Part shown: piece by piece, positions 1 through 64,000 of the stretch
Layout: every line of letters starts with the position of its first letter
Position numbering within the stretch: position 1 is the stretch's first letter
Assembly: GCA_010909165.1 (NCBI GenBank)
Contig: MU008187.1
Coordinates: forward strand, 748,247 to 812,246
Reading direction: 5' to 3'
Length of the DNA: 64,000 bases
Source: Anthoceros angustus
Taxonomy: Eukaryota; Plantae; Anthocerotophyta
The notes under the pieces: generated by a model
Told to the model about the DNA's origin: nothing
Databases searched by the model: none
What the model saw: only the letters and a program-made list of their open reading frames with translations
Position numbers and translations under genes: made by a program

Positions 1-209
1 ATGGTGAGATAGCAGATCGATGTCCATGCTCAACCACACAAGGCAAAGTAATCGGGGGTGGGACATACCGCTTCCTAGTAGTGAATCGATTGACGATCGA
101 GGGTTGCTTAACCACGGAGTTCCAGTGAACTCCTGGCTATGTGTCATTCATGAAGGGATGAAATATGTGTTTGATACGATGTTTCTTAAAAATTTAAATA
201 GATATTTGA

Positions 210-212
<3 letters not shown>

Positions 213-275
<63 letters not shown>

Positions 276-293
276 TCTCTCTCTCTCTCTCTT
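213..293. repeat. Compound microsatellite, (AT)~30 followed by (TC)~9
   Basis: AT dinucleotide run 213-272 and TC run 276-293 read directly. Confidence 0.97.
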
Positions 294-1985
294 AGTAGCC
301 CCCGACCCCCCAAACATACACTCTGGACAAATACAAAGGGAAAAAAGAACAAATGGGAGTGAGAAGAGAAGGCGCCATGACGTAAAGGTTACAAAAGTCA
401 AAGCTGTGCCTACCACGACACGTTAGAAGGACCAATAGACTTAAATCCTCAGGAGATAGTAATCTGACCCAAGGATGCTTAAACCGCAGAGTTCGGATGA
501 GACTCCGTGTAGTTACAAGGTATGGCCACACGATGCAAACCAATGGCTTTCACATTTTATTTATGAAGTGCGCCAACCTGCTGACACACTGGTGTGAGAA
601 TGCACCGGTAGGCCAACGCTGTCGACACGGAGTGCACGGCTTATCAATGCATTGGGCCGTGTCAATATAAAAATGTCGCATCAAGACCTCTCAATCCCAA
701 TACTGATCCGGCCCAAAGGCACTTGTCCACAAAGGTTGTTGCAAAAGTGTGGCCACACCATACAAATTCGTGGCTTTCACATTTTATTGATCAAGTGCGC
801 CAGTAGGCTGGCGCACTTGATGTAGAGTGCATTGGTAGGCGGCGCACTTAACACGGAGCGCGCCGGTAGAGCGCAAGTTTTTTTACTTTACGGGTTTTGG
901 GCGTGTCTTGGTGGCATTGATCGGAGGCCTTGACTGCAAACAACTTGTTAGGTGCTTGTTTCTTGAATCCATCATTCGATGCACTGGCCCTCCAACACAG
1001 CATTCTGCTTTCGACCTTTGTTTCTTCCTTTCGGTGGACAGTATGGGTGTGCAGATTGTATCGTCCCTAAGGACACACATATTTTGGAAGGAATAGGACT
1101 TTTGTTGTACTAAGTGAAAGGACTGCCATAGTCCCGAGTATGCCTCGGGCTGGAACTGGCATTGTCTTGGGTATGGCCCGGCAAAATCCTAGCGCACGCT
1201 ACCTCACCGCTTGCCGTTTGGGAGAAACCATGGAACTTCCCTCCATGTATATAACACCCAACTTAAATTGGGCCCCGAAACGCCAACCTCACACCCTAGT
1301 GCTCCACCACCCAAATAACCCAGCTATTTTATGGGCCAATAGAACACAATATCCGCCTCCCTTCCATGCATCTAGCGACCAACTGAAGTCGGGCCCCAAC
1401 GAAACGCCAACCTCTCACCCTGGTGCCCACCACCCAAATAACCCGAGCCAATAAATAAATTATTAAAATTTATCGTGCAATTTCCATACATATTGTGCAA
1501 TATAAATCCTTTTATGAATGGGCTGGTCGGGACTGAAGCTAGCGAGCTCATCGCCAAGCTGATATCACCTCGGACAAAAGTTGCAAACTGAGTGCTGAGA
1601 CGATCCCATGATCGGTAAATGCCAACGCTACAATCTCTGGTGTAGGTCGAGGTGCAGGTGCAGGTGCAAGTGCCCAGCTACTTTCTCCAGGTGCATTCCG
1701 GCCTTGCTCTTCTGCAGGATTTTTCTGAGCACAGCTTAACTGCCCGCTGTTCAGCAGCTTTGTGGGCACTGCCATTCATCGTCCAGATCAGTCCCCCAAC
1801 CCTGGCCTGGCTGCTGTGAAGGCTGTGGGTTTGTCCGCGGAGAAGGGACGGGTTTGTGAGCGGCCTTGTCTTGTCCATGCACCTCTAGACTACCTGTCCG
1901 GCCGTTTGGTGTGGCCATACCCAGTAACTGGGCATTTTGCCACATTCTGTTGGTAGACTCATCATCCGACAGTTGTCCCTGAACG

Positions 1986-4900
1986 ATGGGTACAGTATGG
2001 CAACCGGACCCATTGTGGACACAACAAATTGGTGTTCGAGGAGCTCCCGCTCACCTAATCTTAGGGAGACCCCTGGCAAAGACTGCCCCCAGGTGCTGCA
2101 GTGTGAGGAGCCCAGCACTTCCACTTCCGGGAAAGTGTTTGGGTAGGGACGGATTTTCCAGCGATGGTCGTTGCCAGCAGCAGGAGCACTTGTGGGAACA
2201 ATTTTTTCTGGACCCAACCATGTGGTGGGACAACAGACGAGATAAGAAGAGCTCCCGTTCTCCTGACTTCCGGCGTAAGGGGTCCGGCGAGGTGCTGTGG
2301 TTAAATAAGTTCAAGCCAGCTTGGGTTGATGAGCAGCTTATTTCCTTGGATATGCAGATGGGTCATGGTGCCTCTCCTTCCAGTCAGCTCTCCGGATAAG
2401 CCTGAACCTGGCAGGCGTGCAGGATCGGAAATGGGCGTCGTAACGGCTGGAACCGTGAGCATGTTATGTCAGCAGGGGAAGCTTTCTGAGGCCGTTGGAG
2501 CCCTGGAATCTCTGGCGCAGACAGACTCTGCTGTTTCTCGGTCTCTGTTGTACACTGTGCTGAAACTGTGTACAGCTAAGAAGGATTTGGTTGTGGGGCG
2601 ACGAGTTCATGATCTCACTGTCAAACTTGGGTACGAGTCGAATGCATACCTGGGGAATCATATCTTGCGCATGTATGCATGTGGAGGTAGGCTAGAGGAG
2701 GCAATGGATGTGTTCACCAGGGTAGGCAAACCAGATGCCTTCATGTGGTTTTCCATAATCTCTGCATATGCTAAGCATGGGAAACCCAAGGAGGCCATAC
2801 ATCTGTACTATGACATGCGAAGGTCAGGAGTGAAGGCGGATGCTCACGTCTTTGTAGCTGCCCTTCAAGCTTGTGCATTTGCCGCCGACTTGGAATCTGG
2901 CAGAAAAGTGCACTATGATGTGTTGCACAGTGGCATTCCTACCAACTTGTTTGTTGGCAACTGCCTGGTGGACATGTATGCAAAATGTGGCGAACTGAAA
3001 GATGCACGCCAGGTTTTTGACAGCATGGCCACAAAGGATGTGGTGACATGGAATGCCCTGATTGCTGGGTATGCACAGCAAGGACTCGGCCAAGAGGCGC
3101 TTGTTGTGTATGGACAAATGGAGCAGGAGGGCCTTATTTTGGCTAACCATGTTACTTTTGCTTGCCTTCTGAAGGCCTGTGCAAGCACTGGTGCGTTACA
3201 GAAGGGCAAGCAGCTGCACTCGCAGATTGTCGAAGAGGACTGCTGGATAACGTAGTGGTGGGCAACTGCCTGGTGGACATGTATGCAAAATGTGGTGAAC
3301 TGGAAGATGCACGCCAGGTTTTTGACAGCATGGCCACAAGGATGTGGTGACATGGAATGCCCTGATTGCTGGGTATGCACAGCAAGGACTCGGCCAAGAG
3401 GCGCTTGTTGTGTATGGACAAATGGAGCAGGAGGGCCTGATTTTGGCTAACCATGTTACTTTTGCTTGCCTTCTGAAGGCCTGTGCAAGCACTGGTGCCT
3501 TACAGAAGGGCAGGCAGCTGCACTCACAGATTGTCGAAGAGGACTGCTGGATGACGTAGTGGTGGGCACCTGCCTGGTGGACATGTATGCAAAATGTGGT
3601 GAACTGGAAGATGCACGCCAGGTTTTTGACAGCATGGCCACAAAGGATGTGGTGACATGGAATGCCCTGATTGCTGGGTATGCACAGCAAGGACTCGGCC
3701 AAGAGGCGCTTGTTGTGTATGGACAAATGGAGCAGGAGGCCTGATTTTGGCTGACCATGTTACTTTTGCTTGCCTTCTGAAGGCCTGTGCAAGCACTGGT
3801 GCCTTACAGAAGGGCAGGCAGCTGCACTCACAGATTGTGGAAAGAGGACTGCTGGATAACGTAATGTTGGCAACTGCCTGGTGGACATGTATGCAAAATG
3901 TGGTGAACTGGAAGATGCACGCCAGGTTTTTGACAGCTTGGCCACAAGGATGTGGTGACATGGAATGCCCTGATAGCTGGGTATGCTCAGCAAGGACTCG
4001 GCCAAGAGGCGCTTGTGTGTATGGACAAATGGAGCAGGAGGGCCTGATTTTGGCTGACCATGTTACTTTTGCCTTCTGAAGGCCTGTGCAAGCACTGGTG
4101 CCTTACAGAAGGCAGGCAGCTGCACTCACAGATTGTGGAAAGAGGACTGCTGGATGACGTAGTGTGGGCAACTGCCTGGTGGACATGTATGCAAAATGTG
4201 AACTGGAAGATGCACGCCAGGTTTTTGACAGCTTGGCCACAAAGGATGTGGTGACATGGAATGCCCTGATATCTGGGTATGGTGCTTGTGATGAAGGTCA
4301 CAAGGCACTAGCTTGTTTTGAGGAGATGTTAGTTGCCGGTATTCAGCCTGATGATGCTACTTTTACTTGCCTTTGTAGCTGCCCTTCAAGCTTGTGCATT
4401 TGCCGACTTGGAATCTGGCAGAAAAGTGCACTGTGATGTGCACAGTGGCATTCCTACCAACTTGTTTGTTGGCAACTGCCTGGTGGACATGTATGCAAAA
4501 TGTGGCGAACTGAAAGATGCACGCCAGGTTTTTGACAGCATGGCCACAAAGGATGTGGTGACATGGAATGCCCTGATTGCTGGGTATGCAGCAAGGCTTG
4601 GACATGAGGCGCTTGTTGTGTATGGACAAATGGAGCAGGAGGGCCTGCTTTTGGCTAACCATGTTACTTTTGCTTGCCTTCTGAAGGCCTGTGCAAGCAC
4701 TGGTGCCTTACAGAAGGGCAGGCAGCTGCACTCAGATTGTCGAAAGAGGACTGCTGGATGACGTAGTGGGCACCAGCCTGGTGAACATGTACGCGAAATG
4801 TGGCGAAATGGAAGATGCACGCCAGGTTTTTGAAAGCTTGGCCGAAAAGGATGTGGTGACATGGACGACCCTGATTGCTGGGTATGCACAGCAGGGCCTA

Positions 4901-6664
4901 AGCCAACAGGCGCTTGTTGTGTATGGACAAATGGAGCAAGAGGACCTGATTTTGGCTGACCATGTTACTTTTGCTTGCCTTCTGAAGGCCTGTGGAAGCA
5001 CTGGTGCCTTACAGAAGGGCAGGCAGCTGCACTCACAAATTGTCGAAAGAGGACTGTTGGATGACGTAGTGGTGGGCACTTGCCTGGTGGACATGTATGC
5101 AAAATGTGGTGAACTGGAAGATGCACGCCAGGTTTTTGACAGCATGAACAGAAAGGATGTGGTAACGTGGAATGCGCTGATAGCTGGGTATGCACAGCAT
5201 GGACTCGGCCAAGAGGCGCTTGTTGTGTATGGACAAATGGAGCAGGAGGGCCTGATTTTGGCTAACCATGTCACTTTTGCTTGCCTTCTAAAGGCCTGTG
5301 CAAGCGCTGGTGCCTTACAGAAGGGCAGGCAGCTGCGCTCACAGATTGTGGAAAGGGGACTACTGGATAACGTAATGTTGGGCAACTGCCTGGTGGACAT
5401 GTATGCAAAATGTGGTGAACTGGAAGATGCACGCCAGGTTTTTGACAGCTTGGCCACGAAGGATGTGGTGACATGGAATGCCCTGATAGCTGGGTATGCA
5501 CAGCAAGGACTCGGCCAGGAGGCGTTTGTTGTGTATGTACAAATGGAGGAGGAAGGCCTCATTTCGGCTGACCGTGTTACTTTTGCTTGCCTTCTGAATG
5601 CCTGTGCAAGCAGTGGTGCCTTAGAGAAGGGCAGGCAGCTGCACTCTCAGATTGTCGAAAGAGGACTGCTAAATGACGCAGTGCTGGGCAACTGCCTGGT
5701 GGACATGTATGCAAAATGTGGCAAACTGGAAGCCGCACGCTGGGTTTTTGACAGCTTTGGCCAGAAATGATGTGGTGACATGGAATGCCCTGATATTTGG
5801 GTATGATACTTGTGATGATAGTCACAGAGCACTAGCTTGTTTTAAGGAGATGTTAGTTGCCGGTATTCAGCCTGATGCTACTTTTACTTGCCTTCTAGTA
5901 GCATGCAGTCATGAGGACTGGTGGTGCACTTTGATTCCATGGCTGAACAGCATGGCATCAAACCTACTATTGAGCATTACACCTGCATGATTGATCTTCT
6001 TGGGCGTGCAGGCCATTTAGATGAGGCCGAGAAGATGCTATTATCATGTGAGGGCGAAAGTGATGTTGTGGGGTTGACCTCGTTGTTGAATGCATGCAAA
6101 AGTCACGGGGATATCGAGACGGCGATGTGGTGTTTCGAAAGCATTGTTAGGCTGGACCCTCAGGGGCGTCTGCATATGTGCTCATGGCGAATGCCTATGC
6201 AGATGCAGGTAGGTGGACGATGTAGACAGGATTGAAACACAGAGAAGGGTAGCAGGAGCTAACAAGAAACCTGCAGTGGCGACCATTGAGGTGAATAAGC
6301 AGGTACATAGATTTCTGGTGGGAGAAAGGAGAGGATATTGCGCTAAGGTAGATAGTACGAATGCACGTCTAAAGCAGGAAGGAGGCCACGTACCTCACAC
6401 AAAGTTGGTGTTGAAGCCACTGTGTGAGAAGGAAAAGGAAGATGCGCTTTGTGGGCATGCTGAGAAGCTAGCTCTGGCGTTTGGTCTGTTGAACACTCCA
6501 GTGGGACACCTCTGGTGGTAACGAAGAATCTACGCATGTGCAGCGACTGCCACAGTTCCACGGAGATCATGTCAAGGCTTGAACATAGAGACATTGTTGT
6601 AAGGGATGGGTACCGTGTGCATCGATTCGCAGATGGTTGTTGTAGTTGTAAAAGTCGACCGTGA
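1986..6664 (+). CDS. PLS-class PPR protein with N-terminal PDF-like motif and C-terminal E1/E2-DYW:KP domain (putative U-to-C editing factor); frameshifted in this sequence
   Basis: ORFs 1986..2399 (WWDNRR...PDF), 2326..3255 and 4691..5770 (P-L-S triplets), 5921..6235 (S2/E) and 6213..6521 ([15 protein letters not shown]). Ends CSCKSRP* at 6662-6664. Breaks are mostly 1-bp homopolymer deletions. Confidence 0.85.
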
Positions 6665-8470
6665 GAAGGAAAAGGAAGATGCTTTGTGGCAACTGCCTGG
6701 TGGACATGTATGCATGTGGAGGTAGGCTGCAGGAGGCCATACAACTGTACCATGAGATGCGTAGGTCAGGAGTCAACCCTGGCAAACCAGATGCCTTCAT
6801 GTGGTCTTCCAGTTCTGACAGTTCAACCAGGAGCTCCCGTTCGCCTGACTTCCGGCGTAAGGGTCCGGCGAGGTCCTGTGGTTAAACAGCATGGCATCAA
6901 ACCTACTATTGAGCATTACACCTGCATGATTGATCTTCTTGGGCGTGCAGGATCGGAAATGGGCGTCGTAACGGCTGGAACCGTGAGCATTACACCTGCA
7001 TGATTGATCTTCTTGGGCGTGCAGGCCATTTAGATGAGGCAGAGAAGATGCTTTGTGGCAACTGCCTGGTGGACATGTATGCAAAATGTGGTGAACTGGA
7101 AGATGCTTTGTGGGCATGCTGAGAAGCTAGCTCTGGCGTTTGGTCTGTTGGTAAACTCATCTTCCGACAGCGGTCCCTGAACGATGGCCACTGTATGGCA
7201 ACCGGACCCGTTGTGGACCCAACAAATTGGTGTGTACAGGGATTCTACCAGGAGCTCCGCTCACCTCATCAGGAGTCAACCCTGGCAAACAACCAAGCCT
7301 CCAGGTGCAGCAGTGTAAGGCCCAGCACTTCCACTTCCGAAAATGTGGTGGGGACGGTTTTCCAGCGATGGTCGTCGCCAGGAGCAGGAGCACTTGTGGC
7401 AACAATTTTTCTGGACCCTACCATGTGGTGGGACAACAGACGAGATAAGAAGAGCTCCCGTTCGCCTGACTTCCGGCGTAAGGGTCCGGCGAGGTCCTGT
7501 GGTTAAACAACATGTTTAAGCCAGCTTGGGTTGATGAGCAGCTCGTTTCCTTGGATATGCAGATGGGTCATGGTGCCTCTCCTTCCAAGTCCAGCTCTCC
7601 GGATAAGCCTGAACCTGGGAGGCGTGCAGGATCGGAAATGGGCGTCGTAACGGCTGGAACCGTGAGCATGTTATGTCAGCAGGGAAGCTTTCTGAGGCCG
7701 TTGGAGCCCTGGAATCTCTGGCGCAGACAGACTCTGCTATTTCTGGTGGGCAACTGCCTGGTGGACATGTATGCAAAATGTGGTGAACTGGAAGATGCAC
7801 GCCAGGTTTTTGACAGCATGGCATCAAACCTACTATTGAGCATTACACCTGCATGATTGATCTTCTTGGGCGTGCAGGATCGGAAATGGGCGTCGTAACG
7901 GCTGAACGATGGCCACTGTATGGCAACCGGACCCGTTGTGGACCCAACAAATTGGTGTGTGTCCAGGGATTCTACGAGGAGCTCCGCTCACCTCATCAGG
8001 AGTCAACCCTGGCAAACCAAGCCTCCAGGTGCAGCAGTGTAAGGAGCCCAGCACTTCCACTTCCGAGATGTGTGGTGGGGACGGTTTTCCAGCGATGGTC
8101 GTCGCCAGGAGCAGGAGCACTTGTGGCAACAATTTTTCTGGACCCTACCATGTGGTGGGACAACAGACGAGATAAGAAGAGCTCCCGTTCGCCTGACTTC
8201 CGGCGTAAGGGTCCGGCGAGGTCCTGTGGTTAAACAACATGTTTAAGCCAGCTTGGGTTGATGAGCAGCTCGTTTCCTTGGATATGCAGATGGGTCATGG
8301 TGCCTCTCCTTCCAAGTCCAGCTCTCCGGATAAGCCTGAACCTGGGAGGCGTGCAGGATCGGAAATGGGCGTCGTAACGGCTGGAACCGTGAGCATGTTA
8401 TGTCAGCAGGGAAGCTTTCTGAGGCCGTTGGAGCCCTGGAATCTCTGGCGCAGACAGACTCTGCTATTTC
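6665..8470 (+). other. Mosaic of PPR-gene fragments including two copies of the transit-peptide/PDF N-terminus
   Basis: Short pieces of DYW, S, P, S2 and N-terminal sequence joined at 7-10 nt shared words; N-terminal copies near 7180-7745 and 7909-8470. Confidence 0.75.
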
Positions 8471-8602
8471 TGGTCTTTTGCCATGGTCACCCAACAAGAA
8501 ACAGTGTGCACCATCCGTCAAGGTGGTGCTGTCATACGCAGTACCTGGGCATCCTGCCATAGTGTCCTGGAAGACACGTCTTCCCACAGCGGTCCCTGAA
8601 CA

Positions 8603-11600
8603 ATGGCCACTGTATGGCAACCGGACCCGTTGTGGACCCAGCAAATTGGTGTGTGTCCAGGGATTCTACGAGGAGCTCCCGCTCAACTCACGTCAGGGAG
8701 TCACCTGGCAAACAACCAAGCCTCCAGGTGCAACAGTGGGAGGAGCCCAGCACTTCCACTTCCGAGATTTTGTGTGGGTGCGGACGGGTTTTCCAACAAT
8801 GGCCGTCGGCAGGAGCAGGAGCACTTGTGGCAACAATTTTTTCTGGACCCGACCATGTGGTGGGACAACAGACAGGATAAGAAGAGCTCCCGTTCGCCTG
8901 ACTTCCGGCGCAAGGGGTCCGGCGAGGTCCTGTGGTTAAACAGCATGTTCAAGCCAGCTTGGGTTGATTTGCAGCTCTTTTCCTTGGATATGCAGATGGG
9001 TCATGGTGCCTCTCCTTCCAAGTCAGCTCTCCGGATAAGCCTGAACCTGGGAGGCGTGCAGGATCGGAATGGGCGTCGTAACGGCTGGAACCGTGAGCAT
9101 GTTATGTCAGCAGGGAAAGCTTTCCGAGGCCGTTGGAGCCCTGGAATCTCTGGCGCAGACAGACTCTGCTATTTCTCAGTCTCTGTTTTCCACTGTGCTA
9201 AAACTGTGTACAGCTAAGAAGGATCTGGTTGTGGGCCGACGAGTTCATGATCTCAGTGTCAAACTTGGATACGAGTCGAATGCGTACCTGGGGAACCATA
9301 TGTTGCGCATGTACGCATGTGGAGGTAGGCTGCAGGAGGCCATGGATGTGTTCACCAGGGTAGGCAAACCAGATGTCTTCATGTGGTCTTCCATAATCTC
9401 ACATGCTAAGCATGGGAAACCTAAGGAGGCCATACAACTGTACCATGAGATGCGTAGGTCAGGAGTGAAGGCGGATGCTCACGTCTTTGTAGCTGCCCTT
9501 CAAGCTTGTGCATTGGCCGACTTGGAATCTGGCAGAAAAGTGCACTGTGATGTGGTGCACAGTGGCATTCCTACTAACTTGTTTGTTGGCAACTGCCTGG
9601 TGGACATGTATGCAAAATGTGGTGAACTGGAAGATGCACGCCAGGTTTTTGACAGCATGGCCACAAAGGATGTGGTGACATGGAATGCCCTGATTGCTGG
9701 GTATGCAGCAAGGACTCGGCCAAGAGGCGCTTGTTGTGTATGGACAAATGGAGGAGGAGGCGGGCCTCATTTTGGCTAACCATGTTACTTTTGCTTGCCT
9801 TCTGAAGGCCTGTGCAAGCACTGGTGCCTTACAGAAGGGCAGGCAGCTGCACTCACAGATTGTTGAAAGAGGACTGCTGGATAACGTAGTGGTGGGCACT
9901 GCCTGGTGGATATGTATGCAAAATGTGGTCAACTGGAAGACGCACGCCTGGTTTTTGACAGCATGAACACAAAGGATGTGGTGACATGGACCATGCTGAT
10001 TTCTGGGTATTCCCACCAAGGGCTTGGACATGAGGCACTTGCTGTGTATGGACAAATGGAGGAGGCAGGGCTGATCTTAGCTGACCATGTTACTTTTTCT
10101 TGCCTTCTGAAGGCCTGTGCAAGCACTGGTGACTTACAGGAGGGCAGGCAGCTGCACTTGCAGATTGTTGAAAGAGGACTGCTGGATAACGTAGTGATGG
10201 GCACCTGCCTGGTGGACATGTATGCAAAATGTGGTGAGCTGGGTGATGCACGCCAGGTTTTTGACGGCTTGGCCACAAAGGATGTGGTGACATGGACGGC
10301 CCTGATAGCTGGGTATGCAGCAAGGACTCGGCCAAGAGGCGCTTGTTGTATGGACAAATGGAGGAGGGCCTCATTTTGGCTGACCATGTTACTTTTGCTT
10401 GCCTTCTGAAGGCCTGTGCAAGCACTGGTGCCTTACAGAAGGGCAGGCAGCTGCACTCACAGATTGTCGAAAGAGGACTGCTGGATAACGCAGTGGTGGG
10501 CACTGCCTGGTGGACATGTATGCAAAATGTGGTGAACTGGAGATGCCAGGTTTTTGACAGCAGCCACAAAGGATGTGGTGACATGGAATGCCCTGATATC
10601 TGGGTATGGTGCTTGTGATGAAGGTCACAAGGCACTAGCTTGTTTTGAGGAGATGTTAGTTGCCGGTATTCAGCCTGATGATGCTACTTTACTTGCCTTT
10701 TAGCATGCAGTCATGAGGACTGGTCCACGAGGGTCGCAAGCACTTTGATTCCATGGCTGAACAGCATGGCATCAAACCTACTATTGAGCATTACAATTGC
10801 ATGATTGATCTTCTTGGGCGTGCAGGCCATTTAGATGAGGCAGAGAAGATGCTATTATCATGTGAGGCCAAAGTAATGTTGTGGGCCGACGAGTTCATGA
10901 TCTCAGTGTCAAACTTGGATACGAGTCGAATGCGTACCTGGGGAACCATATGTTGCGCATGTACGCATGTGGAGGTAGGCTCCAGGAGGCCATGGATGTG
11001 TTCACCAGGTTAGGCAATCCAGATGTTTTCACGTGGTCTTCCATCATATCTGCACATGCGAAACACGGGAAACCTAAGGAGGCCGTACAACTGTACCATG
11101 AGATGCGTAGGTCGGGAGTGAAGGCGGATGCTCACGTATTCGTAGCTGCCCTTCAAGCTTGTGCATTGGCCGCCGACTTGGAATCTGGCAGAAAAGTGCA
11201 CTGTGATGTGGTGCAAAGTTGCATTCCGCCTGACTTGTTTGTTGGCGCCAGCCTGGTGGACATGTATGCAAAATGTGGCGAGCTGAAAGATGCACACAAG
11301 GTTTTTGACAGCTTGCCCACAAAGAATGTGGTGACATGGAATGCCCTGATATCTGGGTATGCAAAATGTGGTGAACTGAAAGATGCACGCCAGGTTTTTG
11401 ACAGCATGGCCACCAAGAACGTGGTGACATGGAATGCCCTGATAGCTGGGTATGCCAAGCAAGGGCTCGGACGTGAGGCGCTTGTTCTGTATGGACAAAT
11501 GGAGGAGGATGGCCTCATTTTGGCGGACCATGTCACTTTTGCTTGCCTTCTGAAGGCGTGTGCAAGCACTGGTGCCTTACAGAAGGGCAGACAGCTGCAC

Positions 11601-14215
11601 TCACTTATCGTCGAAAGAGGGTTGCTGGGTGATATACCGGTGGGCAGCTCCCTGGTGGACATGTATGCAAAGTGTGGAGAAATGACAGATGCACGCCAGG
11701 TTTTTGACAGCTTACCCTCAAAGGATGTGGTGACATGGACGGCGCTGATTGCTGGATATGCACAGCAAGGACTAGGCCAAGAGGCGCTTGTTGTGTATGG
11801 ACAAATGGAACAGGAGGGTCTGATTGTAGCTAACCATATTACTTTTGCTTGCCTTCTGAAGGCCTGTGGAAGCACTGGTGCCTTGCAGAAGGGCAGGCAG
11901 CTGCACTCACAGATTGTCGAAAGAGGCCTGCTGGATGACAAACTGTTGGGCAGCTGCGTGGTCGACATGTATGCAAAATGTGGTGAACTGAAATATGCAC
12001 GCCAGGTTTTTGACAGCTTGGCCACAAAAGATGTGGTGACGTGGAATGCCCTGATGGCTGGGTATGCTCAGCAAGGGCTCGGACATGAAGCGCTTGTTGT
12101 GTATGAACAAATGGAGCTGGAGGGCCACAGCGTGGCTGACTACGTTACTTTTGCTTGCCTTCTAAAGGCCTGTGCAAGCACTGGTGCCTTACAGAAGGGG
12201 AGGCAGCTGCACTCGCTCATAGTCGAACGAGGACTGCTGGATAACGTAGTGGTGGGCAACTGCCTGGTGGACATGTACGCAAAATGTGGCGAACTGGAAG
12301 AGGCATGCCAGGTGTTTCACAGCTTGCCAACGAAGGATGTGGTGACATGGAACGCCCTGATAGCTGGGTATGCACAGCAAGGACTCGGCCAAGAAGCGCT
12401 TGTTCTGTCCGGACAAATGGAGCAAGATGGTCTACTTCCGGCTGACGATATTACATTTGCTTGCCTTCTAAAGGCCTGTGCAAGCACTGGTGCCTTACAG
12501 CAGGGCAGGCAGCTGCACTCAGAGCTTGTGGAAAGAGGCCTGCTGAACAACGTAGTGTTGGGCAATTGCCTGGTGGACATGTATGCAAAATGTGGTGAAC
12601 TGAAAGATGCACGCCAGGTTTTTGACGGCATGTACACAAAGGATGTGGTGACGTGGAATGCCCTGATATCTGGCTATGGTACTTGTGATGAAGGTCACAA
12701 GGCACTAGTTTGTTTTGAGGAGATGTTAGTTGCCGGTATTCAGCCTGATGATGCTACTTTACTTGCCTTTTAGCATGCAGTCATGAGGACTGGTTCACGA
12801 GGGTCGCAAGCATTTTGAAGCCATGGCTGAACAGCATGGCATCAAACCTACTATTGAGCATAAGGTTTGCATGATAGATCTTCTTGGGCGTGCAGGCCAT
12901 TTAGACGAGGCTGAGAAGATACTTTTGTCATCGGCGGGCCTAAGTAATGTTGTGGCCTTGAGGTCTTTGTTGAACGCCTGCAAAATTCACGGGGATATAG
13001 AAAGGGCAGAGTGGTGTTTTGAAAGCATTGTTAGGCTGGACCCTCAGCGGGCGTCTGCGTATGTGCTCATGGCCAATGCCTACGCAGATGCAGGTAGGTG
13101 GACGATGTAGACAGGATTGAAACACAGAGAGGGCAGGCAGCTGCACTCACAGATTGTGGAAGAGGACTGCTGGATAACGTAGTGGTGGGCAACTGCCTGG
13201 TGGACATGTATGCAAAATGTGGTGAACTGAAAGATGCACAGGTTTTTGACAGCATGAACACAAAGGATGTGGTGACATGGAATGCCCTGATATCTGGGTA
13301 TGGTACTTGTGATGAAGGTCACAAGGCACTAGCTTGTTTTGAGGAGATGTTAGTTGCCGGTATTCAGCCTGATGATGCTACTTTACTTGCCTTTTAGTAG
13401 CATGCAGTCATGAGGACTGGTCCACGAGGGTCGCAAGCACTTTGATTCCATGGCTGAACAGCATGGCATCAAACCTACTATTGAGCATTACAATTGCATG
13501 ATTGATCTTCTTGGGCGTGCAGGCCATTTAGATGAGGCAGAGAAGATGCTATTATCATGTGAGGCCAAAGTAATGTTGTGGGGTTGACGTCTTTGTTGAA
13601 TGCCTGCAAAAGTCACGGGGATATAGAAAGGGCAGAGTGGTGTTTTGAAAGCATTGTTAGGCTGGACCCTCAGCGGGCGTCTGCGTATGTGCTCATGGCC
13701 AATGCCTACGCAGATGCAGGTAGGTGGGCCGATGTAGACAGGATTGAAAGACAGAGAAAGGTAGCAGGAGCTAACAAGAAACCTGCAGTGGCGACCATCG
13801 AGTTGAATAAGCAGGTACATAGATTTCTGGTGGGAGAAAGAAGAGATGATCTTGCGCATGTATGCAAAATGTGGTGAACTGGAAGATGCACGCCAGGTTT
13901 TGACAGCACAAATGCACGTCTGAAGCAGGAAGGAGGCCACGTACCTCACACAAAGTTGGTGTTGAAGCCACTGTCTGAGAAGGAAAAGGAAGATGCGCTT
14001 TGTGGGCATGCTGAGAAGCTAGCTCTGGCGTTTGGTCTCTTGAACACTCCGAGTGGGACACCTCTGGTGGTAACGAAGAATCTACGCATGTGCAGTGACT
14101 GCCACAGTTCCACGGAGATCATGTCAAGGCTTGAACAGAGAGACATTGTTGTAAGGGATGGGTACCGTGTGCATCGATTCAGCTGGTTGTTGCAGTTGTA
14201 AGGGGTCGACCGTGA
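8603..14215 (+). CDS. PDF-PLS-PPR-E-DYW:KP (GRP-type) gene(s); two or three fused or partial copies, frameshifted
   Basis: ORF 8603..9217 (PDF), 9069..9779, 10881..12773 (630 aa of uninterrupted PPR motifs), 13578..13877 (E, KPAVATIE) and 13956..14201 (HAEKLA, CSDC). Stop after GRP-like codons at 14213-14215. Confidence 0.8.
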
Positions 14216-14611
14216 GAATAATGAAGGCCACGTACCTCACACAAAGTTGGTGTTGAAGCCACTGTGTGAGAAGGAATGCCCTGATTGCTGGGTATGCTCA
14301 TGGTGCTCTCCTTCCAAGTCAGCTCTCCGGATAAGCCTGAACCTGGCAACAATTTTTCTGGACCCTACCATGTGGTGGGCAACTGCCTGGTGGACATGTA
14401 TGCAAAATGTGGTGACATGGAATGCCCTGATATCTGGGTATGGTACTTGTGATGAAGGTCACAAGGCACTAGCTTGTTTTGAGGAGATGTTAGTTGCCGG
14501 TATTCAGCCTGATGATGCTACTTTGCTTGCCTTCTGAAGGCCTGTGGACCTACCTGGGCATCCTGGCATAGTCTGTTGTTAGACTCATCTTCCGACAGCG
14601 GCCCCTGAACG

Positions 14612-15260
14612 ATGGCCACAGTATGGCAACCGGACCCGTTGTGGACCCAACAAATTGGTGTGAGTACAGGGATTCTACGAGGAGCTCCCGCTCACCTCAT
14701 CGTAGGGAGTCAACCCCTGGCAAACAAAGTTTGCAGGTGCAGCAGCGTAAGGAGCCCAGCACTTACACGTCCGAGAAAATTTGTGGGCGGGCACGGGATT
14801 TCCAACGATGGTCGTCGCCAGGAGCAGGAACACTTGTGGCAACAATTTTTTCTGGACCCAACCATGTGGTGGGACAACAGACGAGATAAGAAGAGCTCCC
14901 GTTCGCCTGACTTCCGGCGTAAGGGGTCCGGCGAGGTCCTGTGGTTAAACAACATGTTTAAGCCAGCTTGGGTTGATGAGCAGCTCGTTTCCTTGGATAT
15001 GCAGATGGGTCATGGTGCTCTCCTTCCAAGTCAGCTCTCCGGATAAGCCTGAACCTGGCAGGCGTGCAGGATCGGAAATGGGCGTCGTAACGGCTGGAAC
15101 CGTGAGCATGTTATGTCAGCAGGGAAGCTTTCTGAGGCCGTTGGAGCCCTGGAATCTCTGGCGCAGACAGACTCTGCTATTCTCAGTCTCTGTTTTACAC
15201 TGTGCTAAAACTGTGTACAGCTAAGAAGGATTTGGTTGTGGGGCGACGAGTTCATGATCT
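14612..15260 (+). other. Isolated N-terminal fragment (transit peptide, PDF motif, first PPR motifs) within mosaic sequence
   Basis: ORF 14612..15046 [11 protein letters not shown]...[19 protein letters not shown]; jumps to DYW-end sequence at about 15260. Confidence 0.7.
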
Positions 15261-15882
15261 CATGTCAAGGCTTGAACAGAGACATTGTTGTAAGGGATGG
15301 GTACCGTGTGCATCGATTCGCAGCTGGTTGTTGCAGTTGTAAGGGTCGACCGTGAGAAAAAGCGAGTTCTCAAAGTGTTTTTCTGGACCCTACCATGTGG
15401 TGGGCAACTGCCTGGTGGACATGTATGCAAAATGTGGTGACATGGAATGCCCTGATAGCTGGGTATGCACAGCAAGGACTCGGCCAAGAGGCGCTTGTTC
15501 TGTATGGACAAATGGAGGAGGCCATACAACTGTACCATGAGATGATGAAATCCCATCTACCCCGACACGGAAGGGATCAACCCTCTGGAGAACACAAAGG
15601 ATGTGGTGACATGGAATGCCCTGATAGCTGGGTATGCAAAATGTGGTGACATGGAATGCCCTGATTGCTGGGTATGCACAGCAAGGACTCGGCCAAGAGG
15701 CGCTTGTTCTGTATGGACAAATGGAGCAGGAGCACTTGTGGCAACAATTTTTCTGGACCCTACCATGTGGTGGTGTGGTCATCCTTCATGGTAGTGTGGT
15801 CATACAAACCTGGACATTTAGTATCATTTTTTTTAGTCCATTGTCTTAGTTAGCCTCGTGTTCCGACAGCGGTCCCTGAAAA

Positions 15883-18800
15883 ATGGCCACAGTATGTCAA
15901 CCGGACCCGTTGTGGAGCCAACAAATTGGTGTGTACCCAGGGACTCTACGAAGAGCTCCCGCTCCGCTCACTGTAGGGACTCAACCCCTGGCAAAAGAAG
16001 CCTTCAAGTGCAGCAGTGTGAGGAGCCCAGCACTCTCACATCCGAGAAAATGTGTGGGTGGGGACGGGATTTCGAACGGTGGTCGTCGCCAGGAGCAAGA
16101 GCAACTGTGGCAACAATTTTTTCTGGATCCCACCATGTGGTGGGACAACAGACGGGACAAGAAGAGCTCCCGTTCGCCTGACTTTCGGCGTAAGGGGTCC
16201 GGCGAGGTCCTGTGGCTGAACAGCGTGTTCAAGCCAGCTTGGGTTGATTTGCAGCTCGTGTCCTTGGATATACAGGTGGGTTATGGTGGCTCTCCTTCCA
16301 AGTCTAGCTGTCCGGATAAGCCTGAAGCTGGGACGGGTGCACGCGCGGAAACGGGCGTCGTAACGGTTGGCACCGTGAGCATGTTATGTCAGCAGGGGAA
16401 CCTTTCTGAGGCCGTTGGAGCCTTGGAATCTCTGGCGCAGGTAGATTCTGCTATATCTCAGTCTCTATTTTGCACTGTGCTAAAACTGTGTACAGCTAAG
16501 GGGGATTTGGTTGTGGGGCGACGAGTTCATGATCTCTGTCAAACTTGGGTACGAGTCGAATGCATACATGGGGAACCATATCTTGCGCATGTATGCATGT
16601 GGAGGTAGGCTACAGGAGGCCATGGATGTGTTCACCAGGGTGGGCAAACCAGATGCCTTCATGTGGTCCTCCATAATCTCCGCATACGCTAAGCATGGGA
16701 AACCTAAGGAGGCCATACAACTGTACCATGAGATGCGTAGGTCAGGAGTGAAGGCGGATGCTCACGTCTTTGTAGCTGCCCTTCAGGCTTGTGCGTTTGC
16801 CTCCGACTTGGAATCTGGCAGAAAAGTGCACTGTGATGTGTTGCACAGTGGCATTCCTACTAACTTGTTTGTTGGCTGCCTGGTGGACATGTATGCAAAA
16901 TGTGGTGAACTGAAAGATGCACGCCAGGTTTTGACAGCATGGCCACAAAGGATGTGGTGACATGGAATGCCCTGATTGCTGGGTATGCAGCAAGGACTCG
17001 CCAAGAGGCGCTTGTTGTATGGACAAATGGAGCAGGAGGGCCTCATTTTGGCTAACCATGTTACTTTTGCTTGCCTTCTGAAGGCCTGTGCAAGCACTGG
17101 TGCCTTACAGAAGGGCAGGCAGCTGCACTCACAGATTGTTGAAGAGGACTGCTGGATGACATACTGGTGGGCAACTGCCTGGTGGACATGTATGCAAAAT
17201 GTGGTGAACTGGAAGATGCACGCCAGGTTTTGACAGCATGGCCACAAAGGATGTGGTGACATGGAATGCCCTGATTGCTGGGTATGCACAGCAAGGACTC
17301 GGCCAAGAGGCGCTTGTTCTGTATGGACAAATGGAGGAGGGCCTCATTTTGGCTGACCATGTTACTTTTGCTTGCCTTCTGAAGGCCTGTGCAAGCACTG
17401 GTGCCTTACAGAAGGGCAGGCAGCTGCACTCAGATTGTGGAAGAGGACTGCTGGATAACGTAGTGGTGGGCAACTGCCTGGTGGACATGTATGCAAAATG
17501 TGGTGAACTGGAAGATGCACGCCAGGTTTTGACAGCATGAACACAAAGGATGTGGTGACATGGAATGCCCTGATAGCTGGGTATGCACAGCAAGGACTCG
17601 GCCAAGAGGCGCTTGTTGTGTATGGACAAATGGAGCAGGAGGGCCTCATTTTGGCTAACCATGTTACTTTTTGCCTTCTGAAGGCCTGTGCAAGTACTGG
17701 TGCCTTACAGAAGGGCAGGCAGCTGCACTCACTGATTGTCGAAAGAGGACTGCTGGATAACGTACTGGTGGGCAACGGCCTGGTGGACATGTATGCTAAA
17801 TGTGGTGAACTGGAAGAAGCACACCAGGTTTTTGACAGGATGAACACAAAGGATGTGGTTACATGGACTGCCCTGATAGCCGGATATGCACAGCAAGGAC
17901 TCGCCAAGAGGCGCTTGTATGGACAAATGGAGCAGGAGGGCCTCATTTTGGCTGACCATGTTACTTTTGCTTGCCTTCTGAAGGCCTGTGCAAGCACTGG
18001 TGCCTTACAGAAGGGCAGCTGCACTCACAGATTGTCGAAAGAGGACTGCTGGATAACGTAGTGGTGGGCAACTGCCTGGTGGACATGTATGCAAAATGTG
18101 GTGAACTGGAAGATGCACGCCAGGTTTTGACAGCATGGCCACAAAGGATGTGGTGACATGGAATGCCCTGATATCTGGGTATGGTACTTGTGATGAAGGT
18201 CACAAGGCACTAGCTTGTTTTGAGGAGATGTTAGTTGCCGGTATTCAGCCTGATGATGCTACTTTACTTGCCTTCTAGTAGCATGCAGTCATGAGGACTG
18301 GTCCACGAGGGTCGCAAGCACTTTGATTCCATGGCTGAACAGCATGGCATCAAACCTACTATTGAGCATTACACCTGCATGATTGATCTTCTTGGGCGTG
18401 CAGGCCATTTAGATGAGGCAGAGAAGATGCTATTATCATGTGAGGCCAAAGTAATGTTGTGGGGTTGACGTCTTTGTTGAATGCCTGCAAAAGTCACGGG
18501 GATATAGAGAGGGCGATGTGGTGTTTTGAAAGCATTGTTAGGCTGGACCCTCAGGCGTCGCATGTGCTCATGGCCAATGCCTACGCAGATGCAGGTATGT
18601 GGAGCGATGTAGACAGGATTGAAACACAGAGAATGGTAGCAGGAGCTAACAAGAAACCTGCAGTGGCGACCATTGAGGTGAAGAAGCAGGTACATACGTT
18701 TTCGGTGGGAGAAAGAAGAGACGATATTGCGCTAAAGGTAGAGAGCACGAATGCACGTCTGAAGCAGGAAGGAGGTCACGTACCTCACACAAAGTTGGTG

Positions 18801-19055
18801 TTGAAGCCACTGTCCGAGAAGGAAAAGGAAGATGCGCTTTGTGGGCATGCTGAGAAGCTAGCTCTGGCGTTTGGTCTCTTGAACACTCCGAGTGGGACAC
18901 CTCTGGTGGTAACGAAGAATCTACGCATGTGCAGTGACTGCCACAGTTCCACGGAGATCATGTCAAGGCTCGAAGAGAGAGACATTGTTGTAAGGGATGG
19001 GTACCGTGTGCATCGATTCGCAGCTGGTTTTTGTAGTTGTAAGGGTCGACCGTGA
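15883..19055 (+). CDS. PDF-PLS-PPR-E-DYW:KP (GRP-type) protein, putative U-to-C editing factor; frameshifted in the repeat array
   Basis: ORF 15883..16608 has PDF plus first PPRs in one frame. ORF 18459..19055 has E2 plus the complete KP domain ending CSCKGRP*. Confidence 0.88.
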
Positions 19056-20069
19056 GAATAGTGAGGAACTAGCCAAGTGTATGTCAGAGAACATTGCTTC
19101 TGAGGTGAACGTGGTTGCTTAACTCCATCCCTGTCCAAACCGAGACATGGAGATGGTTGGCTAGCTCGCATGCCTTTGGGGGCGGGCCCGATTCCAGCTC
19201 CGAAGGCTGGAAGGGAGTGGCGTGCATTCCTTCCGGCGGTGAGGTTGCGACGCTGTGAACATCCAGTCTCGGTGTTTTGCACATGGCGCTGCAGCTGCAG
19301 GGCGACAGCAGCGGTGTTGGATGTGTCTCGCATATCACCCGGAAGGAGAGCTTTACTTCTGTATATGTGTAAGGAAGGGTCTGTTGCCAGCTGTTGTCGA
19401 TTGGCTCGTTCTGATGTTGTCCTCCACAGAGTATGCGATAGGGACGACGGGACGCAAAGGAACGACTTGAACGGGAGAAGCAACTCCGTTTACCTTATCC
19501 AGGAGGGTCAGGAGGATGACATGGAGATGGCTGGAAGTGCAGCGTTGGACCGTCTTCGTGAGTTGCAGCCCTGTACATTGCCAATATTGCTGGAGCGTAT
19601 GCAGGTATGAGGCTTGCGAATCACAGCGGAAGGCTCGCAGCCCTTCTCTCTATGTTTACTTCCATCTCACGAAAAGCCTGGAGGAGTTGCAGGATCGTTC
19701 TGTCTCCTGGCAGTTGCAGCGTAGGTAGCAGGAATGCATCACCACCAACACCCTAATCATCAAGCGAGAATCCCGTGCAGGCACAGCAATTATTCCTCGA
19801 AAATTCTGATCTCATCGATTCTTCATCGAGGATGACCCAAACATTTGCTCCAACAGTGAGTTCATCCTAGGTTCAATCAAGAATGGCTTGGGGAGGATGG
19901 TTTGTGACTTAACTTAACCTGGATTGCCGGCCGCTGAACTCCACGGCTCGCAGAACCCGGCCCCACAATGGCGGGTGCCCTATCCGTGTTTCGAGTTAAA
20001 CAGGATCAAAGGCCAGCCATTTGGCCGTTATTGTCCTGTGCAGTTTGATGGAAATACGAACACCACTCA

Positions 20070-20250
20070 TCACTCCCATTCAACAGTTGCAGGGGGCTTG
20101 GAGGTGATGTCATAAACAATCCGGTTGATGCCCCTCACTTTGTTGCAGATTTCTGAAGAGACCTGCGCCAAAAATTTGGATTCAAAATGGAACCAATTGG
20201 CGGTCATGCCGTCCTCGCTGGTGATCGCCCTCAGCGCCACGGCGTTGGAG
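20070..20250 (-). pseudogene. guaA: Duplicated 3' end of GMP synthase carrying the canonical C-terminus
   Basis: 20122-20250 matches 29110-29239; the minus strand continues [20 protein letters not shown] with the stop at 20070-20072. Confidence 0.85.
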
Positions 20251-20719
20251 CCTTGGAGGTCTGCGCCAAGCTCGTCACTGACCTCGGCTCTAACCCTAAC
20301 GCACCGGCACCGGCGTTGGAGCCTTGGAGGTCTGCGCCAAGCTCGTCACTGACCTCGGCTCTAACCCTAACGCACCGGGAAGGAGAAGCAGGTCCAGCGG
20401 CCCGATGGCCACGCCAGAGGCTGCCACCAGGTCTCAGCCTGCAGCCAGCAAAACCGTTACCCTGCTCCTCCGATGGGTCGCTCCAAGATCTCCTTGGCTC
20501 GCTTCTCGCGCTCCTCCTGCTCCTCCCTAGCCATGCGCTCCTCCTGGTCTGTATGGGCCTGTGCATACCCAGCAATCAGGGCATTCCATGTCACCACATT
20601 TTGCATACCCAGCAATCAGGGCATTCCATGTCACCACATTTTGCATACATGTCCACCAGGTCTCAGCCTGCAGCCAGCAAAACCGTTACCCTGCTCCTCC
20701 CTAGCCATGCGCTCCTCCT

Positions 20720-21060
20720 GGTCTGTGGTTTTGAGGGTTCAGGGTTTGAGGGTTCAGGTTGAGGGTTTAAGGGTTTGAGGGTTTAAGGGTTTGAGGGTTT
20801 AAGGGTTTGAGGTTCAGGTTGAGGGTTTAGGGTTTAGGGTTTAGGGTTTAGGGTTTGAGGGTTCAGGTTGAGGGTCTGTGGTTTTGAGGTCTGTGGTTTT
20901 GAGGTCTGTGGTTTTGAGGTTCAGGTTGAGGTTTTAGGGTTTTAGGGTTTAGGGTTTAGGGTTTAGGGTTTAGGGTTTAGGGTTTAGGGTTTTAGGGTTT
21001 AAGGGTTTGAGGTTCAGGTTGAGGGTCTGTGGTTTTGAGGTTCAGGTTGAGGTCTGTGGC
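20720..21060 (+). repeat. Interstitial telomeric array, (TTTAGGG)n mixed with variants (TTTAAGGG, TTTGAGGG, GGTTCAGGTTGAGG, GGTCTGTGGTTTTGA)
   Basis: Runs of TTTAGGG near 20826-20853 and 20934-21000. Confidence 0.9.
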
Positions 21061-21886
21061 CTGGGTTGTGACGGTAGCTTGGCCAGAGCGATGAGCTCAG
21101 GGTACTCGTGCGGCTCCGGGGCCAAGCCGGGGCATGGTGCCCGGGACGCACGCCACTATCTGCCTGGCCTGCAGCCCTCTGCTCCGGAGTCAGGGGAGGC
21201 TTGATCCCCAAAGACACAGTGGGCTGCACCCTCTCCCCGCGGAACCCACCGCCGGCTCGCCTCTCCTCCTCCCGCTTCTTGGCCAGAGCGATGAGCTCGG
21301 GGTACTCGTGCGGCTCCGGGGGCCAGGCGGGAGGGTAGGTTCCAGGAACGCACGCCACGATCTGCCGCGCCCGCTCCTCCCTAGCCATGCGCTCCTCCGG
21401 GGACATGACGGGCTTTGGAGGCACCTTGGCGCCCAGGGACACGGTGGGTTGAACTCTGTCGCGCCGCCCGCCGATGGGACTCTCCAATATCTCCTTGGCT
21501 CGCTTCTCGCGCTCCTCCTGCTCCTTGTCCTGCCGGGCCTTGGCGAGGGCGATGAGCTCGGGGTACTCGTCCGGCTCGGGGGGCCAAGCCGGGGGCATGG
21601 TGCCCGGGACGCACGCCACTATCTGCCTGGCCCTCTCCTCCCGAGCCATTCTCTCCTCGGGAGACATCACCGGCTTCGTCCCTGGCTTAGCTCCGAGCGA
21701 CACAGTCGGCTGCACCCTCTCCCGGTATCCTCCGATGGGTCGCTCCAAGATCTCCTTGGCTCGCTTCTCGCGCTCCTCCCTAGCCATGCGCTCCTCCCTA
21801 GCCATGCGCTCCTCCCTAGCCATGCGCTCCTCCCTAGCCATGCGCTCCTCCTGCTCCTCCCTAGCCATGCGCTCCTCCCTAGCCAT
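21014..21886 (-). CDS. Hypothetical highly repetitive charged, coiled-coil-like protein (MAREER hexapeptides plus larger internal repeats)
   Basis: 290-aa ORF. The larger repeats (...ERVQPTVSLG...ARQIVACVPGT.PPAWPPEP.EYPELIALAK) are conserved in protein while their codons diverge, which suggests a coding origin. Confidence 0.5.
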   Translation of the reverse strand: MAREERMAREEQEERMAREERMAREERMAREERMAREEREKRAKEILERPIGGYRERVQPTVSLGAKPGTKPVMSPEERMAREERARQIVACVPGTMPPAWPPEPDEYPELIALAKARQDKEQEEREKRAKEILESPIGGRRDRVQPTVSLGAKVPPKPVMSPEERMAREERARQIVACVPGTYPPAWPPEPHEYPELIALAKKREEERRAGGGFRGERVQPTVSLGIKPPLTPEQRAAGQADSGVRPGHHAPAWPRSRTSTLSSSLWPSYRHNPGHRPQPEPQNHRPST

Positions 21887-22025
21887 GCGCTCCTCCGATG
21901 GGTCGCTCCAAGATCTCCTTGGCTCGCTTCTCGCGCTCCTCCCTAGCTAAGGTGAATCAGACTAGAATGCCCTCAGGGAGCTACACTACGAATTGGGCCG
22001 GGCCACAGCCAAGTAGGTAACTCAC

Positions 22026-22105
22026 CTTCTTGTATCTATCATCCCACCACTGATTGGGATTGGAGAAAAACAGGCGCCAACGCTGCTCAACTCCGTCCCC
22101 TGACT
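22026..22105 (-). other. Orphan exon encoding the first half of an OSB-type PDF motif
   Basis: TTGCAG acceptor and GTGAGT donor bracket ESGDGVEQRWRLFFSNPNQWWDDRYKK. Confidence 0.55.
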
Positions 22106-22191
22106 CTGCAATGCAACAGCGGCGAAGCGAAACGTAAGTTTGCAGCAAAACCACAAGCAACCGAGCCCGCACGATCGAGCTTCATGCACAC

Positions 22192-22340
22192 GCACCGGCA
22201 CCGGCGTTGGAGCCTTGGAGGTCTGCGCCAAGCTCGTCACTGACCTCGGCTCTAACCCTAACGCACCGGCACCGGCGTTGGAGCCTTGGAGGTCTGCGCC
22301 AAGCTCGTCACTGACCTCGGCTCTAACCCTAACGCACCGG
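22192..22340. repeat. 71-bp tandem repeat (2 copies) containing TAACCCTAAC; further copies at about 20241-20358
   Basis: Unit starts at 22192 and 22263, with a partial third at 22334. Confidence 0.9.
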
Positions 22341-23399
22341 ACATGCCTACGCACGCCACGCCTCGATTGGACTGAAACCCCGGGCGTGGTCCGGTGGACC
22401 AAGTCGCCCTGGACTAGCCCTGCCCGTCTCTCCTCTGACGTGGTCTGGCGAAGCCGGCTTTGCCGAACGAGGCTCCCTGCAATCCTCCTGCCTTGGACTA
22501 CGGTCTGGCCCAGGCAATGACTCCGAAGCCCCACCTGGTGCCGTCCATGCCTTGTCCCCTCCGCTCTTCCAACTCTCCGCTGAGCCGGGCCACCTCCCTC
22601 TATGCCCCTCGGCGTCCAAGATGGCTGCCTATGTTTTGACCACTTTTCTCATTAAGGTCCAGCCTTGGGAGCTTCGCCAGCCACTTTTCTCATTAAGGTC
22701 CAGCCTTGGGAGCTGTATAAGAGGGGAGGTTGCTGCCCACTCTAGTTTGACGATTCCTTGGGTCTGATTCCTTGCTTATGAATCGGGGCAAGGAGGCCTT
22801 TGAGCTTTCTCTTTTCTTTGGTGGGCTCGAAGGTCAAAGTTCTCTAGTCTGATGAAGTCTGGTCTAGTTAAGTTGGAGTTTTAAGGTTGGCAGGAGCGAG
22901 GTGGAGGGGGTGGTGCAGGCGAGGTCGTGGTTGCGGTGAGCAGCAGAGGAAGGTGGTGTTAGGAATGCGGAGCCAGGCGGTCGGGCTACCATGCAGTGAG
23001 GGTCAAGGCGGCATTGGAGTCAAGTCCCGTTGCGGCGGGGCATTTGAGACGGGCGAGCCCGGCTTCTAAAGAGGCGGTGTGGAGTTAGGGTGTGCAGGCT
23101 AGAGTCAGGTGCGGGCGAGGAGGGGCGGTACCTCGAGAGGGGCCGGTGGGCTGAACCCGGCCGGGTTGTGCGCGGTGTGCCGGGTGTGGCCGTGCGTGCG
23201 TTGCGGAGGCGGCGGTGGAGCTGGCAGTGCAAGCCCGGCCGGGTGAGGAGGTGGCAGTGTGGTGCGCGTGGGTTGTGACTATGCTGCGATCTGCGGTGGC
23301 CATTGGTGGCCAGGAGGTGTGGTGGCCCGTCTTCGCGGGCCGGTTTTTGTGTATTTGTTTGTTTTGTTTTGTTTTGTTTTTTTCCTGGCGTGATTCTCG

Positions 23400-26300
23400 C
23401 GGGCTGCGCAGTTTTGTGCACGCTTTGTGTTTTTCCGGGCGATGCGTCTTTTGCGGTGGGAATTTTTTTCCTGGATTTTGTTGGGTTTCTTTTTGGGTGC
23501 TGGGGGATTTCCGACCTCCAGCTTTTGGTAGTGAGTTACAGGTGCGGGCGTTGGTTTCGTGGGTTGGTGGTGGTTCTGGGGGTTGCAATCCCCTAGGCGA
23601 GGCTCTTTGGCCGGTCTTTTGGGGCTCGCCATTTGGAGCTCAAACTACGTATGTCCGGTAAAGGTTGGGGTCGTTTTGTCCCCAATCCTTGGCACCTCAT
23701 CGGCCCTAACACCCTCTAGTTGGCGTTACCCTACCCAATAGGGCGGCCTACACCTTCTGTGATTGTCAAGGACACTCCTTGTCCTGTCTGTGCTCAACTT
23801 TGCTGCAGTGTCAAGGGGGTGAAGACCCACATCGGGCACATGCAGGTTTTGAAGAGACTACTTGGGCTGCCCAAGTGCACCTGCGACCTCCTCCGGTTGT
23901 GCATGCTCCGCGTCAGTACATCCTCCTAGGGTGCCTCTTTGTTCCGGGGAATGGTTGCGGTGTCGTTTGGATCACATCCATATTTGAAACTTTGGGATAT
24001 TTGAAACTTTTGTTTGTGAGTCTCAATACCACCTGGGGCCAAAATTAAACGTACAGGCGTTAAGGATGAAGGCCCAAGATATCCTAATAAGTGGCCTTCC
24101 ACAACAAATGGTGAGACACATAAGTGAAGCGGGATCATCTAAACAATTGTGGGACCATCTCGCCCAATTGTACTCCTCCATAGATGTTATGAGTTTGATC
24201 GCTACTACTTTCCATAACCTCAAAATGAAGGAATCGGACTCCATCGAACATCTTGTCAATTTATTATGATTGGCTCGATCACAATTAGAAGTTGCATCCA
24301 ACAGCAAACTACATGAGTTAGCTTCTTTTGTTGGTCTATTATCATCCTTACCACCCTCCTACAGATTTTTTGTAACAACTCAAAATGTTGTTTTGAGGAG
24401 TGCTCACAAAAACGCGGGGAAGTATGACTTAAAAGAAAATTTGAACATTACTGTTACTGAGTTAATTGGAGCACTTATTCAGGAGGAGTCAAGCCGACGA
24501 TAAGATCATCGTCCCGATGCGATGTTCTAGAGCAAAGTGGGAAGAGGCCAAGTGGTCACAGGCCATGGCAGGATTCACTCAGCTCTACCCCACAACATAG
24601 TCTTGCTTGAGAGACCCCACCTTCTTTCACACACAGGTAACAAGAAAGGTGGTATTTGTTCTTAGTCGAATACCCGAACCACATGGAAAAAGGTGAAAAA
24701 GAAGAGTGGCGAGCCTAGAAAAGAGGCCCCACCTGGAGCACATGTTGTTGTTAAGAGACATTCTTTGGCAACACCATCAACTCTCACTTTATATATGGTG
24801 TGGAGCAACTTTTGCTAGCGGACTAGCCGGGTGCACACTAACTCAATGTCGATGCAGTACGGGAGTTTGTTCTACAGGGAATGGACTCGTGCTTATTCTG
24901 CCCAAGCTCTACAACCTATCGCTCGAACGGGCTTCATCATGCTGGGTCCGGCAGACTCCGCAAACCCTAGGAGTGTGCCGCCCCGCAACTCAATGGACCC
25001 ACCCACACAAACCTTTCCACGGGCGCTCGTCCAAACACCATTTAAGATCCGGCGGACCACAATAGGTTTAACGACGGCGATCTCCTCCTAAGCGCCTCGG
25101 CCTAGCTGCATCCTCCACTTCACACACACTCCACACAACACTCACGCTCCAGCAACTTGATGCGTCCCTTCCCTCTACTCCCACGGCGGTATTTGCGACA
25201 CCTAACCGTATTCATCGGACGCCCTTGCTCCTTGTTGCCGCGTCAGCGGTGGTTGCTTCTCGACCTACAACCCCAGCCTCAGCTCCGCCTCCGGGATAGC
25301 CCTGGGATGATTCACCTCACGATCCTTTCAGCGCTTCATGTTCCGCGGTGGCGGTCTCTCGCACAACCCGCGGCCTCGTTCTCCGGCAGCCACCAAGGAT
25401 GGCCTCGTCTTGGGAAACCGCTCGGGCCTTGCCTGGATGATCGGTCCTGTCCACCTCAGCGTCATCACCGTAGCTCGACACAACCCCTGCCACCAATTAA
25501 TCACGCAAGGTGGCAGGCACTCACTCCTCGAGCCAGGAGGGCAAGAACACACGAAGCATGAAGTTGGAGCACGGGATAGTCTGGGGGTCTTGGGCGCCAG
25601 GCCTCCCTATATACCTCCTACACCCTAATCTAACCCGCCTATGTATGTACCATAACCACAGGTCGTTATAGCGCGGGGCGTAGCTCATCATTAATTGGGA
25701 CTTCTTCCATTGGTCGCTCTCCAAGCAGCGGATATGTTTTCCTTACGTCTGGACTCGCTGCCCAGCCGCACTTGCGGCCGGACTTACTCGTCGAGGCGTG
25801 CGCCCGTCGGACTTACTCCCAGCCGCCCGGCGGACTTGTTATCTCGTGCGGACGATCGAACTTCGCCGAGACTTCACGGACCCGGGGTTTGATTGCACTC
25901 TAGATGCAACTCAGCCCAATTTAGCTAACTTCTCCCTATGCCTATTATAAGTAACAACCCGAAAAAAACAAAACAAGCCTAAACAAGCACCAGGGACATC
26001 ATATTTGGCACTCTACAGCACTCTCTACGACCCCACTTCTTTCATCTGCCGTGCTATTTAGGAATGGTGTTCGAACACCTTAGGGACCTTTCTCCCAAAG
26101 ATCCATCTAATGGCTTCCTGTGGCTCTTTCTCTAACCACTGCGGTGGCTCGGGAGAGATGCCTCCGCCGGATTTCCCATGTTCTTGCGCATGAGCGCTAT
26201 GGGCCCAAGCCCTTTACTTCAGCCCACTCGTGAGTTGGGAAGCCTTCACGCAGCTTCTCAGCCTATTGGCCCTTGCCAATCCCTTCTCCAGCCGCCTCAA
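23400..26300 (+). mobile_element. Decayed CRE-like non-LTR retrotransposon 5' part, interrupted by other insertions
   Basis: 23550-23900 resembles the reverse complement of about 48570-48910, including the C2H2-like CPVCAQLCCSVKGVKTHIGHM. 26030-26300 resembles the reverse complement of about 46620-46900 (GGAATGGTGTTCGAACACCTTAGGGACC). Boundaries approximate. Confidence 0.55.
24066..24503 (+). mobile_element. Ty1/Copia gag (UBN2-like) remnant
   Basis: SSKQLWDHLAQLY...FHNLKMKESDSIEHL...LLSSLPPSYRFFVTT...LIGALIQEE, broken by one stop codon. Confidence 0.7.
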
Positions 26301-26728
26301 CCCCTTGTCACCGAGATGTTTGAAATTATACAGTTGTGAGAACGTTTCTCCGAGCTTGGCTGCCTCTTGAACCCCTCGGAGGCTTGTGAAACTAGAGAAT
26401 TTAAGGCCCATCCTTTCTTACTCGATTACAGATTCGGTTATGAGCGAGCATGGATCAACTATCTAGCTCGATTATTTCAAAGATAGAGTTGAAGAAGGTG
26501 TCTTGCCTCTCTATCATGATTGACCCGGTAGGCGATTGAATCCATAGAGTGGAAGAAGTTTAAAGCATAAGTATGTGAGTGCCTGGGAGTGCCAACACCT
26601 ATGCAACGATAAAGCACTTGGCAGACATATCTCCATCGAAGGCCAGATACCAATGGATGGAAGCCCATGTGCATTGTGGTCTCATTATACGGGAGATGAG
26701 GGGCTGCATTACAACACTATATCGATAA

Positions 26729-26962
26729 ATGAAGGAAGATGCGCTTTGTGGGCATGCTGAGAAGCTAGCTTTAGCGTTTGGTCTGTTGAACACTCCGAGT
26801 GGGACACCTCTGGTGGTAACGAAGAATCTACGCATGTGCAGTGACTGCCATAGTTCCACGGAGATCATGTCACGGCTTGAACATAGAGACATTGTTGTAA
26901 GGGATGGGTATCGTGTTCATCGATTCGCAGCTGGTTTTTGTAGTTGTAAGGGTCGACAGTGA
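26729..26962 (+). pseudogene. Solo C-terminal DYW:KP fragment (ends CSCKGRQ)
   Basis: 77-aa [19 protein letters not shown]...CSDCH...CSCKGRQ with no PPR array or KP box upstream. Confidence 0.8.
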
Positions 26963-27653
26963 GAATAGTGAGGAACTAGCCAAGTGTATGTCAGAGAACA
27001 TTGCTTCTGAGGTGAAGCAGGAAGGAGGCCACGTACCTCAGACAAAGTTGGTGTTGAAGCCAAAAGAAATGCAAGGAAGTTACCATAAGTTTTCGGTATT
27101 CCACCGGTGAGACTGGCCAAAATATGCTAATTAATGTCATTGAGAAGGTGCTGACAGGTCTCATCAATCTTAATGGTATGGCGAAGGAGATCACTCTGCG
27201 GAAGAAACTACATGTGATACAAGTGGCTACAGCGAAGCATCTAGGCTGTGATTCATTTGAGATGGTGAGGCAGGAGTACCCGATGCACTCAACGAATGAA
27301 GTGGTTGCCAGATTTCAGACCGCTTTCGAAGGAAAGGTGAGCTTGGTTGTTCAGCTTGTGTCATTGTGTGGACTACGGACTTCCCTTGGGGGTTAGAAAA
27401 TAGGTAGGGTTTTGTTTTTTTTGTAGAAGTGAAGAAGGATAAAATGAGGAGGCGAAATAAGCATGGATAGCACTCGGGACGGCACTCGGGTATACTCCGG
27501 ACTCACGGAGTGAGGCGTGCAGACCTACTATGGTAGGCGTAGCAGGATAAGTCAGGACCCACTCGGGAGGCGGGGATAATCGCCAGGAAAGTAACTCGGG
27601 AGTTGGTAGTGGGAGCGGACGGGCGCCACGTGGGCTACAGTGGAGAGCGGGCA

Positions 27654-28047
27654 TGCAGTGGCGACCATTGAGGTGAAGAAGCAGGTACATACATTTCTGG
27701 TGGGAGAAAGAAGAGATGATATTGCGCTTAAGGTAGAGCACGAATGCACGTCTGAAGCAGGAAGGAGGCCACGTACCTCACACAAAGTTGGTGTTGAAGC
27801 CACTGTCTGAGAAGGAAAAGGAAGATGCGCTTTGTGGGCATGCTGAGAAGCTAGCTCTGGCGTTTGGTCTCTTGAACACTCCGAGTGGGACACCTCTGGT
27901 GGTAACGAAGAATCTACGCATGTGCAGTGACTGCCACAGTTCCACGGAGATCATGTCAAGGCTTGAACAGAGAGACATTGTTGTAAGGATGGGTACCGTG
28001 TGCATCGATTCGCAGCTGGTTTTTGTAGTTGTAAGGGTCGACCGTGA
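27654..28047 (+). pseudogene. DYW:KP (GRP) C-terminal fragment at the start of a ~1.6-kb segmental duplication
   Basis: Matches 18659-19055; similarity continues through the 3' flank to about 29239. Confidence 0.8.
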
Positions 28048-28994
28048 GAATAGTGAGGAACTAGCCAAGTGTATGTCAGAGAACATTGCTTCTGAGGTGA
28101 ACGTGGTTGTAACTCCATCCCTGTCCAAACCGAGACATGGAGATGGTTGGCTAGCTCGCATGCCTTTGGGGGGGCCCATTCCAGCTCCGAAGGCTGGAAG
28201 GAGTGGCGTGCATTCCTTCCGGCGGTGAGGTTGCGACGCTGTGAACATCCAGTCTCGGTGTTTTGCACATGGCGCTGCAGCTGCAGGGCGACAGCAGCGG
28301 TGTTGGATGTGTCTCGCATATCACCCGGAAGGAGAGCTTTACTTCTGTATATGTGTAAGGAAGGGTCTGTTGCCAGCTGTTGTCGATTGGCTCGTTCTGA
28401 TGTTGTCCTCCACAGAGTATGCGATAGGGACGACGGGACGCAAAGGAACGACTTGAACGGGAGAAGCAACTCCGTTTACCTTATCCAGGAGGGTCAGGAG
28501 GATGACATGGAGATGGCTGGAAGTGCAGCGTTGGACCGTCTTCGTGAGTTGCAGCCCTGTACATTGCCAATATTGCTGGAGCGTATGCAGGTATGAGGCT
28601 TGCGAATCACAGCGGAAGGCTCGCAGCCCTTCCCTCTCTATGTTTACTTCCATCTCACGAAAAGCCTGGAGGAGTTGCAGGATCGTTCTGTCTCCTGGCA
28701 GTTGCAGCGTAGGGTAGCAGGAATGCATCACCACCAACACCCTAATCATCAAGCGAGAATCCCGTGCAGGCACAGCAATTATTCCTCGAAAATTCTGATC
28801 TCATCGATTCTTCATCGAGGATGACCCAAACATTTGCTCCAACAGTGAGTTCATCCTAGGTTCAATCAAGAATGGCTTGGGGAGGATGGTTTGTGACTTA
28901 ACTTAACCTGGATTGCCGGCCGCTGAACTCCACGGCTCGCAGAACCCGGCCCCACAATGGCGGGTGCCCTATCCGTGTTTCGAGTTAAACAGGA

Positions 28995-30707
28995 TCAAAG
29001 GCCAGCCATTTGGCCGTTATAGCAGTATTCACGCCGCAATTTGCCGTGGCGTAAACCAGTGATGCGGCGTAAGGCGGAAGCGGAGGCGTAAGGTCGAGAA
29101 TAAGCCATGCGGTTGATGCCCCTCACTTTGTTGCAGATTTCTGAAGAGACCTGCGCCAAAAATTTGGATTCAAAATGGAACCAATTGGCGGTCATGCCGT
29201 CCTCGCTGGTGATCGCCCTCAGCGCCACGGCGTTGGAGTGCGTCCTGCGGTCGCCTTGCACGCCCACCGTCTTCACAGGCAGAAACACAGCGAATGCCTG
29301 CCATATTTGGTCATACAGCCCGGCCTTCTTTATGCTGTTGATGAAAATCTCATCAGCCTCGCGAAGGGTCTCCAGCGCCTCTCCAGCAGTCACGTCTCCC
29401 AAGATGCGCACCGCCAGGCCCGGCCCCGGGAACGGATGGCGTTTGAGGAAGTTCTCCGGAACATCCAGCAGCGCTCCCAGCTTTCTCACCTCATCCTTGA
29501 ACAGCAACTTCAAGGGCTCCACCAGCTTCAGCGCCATATCCTTGGGCAGACCCCCCACATTGTGATGACTCTTGATGGTATGGGAGTGCATCTTCCCGCT
29601 GCCCGGCGGCGGGCACGACTCTATCACATCCGGGTACAGAGTCCCCTGCACCAGATACTTGGGCTTCCTCCCAAGCTTCAATTCCAAAGCGGACGAGAAT
29701 TCGTCGAACACCGCAATGAACTCGGCGCCGATGATCTTCCGCTTCCTCTCCGGATCCGTCACTCCCGCCAGCTTGCTCAAAAACTGGTGGCTTGCGTCCA
29801 CGCAGGTCACCGGGAGATGGAGGTCGGCCTGGAACGTCCCCATCACCCGCTCCTGCTCCTTGTACCTCAGCAGCCCGTTGTCCACAAACACACAGTGCAG
29901 CCGATCTCCCAGCGCCCGGTGCGTGAGCGTGGCCGCCACGGTTGAATCCACACCCCCCGACAACGCGCAGATGGCGTGATCCTCCGGCCCTACGGTTTCC
30001 CTAATCAGCGCTATCTGCTCCTGCAACACATCCTCCAGCTTCCAGTCCGCCTCCACTCCACAGACCTCCAGCAGGAGGTACCGCAGCGTCTCCAATCCCT
30101 GCCGAGTATGGCTCACCTCGGGGTGGTACTGCAGCCCGAAGATGTCCCGCTCCGCATGCTCGATCGCCGCAACCCCGCCCTGCAAGCTCTTGGCCACAAC
30201 CCTAAAACCCGCCGGCAGCTTCACAGCCTCGTCCCCGTGGCTCATCCACACCTCCTGCCCTTCCCCCCGCTCCACCCTCCCGTAGAGCCTCGACCCCTGC
30301 TCCGGCACGATCGTCATCGGCCCGTACTCCTGGCTCTTTCCCTGCCGCACCTCCCCTCCCAGCTCCCTCACGATCAGTTGCAACCCGTAGCAAATCCCGA
30401 GCACCGCCACCCCCGCCTCCGCCGTGTACTCAAAAAACCCCTCCGGCACCGTCGGCGCCCCATCCTCGTGCACCGAATGAGGCCCCCCCGACAGCACGAT
30501 CACCCCCGGCGCGTACGACTTGATCACCTCCAGCGAATTGCCCGCCGCGATGCAGAAGGAGCAGATCGCCAGCTCCCGAATCCGCCTGGTGATGAGATGA
30601 GTATACTGCGACCCGAAGTCGATCACCAGCACCGTGTTCCCCCCGTGCTTCCGCGCTTCTTCCTGCGGGTTGGCGGCCGGCGGCGTCTCCGGCCCGTTCG
30701 CCGCCAT
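28995..30707 (-). CDS. guaA: GMP synthase (glutamine-hydrolysing), intronless; last ~37 aa aberrant in this sequence
   Basis: DFGSQY, GICYG, SHGD and QYHPEV (class I GATase); SGGVDS PP-loop; QGTLYPDVIES, IKSHHNVGGLP, RHPFPGPGLAVR. Confidence 0.96.
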   Translation of the reverse strand: MAANGPETPPAANPQEEARKHGGNTVLVIDFGSQYTHLITRRIRELAICSFCIAAGNSLEVIKSYAPGVIVLSGGPHSVHEDGAPTVPEGFFEYTAEAGVAVLGICYGLQLIVRELGGEVRQGKSQEYGPMTIVPEQGSRLYGRVERGEGQEVWMSHGDEAVKLPAGFRVVAKSLQGGVAAIEHAERDIFGLQYHPEVSHTRQGLETLRYLLLEVCGVEADWKLEDVLQEQIALIRETVGPEDHAICALSGGVDSTVAATLTHRALGDRLHCVFVDNGLLRYKEQERVMGTFQADLHLPVTCVDASHQFLSKLAGVTDPERKRKIIGAEFIAVFDEFSSALELKLGRKPKYLVQGTLYPDVIESCPPPGSGKMHSHTIKSHHNVGGLPKDMALKLVEPLKLLFKDEVRKLGALLDVPENFLKRHPFPGPGLAVRILGDVTAGEALETLREADEIFINSIKKAGLYDQIWQAFAVFLPVKTVGVQGDRRTHSNAVALRAITSEDGMTANWFHFESKFLAQVSSEICNKVRGINRMAYSRPYASASALRRITGLRHGKLRREYCYNGQMAGL

Positions 30708-30774
30708 AGCTGAGCTTTGGGCGAGCTCGAACTCGGGCTTCCTGCCCCACCTTTTATACGACTCAAGTCGACTT

Positions 30775-30825
30775 ATGGCCCGACGGGTTTGGAAAACGAA
30801 GACACCGGGGGGCCCTCAACCCTAA
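30775..30825. promoter_or_regulatory. Possible telo-box plus site II-like motifs in the bidirectional GMP synthase / AP-1 gamma promoter
   Basis: AACCCTAA at 30818-30825 with nearby GGCCC words in a ~590-bp head-to-head intergenic region. Short motifs that could occur by chance. Confidence 0.3.
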
Positions 30826-31300
30826 TCGTGGTCGAGATGTCGGGGGTTAGTCTAACCCTCGAGGCAGGTTATGGAGATTGCCTTTGAAGCAGGCAGCAAA
30901 GTCGGCAGCGTGGTGCTTGCCTTGGCTGCCTGGGCAGTGGAGTGCAGTGCAGTGCAGTGCAGAGGGCAGGAGCGGAGCGGAGCTGCTGCCACCAGAGGGT
31001 TGCTGCTCTGAGCGAGCGGAGCGTGGGGCGCTGACGCGGATCCGGCAGAAGCGAGCTCGGCGCGGGCAGGGACGCCATCGGACCATGCCGATGTGGAGGG
31101 ATGGAATCTGAGGAATCGCGGGATCGCGTGGGCGTGATCTCGGCGCTGCGGGCTCGCTGCTGCGGGCTTTGGGATCTGGGGGCCTCCTGGCGCATTGGAG
31201 TGCTGTGCCGGGGGGGTGATCCGTGTGGTGGAGTGGTCGGGTGAGGGGATCGGGAGGGAGTTGGAGGGAGGGAGGTAGCGGGAGCTCTGCGGCGGGCGCC

Positions 31301-33934
31301 ATGGGGAGCAGGTTGCGGGACATGATCCGCTCCGTTCGGGCATGTAAGACTGCGGCGCAGGAGCGGGCAGTGATCGCCAAGGAATGTGCGGTGCTCAGGA
31401 ATGCGTTCAAGGAGAACGATCAAGACTACAGGCATCGGAATGTTGCCAAGCTCATGTTCATCCACATGCTAGGTTATCCCACGCACTTCGGCCAAATGGA
31501 GTGTTTGAAGCTGATTGCCACGTCCGGGTTTCCGGAGAAGCGGATAGGATACCTGGGGCTCATGCTTCTTCTTGATGAGAGGCAGGAGGTGCTGATGCTG
31601 GTCACCAATTCGTTGAAGAATGATCTGAGCCACGCCAACCAGTTCATCGTGGGGCTTGCGTTGTGTGCGCTGGGGAATATTTGTACAGCTGAAATGGCCC
31701 GTGACCTTGCGCCCGAGGTAGAGAGGCTGTTGCACAGCAGCAACTCTTACATCCGGAAGAAGGCGGCGCTGTGCTCGGTGCGGGTAATCAAGAAGGTGCC
31801 TGACCTGGTGGAGTACCTCACGCCAGGGGCTTCGGGGCTTCTGTCGGACAAGCATCATGGAGTGCTGCTGGCGGGTGTGAAGCTTGCCACCGAGCTTTGC
31901 CTGTCCAGTCCCACGGCTCTGGAGCACTTCAGGAAGCAGACCGCGTCGGTTATTCGGGTTCTCAAGAACTATTTGGTCAGTGGTTACGCGCCGGAGTACG
32001 ATGTGGGTGGGATTACGGATCCGTTTTTACAGGTTAGGATTCTGAGATTGCTTCGCCTTCTCGGAGAAGGTGATCCGGACTGCAGCGATATCATGAGTGA
32101 CATCTTGGCCCAGGTTGCCACAAATACGGAGTCCAATAAAAACGCAGGAAATGCTGTTCTATACGAGTGTGTGCAGACGATCATGGCTATAGAAGCCATC
32201 GGAGGGTTGCGTGTGCTTGCCATCAACATATTGGGGAAGTTTCTGTCCAACCGGGACAATAATATCCGGTATGTGGCCCTCAATACGCTGGTCAATGTAG
32301 TGTCCGTGGATACCCAGGCTGTCCAGCGGCATCGTGCCACGATAGTGGAATGTGTCAAGGACTCGGATGTTTCGATTCGAAGAAGAGCGTTGGATCTGGT
32401 CTATGCTCTTGTGAATGAGAACAACATCATCACTCTCTCCAAGGAGCTCTTGGAGTATCTGAAGGTGAGCGACACCGAGTTCAAGGGTGATCTCACCGCC
32501 AAAATATGCTCCCTTGTCCAGAAGTATGCTCCTGATAAGGTGTGGTACATTGACCACATGATAAAACTCATGGTGGAGGCAGGTGCTTTTGTGAAGGATG
32601 AAGTGGTTAGAGCTCTGGTGGTACTCATCACCAATGCACCTGATCTTCACGGATATTCGGTCAGATCTTTATATCGAGCCTTCCAAAGCTGGAAAGGACA
32701 GGAAAGTCTGGCGCAAGTGACTCTCTGGTGCATCGGGGAGTATGGGGAAATGCTTGTCAATCATCACGGTGAACTACCAGGAGAAGACCCGATAACAGTG
32801 ACGGAATCTGATGCTGTGGATGTTCTGGAGTTAGTCTTGAAGGATTCTCGAGTCAGTTCTGCTACGTATGCTTATGCATTGACTGCACTACTCAAGCTTG
32901 CCTCCAGACTTCCATCTTGTGCAGGGCGCATTAAAGGGTTGATTGGACAGTACAAGGGAAGTTTGATTCTAGAGTTACAGCAGCGGTCCATAGAGTTTGG
33001 GGCAATTCTGAGCAAGCATGAGAAGATCAAGGGTGCCCTTCTCGAGAGGATGCCTGTGCTAGATGAAGCAGCGTATTCTATCAAACAGGGCGACTCAGGT
33101 GACTATGGTAGCCCAGATGGCAGACCAACCTTACTAGGAGAAGTGACTACGAATGGACCTAGTAAGGCAGTTCCTGTGGTTCCTCTTTTGGATCTAGTTG
33201 ACTTGAGTGGTGAGGATGAAACACCGCAGCCACAAGTGCGATCAGCTGCAGACACTTTGTTGTTGGATCTTCTGGGGGCTGGGCCGGCAAGCACTCTGAA
33301 TGCCATGTCTTCTCCAGTGCATGCTTCAGTGGGTGGTGCAGACTTGCTTCTAGACATCCTGTCTCTGGACACGCCAGCTGTTGTGACTGCCACTTCTGCA
33401 AATCATCACTCCAACAACAACTCGTCTTTGCTTCAGAACGTGGGCACAGTGCCTGCGAAGACAAGTTCCATCGAGGATGTATTTGGTAGTAGTCAGCACA
33501 GCTCAGCAGCTGGCATGGCTGATCTTTTGGGTGATGATATCTTTGGGCCCCCAGTTTCAGCTGTTGCCCCTTCTTTTCCTTCAATTGTAGCTTTCAAGAG
33601 CCCTGCCTTGAAAGTTACTTTTGATTTCACGAAAGAGTCTTCAAGCCCGCAAAGTACAACTGTCCGGGCGACCTACACAAATTTTAGTTCGACCTCTTAC
33701 AGTGACTTCATATTTCAGGTTGCTGTTCCGAAGTTTATGCAGTTGCAACTTGAGCCTGCCAGTGGAAGTGTACTCCCAGCCTCTGGTGAGGGGAGTCTAG
33801 TGCAGGTGATCAAAGTGACGAATTCTTTGCATGGCCAAAAACCTTTGGTTATGAAGCTGAGAATAAGTTACAAGCGCAATGGCCAAGAGGTTGTGGAACA
33901 GGGGCAGGTCAGCAATTTTCCTGCTGGGTTGTAG
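31301..33934 (+). CDS. AP1G: AP-1 complex subunit gamma (gamma-adaptin), intronless
   Basis: RLRDMIRSVRACKTAA, MLGYPTHFGQMECLKLI, EKRIGYLG, DPFLQVRILRLL, ELQQRS, LLDL/DLL hinge motifs and a C-terminal ear domain (AVPKFMQLQL). First ATG at 31301. Confidence 0.95.
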   Translation: MGSRLRDMIRSVRACKTAAQERAVIAKECAVLRNAFKENDQDYRHRNVAKLMFIHMLGYPTHFGQMECLKLIATSGFPEKRIGYLGLMLLLDERQEVLMLVTNSLKNDLSHANQFIVGLALCALGNICTAEMARDLAPEVERLLHSSNSYIRKKAALCSVRVIKKVPDLVEYLTPGASGLLSDKHHGVLLAGVKLATELCLSSPTALEHFRKQTASVIRVLKNYLVSGYAPEYDVGGITDPFLQVRILRLLRLLGEGDPDCSDIMSDILAQVATNTESNKNAGNAVLYECVQTIMAIEAIGGLRVLAINILGKFLSNRDNNIRYVALNTLVNVVSVDTQAVQRHRATIVECVKDSDVSIRRRALDLVYALVNENNIITLSKELLEYLKVSDTEFKGDLTAKICSLVQKYAPDKVWYIDHMIKLMVEAGAFVKDEVVRALVVLITNAPDLHGYSVRSLYRAFQSWKGQESLAQVTLWCIGEYGEMLVNHHGELPGEDPITVTESDAVDVLELVLKDSRVSSATYAYALTALLKLASRLPSCAGRIKGLIGQYKGSLILELQQRSIEFGAILSKHEKIKGALLERMPVLDEAAYSIKQGDSGDYGSPDGRPTLLGEVTTNGPSKAVPVVPLLDLVDLSGEDETPQPQVRSAADTLLLDLLGAGPASTLNAMSSPVHASVGGADLLLDILSLDTPAVVTATSANHHSNNNSSLLQNVGTVPAKTSSIEDVFGSSQHSSAAGMADLLGDDIFGPPVSAVAPSFPSIVAFKSPALKVTFDFTKESSSPQSTTVRATYTNFSSTSYSDFIFQVAVPKFMQLQLEPASGSVLPASGEGSLVQVIKVTNSLHGQKPLVMKLRISYKRNGQEVVEQGQVSNFPAGL

Positions 33935-35630
33935 CAGTCGCGGGGTGGATTAGCACTCAAATCTTAGGAGTTCATAGTGAGGACAGCCTCTTTCAACCTC
34001 TTGTTGCTTCCTGATTCGACACTTCTTGCTGACCACCTTGCAGCACACAAAATGCTAAGTGGTACATCCATCGGGGATGTATAGGATGTGCGTGGTCCAC
34101 ATGGTATCGGTTCACTATGCATAATGATGTGGGGACTGGTGGATCGATATATTTCAGGGAGAGGAAATGGAAGGATGGAAGGATGGCCGAGGAGGAATGA
34201 CACATCCACCTTTACAACCTTGTACTTGATTGAAGTTTGAAAGTATTATTCTACAACAGGCCGTGTGAAGTGTCGAAGAGTACACAGGTTTTTTACTGCG
34301 AATCTTTTGCTTCTTAGTACAGTAGCTGCTGCGCGGAGGGATAGGTTTATCTGAAGATGGACCCTTGTCGTTGATAGCAAGTTGGACCAAGCAGGTAGAT
34401 ACACAGTGGCTGTTTTGCTGCTGTTGGTTTGCTGAGATAGCAGACTGGTTAGCTCATTGGAATTGGGTTAGGCAGCTGTAGATAGGCGTAAGTGGAAGGT
34501 GAGAAAAATCTGCACACCCATTTGTGGTGAATTGAGTTAGAGGTGGTCACTCGCACATAGCGTCTCTGTTTTGCTCCAGTTGAGCAGATTTGTGTTTCCA
34601 ACGAACGCGGGCTATCCAAGAGAGGAGTGACTTGTCTTAGGAAGGTTTCGAATGCCAACTCTTTCATCATGTTGTGGGATAGCTTCAGGTTGAGCGACGC
34701 GGTTAAGCTGAGCTCTGAAGTCAAAGGCCGCCTCTTCAGGCAATCGCACATTGTCGAGGGATTGTTGAGTTGTTGAAGAGAAGGAAGCCTGGAACCACGC
34801 TCTTGAACTGTTAGCTTCAGCCGCGGGTAGAGTCCCTGTCAAACTCCGGTTCCTCCTCCCTTATCGGGGTGTCCGAGAATCGTAGAATGTGCTATGAAAT
34901 GGCCTTGCTACTGACTATTGACGTGTTGTCTTTGTCAGAGGTCGAGCTTGCAACTAATGACGGTCATGGGTTGTTGGACAGCCTCTGGTGTTCTGTCAGC
35001 ATCATCAGTTCGTTTTGTGAGGGATTGGAACAGCACAGTCATTAGACGACACCTAACATATGGATGTATGCGTATATGTTCGTACATACTAGGCTGGTTG
35101 TCGGGAAACGCAGCAATGTGACTAGTTGATTGGGTGAAGAATTCCTAGACACGAGTCTGTCCAGCGGGAGTTGGTAAGCACGAGATTCCATGAATCATGA
35201 AATAAATGCACTCACTGGTGTATATTCCTGCAACTGGCCAGACAAATGCGCCGAAACAAACAAAAGAGGGAGCAAGTTGGAAGCTGCAACCACAGGCTAT
35301 GCACAGCGCTCGTCCTCGTTGGAGGAAACCAGTTTCCATGTTTTGGGTAACGTCTCATGCATGGACTTAACAACAAGACAGCAAGGCCTTCTGAATTAGC
35401 TCATCGTGGGTCCCGGGTTTGCAAGCCAGCTGACGTGGCTGATCCTAACACCACCCCGGGTAGAAGGATCAGGCTGACCAGACCAGTTCCTGCAGTGGGG
35501 TGACTGTTGGATCTTCCAGAATCGGACATTCCTGTCGTGTTTCTTCAGGAGGCGATGGAGAGTGAAAGATATTCCTGTCGTGTTCCTTCAACAGTCGATG
35601 GAGAATGTGACAATTTTGAAGTAACTGTTG

Positions 35631-36869
35631 CTACGTCGTAGAGACAGCTGATTGCTGCAAGTCCAAAACATGATGCGACGCCTCGGCCTCCGCCTCTGCC
35701 TCTACCGTGGAGTCCCCAGATTGCAGAGCCAGTGCCTGAGGGCGAGACAAGCTCCGAAGCAGGGAGGGATCCCGTCTCATGGAATTCCGAAGCCTCTCTG
35801 TGAAGGAATGCCTGCGGTCGTGAGAGATCGAAACCGGAGCCGACCCATGTCCTACGCTCGCCTGCTCCCTTCCCAAGCTGAAGGCCCGCTTCACAGGCCT
35901 GGGCGTGACGGACTCCAGCCCCGCAGCATCGGGGGCAGCCCATCGGATATCCTCCGACCCCGGCCTCCGCTTCCTGTTGCTTCCCAGCATGCGCCCCTCC
36001 GCTTCCTGCTCGGACTCCAGCTCCCCGGAGTGCTCCGGCGCAACCACGATGGCCACGTGCTCCCCGACGGAGCTTCCTTCTCTCGCGGCTTGCGAGATCT
36101 CCCCAACGGGAAGCTGGCTGCGCTCCACCGTGCCCGATGCGGAGGCCGCGGTGTCCTGCCCGGCCTGTGATTCCGCGCCGGGGCCCGTAGGAGGCGTCTG
36201 CGCTGCGTCCTGGGAAATGACGGTGAGGGAGACAGCCAGCCCGGGGTTGTTCCCGTTGGAGCCGCCGTCTTGAGAGCCGTCTACCTGGTACCTCCCGCTC
36301 AGCAGCGACAGCATCCGTCTCAGAGACGACTGCTTCTTCACCTGGATGTTGGACCTGCAGATGGGGCAGGATGTGTGAGAGAGGAGCCAGGTGTCCACGC
36401 ACTCCTGGTGGAACACGTGATTGCATCCAGGCAGCAGCCGCACTCCCTCCCCTTCCTGGTACTCGTTCAAGCACACTGAGCAGTCCCCGATGTGGCCCTT
36501 CAGGCCTGCCGACTCCGGAAAGCCCCCCTTCTTGTAGCTGAAGAGAGGAAGAGTCTGGATGAAGGATGCGTCCAGCCCTTGCCCCACCCGTAACAGAGGC
36601 TCCACCGGGTTCACAGGCAATGCTGTCTGCGACGCCTGGCTCCTAGAGGTCCTGTGAGCTCCCAGATGGAGGTTTGCGTTCTGCTGGTTCCGAATGTCCA
36701 TGCATAGCTGCCTGGTTCTGACGAGGAAGATCACTATGAACACGGCCATGACGAAGATGAAGAGGAATCCCAGCACCGCATACTGAGGGAATCCTTTCGT
36801 ATTCGAAGGAAATAAACCTGAATCGGTGCCACAATTACTCGGGCTAGTGCTGCAGCCAGTGGAACTCAT
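35631..36869 (-). CDS. ATL-family RING-H2 E3 ubiquitin ligase
   Basis: N-terminal TM helix (VLGFLFIFVMAVFIVIFLV), GLD motif, CSVCLNEY...LPGCNHVFHQECVDTWLLSHTSCPICR. Confidence 0.92.
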   Translation of the reverse strand: MSSTGCSTSPSNCGTDSGLFPSNTKGFPQYAVLGFLFIFVMAVFIVIFLVRTRQLCMDIRNQQNANLHLGAHRTSRSQASQTALPVNPVEPLLRVGQGLDASFIQTLPLFSYKKGGFPESAGLKGHIGDCSVCLNEYQEGEGVRLLPGCNHVFHQECVDTWLLSHTSCPICRSNIQVKKQSSLRRMLSLLSGRYQVDGSQDGGSNGNNPGLAVSLTVISQDAAQTPPTGPGAESQAGQDTAASASGTVERSQLPVGEISQAAREGSSVGEHVAIVVAPEHSGELESEQEAEGRMLGSNRKRRPGSEDIRWAAPDAAGLESVTPRPVKRAFSLGREQASVGHGSAPVSISHDRRHSFTERLRNSMRRDPSLLRSLSRPQALALQSGDSTVEAEAEAEASHHVLDLQQSAVSTT

Positions 36870-38345
36870 GTTGCCAGCCACCAGCTCTATCGTTCCATTC
36901 GATGTTTCAAGGCCCCAAGGTTGTCCAGACCTTCTGTTGCTACAATAACTTCACCTCTCACTCACGTCGGATCAGAAGGCTCTGCGCATACGGACTCCTG
37001 GCTGCAGTCTTGTCGAGCTCGGCCAAATACTGTTTCGTGTCGAGGCAAGGCAGCTCCATTCTCGCTTCTGAGCCTCCGCCCTGGATCATCAAGGTTCAAA
37101 CGAATTATCGGATAAGCACAACAGCATTGTTTCAACCATGATCCTGCTGGAAAGAGAGTACGACAGAGCACGGCCACTGACAACCCGATCCAACCAGCAG
37201 GGACCTAAGCAAGCAATCCAGGAAGAAAGTTCCACAAACTGCTGCATTGCAAGTTCCTACATTGAAGAGAGAGTGGAATTAAATCGAGGTTACAGAACCG
37301 GGGACGGATCATAAAGTTTCTCGAGTCCTGAGCTTGAGATATTAGCACTGGGAAGAATGTTGGACACGCAACAGCTGCGACATAACGTGACATAGCGAAG
37401 CCCGAAATAGTACCAGCTATTGAAGAAGAGGGGGTGGAAACCGAGCGTTGGGAAACTGCGTGCTGGCGTGTTGGAGAAACCGAGTCGGGAGCAGGGCATG
37501 ATCCTCGACATGCAGATACTGGGGCCGCGCCGGGAGGGCAGCGAAGCATACGGCCGCTGGAAGAGGAGGAGGAGCTGAAGACAGCCACAGGAGATGCGCG
37601 CGACGCGGGAAGGAAGGAGGAGAGGAAAGAGAGACGCAGTAGCCAGTGAACTCGGCACAGAACTCGGGGGCAACGAGAGTGTGATGTTATGGAGCACAAT
37701 GATGGCAGCAAGCTGGCACGGAAACTAGGGGAGAGAACCTTCTTTCGCAGCACCTGTGTCATTAAATAAAAGTTGCTCGTCCGGGGCCTAGGCTTTAGCT
37801 GCCTGCCTGAACGGACCCCGAGTCGGTCAATGCTTGACTCCTTCGCACCTGTCCTCCGTGACCGTGCCCTACGCGCACGCTTCCAAGTCAAGAAAGCCTG
37901 CCTACCGCCAACCGCTCCTTCCGGGATCCTCCATCGGCCACAGCCGGTTCCCGGTTCCCACTGTTCCGCAAACGCGCAGCAGCTGCCGGAGCGGCTGCCG
38001 CTTCCCGTGCCGCGGCCTGCCTTGAATCGCTCCGGATCGGATTGTATCGAGGCGAGGCTGTGGAGACGAATTTGTGTGCTGTCCAGATCCAGGATCCGTC
38101 TCATGTGTTGTGGATGCTGGTGGAAAGCGGATTGTTTGATTTCCGTGTGAGCTTTCTGTTTTCGTTTGCTGTGCTGTGCTTGGAAGGAGCCAGGGTTTAT
38201 ACCTGCGGCAGGCGCAGGCGCAGGCAAGCTTGTTTGCGGGATCCAGCAGCTGGAAAGACCTGCACCGGTCTTGATGCATGTGCAGGAGCGTTGGATCGAG
38301 CTGTTTGAAGTCGAGTTTGGATCTTGAAAAGGAGAGGTGGAAGCG

Positions 38346-39440
38346 ATGGCGCTCCTGCTGGTGAACTGCAGTCAGTGTAGGACTCCCTTGCAGCTTCCGC
38401 CAGGTGCGACTGTTATTCGGTGTGCTCTCTGCCAGGCCGTGACCTCAGTGACCACGCCGAGAGAAGGAGGCGTGTCACACCCCGGGTATCCGGCTCCTTA
38501 CCAGCCGGCAGCTTCCAGCGGGGTGCAGCTCTACGGGCAGCCAGCTCCCACTCAGTATGCTCCTGCGCCTCCGCAGGCCCATGGCTCCAAGAGAGCCGTC
38601 ATCGTCGGCATCTCGTATCGCTACACACGTCATGAGCTCAAGGGATGCATCAACGATGCCATGTGTATGCGGTACATGCTCATCAACAGGTTCAAGTTTC
38701 CGGAGTCTTCTATTCTCGTGCTCACGGAGGACGAGGTTGATCCACTGAGGAAACCTATCCGGCATAACATTCTGATGGCGTTGCACTGGCTCGTGCTTGC
38801 AAACAAGGCTGGAGATTCTTTGGTTTTCCACTTCTCAGGTCACGGCTCGCAGACACCGAACTACCGAGGGGAAGAGGCCGATGGTTATGACGAGACAATC
38901 TGTCCACAAGACTTCACTACGGCAGGGATGATTGTGGACGATGAGATAAACGAGAGAATTGTCAGACCCTTGGTTCCTGGCGCTAGACTGCATGCCATAA
39001 TTGACGCCTGTCACAGTGGGACGGTGCTGGACTTGCCATATCTCTGTAGGTTTAATCGAGTGGGACAGTTTCAGTGGGAGGATCATCGGCCTCGTTCAGG
39101 CAAATGGACAGGCACCAGCGGTGGACAGGTCTACTCTTTCAGTGGCTGTGACGACAACCAGACTTCTGCTGATACTTCATCTCTTTCCCAGATCACTTCT
39201 ACAGGAGCTATGACCTTTTGTTTCATACAAGCTGTGGAACGAGGAGCGGCAACTTACGGAGCCGTGCTCAATGCCATGCGGTATGCAATCCGGGAGGCGG
39301 ATTCAAAGCTGAGCACTGGTGGTCCTGTCAGCTCCCTGTTGGAAATGCTTGTCACTGGTGGGAGCTACAACCGGATGACTCAAGAGCCCCAACTCACATC
39401 CTCTGACATGTTCGACATCAACTCTCACTTTTATCTGTGA
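38346..39440 (+). CDS. MC1: Type I metacaspase with LSD1-like zinc finger, intronless
   Basis: CSQCRTPLQLPPGATVIRCALC, Pro/Gln-rich prodomain, LKGCINDA, and catalytic FHFSGHG and DACHSG. Confidence 0.95.
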   Translation: MALLLVNCSQCRTPLQLPPGATVIRCALCQAVTSVTTPREGGVSHPGYPAPYQPAASSGVQLYGQPAPTQYAPAPPQAHGSKRAVIVGISYRYTRHELKGCINDAMCMRYMLINRFKFPESSILVLTEDEVDPLRKPIRHNILMALHWLVLANKAGDSLVFHFSGHGSQTPNYRGEEADGYDETICPQDFTTAGMIVDDEINERIVRPLVPGARLHAIIDACHSGTVLDLPYLCRFNRVGQFQWEDHRPRSGKWTGTSGGQVYSFSGCDDNQTSADTSSLSQITSTGAMTFCFIQAVERGAATYGAVLNAMRYAIREADSKLSTGGPVSSLLEMLVTGGSYNRMTQEPQLTSSDMFDINSHFYL

Positions 39441-39791
39441 TCAGTTCACTTATTAGTCTACGTACAACTTCGTAAGCAATTCAAAAAAATCGAGTTGGGG
39501 AGAGGCTTGATCTATGGCCTGTTTGATCTATTTGATCCGTTCCTTTGCTGATGAGCATACGTCGGCCTTCATTCAGCGAGATTATGTGACATCAAAATGT
39601 ATTGAAGCACAACAGTTTTTGCATTCGCTGAAGGGCAAGGGAGCTCTAGAGCACCAGTTGTAAATTACTAGTGTGACATCAAAGTATATTGCAACATGAC
39701 AGTTTGTGCAAATGCTGATGGGCGAGAGTATGGCTCCAGACGTTTCCCAAACGTTTCACCCTTTTTTTTTGTGATGTCCCTCGTTCACACT

Positions 39792-39927
39792 CCAGCTGGC
39801 TGCGTCCACCCACTTAAAACTGCAGCGAGGCGGGCGCTCCAGCTTTGAAAAACTCCACCCACTTAAAACTCCAGCGAGGCGGGCGCTCCAGCTTTAAAAC
39901 TCCAGCGTGGCGGACGCAGCCAGCTGG
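39792..39927. repeat. MITE-like structure: 16-bp perfect inverted repeats enclosing a direct repeat
   Basis: CCAGCTGGCTGCGTCC (39792-39807) and GGACGCAGCCAGCTGG (39912-39927); internal duplicated CCACCCACTTAAAACT.CAGCGAGGCGGGCGCTCCAGCTTT. Confidence 0.55.
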
Positions 39928-40402
39928 GGCGCCAGCTCGGCAGGCTGACTGGGCGGTGACCGGGAGTTCGTGATGGGGGCCGCGAAGGGCTGCTGAGCCT
40001 GCTGATGTGGTCCCATTAGCACGCTCACGGGACATCCTCCCGATTATGGACACACCAAAACTTCCTCAGGTTGCATCTGCTCCGGAGAAGGCAAAACAAG
40101 GATGAAACTTCTGAATGTCCTAAACGGCATGCTATGAAAGAGTGCTCAATATAATTTATTTATGAATTCTTTTTACGAAACGTTCATTTTCTCTGAACCT
40201 TGACTCGGGTGTAGCGTGACCAAACAAGGCGTGCTAGACTACATAGCGGCAGCCCGTTAAGGACAAAGTGGTCTTGGAACATGCAGCTCTATGATAAAGA
40301 TAGCAGGAAGTATAAGTTGGCTCGTGTGCCCGAGGAATTCTCGATTCAAGAGCATGAAATGTACACCCGAGGAGTGAAGTTGGTGATCCGCTGTTTTCCG
40401 AG

Positions 40403-42940
40403 TCACTCTGAAGTTACCGAAAGTCTCGCCCAATCCGGAAGAGGACATTCATAGCTCCATTTCTCACATGAATATTTTACGCAATGCAACCAGATCCCAA
40501 CGACGTCCTCCTCGTATCTGCACAAGCAAGACCGGACGTAGATTTACGCTTCAACACACTCAGCTCTCTTATCAACGTTGCTAAAGAGATTTACCCTGCA
40601 GGTTCCCAATTCGGACAATGTGTGCAAAGGGGATCTGCTGTAAACTCCGCTACTGAGCTTCTTGCGAAAAGATGGGAACTTCCGGCATCCTGCTTCGCTT
40701 CTCTTCCTGCTTTACAACATTCGGTCTTCAGATCGGCTTCCGTTGTTTCTTGTATCTGGCCTGGTTCCATTTTTCGTTTCATAATTCAACACACGTTACC
40801 ATCAATGTGAAATCAACCAACTTTCCTTTGGGCGTTACCCCTGCTGCAGAAACAGACCCAACCTGGGGGAGAAGTAGTTTCGGTTGCAATGATTGGACAT
40901 CTAAGAGGGCTGTCAGCTCCTCTAGCTGCTGCTTGATCAGCTGTTGTTGCTTCTCTTGACCTCCTTGCGACGTTCTTGTGGAGATAGAGGGCATCATTAG
41001 CAATGGGATGGCCCAGGTATTGCAGATGAACACGGATCTACAGGTCAACCAAAACTGTTAGAGACTCTGGATGACTAAAACTCTTTCCCACAACGTAGTC
41101 AGCAACCACGAAGACACATAGTGCTCGGGGACTCTCACCTGATGGGTTCTGCCTGTAAGAGGCATGCATTTGACAATGCTATATTTCCCATTGGTGCTAA
41201 GCCTTAAAAACCGGGTGCAGGAATCCTTGCCTTGTCTCCCACCTTCCTCAGGTGCTTGCTGAAGAGCGCAGCGTGTGCAAAGATGCCAGTGTAGTCAAGC
41301 AACTGGGTAAGAATGTCTGGTACTTTCCATACTGTGTGCAATAACCAAGACCAGGGCATCTGGTACCTCCACAGTGCTGAGGCCCTCGCGAGCATCATAT
41401 AAAACTGGAGCGTTCACTTCCTCCTGCGTCAATGAAATTGGTTGTCAGCATTACGTAGTATGCCAATTACAAAACAGTGGAAGGAGGGGTGCGCAAATAG
41501 GTACCTCACTTTCTGGAAACACACCCAGTACTTTGGCAACGTATTCCTTCTGAACTCTTCCTGCCTCGATCTGTCAAGGAGGGGATCAGAGTTTGCAAAA
41601 GGAGGAGCGTCAAACAAAGTGAAAAGGGTATCCATGCAAGCACACTAAACTTGGTTCATGCTGAGACACAACAGAAAAGAAATGACCTCTTCACGAAACA
41701 GATCCGCTGTGTGCGCATTCCTTGCAAGGATCAACAGACCAGATACAAGCCGATCAAGCCGATGTATGGCTGTAATCAGTAAAGGCCCAGAAACAAATGG
41801 CATTATGTAAACGCTACTAGACAGCAGACTTCCTGCATCATAGAACTCATCACACAAGACCTGCAGATGCTACTCCAGAGGATACGGTAAAGGGGCCCGG
41901 CTTTATGCTCGGCTTGTAGAATTCCTATCACTGTGTTCTTCCGATACTGACCACATGCATGGACCTGAAACATTAGACCTCAAAAATTATCCAGAGTGTC
42001 AAACATAGTCTCTGCAAGCAATTGTACGATCTGAGGAAGGGCTGTATCTAACCACCAAGTTAGCACAGATACTTACAGGGACAGAAGCAGGTTTGCACAC
42101 AACCAACACATCTGGCCCTTCCTCCAGTACTGTCACAGGCTCTGCCATCACAGGTGGTTCATGCCTAGGGCCAGGGTTATTGAGGTGCACGAGCCAATAT
42201 GCAAGCTATGCGTCTGAGAAGGAATGAATGTGACTAACAATGGGATACTGAACTCCAGGAAATACCTGTGTACAAAATGACTCACTGGTTGGGAGTCGCG
42301 TACAACATAACTGATTGTGATCCTCTGCCCACCGACACGGATCCTACCACGTTCGACAGCTTCCACCTTGAAAATGGCAGAGATCTCAGCTCCATTTCAC
42401 AACCATTAACCCAGCATAGAGCATTTCAACAACTATATACTCAAGAACGAGGATGCGGCTAGAAAGATGGCTCACATAGTATTGAGCAGGGCGCTGTCGA
42501 AATTCGTGTGAAAACAGATCAACAATGTTCTTTCCCGCCCACCTTCTTTTCACCTGATACAAGACAAGATGAACGACGCTAATCAACGGAGATGTTGGCC
42601 TCAGCTGAAAGTACTTCGAGCATGCATGAAGGCCAAGACTTTATTCTTCATTGCAATAATCCTTTAAAAAGGTTGCAAACCAGTAGGAGAGAAAACAAAC
42701 GTGTGCAAGGAACTCGAAGAAATATGGCCGCACCAGTCGCCTTCCTGTGTGAATCATATTGCCCAGCAGTCAGTTAGCACTTCATTGTTGAGATACATCG
42801 AGTTTCATAAGCAACATAAAGGATCGAATACAAAGGAGCAACATCCTGTACCCTCTCTGAAGATGTAATCTTCAGCGGTAGCTGGTCTGTCAGTGGTTTC
42901 CCACCGAATATTTGTATCATCCACAAAGTTACTGCCCACC
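40403..42940 (-). CDS. RluA-family RNA pseudouridine synthase, multi-exon; 5' end not resolved
   Basis: Exons encode DYIFREG, RRLVRPYFFEFLAH, VKRRWAGKNIVDLF, RHEPPV, CKPASVP, HRLDRLVSGLLILA (catalytic Asp), PLTGRTHQ, IRVHLQYLGHPIANDALY, CTHCP and GIWLHC. Stop at 40403-40405; short GT-AG introns. Confidence 0.9.
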
Positions 42941-43286
42941 TGGGAACTTGCAAACGGCAGCATGGCATACCTGGGCAAGCAAGCCACGAATTTTAGGGAG
43001 CACGCTCTTAAATTCAGATTGTTTGCTTGCCCGGATATATGTATGTGATATCCGAACTTGTGCGTGCCCTAACTATCATCAGGAGTATAGGATGTGGTCG
43101 ATGTCATAGCACTGTCACAGAGGTATTGTGGAGATCGATTGCTTACCGAGATATGTGAGCTTGAGGCTGCGCGAACTACGGAGTGCCGGATATGGTAGAT
43201 GCGCCTCCTGTTGCAGCAGGTGTTTTCACCCCGGAGCTAGACTGACTACTCACAATTAAGGCCGAGAACATTCAGCTGGCGAGGTC

Positions 43287-44108
43287 ATGGTCATGGTCAT
43301 CTGTGTAGCTGTGGTAGGGCAGCAGGTGAGTCCAGTTCCGTAGGTCTCAGTGAAATGGAGCTTTAGGCTCAAGGACCTTGGCTGCTCGATTCGTGGAATG
43401 AAAACGTTGTACGTGTGTGGCGCTGCAGAACAATCCTCTCTACTTGCAAAGCTTCACGGAAGACAACGGTGACGAGGATTTAAAGTTCCACCACTTGGTG
43501 CACTGTTCGCTGGATGTGTTCGAGGAGAAAGGTACGTAGGTACGAGGGGAAGCCCCTGTTCAACGCATCTGACATTTGCAGTCTTAAGCATTACGTTGAG
43601 AAAACGTTCAGTCTTATTCTTGCCTGTGACCTGCAGTGAATACCAAAAAAGCAGGTGCGACATCAAGCGAGACATTTCTTGGTCTTCTTTACCCTTCAGA
43701 AGGATATAAAATGTAAGAACCGCTTTTCTATGCTGTGGTGTAGTTGAAAGTCGTGCTTCACTTTCATTTGATGCTGTGTTGCTTCTCGCAGTTTTGGATA
43801 CTTGAGTAACACGAAGATCAAATTTGTTCTTATCACCAGTGATCAAGAACACAGGGATGCAGACGTCAGAGGTGTAGGTTCCTCGACTGTAACCTGCCTT
43901 TGGAAGTGGAACGGGACTTGAGGTCCCTCAATTGATGCTAGAAATGACGTGTGTTTGCTGTTTGCAGTTTTTTCGTAGATTCCATGCGGCCTATGTGGAT
44001 GCAGCGTCAAATCCTTTCCATGTGCCAGGGAAGAGGATCACATCACCTGCCTTTGCAGAAAGAATTAGTGCCATCGTGAAGTCTTTTGGTGCCACTTCAG
44101 CAGCCTGA
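43287..44108 (+). CDS. TRAPPC2L: TRAPP complex subunit 2-like (TRAPPC2L/TCA17, sedlin family), multi-exon
   Basis: Exons encode MVICVAVVGQQ, NNPLYLQSF...LKFHHLVHCSLDVFEEK, FLGLLYPSEGYK, GYLSNTKIKFVL and FFRRFHAAYVDAASNPFHVPGKRITS. Confidence 0.9.
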
Positions 44109-44464
44109 CGTGGGCTTCTGATGATAGCATGATGCAGCTGCTGGCAATGGCTGTCTGCAACAGGATGCGACAAAATGGATGCAAGATGCATGAGGTTGTC
44201 TTAGTTCTGTGAGTATGATCCGATGCTGGTGCACCTGCTTCTCGGCACACTGATGCACTCATGGCACGCTGCACCTCAACCTTGCTCCTGGACTTTCCAG
44301 ACGTGTTTAGCACACTCCCCACTACAAGAACATCAGCTTTGGAGTGTGGGATATCGTGCGGCCTGCTGATTGTACGCACCGCTATCGATTTCATGGCAAC
44401 TTCCCTAGCCGCTTCCTTTCGGAGGTGCGCGATGATCTCTTACTATCCTATTGGACATGTCGTG

Positions 44465-44613
44465 TTAGCTTTGTTCGTCTTTGCTTGTATCAGGTGAAAA
44501 GAAGGTGCGCGGGAAAGAACATTCTTGATCTGTTTTCACACGAATTTACAGAGCGCCCTGCGCAACATTATGTGAGCTGTCTATCTACCCGCATCCTCGT
44601 TCTTGGGTACAGT
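44465..44613 (+). pseudogene. Inverted, diverged duplicate of one pseudouridine synthase exon with flanking intron sequence
   Basis: VKRRCAGKNILDLFSHEFTERPAQHY versus VKRRWAGKNIVDLFSHEFRQRPAQYY at about 42432-42582 on the minus strand. Confidence 0.85.
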
Positions 44614-44780
44614 CTTGTTATCATCGTGTCAAGTTGGGATTGTTCTTGGGCACAGTCTTGTTATCATCGTGTCAAGTTGGGATTGTTCTTGGGCACAGTC
44701 TTGTTATCATCGTGTCAAGTTGGGATTGTACCCTTTTACAGTCTTGATATCATCGAGTCAAGTTGGGATTGTACCCTTTT
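44601..44780. repeat. ~43-bp tandem repeat, about 4 copies
   Basis: Unit CACAGTCTTGTTATCATCGTGTCAAGTTGGGATTGTTCTTGGG. Confidence 0.9.
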
Positions 44781-45199
44781 CGACAAGTAAATGACAAAAA
44801 AATTGTCCCCTGGTCAAAGGTTTACAAACTGGATGCTGCTTAATAAGTAAATAATAAGAACAAAGGTTTACAAACTCGATGTTGCTTAGTAACAAGTAAA
44901 CGATAAGAAATCATCACCCGGTCAAAGGTTTACAAACTCGAACGCCGCACTAACTAGCGGGGTCCATGTGGTGAAGTAGCTCATGTATATATATAGGTAG
45001 ATAAAGACAACTCTGGTCAACTAGGAATAGAGGACTATATGTAGATAACTTATGGTTGCATAACTTATAACTTATATGCTGCCATATGGATGTGAGAAAA
45101 GAAGAGGATGATTTATTGAGGTGAAAGAACGATGGAAAGAGACCATCTAGGAGGGGACAACAAATGGGGACCTGGGGGTCGGAGTGAAGAGAAGCGAGC

Positions 45200-48100
45200 T
45201 CCCTACCTAAAGTGACCAAGCTGCACCCACAATGTCATGCGGTAGAATAAGCGACTGCAAACCACGGAGGAAGAGGAAAAGGCATCACCCACCGTCGCCT
45301 TATGGAGAATCGCCGTTGAGAGCCCCGTTGAAGAGCAATAGAAACCAGCGGAAGTATCTTGTAATCTGAGAGAGGCGACCACACTATACTGCGCATGGTA
45401 ACCTTTGGCACAAGACTTGACGAATTTGTTTAAGTCCTTAGCCATTGCCCCATACGTTTCTAGAGCAAGCGGGATAAAGAGGCGGCCCGCTTGCATCCTG
45501 CTATACTTGCGGACCTTGAGAGCCGCTGCACCGGCAGCAGCCCAGCCTGGACGGTTGGTGATGACCTGGGCGGAGGTGGCGTCACGTGCAGGGTCAGTAA
45601 CCACTACATCCGCCACCACAACCTGGTCGCCACGGACAAGGTATAGGTCCGCCCTGACAAGAGCGGAGCCGCGCTCTAGTGGACACAGAGATGGAGGTCA
45701 CAGGGAGCAGTGGCGGGCTTCTCGGCGAGAGATGCGCAATCCCCTAAAGCCATCGATGATAAATGTAGAAAGGAGGAACTCCTTGAGCATCTGATAACAT
45801 GTCTGCACTCTCGAGGCGATTGGAGAGAAGGTTCCCTCCTCCACACTTGATACGAGATCCTCGAGAAAGGGCTTATCATGGAGGATGAAGCAGGAAGCCA
45901 AGGCGGGAGAGGGCCCAACTCCCAAGAAAGCCGGGGAGACCTCCGATGAGGCGATCCTCGCCTCCAAATTGCAGGCGGGGATGCTTGCCGGGCAGGCGGG
46001 GCAGCCCAGGCACTCAAAAGCCCCAGGCCCAAGATGTCCCCAAGAGTATCCATAATCTTCGTATCAAACCCCGGGCCGGGACAAAGGGCGGAGAGGAGGC
46101 GTCTGAGATGAGGTACCAGGCGCCTAGCAAAACAAGAAAGGATTCCAAAGGCCACCAGGCATCCTCCGGCAAGGGAGGTCCCCAATATGGGAGGTCCTGC
46201 AAGGGCCTTGTCGAGCTCCCAATGAAGTCGAGACCAAGGGACCCCAAGAATCCATGAGACCAAGAGCAATCTCCCAGCGGAAGCAGTGGCGGGATCCCCA
46301 GCAGGGACAGCCTTGACTTGGACATCTTGACCTTCAAGCCCCTGCTTGAGGAGAATATCTCAAAGGCCTCCTTGACTTTGTCCCAGGGCAGGATGTGAGA
46401 AACACGAAGGCGTTCTTGTCTTTGGTAGTAGAGGTTGGAGGACCTCCATGAAACCTTGGGACAAAGGGTATAAGACTCCCAGGGCCTTGACATCCCTAAG
46501 CTCCTCAAAGATGGCTCGGAAATGGTATTGAAGGCGTTCTCGACATCCACTGTAAGACTACCCAATCCGGGTGGGTATCAAGGCAAGCTTTCACCTAGCA
46601 CCAGACTCGCCCGGGTGCAATGCCAAATTGAAGGGGTTGAAGTCTTCTTGGAGAAGGGCAACTGAGGCGATAGTCGGTGAGTAGCCGCATGAAGGCCTCC
46701 CAACCGCAGGCGCCGCAGGCGAGCTTGTCCATAGCGACAAGCCTACTAGGCTACAAACATGAAATCCGGTGAGGCATCTCTCCACGAGCCGCATGACCCG
46801 GAGAAAAGAGCTGGAAAGCCGCTAGATGGATCTTGAGGAGAAAGAGGTCCCTAAGGTGTTCGAACACCATTCCCGAAAAAGCCGGCGGATGAAAAGGCGA
46901 GGGTTGTGGAAGGCGAGCAAAAGCCGCCGGTCGAGAGAAGGTTCCCTCCTCCACACTTGATACGAGATCCTCGAGAAAGGGCTTATCATGGAGGATGAAG
47001 CAGGAAGCCAAGGCGGGGAAGAGGGCCCAACTCCCAAGCCGCGGAAGAGACCTCCGATGAGGCGATCCCTCGCCTCCAAATTGCAGGCGGGGATGCTTGC
47101 AGGTGGGCAGAGGCAAGGCACTCAAAAGCCCCAGGCCCAAGATGTCCCCAAGTATCCATAATCTTACGTATCAAACCCCGGGCCGGGACAAAGGCGAGCG
47201 GAGGCACCGTCTGAGATGAGGTACCAGGCGCCTAGCAAACAAGAAAGGATTCCAAAGGCCACCAGGCATCCTCCGGGGAGGTCCCCAATATGGGAGAGGT
47301 CCTCTGCAAGGGCCTTGTCGAGCTCCCAATGAAGTGGGGGGGACCCCAAGAATCCATGAGACCAAGAGCCGGAGCAATCTCCCAGTAGGAAGCAGTGGCG
47401 GGATCCCGACAGGGGCAGGCATGACTTGGACATCTTGACCTTCAAGCCCACCCTGGCTTGGAAGAGAATATCTCAAAGGCCTCCTTGACTTTGTCCCAGG
47501 CAGGGATGTGAGAAACTGAGACGTTCTTGTCTTTGGTAGTAGAGGTTGGAGGACCTCCCATAGAACTTGGGACAAAGGGTATAAGACTCCCAGGGCCTTG
47601 ACATCCCTAAGCTCCTCAAAGATGGCCTTGAAAATGGTATTGAAGGCGTTCTCGACATCCACTGTAAGACTACCCAATCCGGGTGGGTATCAAGGCAAGC
47701 TTTCACCTAGCACCAGGACTACGGCCCGGGTGTGGTGCAAATTGAGGGGTTGAAGTCTTCTTGGAGAAGGGAGGCTGAGGCGATAGTCGGTGAGTAGCCG
47801 CATGAAGGCCTCCCAACCATGACAGGCGCTTGAGGCCGGCGAGCTTGTCCATAGCGACAAGCCTACTAGGCTGAAACGGTGAAATCCGGTGAGGCATCTC
47901 TCCACGAGTGAGACCCGGAGAAAAGAGCTGGAAAGCCGCTAGATGGATCTTGAGGAGAAAGAGGTCCCTAAGGTGTTCGAACACCATTCCCAAAAAACCG
48001 GAGATGAAAAGGCGAGGGTTGTGGAGAGCGAGCAAAAGCCGAGGAGAAGGATCCTCGGGACATAGTCGGATATGTCGGGAATGGCATCCTTAGGTGGCGG

Positions 48101-48960
48101 ATGGAGGCACGGGCGGCAATTGTCTCTTGAGCGGAGGCCGGAGGGGCGGGTCGAAGAGCCCTAGCGGCCGGGCATATTCACCGCTGGCCAAGCAACTGCG
48201 GCGTAGGTTTGTTGCATTACGTACTGTTCAACTGGCATTCGCCGGGACTTGGCGGCCGCCTGACCTCCTCTGAAGAGCCCGATCGCCCGGCCAGCGAGGC
48301 GGCTAGCAACTTCACGGTGCCAGCCCCCTAGTGCAGAAGACACCATCGGAGAAGAAGGAGGAGGCACCAAGCTAACTCATCCGGGATCGAGTGCAAGGCG
48401 ATCTAGGGAAGGCGAAATGCCAGACGGGCATCATCGTGAAGGTGGGAAACTGCGGAAGATCGCGGACATGGAAGCGGTTTGTTTGAACATCCCAAGGATG
48501 TGATCCGGTGACTCGCAACCATTCCGAAGAAAGAGGCACCACAAGGAGAAAGCTCATGCGGGGGCCGGGCGTGGACGTGGAGGAGGTCGCGGCGTGCACT
48601 TGGGCAGCCAGGTAGTCGTGAAATCTTTATGCATGTGCCCGAGGTGAGTTTTCACCCCTTGGCCTTGTGATGAGAGTTGAGCCTGAGGGGACAAGGAGTG
48701 TCCTTGGCGATCACGGAGGTGTGGATCGCCCCATTGGATGGGGGCGAAAAGCTGCAAAGCCGGTTGAAGGGTGGCGGGGCGGGAGGACAGAGGCAAAAGA
48801 ACTGGACGGACATCTGAGTTTGAGCTCAAGGCGAACCCCAAAAGGCCGGCCAAAGGGCCCCGGCTGAAGAGGGGTGCAACCCAGGACCACGCCAACCACC
48901 AAACTAACGCCCACACCTCGGCACCCAAAAGCGGGCGGGATCCCCATGGCGGAAAGAAGC
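45200..48960 (-). mobile_element. Degenerate CRE-like (RLE-type) non-LTR retrotransposon with an internal ~1.1-kb tandem duplication
   Basis: 5' zinc-finger remnant GVKTHLGHMH; RT motif VDVENAFNTI and GLKVKMSKS; C-terminal RLE ADLY...VADVVV...KVRKY...FIPLALETYGA. About 45823-46920 is repeated at 46933-48040. Confidence 0.75.
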
Positions 48961-49039
48961 GCGGATAAGCGGCAGATGAAAATGGACTCACGAACATGTA
49001 ATAGAGCTCACAACAATCACACAATCAACGAACCATCAA

Positions 49040-49292
49040 TCAATCGCAACATCTAGGGCATAACACTCAATCGCAACACCTAGGGCATAACCTAGCAATC
49101 AATGTTTAACGCAATACAGGGCATAACACTCAATCGCAACATCTAGGGCCTAGCATCCGCGCAACACCTAGGGCATAACTCACGCAACATCTAGGGCCTA
49201 GCATAACACCTAGGGCATAACACTCGGCCGCAACATCTAGGGCCTAGCATTCAAAGCACCTGGCATAACACTCGGTAACATCTAGGGCCTAG
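49040..49292. repeat. Degenerate minisatellite (GCAACA[T/C]CTAGGGCATAACACTC-type units)
   Basis: About 9 imperfect CTAGGGC-centred units. Confidence 0.8.
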
Positions 49293-49904
49293 CCTTCCAA
49301 GTAGCCAATATATATAAGATTAACTCGCACATAGCTGCGTGCACTGCACTCAAAGCGCCAATATAATGAGCTTGTAATTGGATAACATCCCTTATCTTCA
49401 CCTCGATTCGAATGTGAAAATATCTTCCCAATCATTGGCTCATTCCATATAGCTTAAAGCATGTCACCCAAGATGTACCATGCCTTGTCAATCTTCACTT
49501 TATCCTCAAAAGGTTCTATGCCTTACGGATCTTCAATTTATCGTAGCGTCGGCACATATTCCAGGGTTTCAACCCCTAGTTCTAAATCAACGACATCATG
49601 GCTCCGGTCTTTAAATAATAAGTTCATATGCTCCCTTGATATATAAAACTTCTATAAAGTAATGAAGAAATTAAGATGCTCGAACCAAGTAGAGAAAACA
49701 CAATATCTAAGGATGCCTACAACATCTTGAGGATAGAGGAGCCCTAGCCAAGATCATTGCCCTCGATGACATAGCATAGAAGCTTTGTGATGGATATATG
49801 ATGTTTGAATATAGTGGGGTTCACATACATCAAGATTGAATATATATATACGCGAGCGAAGAGAGCACCGCCTCAGCAAACCACTCCCAAGATGGGTTCT
49901 ACAC

Positions 49905-50227
49905 AGGAAGGAACATCACTCTCCACAGGAAGGAGCACCACAAGGAAGACCACTCTCCAGAGGAAGACCACTCTCAAGTTTACAGGCCATAACACTCAAC
50001 ATCTCCATCTCAACGATGTTTAAGGAACACCACTCTCCACGGAAGGAGCACCACAAGGAAGACCACTCTCCACAGCAAGGAAGACCACTCTCAAGTTTAC
50101 CAGGCCATAACACTCAACCGCAACATCTCCATCTCCAACCGATGTTTAAGGAACACCACTCTCCACAGGAAGGAGCATCACAAGGAAGACCACTCTCCAC
50201 AGCAAGGAAGACCACTCTCCAGCAAGG
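49905..50227. repeat. Degenerate nested tandem repeat (ACCACTCTCCAC / AAGGAAG units, ~120-140-bp higher order)
   Basis: Repeated GGAAGACCACTCTC and GGCCATAACACTCAAC blocks. Confidence 0.8.
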
Positions 50228-50249
50228 ATGATCATGAAGTCAAATCAAT

Positions 50250-51240
50250 ATCCCGGCTCCGGGGGTTTGATACGAAGATTATGGATACTCTTGGGGACAT
50301 CCTGGGCTCAGGGGCTTTTGAGTGCCTTGGGGGCGTCTAAGCCTGCAAGCATCCACTGCTGCAATTTTGGGCGTGGGGCTCTCGGAGGTCTCTTCCCCAC
50401 GGCTTTCTTGGGAGTTGGGCCCTCTCTGCGCCTGCCTTGGCTTCCCGTTTCATCCTCCATGACAAGCCCTTTCTCGAGGATCTCGTATCAAGTGTGGAGG
50501 AGGGAACCTTCTCTCTCCAATCGTCCTTGAGGCAGGCCAGAGACATGTTATCAGCAGATGCTCGGAAGGACTTCCCTCCTTTCTCTACATTTATCACTGA
50601 TGGCTTTAGGGGATTGCAGGCATCTCTGCTCGAGAAGCAGCTCGGCCAGGCTTTTCAGTCTGTCCCCCAGGACCCCTCCATCTCCAGGTCCACTAGAGCG
50701 TGGCTCCGCTCTTGTTCAGGAAGGAGGCGGGTGCAGCTCTTGGCCCGCCCATGCATGCAGATTTCACATCGCACCAACCACCTTCACTCTGCGATGCGAT
50801 TCCGTCTCGGCCTACTCCGACTGTGGCTTCTTCGCTCCTCACTTGTGAGTGCGGCTCTGCCTTGGCGTCTCGGTGTCCACCTTGCTCGTTGTCCCCACGG
50901 GTCATCGACCACTCATGACGCCATCCGTGGCGTCATGTTTGCCATTGCTCGCGAAAGTGGCTATATGGCATGGAGGGAGCGGGAGTATACTCTTCTTATA
51001 GGTCATTCAATCAGGGCGGACCTATACCTTCTCCGTGGCGACCAGGTTGTGGTGGCGGATGTAGTGTTCTGACCAGCGTGGCCACCTCCGCCTGTGTCAT
51101 CACCAACCGCCCAGCCGGGTCACCGCCTGCACTCTCAAGGTCCATAAGTATAGCGGGATGCAAGCGGGCCACCTCTTTATCCCGCTTGCTCTAGAAACGT
51201 ATGGGGCAATGGCTGAGGACTTTGACAAATTCGTCAAGAG
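50250..51240 (+). mobile_element. 3' fragment of the same CRE-like element, inverted relative to the 45-49 kb copy
   Basis: ILHDKPFLEDLVSSVEEGTFS shared with the other copy; zinc knuckle remnant HLARCPHG...HDAIR; RADLYLLRGDQVVVADVV; LETYGA-encoding sequence near 51190. Confidence 0.75.
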
Positions 51241-51377
51241 AAATAGGTATGACCATGTCCATGCAGGCCATATGGTGAAGCAGTCTATACATTAGGTAGA
51301 TAAATACAATTTTGGTAAAAAAAGAATAGGTGACCATATATGTAGATAACTCTAGTATTGTGGTAAGACTGTTGCTA

Positions 51378-51559
51378 AGTGGGTGCTTTGTCATAGATTG
51401 AGGCTCAATGGGGTGCTTTGTCATAGATTGAGCTGAGTGGGTGCTTTGTCATAGATTGAGGTTCAGCGGGGTGCTTTGTCATAGATTGAGTTGAGTGGGT
51501 GCTTTGTCATAGATTGAGGCTCAATGGGGTGCTTTGTCATAGATTGAGCTGAGTGGGTG
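51378..51559. repeat. 28-30-bp tandem repeat, 6 copies (GGGTGCTTTGTCATAGATTGAG plus alternating short tails)
   Basis: Read directly. Confidence 0.9.
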
Positions 51560-52255
51560 ACTTGATCCATGCGGAGGCTAACTGTCGAGAGGCCAGTTGT
51601 AGCATGGTTTGGGTAAGATTTGGTTGGACTAGTGAAATGACACCTAATCAAGTAACAAGAGACAAGTGGTGAGGTCGCTAATGATTGTATGGAAGTCTTT
51701 GAGCTGTGTTGATTCCCTTCACTGGGTGAGGAATGCAAGTTTGTGATTTATGAAGGATGAGGTTTATGAAGGAGACCTCACTCACCAAATAGCTTTCCAT
51801 TCTGAATATGCGCTCCTTGCTTGCAAGTTCAGAGTTCTCACAAGTTCACACATCTTGGTACCTGGTTGTCTTGTTTTAAAGGCCGGGGGTGTCAGCATGT
51901 ATAAATCCATGTTGTGGGTTTTAGACTGAGCATTTGAAGCATATTATTTTCTCCTTCCTATAATATACGATGGACGGTTGCCGCATGATACCTGCGTTGT
52001 GTAACCCTCGCTTCCCATCGATACCCGATGGCTATTAAGGCCGCATCATCACGGAGGACACATCCCATCCCTCGTGAACCGTGTGCACCATCTGCACCTA
52101 ACCACGCGCCGTTCCTAACCGTGCGATCCCCGTTCCCTGCATGCTCGCCCCGGGAGCCCGCCGATGTCCCTGCCCCGCTGCGGCCGACACGATCGATGCC
52201 CCCTCCTCGCCGCCGTGGCCGATGCAGAGGGCATCCGCCGTCAAAGTATATACAA

Positions 52256-54646
52256 CTAGACATGCATGAATCTCGATGGTAGACAGCTCAGACCATCATC
52301 GGGTATCTCTGAAGGTGAAGAACGCGGCACTTTGCTCACTCTAAAACGCTGCTCCACAATTGATCCACTTACCGGATATGTTCTATCCTTCACCAAGAAA
52401 CTATGCACCAGCCCTTCCATGTCTGCCCACCAGCTCTGACCTGGCTGCTTCCATGCCCCACGTGCTACCCTCCTCGCCTGCATCTCATATGCCTGTTCCC
52501 ACATCTGGGCACCGGCATATATGTTTGACATCAGAACATATGCCGCAGCATCTTTATTATCCAGCTTCACTGCTTCATCAAACGCATGGCGTCCCACCTC
52601 CACGTTGTTCCACTTTTGACAAGCACCCAATAGAGTGCCCCAAAGCGCAGCATCAGGAGGTACCAACATTGTCCTTGCCAAAGCTAGTGCCTCATCCAGT
52701 CGGCCTGCACGCCCCAGGAGATCCAACATGCATGTGTAGTGTTCTGCCGTGGGAGTGATGGAATAGTGTTTGCTCATAGCCTCGAAGTACTCTTGTCCCT
52801 TGTCCAGTAGACCTTTGTGACTGCATACTAGTAGTACACTAAGGAAGGTGGTGGCAACTGGCTTAAAACCATCCTCTTCCAATTTCTGAACCAAGTTGAA
52901 GACCCGATCACTGTCTCCTTGATAGGTGTAACCAGCAATCAGTGCATTCCAGGTGACAATATCTCTCTCAGACAACGCATCAAACACCTGCTGCGCATCA
53001 GCCATGCTCCCCGATCTGGCATACATGTTTATCAAAGTGCTAGCCAGAAACACATCAGCTTGAAGCCCTTGCTCTTTGATCTGTACATGAAGCTGCCTTC
53101 CCAGATGCAGGGCTGCCATATTTGCACATGCCTGCAGAAGACATAGAAATGTCACAGTATTAGGTGCAACAGTGCCTTCTCGTTGCATCGCACTGTAGAG
53201 ATGTAGGGCTTCCTGGCCCATCCCCTGCTGGGAATAACCAGCTATCATGGCATTCCACGTGATAACATCTTTTTGAACAAGCCTGTCAAACACTCTCTGG
53301 GCATCTTCCAAGCTGCCGCATTTTGTATACATGTTTACCAGACTATTGGCAACGAACAGATCAGCTTGATGGCCCCGTTCTCTTATTTGTGCATGAAGAT
53401 GCCTCCCATTCTCCAAAGCCGAGGTGCCCACACTTGTGCATGCCTGCAGAAGAGACACAAATGTCACACTGTCAGGTGCAGCCATGCCTTCCTCTTGCAT
53501 TGCACTGTAAAGACGAAGGGCTTCCTGGCCCATGCCCTGCTGGGCGTACCCGGCTATCATGGCATTCCAAGTCACGACATCTTTCTGACCAAGTCCGTCA
53601 AACACTCGTCGGGCGTCATCCAAGCTGCTACACTTTGCATACATGTCCACCAAGCAATTCCAAATAACCAAATGAGGCTCAAGGATAGTGGCCAACACGT
53701 CAGCATGCACCTGCTGCCCAGTTTTCAAGTCTTCTCCCCTCGCACAAGCCTGCAGGGCTGCCACAAACACATGGCCATCTGGCTTCACACCCGACCTGCG
53801 CATCCTACGATACAGTTCTAAGGCCTGCTTGTGCTGTCCGCGTTCAACGTGCGCAGAGATTATGGCAGACCATGTGAAGGCATCTGGTTTGGCAACCATA
53901 TCGAAGACATCCATAGTTTCCTGCAGCCTGGCATGAGAACCATACATCCGCAGGATGTGATTGCACAAGAACGTGTCCGACTCATACCCCTGCTTCCTGC
54001 TGAGAACGTGAACACGCTGAACCAGAGGCAGATCCTTGTTAGCCACACACTCTTTGAGGACAGCATAAAACAGAGATTTCGAAACATGACATCCTGTGCC
54101 CACCAGAACTCCCAGGGCCTCCACGGCCTTATCGAGCTGCCCCTGCTGACATAATTCGCTCACGGTTTCAGGCGTCACGCCTCCTTCGTATCCTGCAGGC
54201 CTGGGAGGGCAGTTGGATGTTGTGGCACAACGCCCCATGCGCAGATCCAGATCTGCCAGTTGCGCATCTACCCAATGTGGCTTGTAGAAGTTGTTTAACC
54301 AGAGGACCTCCTGGCACTTCCTATGCCGGAAGTCCGGCGAACGGGAGCTCTTCTTCTGTTGCCTGCTATCCCACCAAACTGCGGGGTCGAGAAAGAATTG
54401 CCGCCACAAGCGCTCCTGGCGACAACTCTCGCTGGACGATCCATCTCCAGCCAGACATCCCCTTGGACAGGCTGGCCTCCTTCTGAAAACGATGCATTTC
54501 GCGGCTTTGCTGTTTGCCAAGGTTCGGTCCCTGGAATTAAGAAAAGCGGCAGAGCTGGAACTCCCACAACCTTGCTGGCCCAACAAACACGGGCCCAACA
54601 AAAACGAGTCCTTCCGTGACTGGATTGTGCTGCCCCAGGCAACCAT
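52256..54646 (-). CDS. Intact PLS-class PPR protein with N-terminal PDF-like motif, E1/E2 and truncated DYW:WW-type extension (E+-like)
   Basis: 796-aa ORF: [39 protein letters not shown] triplets, P2-L2-S2, LWGTLLGAC, AYVLMSNIY, KQPGQSWW...VHSF; no HxE or CxxC afterwards. Confidence 0.92.
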   Translation of the reverse strand: MVAWGSTIQSRKDSFLLGPCLLGQQGCGSSSSAAFLNSRDRTLANSKAAKCIVFRRRPACPRGCLAGDGSSSESCRQERLWRQFFLDPAVWWDSRQQKKSSRSPDFRHRKCQEVLWLNNFYKPHWVDAQLADLDLRMGRCATTSNCPPRPAGYEGGVTPETVSELCQQGQLDKAVEALGVLVGTGCHVSKSLFYAVLKECVANKDLPLVQRVHVLSRKQGYESDTFLCNHILRMYGSHARLQETMDVFDMVAKPDAFTWSAIISAHVERGQHKQALELYRRMRRSGVKPDGHVFVAALQACARGEDLKTGQQVHADVLATILEPHLVIWNCLVDMYAKCSSLDDARRVFDGLGQKDVVTWNAMIAGYAQQGMGQEALRLYSAMQEEGMAAPDSVTFVSLLQACTSVGTSALENGRHLHAQIRERGHQADLFVANSLVNMYTKCGSLEDAQRVFDRLVQKDVITWNAMIAGYSQQGMGQEALHLYSAMQREGTVAPNTVTFLCLLQACANMAALHLGRQLHVQIKEQGLQADVFLASTLINMYARSGSMADAQQVFDALSERDIVTWNALIAGYTYQGDSDRVFNLVQKLEEDGFKPVATTFLSVLLVCSHKGLLDKGQEYFEAMSKHYSITPTAEHYTCMLDLLGRAGRLDEALALARTMLVPPDAALWGTLLGACQKWNNVEVGRHAFDEAVKLDNKDAAAYVLMSNIYAGAQMWEQAYEMQARRVARGAWKQPGQSWWADMEGLVHSFLVKDRTYPVSGSIVEQRFRVSKVPRSSPSEIPDDGLSCLPSRFMHV

Positions 54647-55658
54647 GGCTCACAGGCGATGAAGCTGGGGTTCCAAGACACATCTGCCCATCGTTGTACC
54701 GGAAGTAGGATCCTGTAGCCGGTGCAGCTGCGCCTCGGCACACTATCTATCCATAAAACACCTCAACCATGCTTTCGGGCTTTCCACAACTGTTTACAAA
54801 TGTGGCTACAAGAACATCAGCTCTTAATTCTGGGAATGTAGCTGCCCTCTCAGATGCAGAGCTGCCACTTTGCAGGTGCCTGCGGAAGAAACCCTGCAAC
54901 GCCTACTTCTGTAGTGAACAGAAATGTCACATTAGTAGGTAGGTGTTGCAGGGCCTCGTTCTGGCATAGCACTGCAAACAAGAAGGGCTTGCGATCGTGG
55001 CCCACGCTCTCCTGGGAATACCCTGCTAGCTGCATCACGACCTTCCATGTCACCAGCACATCTTTGTAACCAACTCTGCCACAAACTCCGCCAGACACAC
55101 AAGGTGCCACACTGTGAAAACCTTTTCGTGTCTTCGTCCCGGGGATTTACAGTCGCATTCCTCTCAATCTCTGAAGGCTATCAATCTCCGAAGACTCTGT
55201 AGCCTTCATACCAAGTCTTCAGTATGACTTGTAGAATGCTCTGTACACCACAACGGTGTTCCATAATAACGACCCCGATCGTCCTTGGACCTTAACAATC
55301 CGCAGCTGGAAATATTACTCTTCTTTTGAACGAATTACAAGACTTCGATGGCTACATTCAGGGGTCCACGTGCTTGGGGATAGTGCGCCATTTCTTGGTC
55401 CGGAGGTTTAGCTCATGCCCGAGGACTATATCTCAATAATGTGGAGGACACCATAAAAGTGCGTGTCGGGGACATGGCACCTTCGTGTCCATCTATTTGG
55501 CAACCATTTTTTTTTGTTTTGGTGTCTTTCGCCATGGGTTACGCAACAAGAGACCGTCTGCGCTAGCCTTCAGGGTGGTGTGGTCATACACATTACATAC
55601 CACGGCATGTTGCCATAGTTTGTTGTTAGACTCATCTTCCGACAGCGGTCCCTGAACG

Positions 55659-58600
55659 ATGACCGCAGTATTGCAACCGGACCCGTTGTGGACCCAACAA
55701 ATTGGTTTGTGTACAGGGATTCTACGAGAAGCTCCCGCTCACCTCACGTCAGGGAGTAAATCCCGGGAAAACAACCAAGCCTCCAGGTGCAGCAGTGTAA
55801 GGAGCCCAGCACTTCCACTTCCGAAAAAATGTGTGGGCGGGGACGGATTTTCCACCTCCGGTCGTCACCGGGAGCAGGAGCACTTGTGGCAACAATTTTT
55901 TCTGGACCCTGCCATGTGGTGGGATAACAGGCGAGATAAAAAGAGCTCCCGTTCGCCTGACTTCCGGCGTAAGGGGTCTGGCGAGGTCCTGTGGTTAAAC
56001 AGCATGCTCAAGCCAGCTTGGGTTGATGAGCAGCTCATTTCTTTGGATGTGCAGATGAGTTATGGTGCCTCTCCTTCCAAGTCGAGCTCTCTGGATAAGC
56101 CTGAACCTGGCAGGCATGCAGGATCGGAAATGGGCGTCGTAACAGCTATCACCCTGAGCACGTTATGTGAGCAGGGGAAGCTTTCTGAGGTGGTTGGAGC
56201 ACTGGAATCTCTGGCGCAGACAGATTCTGCTATTTCTCTGTCCCTGTTTTGCACCGTGCTAAAACTGTGTGCCGCTAAGAAGGATCTGGTTGTGGGGCGA
56301 CGAGTTCATGACCTCATTGTCAAACTTGGGTACGAGTCCGACGCATACTTGGGGAGCCATATCTTGCGCATGTATTCTTGTGGAGGTAGGCTAGAGGAGG
56401 CCATGGATGTGTTCACCATGCTGGGCAAACCAAATGTCTTCATGTGGTTTTCCATCATTTCTGCATATGCTAAGCATGGGAAACCTTATGAGGCCATACA
56501 GCTGTACCATGAGATGCGTAGGTCAGGAGTGAAGGCGGATGCTCACGTCTTTGTAGCTGCCCTTCAAGCTTGTGCATTTGCTGCCGACTTGGAATCTGGC
56601 CGAAAAGTGCACTGTGATGTGTTGCAGAGTGGCATTCCTCCTGACTTGTTTGTTGGCAACTCCCTGGTCAACATGTATGCAAAATGTGGCGAACTGATGC
56701 ACGCCAGGTTTTGACAGCTACAAAGGATGTGGTGACATGGAATGCCCTGATTGCTGGGTATGCACAGCAAGGCTCAGAGGCGCTTGTTATGGACAAATGG
56801 AGCAGGAGGGCCTCATTTTGGCTGACCATGTTACTTTTGCTTGCCTTCTGAAGGCTTGTGCGAGCACTGGTGCCATACAGAAGGGCCGGCAGCTGCACTC
56901 GGAGATTGTGGAAGAGGACTGCTGGATATAGTGGGCAACTGCCTGGTGGACATGTATGCAAAATGTGGTGAACTGGAAGATGCACGCCAGGTTTTGACAG
57001 CTTGGCCACAAAGGATGTGGTGACATGGAATGCCCTGATTGCTGGGTATGCACAGCAAGGACTCGGCCAAGAGGCGCTTGTTCTGTATGGACAAATGGAG
57101 GAGGGCCTGGCTGACCATGTTGTTACTTTTGCTTGCCTTCTGAAGGCCTGTGCAAGCACTGGTGCCTTACAGAAGGGCAGGCAGCTGCACTCACAGATTG
57201 TGGAAGAGGACTGCTGGATAACATAGTGTTGGGCAACTGCCTGGTGGACATGTATGCAAAATGTGGTGAACTGGAAGATGCACGCCAGGTTTTTGACAGC
57301 TTGGCCACAAAGGATGTGGTGACATGGAATGCCCTGATGCTGCTGCAGCAAGGCTCACAAGAGGCGCTTGTTCTGTATGGACAAATGGAGGAGGGCCTGT
57401 GGCTGAATGATGTTACTTTTTGCCTTCTGAAGGCCTGTGCAAGCACTGGTGCCTTACAGGGCAGGCAGCTGCACTCACAGATTGTGGAAGAGGACTGCTG
57501 GATAACGTAGTGTTGGGCACCTGGTGGACATGTATGCAAAATGTGGTGAACTGGAGATGCACAGGTTTTGACAGCTTGGACAAAGGATGTGGTGACATGG
57601 AATGCCCTGATAGCTGGGTATGCAAGGACTCGGCCAAGAGGCGCTTCTGTATGGACAAATGGAGCAAGAGGGCCTCATTTTGGCTGACCATGTTACTTGC
57701 CTTCTGAAGGCCTGTGCAAGCACTGGTGCCTTACAGAAGGGCAGGCAGCTGCACTCAGATTGTGGAAAAGACTGCTGGATAACAGTGTTGGGCAACTGCC
57801 TGGTGGACATGTATGCAAAATGTGGTGAACTGGAAGATGCACGCCAGGTTTTTGACAGCTTGGCCACAAAGAATGTGGTGACATGGAATGCACTGTTAGC
57901 TGGGTATGCACACCAAGGGCTCGGCCAGGAGGCGCTTGTTCTGTATGGACAAATGGAGCAAGATGGCCTGATTTTGGCTAACGAGATTACTTTCGCTTGC
58001 CTTCTGAAGGCTTGTGCAAGCACTGGTGCCTTACAGAAGGGCAGGCAGCTGCACTCGCAAATTGTTGAAAGAGGACTGCTGGCTAACGTAGTGTTGGGGA
58101 CCTGCCTAGTGGAGATGTACGCCAAATGTGGTGAACTGGAAGATGCGCGCCAGGTTTTTGAAACCTTGGCCACAAAGAATGTGGTGACATGGACGGCGCT
58201 GATAGATGGGTATGGTACTTGTGATGAAGGTCACAAAGCAGTAGCTTGTTTTGAAGAGATGTTGGTCGCTGGCATTCAGCCTGATGATACTACGTTTACT
58301 TGCCTTTTAGCAGCATGCAGTCATGAGGGGCTGGTTCACGAGGGTCGCAAACACTTTGATTCCATGGCTGAACAGCATGGCATCAAACCTACTATTCAGC
58401 ATTACGCTTGCATGGTTGATCTTCTTGCGCGTGCAGGCCATTTAGATGAGGCCGAGAACATGCTATTATCGTGTGAGGACCCAAACAATGTTGTGGGGTT
58501 AACATCGTTGCTGAATGCCTGCAAAAGTCACGGGGATATAGATAGGGCAACCCGTTGTTTTTCAAGTCTCGTGAAAGTGGAGCCTCAGAGTGCGTCGGCT

Positions 58601-59095
58601 TATGTGCTGATGGCCAATGCCTATGCGGATGCAGGAATGTGGACTGATGTAGAGAGGATTGAAAGAGAGAGAATGGTAGCAGGAGCTAACAAGAAACCTG
58701 CAGTGGCGACCATCGAGGTGAAGAAGGAGGTACATACATTTGTTGTGGGAGAAAACAGAGATGATATTGCGCTCAAGGTGGAGAGCATGAGTGCACGTCT
58801 GAAGCAGGAAGGAGGCCATGTGCCCCACACAAAGTTGGTGTTGAAGCCACTGGGTGAGAAGGAAAAGGAAGGTGTGCTCTGCGGGCATGCTGAGAAGCTA
58901 GCCCTGGCGTTTGGTCTCTTGGACACTCCGAGTGGCACACCTCTGGTGGTAACGAAGAATCTACGCATGTGTAGTGACTGCCACAGTTCGACCGAGATCA
59001 TGTCAAGGGTTGAAAAGAGAGACATTGTTGTAAGGGATGGGTACCGTGTGCATCGATTCGCAGCTGGTTGTTGCACTTGTAAGGGTAGACCGTGA
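55659..59095 (+). CDS. PDF-PLS-PPR-E-DYW:KP (GRP-type) protein, putative U-to-C editing factor; frameshifts confined to the central repeat array
   Basis: ORF 55659..56714 covers transit peptide, PDF and PPRs. ORF 57620..59095 covers PPRs, E1/E2, [26 protein letters not shown] and CTCKGRP*. Confidence 0.9.
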
Positions 59096-60344
59096 GAATA
59101 ATGAAGCACTAGCCAGTCCGCAGAAGGTGAACTGTAGCATGTGCGAGTGAGACGTCTTTCTAATGGGCGGTGAGCGCTGTAAGACAAAGCACTCCTCCAG
59201 TTTCGACAAGCACCCAACAGGGTAGTGCGCACTGCGCCAAACGGGAGCACTAGGCAATTTGCGTTTGATCTGATCAAGGTCGGTCAGCGTTGTGTGAGGT
59301 GAATATCTAGCACATTTTAAGCTGGAGAACGGAGGTGTGAATGTGCGGATGGTCTTCTTGATGATGATGAGGCTGAGCAACTTGAACGCGTCCACAACAA
59401 GCCCATGGTTCAGACGTGGAGTTTCGGGATAGGATAGCCATGAGATGATGCTCCTTTCCATCCCAGACTCGGTGAACTTGTTTCCCTCCTTTCCATCCCA
59501 GACTCGGTGAACTTGTTTCCCTCGCATGAAATGTCTCCGCCATGTGCCTCCAGTTCTACTTGGCGTCTTTTACGGCTACATCTGAGGCACACAATGTTTA
59601 TGCAATGCTATGCTATGCCACCTCTTGTGCCATCAATCACATTCGATAGTGAGATTACAGGCACAGTGAGAATGGTGAAGGTTCATTTAGGATTGCAGTT
59701 CTTAGTCCTAGCCGTAGAAGTGACTACCCATGGAAATCCGCTGGTCCTACCGTATGCATGAATTGATCGCATCGCATCTGGAAGATTCTCGAAAGCCAGC
59801 CCAACAGATTGTTTCTCTTGAATTTGGGAAGCCGGGCATGGCGTTTAAACTCTACCGAATTCTGGCAGTGTCCATTGCCCTCCCATACACCCTTCGTCTT
59901 CCATCGCAGCCTCCCGAATAAAAGGACTACACTACCATCCATGGTCGAGCACCAGAGTCCAAACGCGCAGGTGCAACCAGATTGCTGTCTGCAAGAAGGC
60001 TTTGTACATTTTGCTGGCTGCTTCAATCCTTCAATCTGGTCCGACCGCTAGGACTGCCCACGGGAGGAGGACATATTGGTCCACTTGGGAGCAATGGAGC
60101 CCAAGAACTCAGAGCATGCTGCTGTGGAGCGTGGAGAACTTCCAAGTGCCGATCCTGCACCTGCGAAGGATTCCACCGAGTCAAAAGAGGACGAGATTGC
60201 CGACGAGTCAGGTGGGAATGAGAATTCCGATCATGTTCTTGAAGCTAGGTAGCAGCAGCGGTCCAGTTGTAAGCACGCCAGTGTCCAACACCCTTTTCCT
60301 CACGCCTGTTGTGCCTGATTTCTGAACCGGAGCCATGCCTGTAA

Positions 60345-61082
60345 GTGAAGGAGCTCCCCGTTCTCCTCGCCCAGTTATTAATGTTGTGGCATTGTCGGCT
60401 CCTGAATACGGTAGATGTCAGACAGAGTCTCCTTGAGATTGCTGAAGAAACGAAGAACGTAGCACTGGAGGTTGGGCTTATGCTGTTTAACGACAGGTTC
60501 ACGGATCACGCACCGCCAAGTAATCCCCCCGATCTGACAGCCGGGGTCCATTTTGATGAAGGCGAGACGGACTTGCTCAGGGGAGCACTGACCAAGGAAG
60601 AGTTAGGAGTACCGGTGAACGACTTCTCAGCCGAAGAAAGTGAAGACATCGAGGAATTTCTGGCCCTGGAAAGGGGTATCGGCGGCCCGTCTGAAGAGAA
60701 AACTGGGAAGGTCGTGACGGGCTCCGCAGCGAAGCGACTAGCGAAAGCCTGCTCGGCAGTTTTGAACTCTGTGGCCTCTTCGCTGATGTCTCTGGCTTCT
60801 CACCTTCCTCAAAATGTCTCCGAATATCCACGCACGGCGGAGACGCTCGTGTCCAACTGCAGAGCGTTGAGCGATGCTGCGATCCAGCTTAAGCCCTATC
60901 TGGAAGGCGCCTCTCCTCCATCCCTTGATGTGGAACTGCTGGCAACCTGGGCCGCCGAGGTCGAGTATGAATTGGGAGAAGTAAGGGGTACGCGTTTCGG
61001 CGCTAAGGCAATTCACAGTGGAAAAGCTTTGTCGACCACATTGCCTCGTCTCCAGCAGATCTTGGTTGAACTCCAAGGCTAG
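60345..61082 (+). CDS. Hypothetical helical/acidic protein, probably the last exon of a spliced gene
   Basis: 245-codon open frame with protein-like composition; GTAAGT donor at about 60340 and TAG acceptor at about 60414. No family recognised. Confidence 0.4.
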   Translation: MKELPVLLAQLLMLWHCRLLNTVDVRQSLLEIAEETKNVALEVGLMLFNDRFTDHAPPSNPPDLTAGVHFDEGETDLLRGALTKEELGVPVNDFSAEESEDIEEFLALERGIGGPSEEKTGKVVTGSAAKRLAKACSAVLNSVASSLMSLASHLPQNVSEYPRTAETLVSNCRALSDAAIQLKPYLEGASPPSLDVELLATWAAEVEYELGEVRGTRFGAKAIHSGKALSTTLPRLQQILVELQG

Positions 61083-62133
61083 CTTCGGATATACATATCC
61101 AGGAATATTTGCCAGGTTTTCTTCTAATGGACCCCAGCCACCTGCGGTCCACGCCAGCTTTTGGTCTGTGCCCTCGGAAAGAGTTTAAGACCTAGCTTCC
61201 ATCGAGGCTCGAGGGCAACGGATCAAACACCTACTGTGCATCAGCCAAGTACGCTCGGACCCGACTTTGCCTCCTTGTGTTTCGAACTGTTATCCACAGG
61301 TCTATCAGCTAGAAGGCCTTGACATTCTTTGATTTGTACGTGAAATCTGCAATATGAGATGTCTTTGACATGTCAGAACCTTCGCTGATCTGGCCTTCGA
61401 GTAAAGCACCTTGTGAAATGTGTTCAACGTTAAGATTGAAGGCTCCCTGCGGATACCTAGCTGGCGTACCCTGCTTTCCGCATAAATATCCACCAACCTG
61501 GTAGCCTGCAGGGCTTTTGCGTTTCGTACCTCGGCAGCACTTTTCTTCTACCCTGACTCCAGAATGGCCTTCCAAAGCACCTTGTGAGATGTGTTCAACT
61601 GCCTTCATCTCTGCAAGTACCGTTGCACCTTGTTGCAGGGATGTTGGAGTTGTCTTGTCCGCAGACACCATGCGCTCCACAGCTATTAGCTGGCAGGACG
61701 ACACCTGATTCACTCTCACAGAATGGACTGGAGATGCCGAGACCAACATCGATCCTCGGGTGGAGTCCCGGAGCCCTGCAGGTTAGAGGATCTGCTTCCA
61801 CAACCACAAAACGAGAAGTTGCAGAACTTGCAATCCGCTCTCGTCTTGCCACAAGCTCAATCCGGCAAGCACAGCCCCAATTACACCAGATCTGAGCCAA
61901 ATTCTAGGCCTGCACCAGGCCCCCATCCCTGATCCGCATGACCCAGCCAGATAGCAACGAGTCCAGACCAGGCAGGCGCTGCACAATCTCAGTGTTATGG
62001 TAAGAGGTGCCGGGATTAGTGTTAGCCATTCATGTCCATGTCTCAGTTTGGACAGGAGTGGACCTTGCACTTCACCCCGAAAGCAATATTCTCCGGCATG
62101 CACACTTAAGCACTGGCAAGTTCTTCATTGTTC

Positions 62134-63557
62134 TCACGGTCGACCCTTACAACTGCAAAAACCAGCTGCGAATCGATGCACACGGTAACCATCCCTTACA
62201 ACAATGTCTCTCCCTTCAAGCCTTGACATGATCTCCGTGAAACTGTGGCAGTCACTGCACATGCGTAGATTCTTTGTTACTACCAGAGGTGTCCCACTCG
62301 GAGTGTTCAAGAGACCAAACGCCAGAGCTAGCTTCTCAGCATGCCCACACAGCTTCTTTTTCCTTCTCAGCCAGAGGCTTCAACACCAATTTTGTGTGAG
62401 GTACGTGGCCTCCTTCCTGCTTCACAAGTGCATTCGTGCTCTCCACCTTAAGCACAATATCATCTCTTCTTTCTCCCACCGCAAATGAATGTACCTGCTT
62501 CTTCACCTCAATGGTCGCCACTGCAGCTTTCTTGTTAACTCCTGCTACCATTCTCTGTGTTTCAATCGTCTCTCGTGGACCAGTCCCGCATGACTACATG
62601 CTACTAAAAGGCAAGTAAAAGTAGAATCATTCAGCTGAATACCGGAAGCTAACATCTCCTCAAAACAAGCGAGTGCCTTGAGGCCTTCATCACAAGTCCC
62701 ATACCCAGATATCAGGGCGGTCCATGTCACCACATTCTTTGTATTCATGCTGTCAAAAACTTGGCGTGCAGCGTCCAGTTCACCGCATTTTGCATACATG
62801 TCCACCAGGCAGGTGCCCACCACTACGTCATCCAGCAGTCCTCTTTCAACAATCTGCCAGTGTAGCTGCCTGCCCTTCTGTAAGGCACCAGTGCTGCCAG
62901 AGGCCTTCAGAAGGCAACCAAAAGTAACATGGTCAGCCAAGATGAGGCCCGCCTCCTTCATTTGTCCTTACACAACCAGCGCCTCTTGGCCGAGTCCTTG
63001 CTGTGCATACCCAGCAATCAGGGCGGTCCATGTCGTCACATCCTTCGTGGCCAAGCTCTCAAAAATCTGGCGAGCATCTTCCAGTTCACCACATTTTGCA
63101 TACATGTCCACCAGGCAGTTGCCCAACACTACGTCATCCAGCGGTCCTCTTTCGACAATCTGTGAGTGCAGCTGCCTGCCCTTCTGTAATGCACCAGTGC
63201 TCGCACAGGCCTTCAGAAGGCAAACAACCATAACATGGTTAGCCAAAATCAGGCGCTCCTGCTCCAATGTGCATACACAACAAGCGCTTCATTCCCAAGC
63301 CCTCGCTGTGCATGTATACCCAGCAATCAGGGCATTCCATGTCACCACATCCTTTGTGGCCAATCGTTTGAAAACCTGGCGTGCATCTTCCAGTTCCCCA
63401 CATTTTGCATACATGTTCACCAGGCAGTTGCCCAACAAGACGTCATCCAGCAGTCCTCATTTGGCAGTCTGTGAGTGCCGCTGCCTGCCCATCTGTAAGG
63501 CACCAGTGCCTGCACAGCCCTTCAGGAGGCAAGCAAAAGTAATATCGTTAGCCAGAA
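62134..63557 (-). pseudogene. Decayed PLS-PPR-DYW:KP (GRP) copy in inverted orientation
   Basis: PPR triplets 62575-63557 with an in-frame TAA replacing Tyr at about 62968, S2/E1/E2 deleted at about 62570, KAAVATIEV, and a GRP* end at 62134-62136. Confidence 0.85.
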
Positions 63558-64000
63558 GCTGTGGGTGAGCGATTGTGGTGCCCCGGACGGAACAGCGAGA
63601 CGGAGTTGCAGGCTAGTGAAGATTTGTCGGGAGGTTAACGGGATGCAGCGAGGAGGACAGGGGGTGGAGAAAGGCAAACAAGGAGGTGGTGGTAGACCTG
63701 TCGGAATCGGGAAGGGAGTGATGTGAGATTGACGGCAGGGCACCATGAACGACCGTCTCGCATAGCGGCCGATGCCTATCATCTCTGCCATGTTCTCCGA
63801 TGCGCATGTGGCATGATATCTGCCAAAGTTCTCCACCTGGGAGCATTGTGACTGGTGAACCAGTCCGTTTGGTACTCCCGCAATCGCTTGCTGCCGCTGA
63901 GGACTCTGGAGTTTCATATGCCAAGCCGGCCGCCGATTCCATGGTGGAATTGGCAGCTTGGTACCTCTACTCTGTTCTGCTGTTTTGCGTTGGCTGAGCG

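What the first reader, a model, noticed from the sequence alone, without database searches (positions are those of the whole stretch)
55659..59095. RNA-editing PPR deaminases fused to an OSB-type PDF ssDNA-binding module
Seen: every PPR gene with a visible N-terminus (starts 1986, ~7180, 7909, 8603, 14612, 15883, 55659 and the minus-strand gene at 54646) has [23 protein letters not shown]...EVLWL....KP.WVD.QL between a ~70-aa Ser/Arg-rich leader and the first PPR. It is in one uninterrupted frame with PPRs in ORFs 55659..56714, 15883..16608 and 52256..54646, so the fusion is not a frameshift artefact. Established: this matches from memory the PDF motif of plant organellar ssDNA-binding OSB proteins (LW..FF.NP..WWDNR..K.NP..PDFKHK..GEALWL), which binds ssDNA; canonical PLS-DYW editing factors have no such domain. 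Inference: a transit peptide-PDF-PPR-DYW architecture could tether editors to nucleoid ssDNA or transcription bubbles for co-transcriptional editing, serve as a built-in RNA-binding or unfolding helper in place of the MORF/RIP cofactors that bryophytes lack, or bring the deaminase near ssDNA. I do not know of a description of this fusion but cannot exclude one.
Basis: partly seen in the sequence, partly recalled or inferred. Interest (0 to 1): 0.92.

Follow-up and report, generated by a model that had tools for sequence, protein, structure and literature searches.

The report
OSB-derived domain on PPR editors
A cluster of plant genes for organelle RNA-editing proteins, probably from a hornwort, carries a small folded domain at the front. 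[quoted passage not shown]

Summary
The module is real. Residues 74-130 of the 55659 gene are an OSB-type PDF domain: an OSB-only profile gives 77 bits against at most 12 in 2000 shuffles, identity to an OSB1-like protein is 53%, and the fold matches (TM 0.90). It is under purifying selection (dN/dS 0.14; leader 0.70) and sits on a loose linker before about 23 PPR motifs and a hornwort GRP-type DYW:KP (U-to-C) domain.

Moss and Selaginella fusion genes keep the same intron inside the PDF as liverwort and oak OSB genes. So the domain came from an OSB gene, and the intronless copies here probably passed through a spliced PDF-PPR mRNA.

Corrections: this gene is frameshifted in its repeats (probably assembly errors). 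The only intact fusion here (52256-54646, minus) has no DYW domain. The fusion is not specific to U-to-C editors; it occurs in moss, lycophytes and ferns, and none was found in seed plants. Synthetic GRP editors work without it.

Best guess: an accessory grip on single-stranded nucleic acid (0.45). DNA editing is unlikely. The scan found this fusion many times elsewhere in this genome.

The parts
55659..55877 (+). 73-aa leader, Ser/Thr/Arg/Pro-rich, predicted disordered; probable organellar transit peptide (inferred, no targeting predictor run)
   Evidence: pLDDT <50 for residues 1-64; dN/dS 0.70
55869..56054 (+). OSB-type PDF domain (core residues 74-130), intronless
56067..56144 (+). loosely structured linker, residues ~137-162
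   Evidence: pLDDT 51-66
56145..56237 (+). helical cap before the first PPR, shared by the fusion proteins
56238..58486 (+). PLS-class PPR array, about 23 motifs, including five near-identical 306-nt triplets and the P2-L2-S2 triplet
56690..57790 (+). stretch with about 37 deletions (93 nt) and 2 insertions that break the frame; probably unpolished long-read errors in near-identical repeats
   Evidence: inconclusive
58487..58690 (+). E1 and E2 motifs
58691..59095 (+). DYW:KP domain, GRP type: KPAVA box 58691, HAE 58886, Lys88 equivalent 58955, CxxC 58970, GRP end 59084
52256..54646 (-). intact 796-aa gene: leader, PDF (54421-54239), PLS array, E1, E2, PG-type box, no DYW domain
2175..2357 (+). 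PDF domain of the paralogue starting at 1986 (frame shifts just after it; gene runs to a GRP end near 6661)
7388..7562 (+). frameshifted PDF in a truncated copy starting ~7184
8115..8289 (+). frameshifted PDF in a truncated copy starting 7909, 98% identical to the 7184 copy
8807..8995 (+). PDF domain of the paralogue starting at 8603
14816..15004 (+). PDF domain of the truncated paralogue starting at 14612
16087..16275 (+). PDF domain of the paralogue starting at 15883 (gene runs to a GRP end at 19052)
22026..22105 (-). orphan 80-nt exon encoding the first half of a PDF, with a phase-1 acceptor and phase-0 donor at the positions conserved in OSB genes; lies in scrambled sequence

Best explanation
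These are nuclear genes for PLS-class PPR RNA-editing factors of plant organelles, probably from a hornwort. Shown here: each begins with a disordered leader, then a separately folded PDF domain that came from an OSB gene, a loose linker, a PPR array, and either a GRP-type DYW:KP domain or an E-type end without DYW. Established for the families: the PPR array reads the RNA with its N-terminus at the 5' end, GRP domains convert U to C, and in OSB proteins the PDF binds single-stranded DNA. Inferred: after import and leader cleavage the PDF becomes the mature N-terminus and works as a sequence-independent grip on single-stranded nucleic acid, most likely the transcript upstream of the PPR site. 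It raises dwell time, helps scanning or keeps the RNA open, and is not needed for catalysis. Inferred history: the PDF exons were recruited from an OSB gene early in land plants, lost their introns by retroposition in hornwort and some fern and moss copies, spread with the PPR expansion, and were lost or never gained in seed plants.
For: Homology and fold. Every column that is near-invariant in OSB PDFs (W10, P17, W20, D22, R24, K27, P33, D34, F35, L44, W45, P50, W52) is kept in 52 fused PDFs, with a net charge at least as positive (+2.1 against +1.2). dN/dS 0.14, p 1.7e-5, as constrained as the PPRs (0.23) and the DYW:KP domain (0.21). Separate domain on a loose linker. Same phase-0 intron in OSB genes and in Sphagnum and Selaginella fusions. 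Found with GRP, canonical DYW and DYW-less ends, which points to a role common to all PPR editors. PDF and PPR occur in single Pteridium transcript contigs. PDF is sufficient for ssDNA binding in OSB1 (PMC6963530).
Against: No binding assay exists for a fused PDF. OSB1 and OSB2 prefer ssDNA over RNA (PMC4166229), which favours a DNA-side role. The binding residues of the PDF are not mapped in any paper I could read, so the conserved columns may be structural. Editors lacking it work in E. coli. Expression and integrity of this exact gene are not shown. Monophyly of fused PDFs was neither recovered nor rejected.
Confidence: 0.45

Rival explanations
1. Nucleoid tether: the PDF keeps its OSB preference for ssDNA and holds the editor at organellar nucleoids or transcription bubbles, so nascent transcripts are edited early.
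For: OSB1 and OSB2 prefer ssDNA to RNA; the OSB consensus is fully kept; many PPR proteins are nucleoid-associated (PMC10226603).
Against: OSB2 binds as a tetramer, whereas most fusions carry one PDF. Many editor paralogues coating ssDNA could interfere with replication (inference). No localisation data.
Confidence: 0.25
2. Protein-side role: the PDF is a folding or solubility cap, an oligomerisation module, or a docking site for partners such as OSB proteins or a separate DYW protein.
For: Compact, tryptophan-rich, well-folded domain at the mature N-terminus; also present on a protein without DYW that needs a partner; distribution seen is complementary to MORF genes, which occur only in seed plants.
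Against: Basic residues are conserved as in OSB. MORF2 and MORF9 did not improve synthetic U-to-C editors, and those editors worked without the PDF.
Confidence: 0.17
3. Passenger: the PDF came along when a PPR gene borrowed the 5' exons and targeting peptide of a PDF-bearing gene, and it is kept only because an unfolded version would harm import or stability.
For: It lies directly behind the leader, at a conserved phase-1 exon boundary; it is dispensable for editing in bacteria.
Against: Strong purifying selection; retention in moss, hornwort-type, lycophyte and fern genes, with duplication to two or three copies in some. In OSB genes the PDF is C-terminal, so it is not next to the OSB transit peptide.
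Confidence: 0.1
4. DNA editor: the PDF brings the catalytic domain to organellar ssDNA and changes DNA bases.
For: An ssDNA-binding module and a deaminase-fold enzyme share one chain; designer PPRs can bind ssDNA (PMC5992170, title and abstract).
Against: GRP domains convert U to C on RNA; one carrier has no catalytic domain; the PDF is about 23 repeats from the active site.
Confidence: 0.03

Closest known systems
OSB proteins (Arabidopsis OSB1-4): transit peptide, OB-fold, one to five PDF motifs
   Same: The PDF domain: 53% identity to a Drosera OSB1-like protein, same predicted fold, same intron position in intron-bearing fusions.
   Different: No OB-fold here; the PDF is N-terminal and joined to a PPR array; usually one copy. 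A 2026 OSB survey kept only proteins with both domains and never mentions PPRs (PMC13393729).
Hornwort GRP-type PPR-DYW:KP proteins (U-to-C editors; synthetic KP2 and KP3)
   Same: PLS array, E1, E2, KPAVA box, HAE, Lys88 equivalent, CxxC, Glu for the conserved Lys, GRP end.
   Different: The natural genes carry a PDF domain before the array; the synthetic proteins tested so far do not.
PPR fusions with RRM, MORF or RanBP2 zinc-finger domains (PMC13386178)
   Same: An accessory nucleic-acid-binding domain joined to a PPR editing factor.
   Different: Those are a handful per lineage outside angiosperms. The PDF fusion is family-wide in this cluster and in Diphasiastrum, has no Pfam model, and is absent from that survey's text.

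Membership tests
PDF motif of OSB proteins | about 50-aa motif with the Pro-Asp-Phe signature and conserved tryptophans | tested here: met
PDF motif of OSB proteins | same fold as the OSB domain | tested here: met
   model against model, TM 0.90, rmsd 1.4 A over 67 residues; no solved structure found
PDF motif of OSB proteins | binds ssDNA | not testable with these tools
   needs a binding assay
OSB protein family | OB-fold (SSB-like) domain before the PDF | tested here: not met
   no PF00436 in the window proteins; none of the 12 PPR fusions among 150 hits has it
PLS-class PPR proteins | P-L-S triplets, P2-L2-S2, E1 and E2 | tested here: met
DYW:KP, GRP type | KP box, HAE, active-site lysine, CxxC, GRP terminus | tested here: met
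   57620..59095; not met by 52256..54646, which has no DYW domain
DYW:KP, GRP type | intact, expressed reading frame at this locus | tested here: inconclusive
   frameshifts confined to the repeats; no run of the same strain, only contigs of paralogues
DYW:KP, GRP type | U-to-C activity on an organellar target | not testable with these tools
   shown only for synthetic KP2 and KP3 (PMC9478123)
organelle-targeted editing factors | cleavable transit peptide ending before the PDF | tested here: inconclusive
   leader is disordered and fast-evolving; no targeting predictor available

The most novel reading that the evidence does not exclude
The PDF is a built-in cofactor of a large share of RNA-editing factors in seed-free plants, recruited once from OSB near the origin of land-plant editing. 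It couples editors to nucleoid DNA or nascent RNA, stands in for the MORF cofactors that seed plants later acquired, and is needed for natural U-to-C editors to work efficiently.
Probability: 0.2. Interest if true: 0.85.

Novelty: new variant of a known kind. Interest (0 to 1): 0.6.

Why it matters
PLS editing factors are described as transit peptide, PPR array and E/DYW end, and expression constructs usually cut off everything before the first PPR. If many editors of hornworts, mosses, lycophytes and ferns carry a selected nucleic-acid-binding domain there, the standard model and the standard assays have left out a part. It links organellar DNA maintenance (OSB) to RNA editing in evolution, offers a simple test of how seed-free plants edit without MORF proteins, and could improve engineered U-to-C editors. 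The domain has no Pfam model, which may be why domain surveys missed it.

Tried and rejected
Chance match: rejected. Frameshift or assembly chimera as the source of the fusion: rejected; it is in one frame in two ORFs here and in intact proteins from other species. Specific to U-to-C editors: rejected. Pfam, PHROGs, PDB sequence and PDB fold searches for the module gave nothing significant. The phage tblastn hits (E 3-6) and the Atlas feature hits to phage gp49 (score 0.83 or less) are not evidence. Two word-based searches with window proteins found one and no relatives, because hornwort proteins are scarce in that database. The read layout could not settle error against pseudogene: no run came from the same strain and paralogues swamped it. 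The 57-column PDF tree cannot tell one origin from several. Zaegel 2006 and Gerke 2020 were not held and I did not look up Gutmann 2020, so a mention in any of the three cannot be excluded. Target sites were not predicted, because no organelle genome was on hand.

Full report
Observation. The window holds a cluster of PPR genes (1986-19055, 52256-54646 minus, 55659-59095, 62137 onward minus). In 55659..56714 it occupies residues 74-130 and shares a frame with Pfam PPRs; the same holds for the intact 796-aa gene 52256..54646. In 15883..16608 the frame shifts halfway through the first PPR, and the copies at 7184 and 7909 are frameshifted within the motif.

State of the gene. 55659..59095 is not one ORF. 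Measured against the last intact 306-nt unit, the four preceding units carry 37 deletions (93 nt) and 2 insertions; 11 of 14 single-base deletions fall in homopolymer runs; there are no in-register stop codons; and the 2.3 kb of flanks have no frameshift (the count depends on one reference unit and on gap placement). Single-copy neighbours (903-aa adaptin, 570-aa GMP synthase, the 796-aa PPR) are unbroken. This pattern suggests unpolished long-read errors in near-identical repeats (inference). Contigs from four public runs carry the missing letters at several breaks, but they come from paralogues or other strains, so they do not decide it. Expression of this copy is not shown.

What the C-terminus is. 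The plus-strand genes end in a DYW:KP domain of the GRP type: KPAVA box, HAE, the lysine four residues before the Met that precedes CxxC (Lys88 by the papers' numbering, my mapping), Glu for the conserved Lys, and a GRP end. GRP is a hornwort subgroup, and synthetic GRP proteins convert U to C in E. coli and human cells without any PDF (PMC9478123; PMC11845758). The source is therefore probably a hornwort (inference). The intact minus-strand gene ends in E1, E2 and a PG-type box with no DYW.

What the module is. A profile of seven copies found 718 proteins. Of the top 150, 78 have an SSB-type OB-fold, 12 have PPRs, none has both, and several are named OSB1, OSB2 or OSB3. In the reverse test, a profile from 180 PDFs of OB-fold proteins alone scores the window copies 66-80 bits against at most 11.6 in 2000 shuffles. 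Identity to a Drosera OSB1-like protein is 30 of 57. The AlphaFold model is confident (pLDDT 93.7). It matches an OSB cluster at TM 0.90 and three PPR clusters of 127, 57 and 63 members at 0.83-0.91. No solved structure matches. In a 345-residue model the leader is disordered, the PDF folds, residues 137-162 are loose, and the helical array follows.

Selection. In independent pairs of paralogues dN/dS is 0.14 for the PDF (p 1.7e-5 against neutrality), 0.70 for the leader, 0.23 for the first PPRs and 0.21 for the DYW:KP domain; PDF against leader, Fisher p 0.024 (all pairs). All near-invariant OSB columns are kept in 52 fused PDFs, and the net charge is at least as positive.

Distribution. PDF-PPR fusions occur in Sphagnum (canonical DYW end), Diphasiastrum (many; some DYW, some with two or three PDFs), Selaginella, Adiantum, Ceratopteris and Pteridium, the last in transcript contigs. 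An intact 753-aa PDF-PPR-GRP protein lies on another contig. In a search that returned 97 proteins, all 21 PPR fusions were from Diphasiastrum and all named seed-plant hits were OSBs. This suggests, but does not prove, absence from seed plants; the query was a Diphasiastrum protein and the search is insensitive.

Origin. OSB genes of a liverwort (L004) and oak (L005) have a phase-1 intron before the PDF and a phase-0 intron inside it, after the lysine of WWDxRxxK. The Sphagnum fusion (L003) has both and the Selaginella fusion (L006) has the inner one; the window's fusions and L001 have none, and an Adiantum fusion gene is exactly as long as its coding sequence. An orphan exon at 22105-22026 (minus) has the same two splice sites. 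I infer that the domain was recruited from an OSB gene at the DNA level and that intronless copies went through a spliced PDF-PPR mRNA, in line with retroposition as a driver of PPR expansion in these lineages (PMC13386178). The shared intron does not tell one recruitment from several; the PDF tree does not group all fused copies, yet a single clade is not rejected (p-AU 0.37).

Mechanism. From established knowledge, the PPR array binds RNA N-to-C along 5'-to-3', so the PDF sits at the 5' end, about 23 nucleotides or more from the edited base. In OSB1 the PDF is sufficient for ssDNA binding, and OSBs prefer ssDNA to dsDNA or RNA. The domain goes with U-to-C, C-to-U and non-catalytic ends alike, and editors work without it in bacteria. 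I therefore favour a general accessory grip on single-stranded nucleic acid, most likely the transcript (0.45), over a nucleoid tether (0.25), a protein-side role (0.17), a passenger (0.10) or DNA editing (0.03). None is tested.

Literature. Nine full-text searches found no description of the fusion. The 2026 surveys of editing factors and of OSB genes do not mention it in their text. Zaegel 2006 and Gerke 2020 were not held, and Gutmann 2020 was not looked up.

Earlier scan notes. The scan had reported the same fusion many times elsewhere in this genome, with a similar verdict, and once on an overlapping stretch. I saw those notes early and tested their main claims myself. A word search for the intron argument found no note.

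Operators' notes. 

Verdict. Real, homologous, selected, old and apparently undescribed: a new variant of a known kind, with function open. Interest 0.6.

Noticed in passing
window 28995-30707 (-), 31223-33934 (+), 35631-36881 (-), 38337-39440 (+): Single long ORFs for GMP synthase (570 aa), an adaptin large subunit (903 aa), a RING-finger protein and an LSD1-type metacaspase; several of these genes have introns in other plants (my knowledge), so intron loss may be wider here.
   Followed up: no
window 20240-22400: Scrambled stretch: telomere-like TTTAGGG repeats at 20734-21026, 71-nt and 18-nt repeats, a 40-nt PPR fragment and the orphan PDF exon; may be a misassembly.
   Followed up: partly
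window 19001-20250 and 27993-29238: 1.25-kb duplication at 95% identity that includes the end of a GRP gene and the 3' end of the GMP synthase gene.
   Followed up: no
proteins P0008, P0011 (P0003 similar, source unnamed): Dinoflagellate proteins (Effrenium, Cladocopium) made largely of tandem PDF domains, although a review states that PDF motifs are confined to green plants.
   Followed up: partly
model of window 55860-56060: Two clusters of uncharacterised tailed-phage proteins match the PDF fold at TM 0.70 and 0.66: a lead to a phage origin of the domain, not supported by sequence searches.
   Followed up: partly
window 52256-54646 (-) against 55659-59095 (+) and P0001: The PDFs and first repeats of the three proteins are about equally related (54-68%), while the C-terminal parts split GRP from PG-type (60% against 37-40%), suggesting that N- and C-terminal modules have different histories.
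   Followed up: partly
L007 3001-5051: Intronless, broken moss-type PDF-PPR-DYW gene on a metagenome contig, beside the intron-bearing Sphagnum gene L003: both states occur in this subfamily.
   Followed up: no
protein P0053: Coptis gene model joining three PDFs to a kinesin motor; may be a merged annotation.
   Followed up: no
window 62137-63600 (-) and 26732-28044 (+): Further GRP-type gene whose N-terminus lies beyond the window, and isolated DYW:KP fragments.
   Followed up: no
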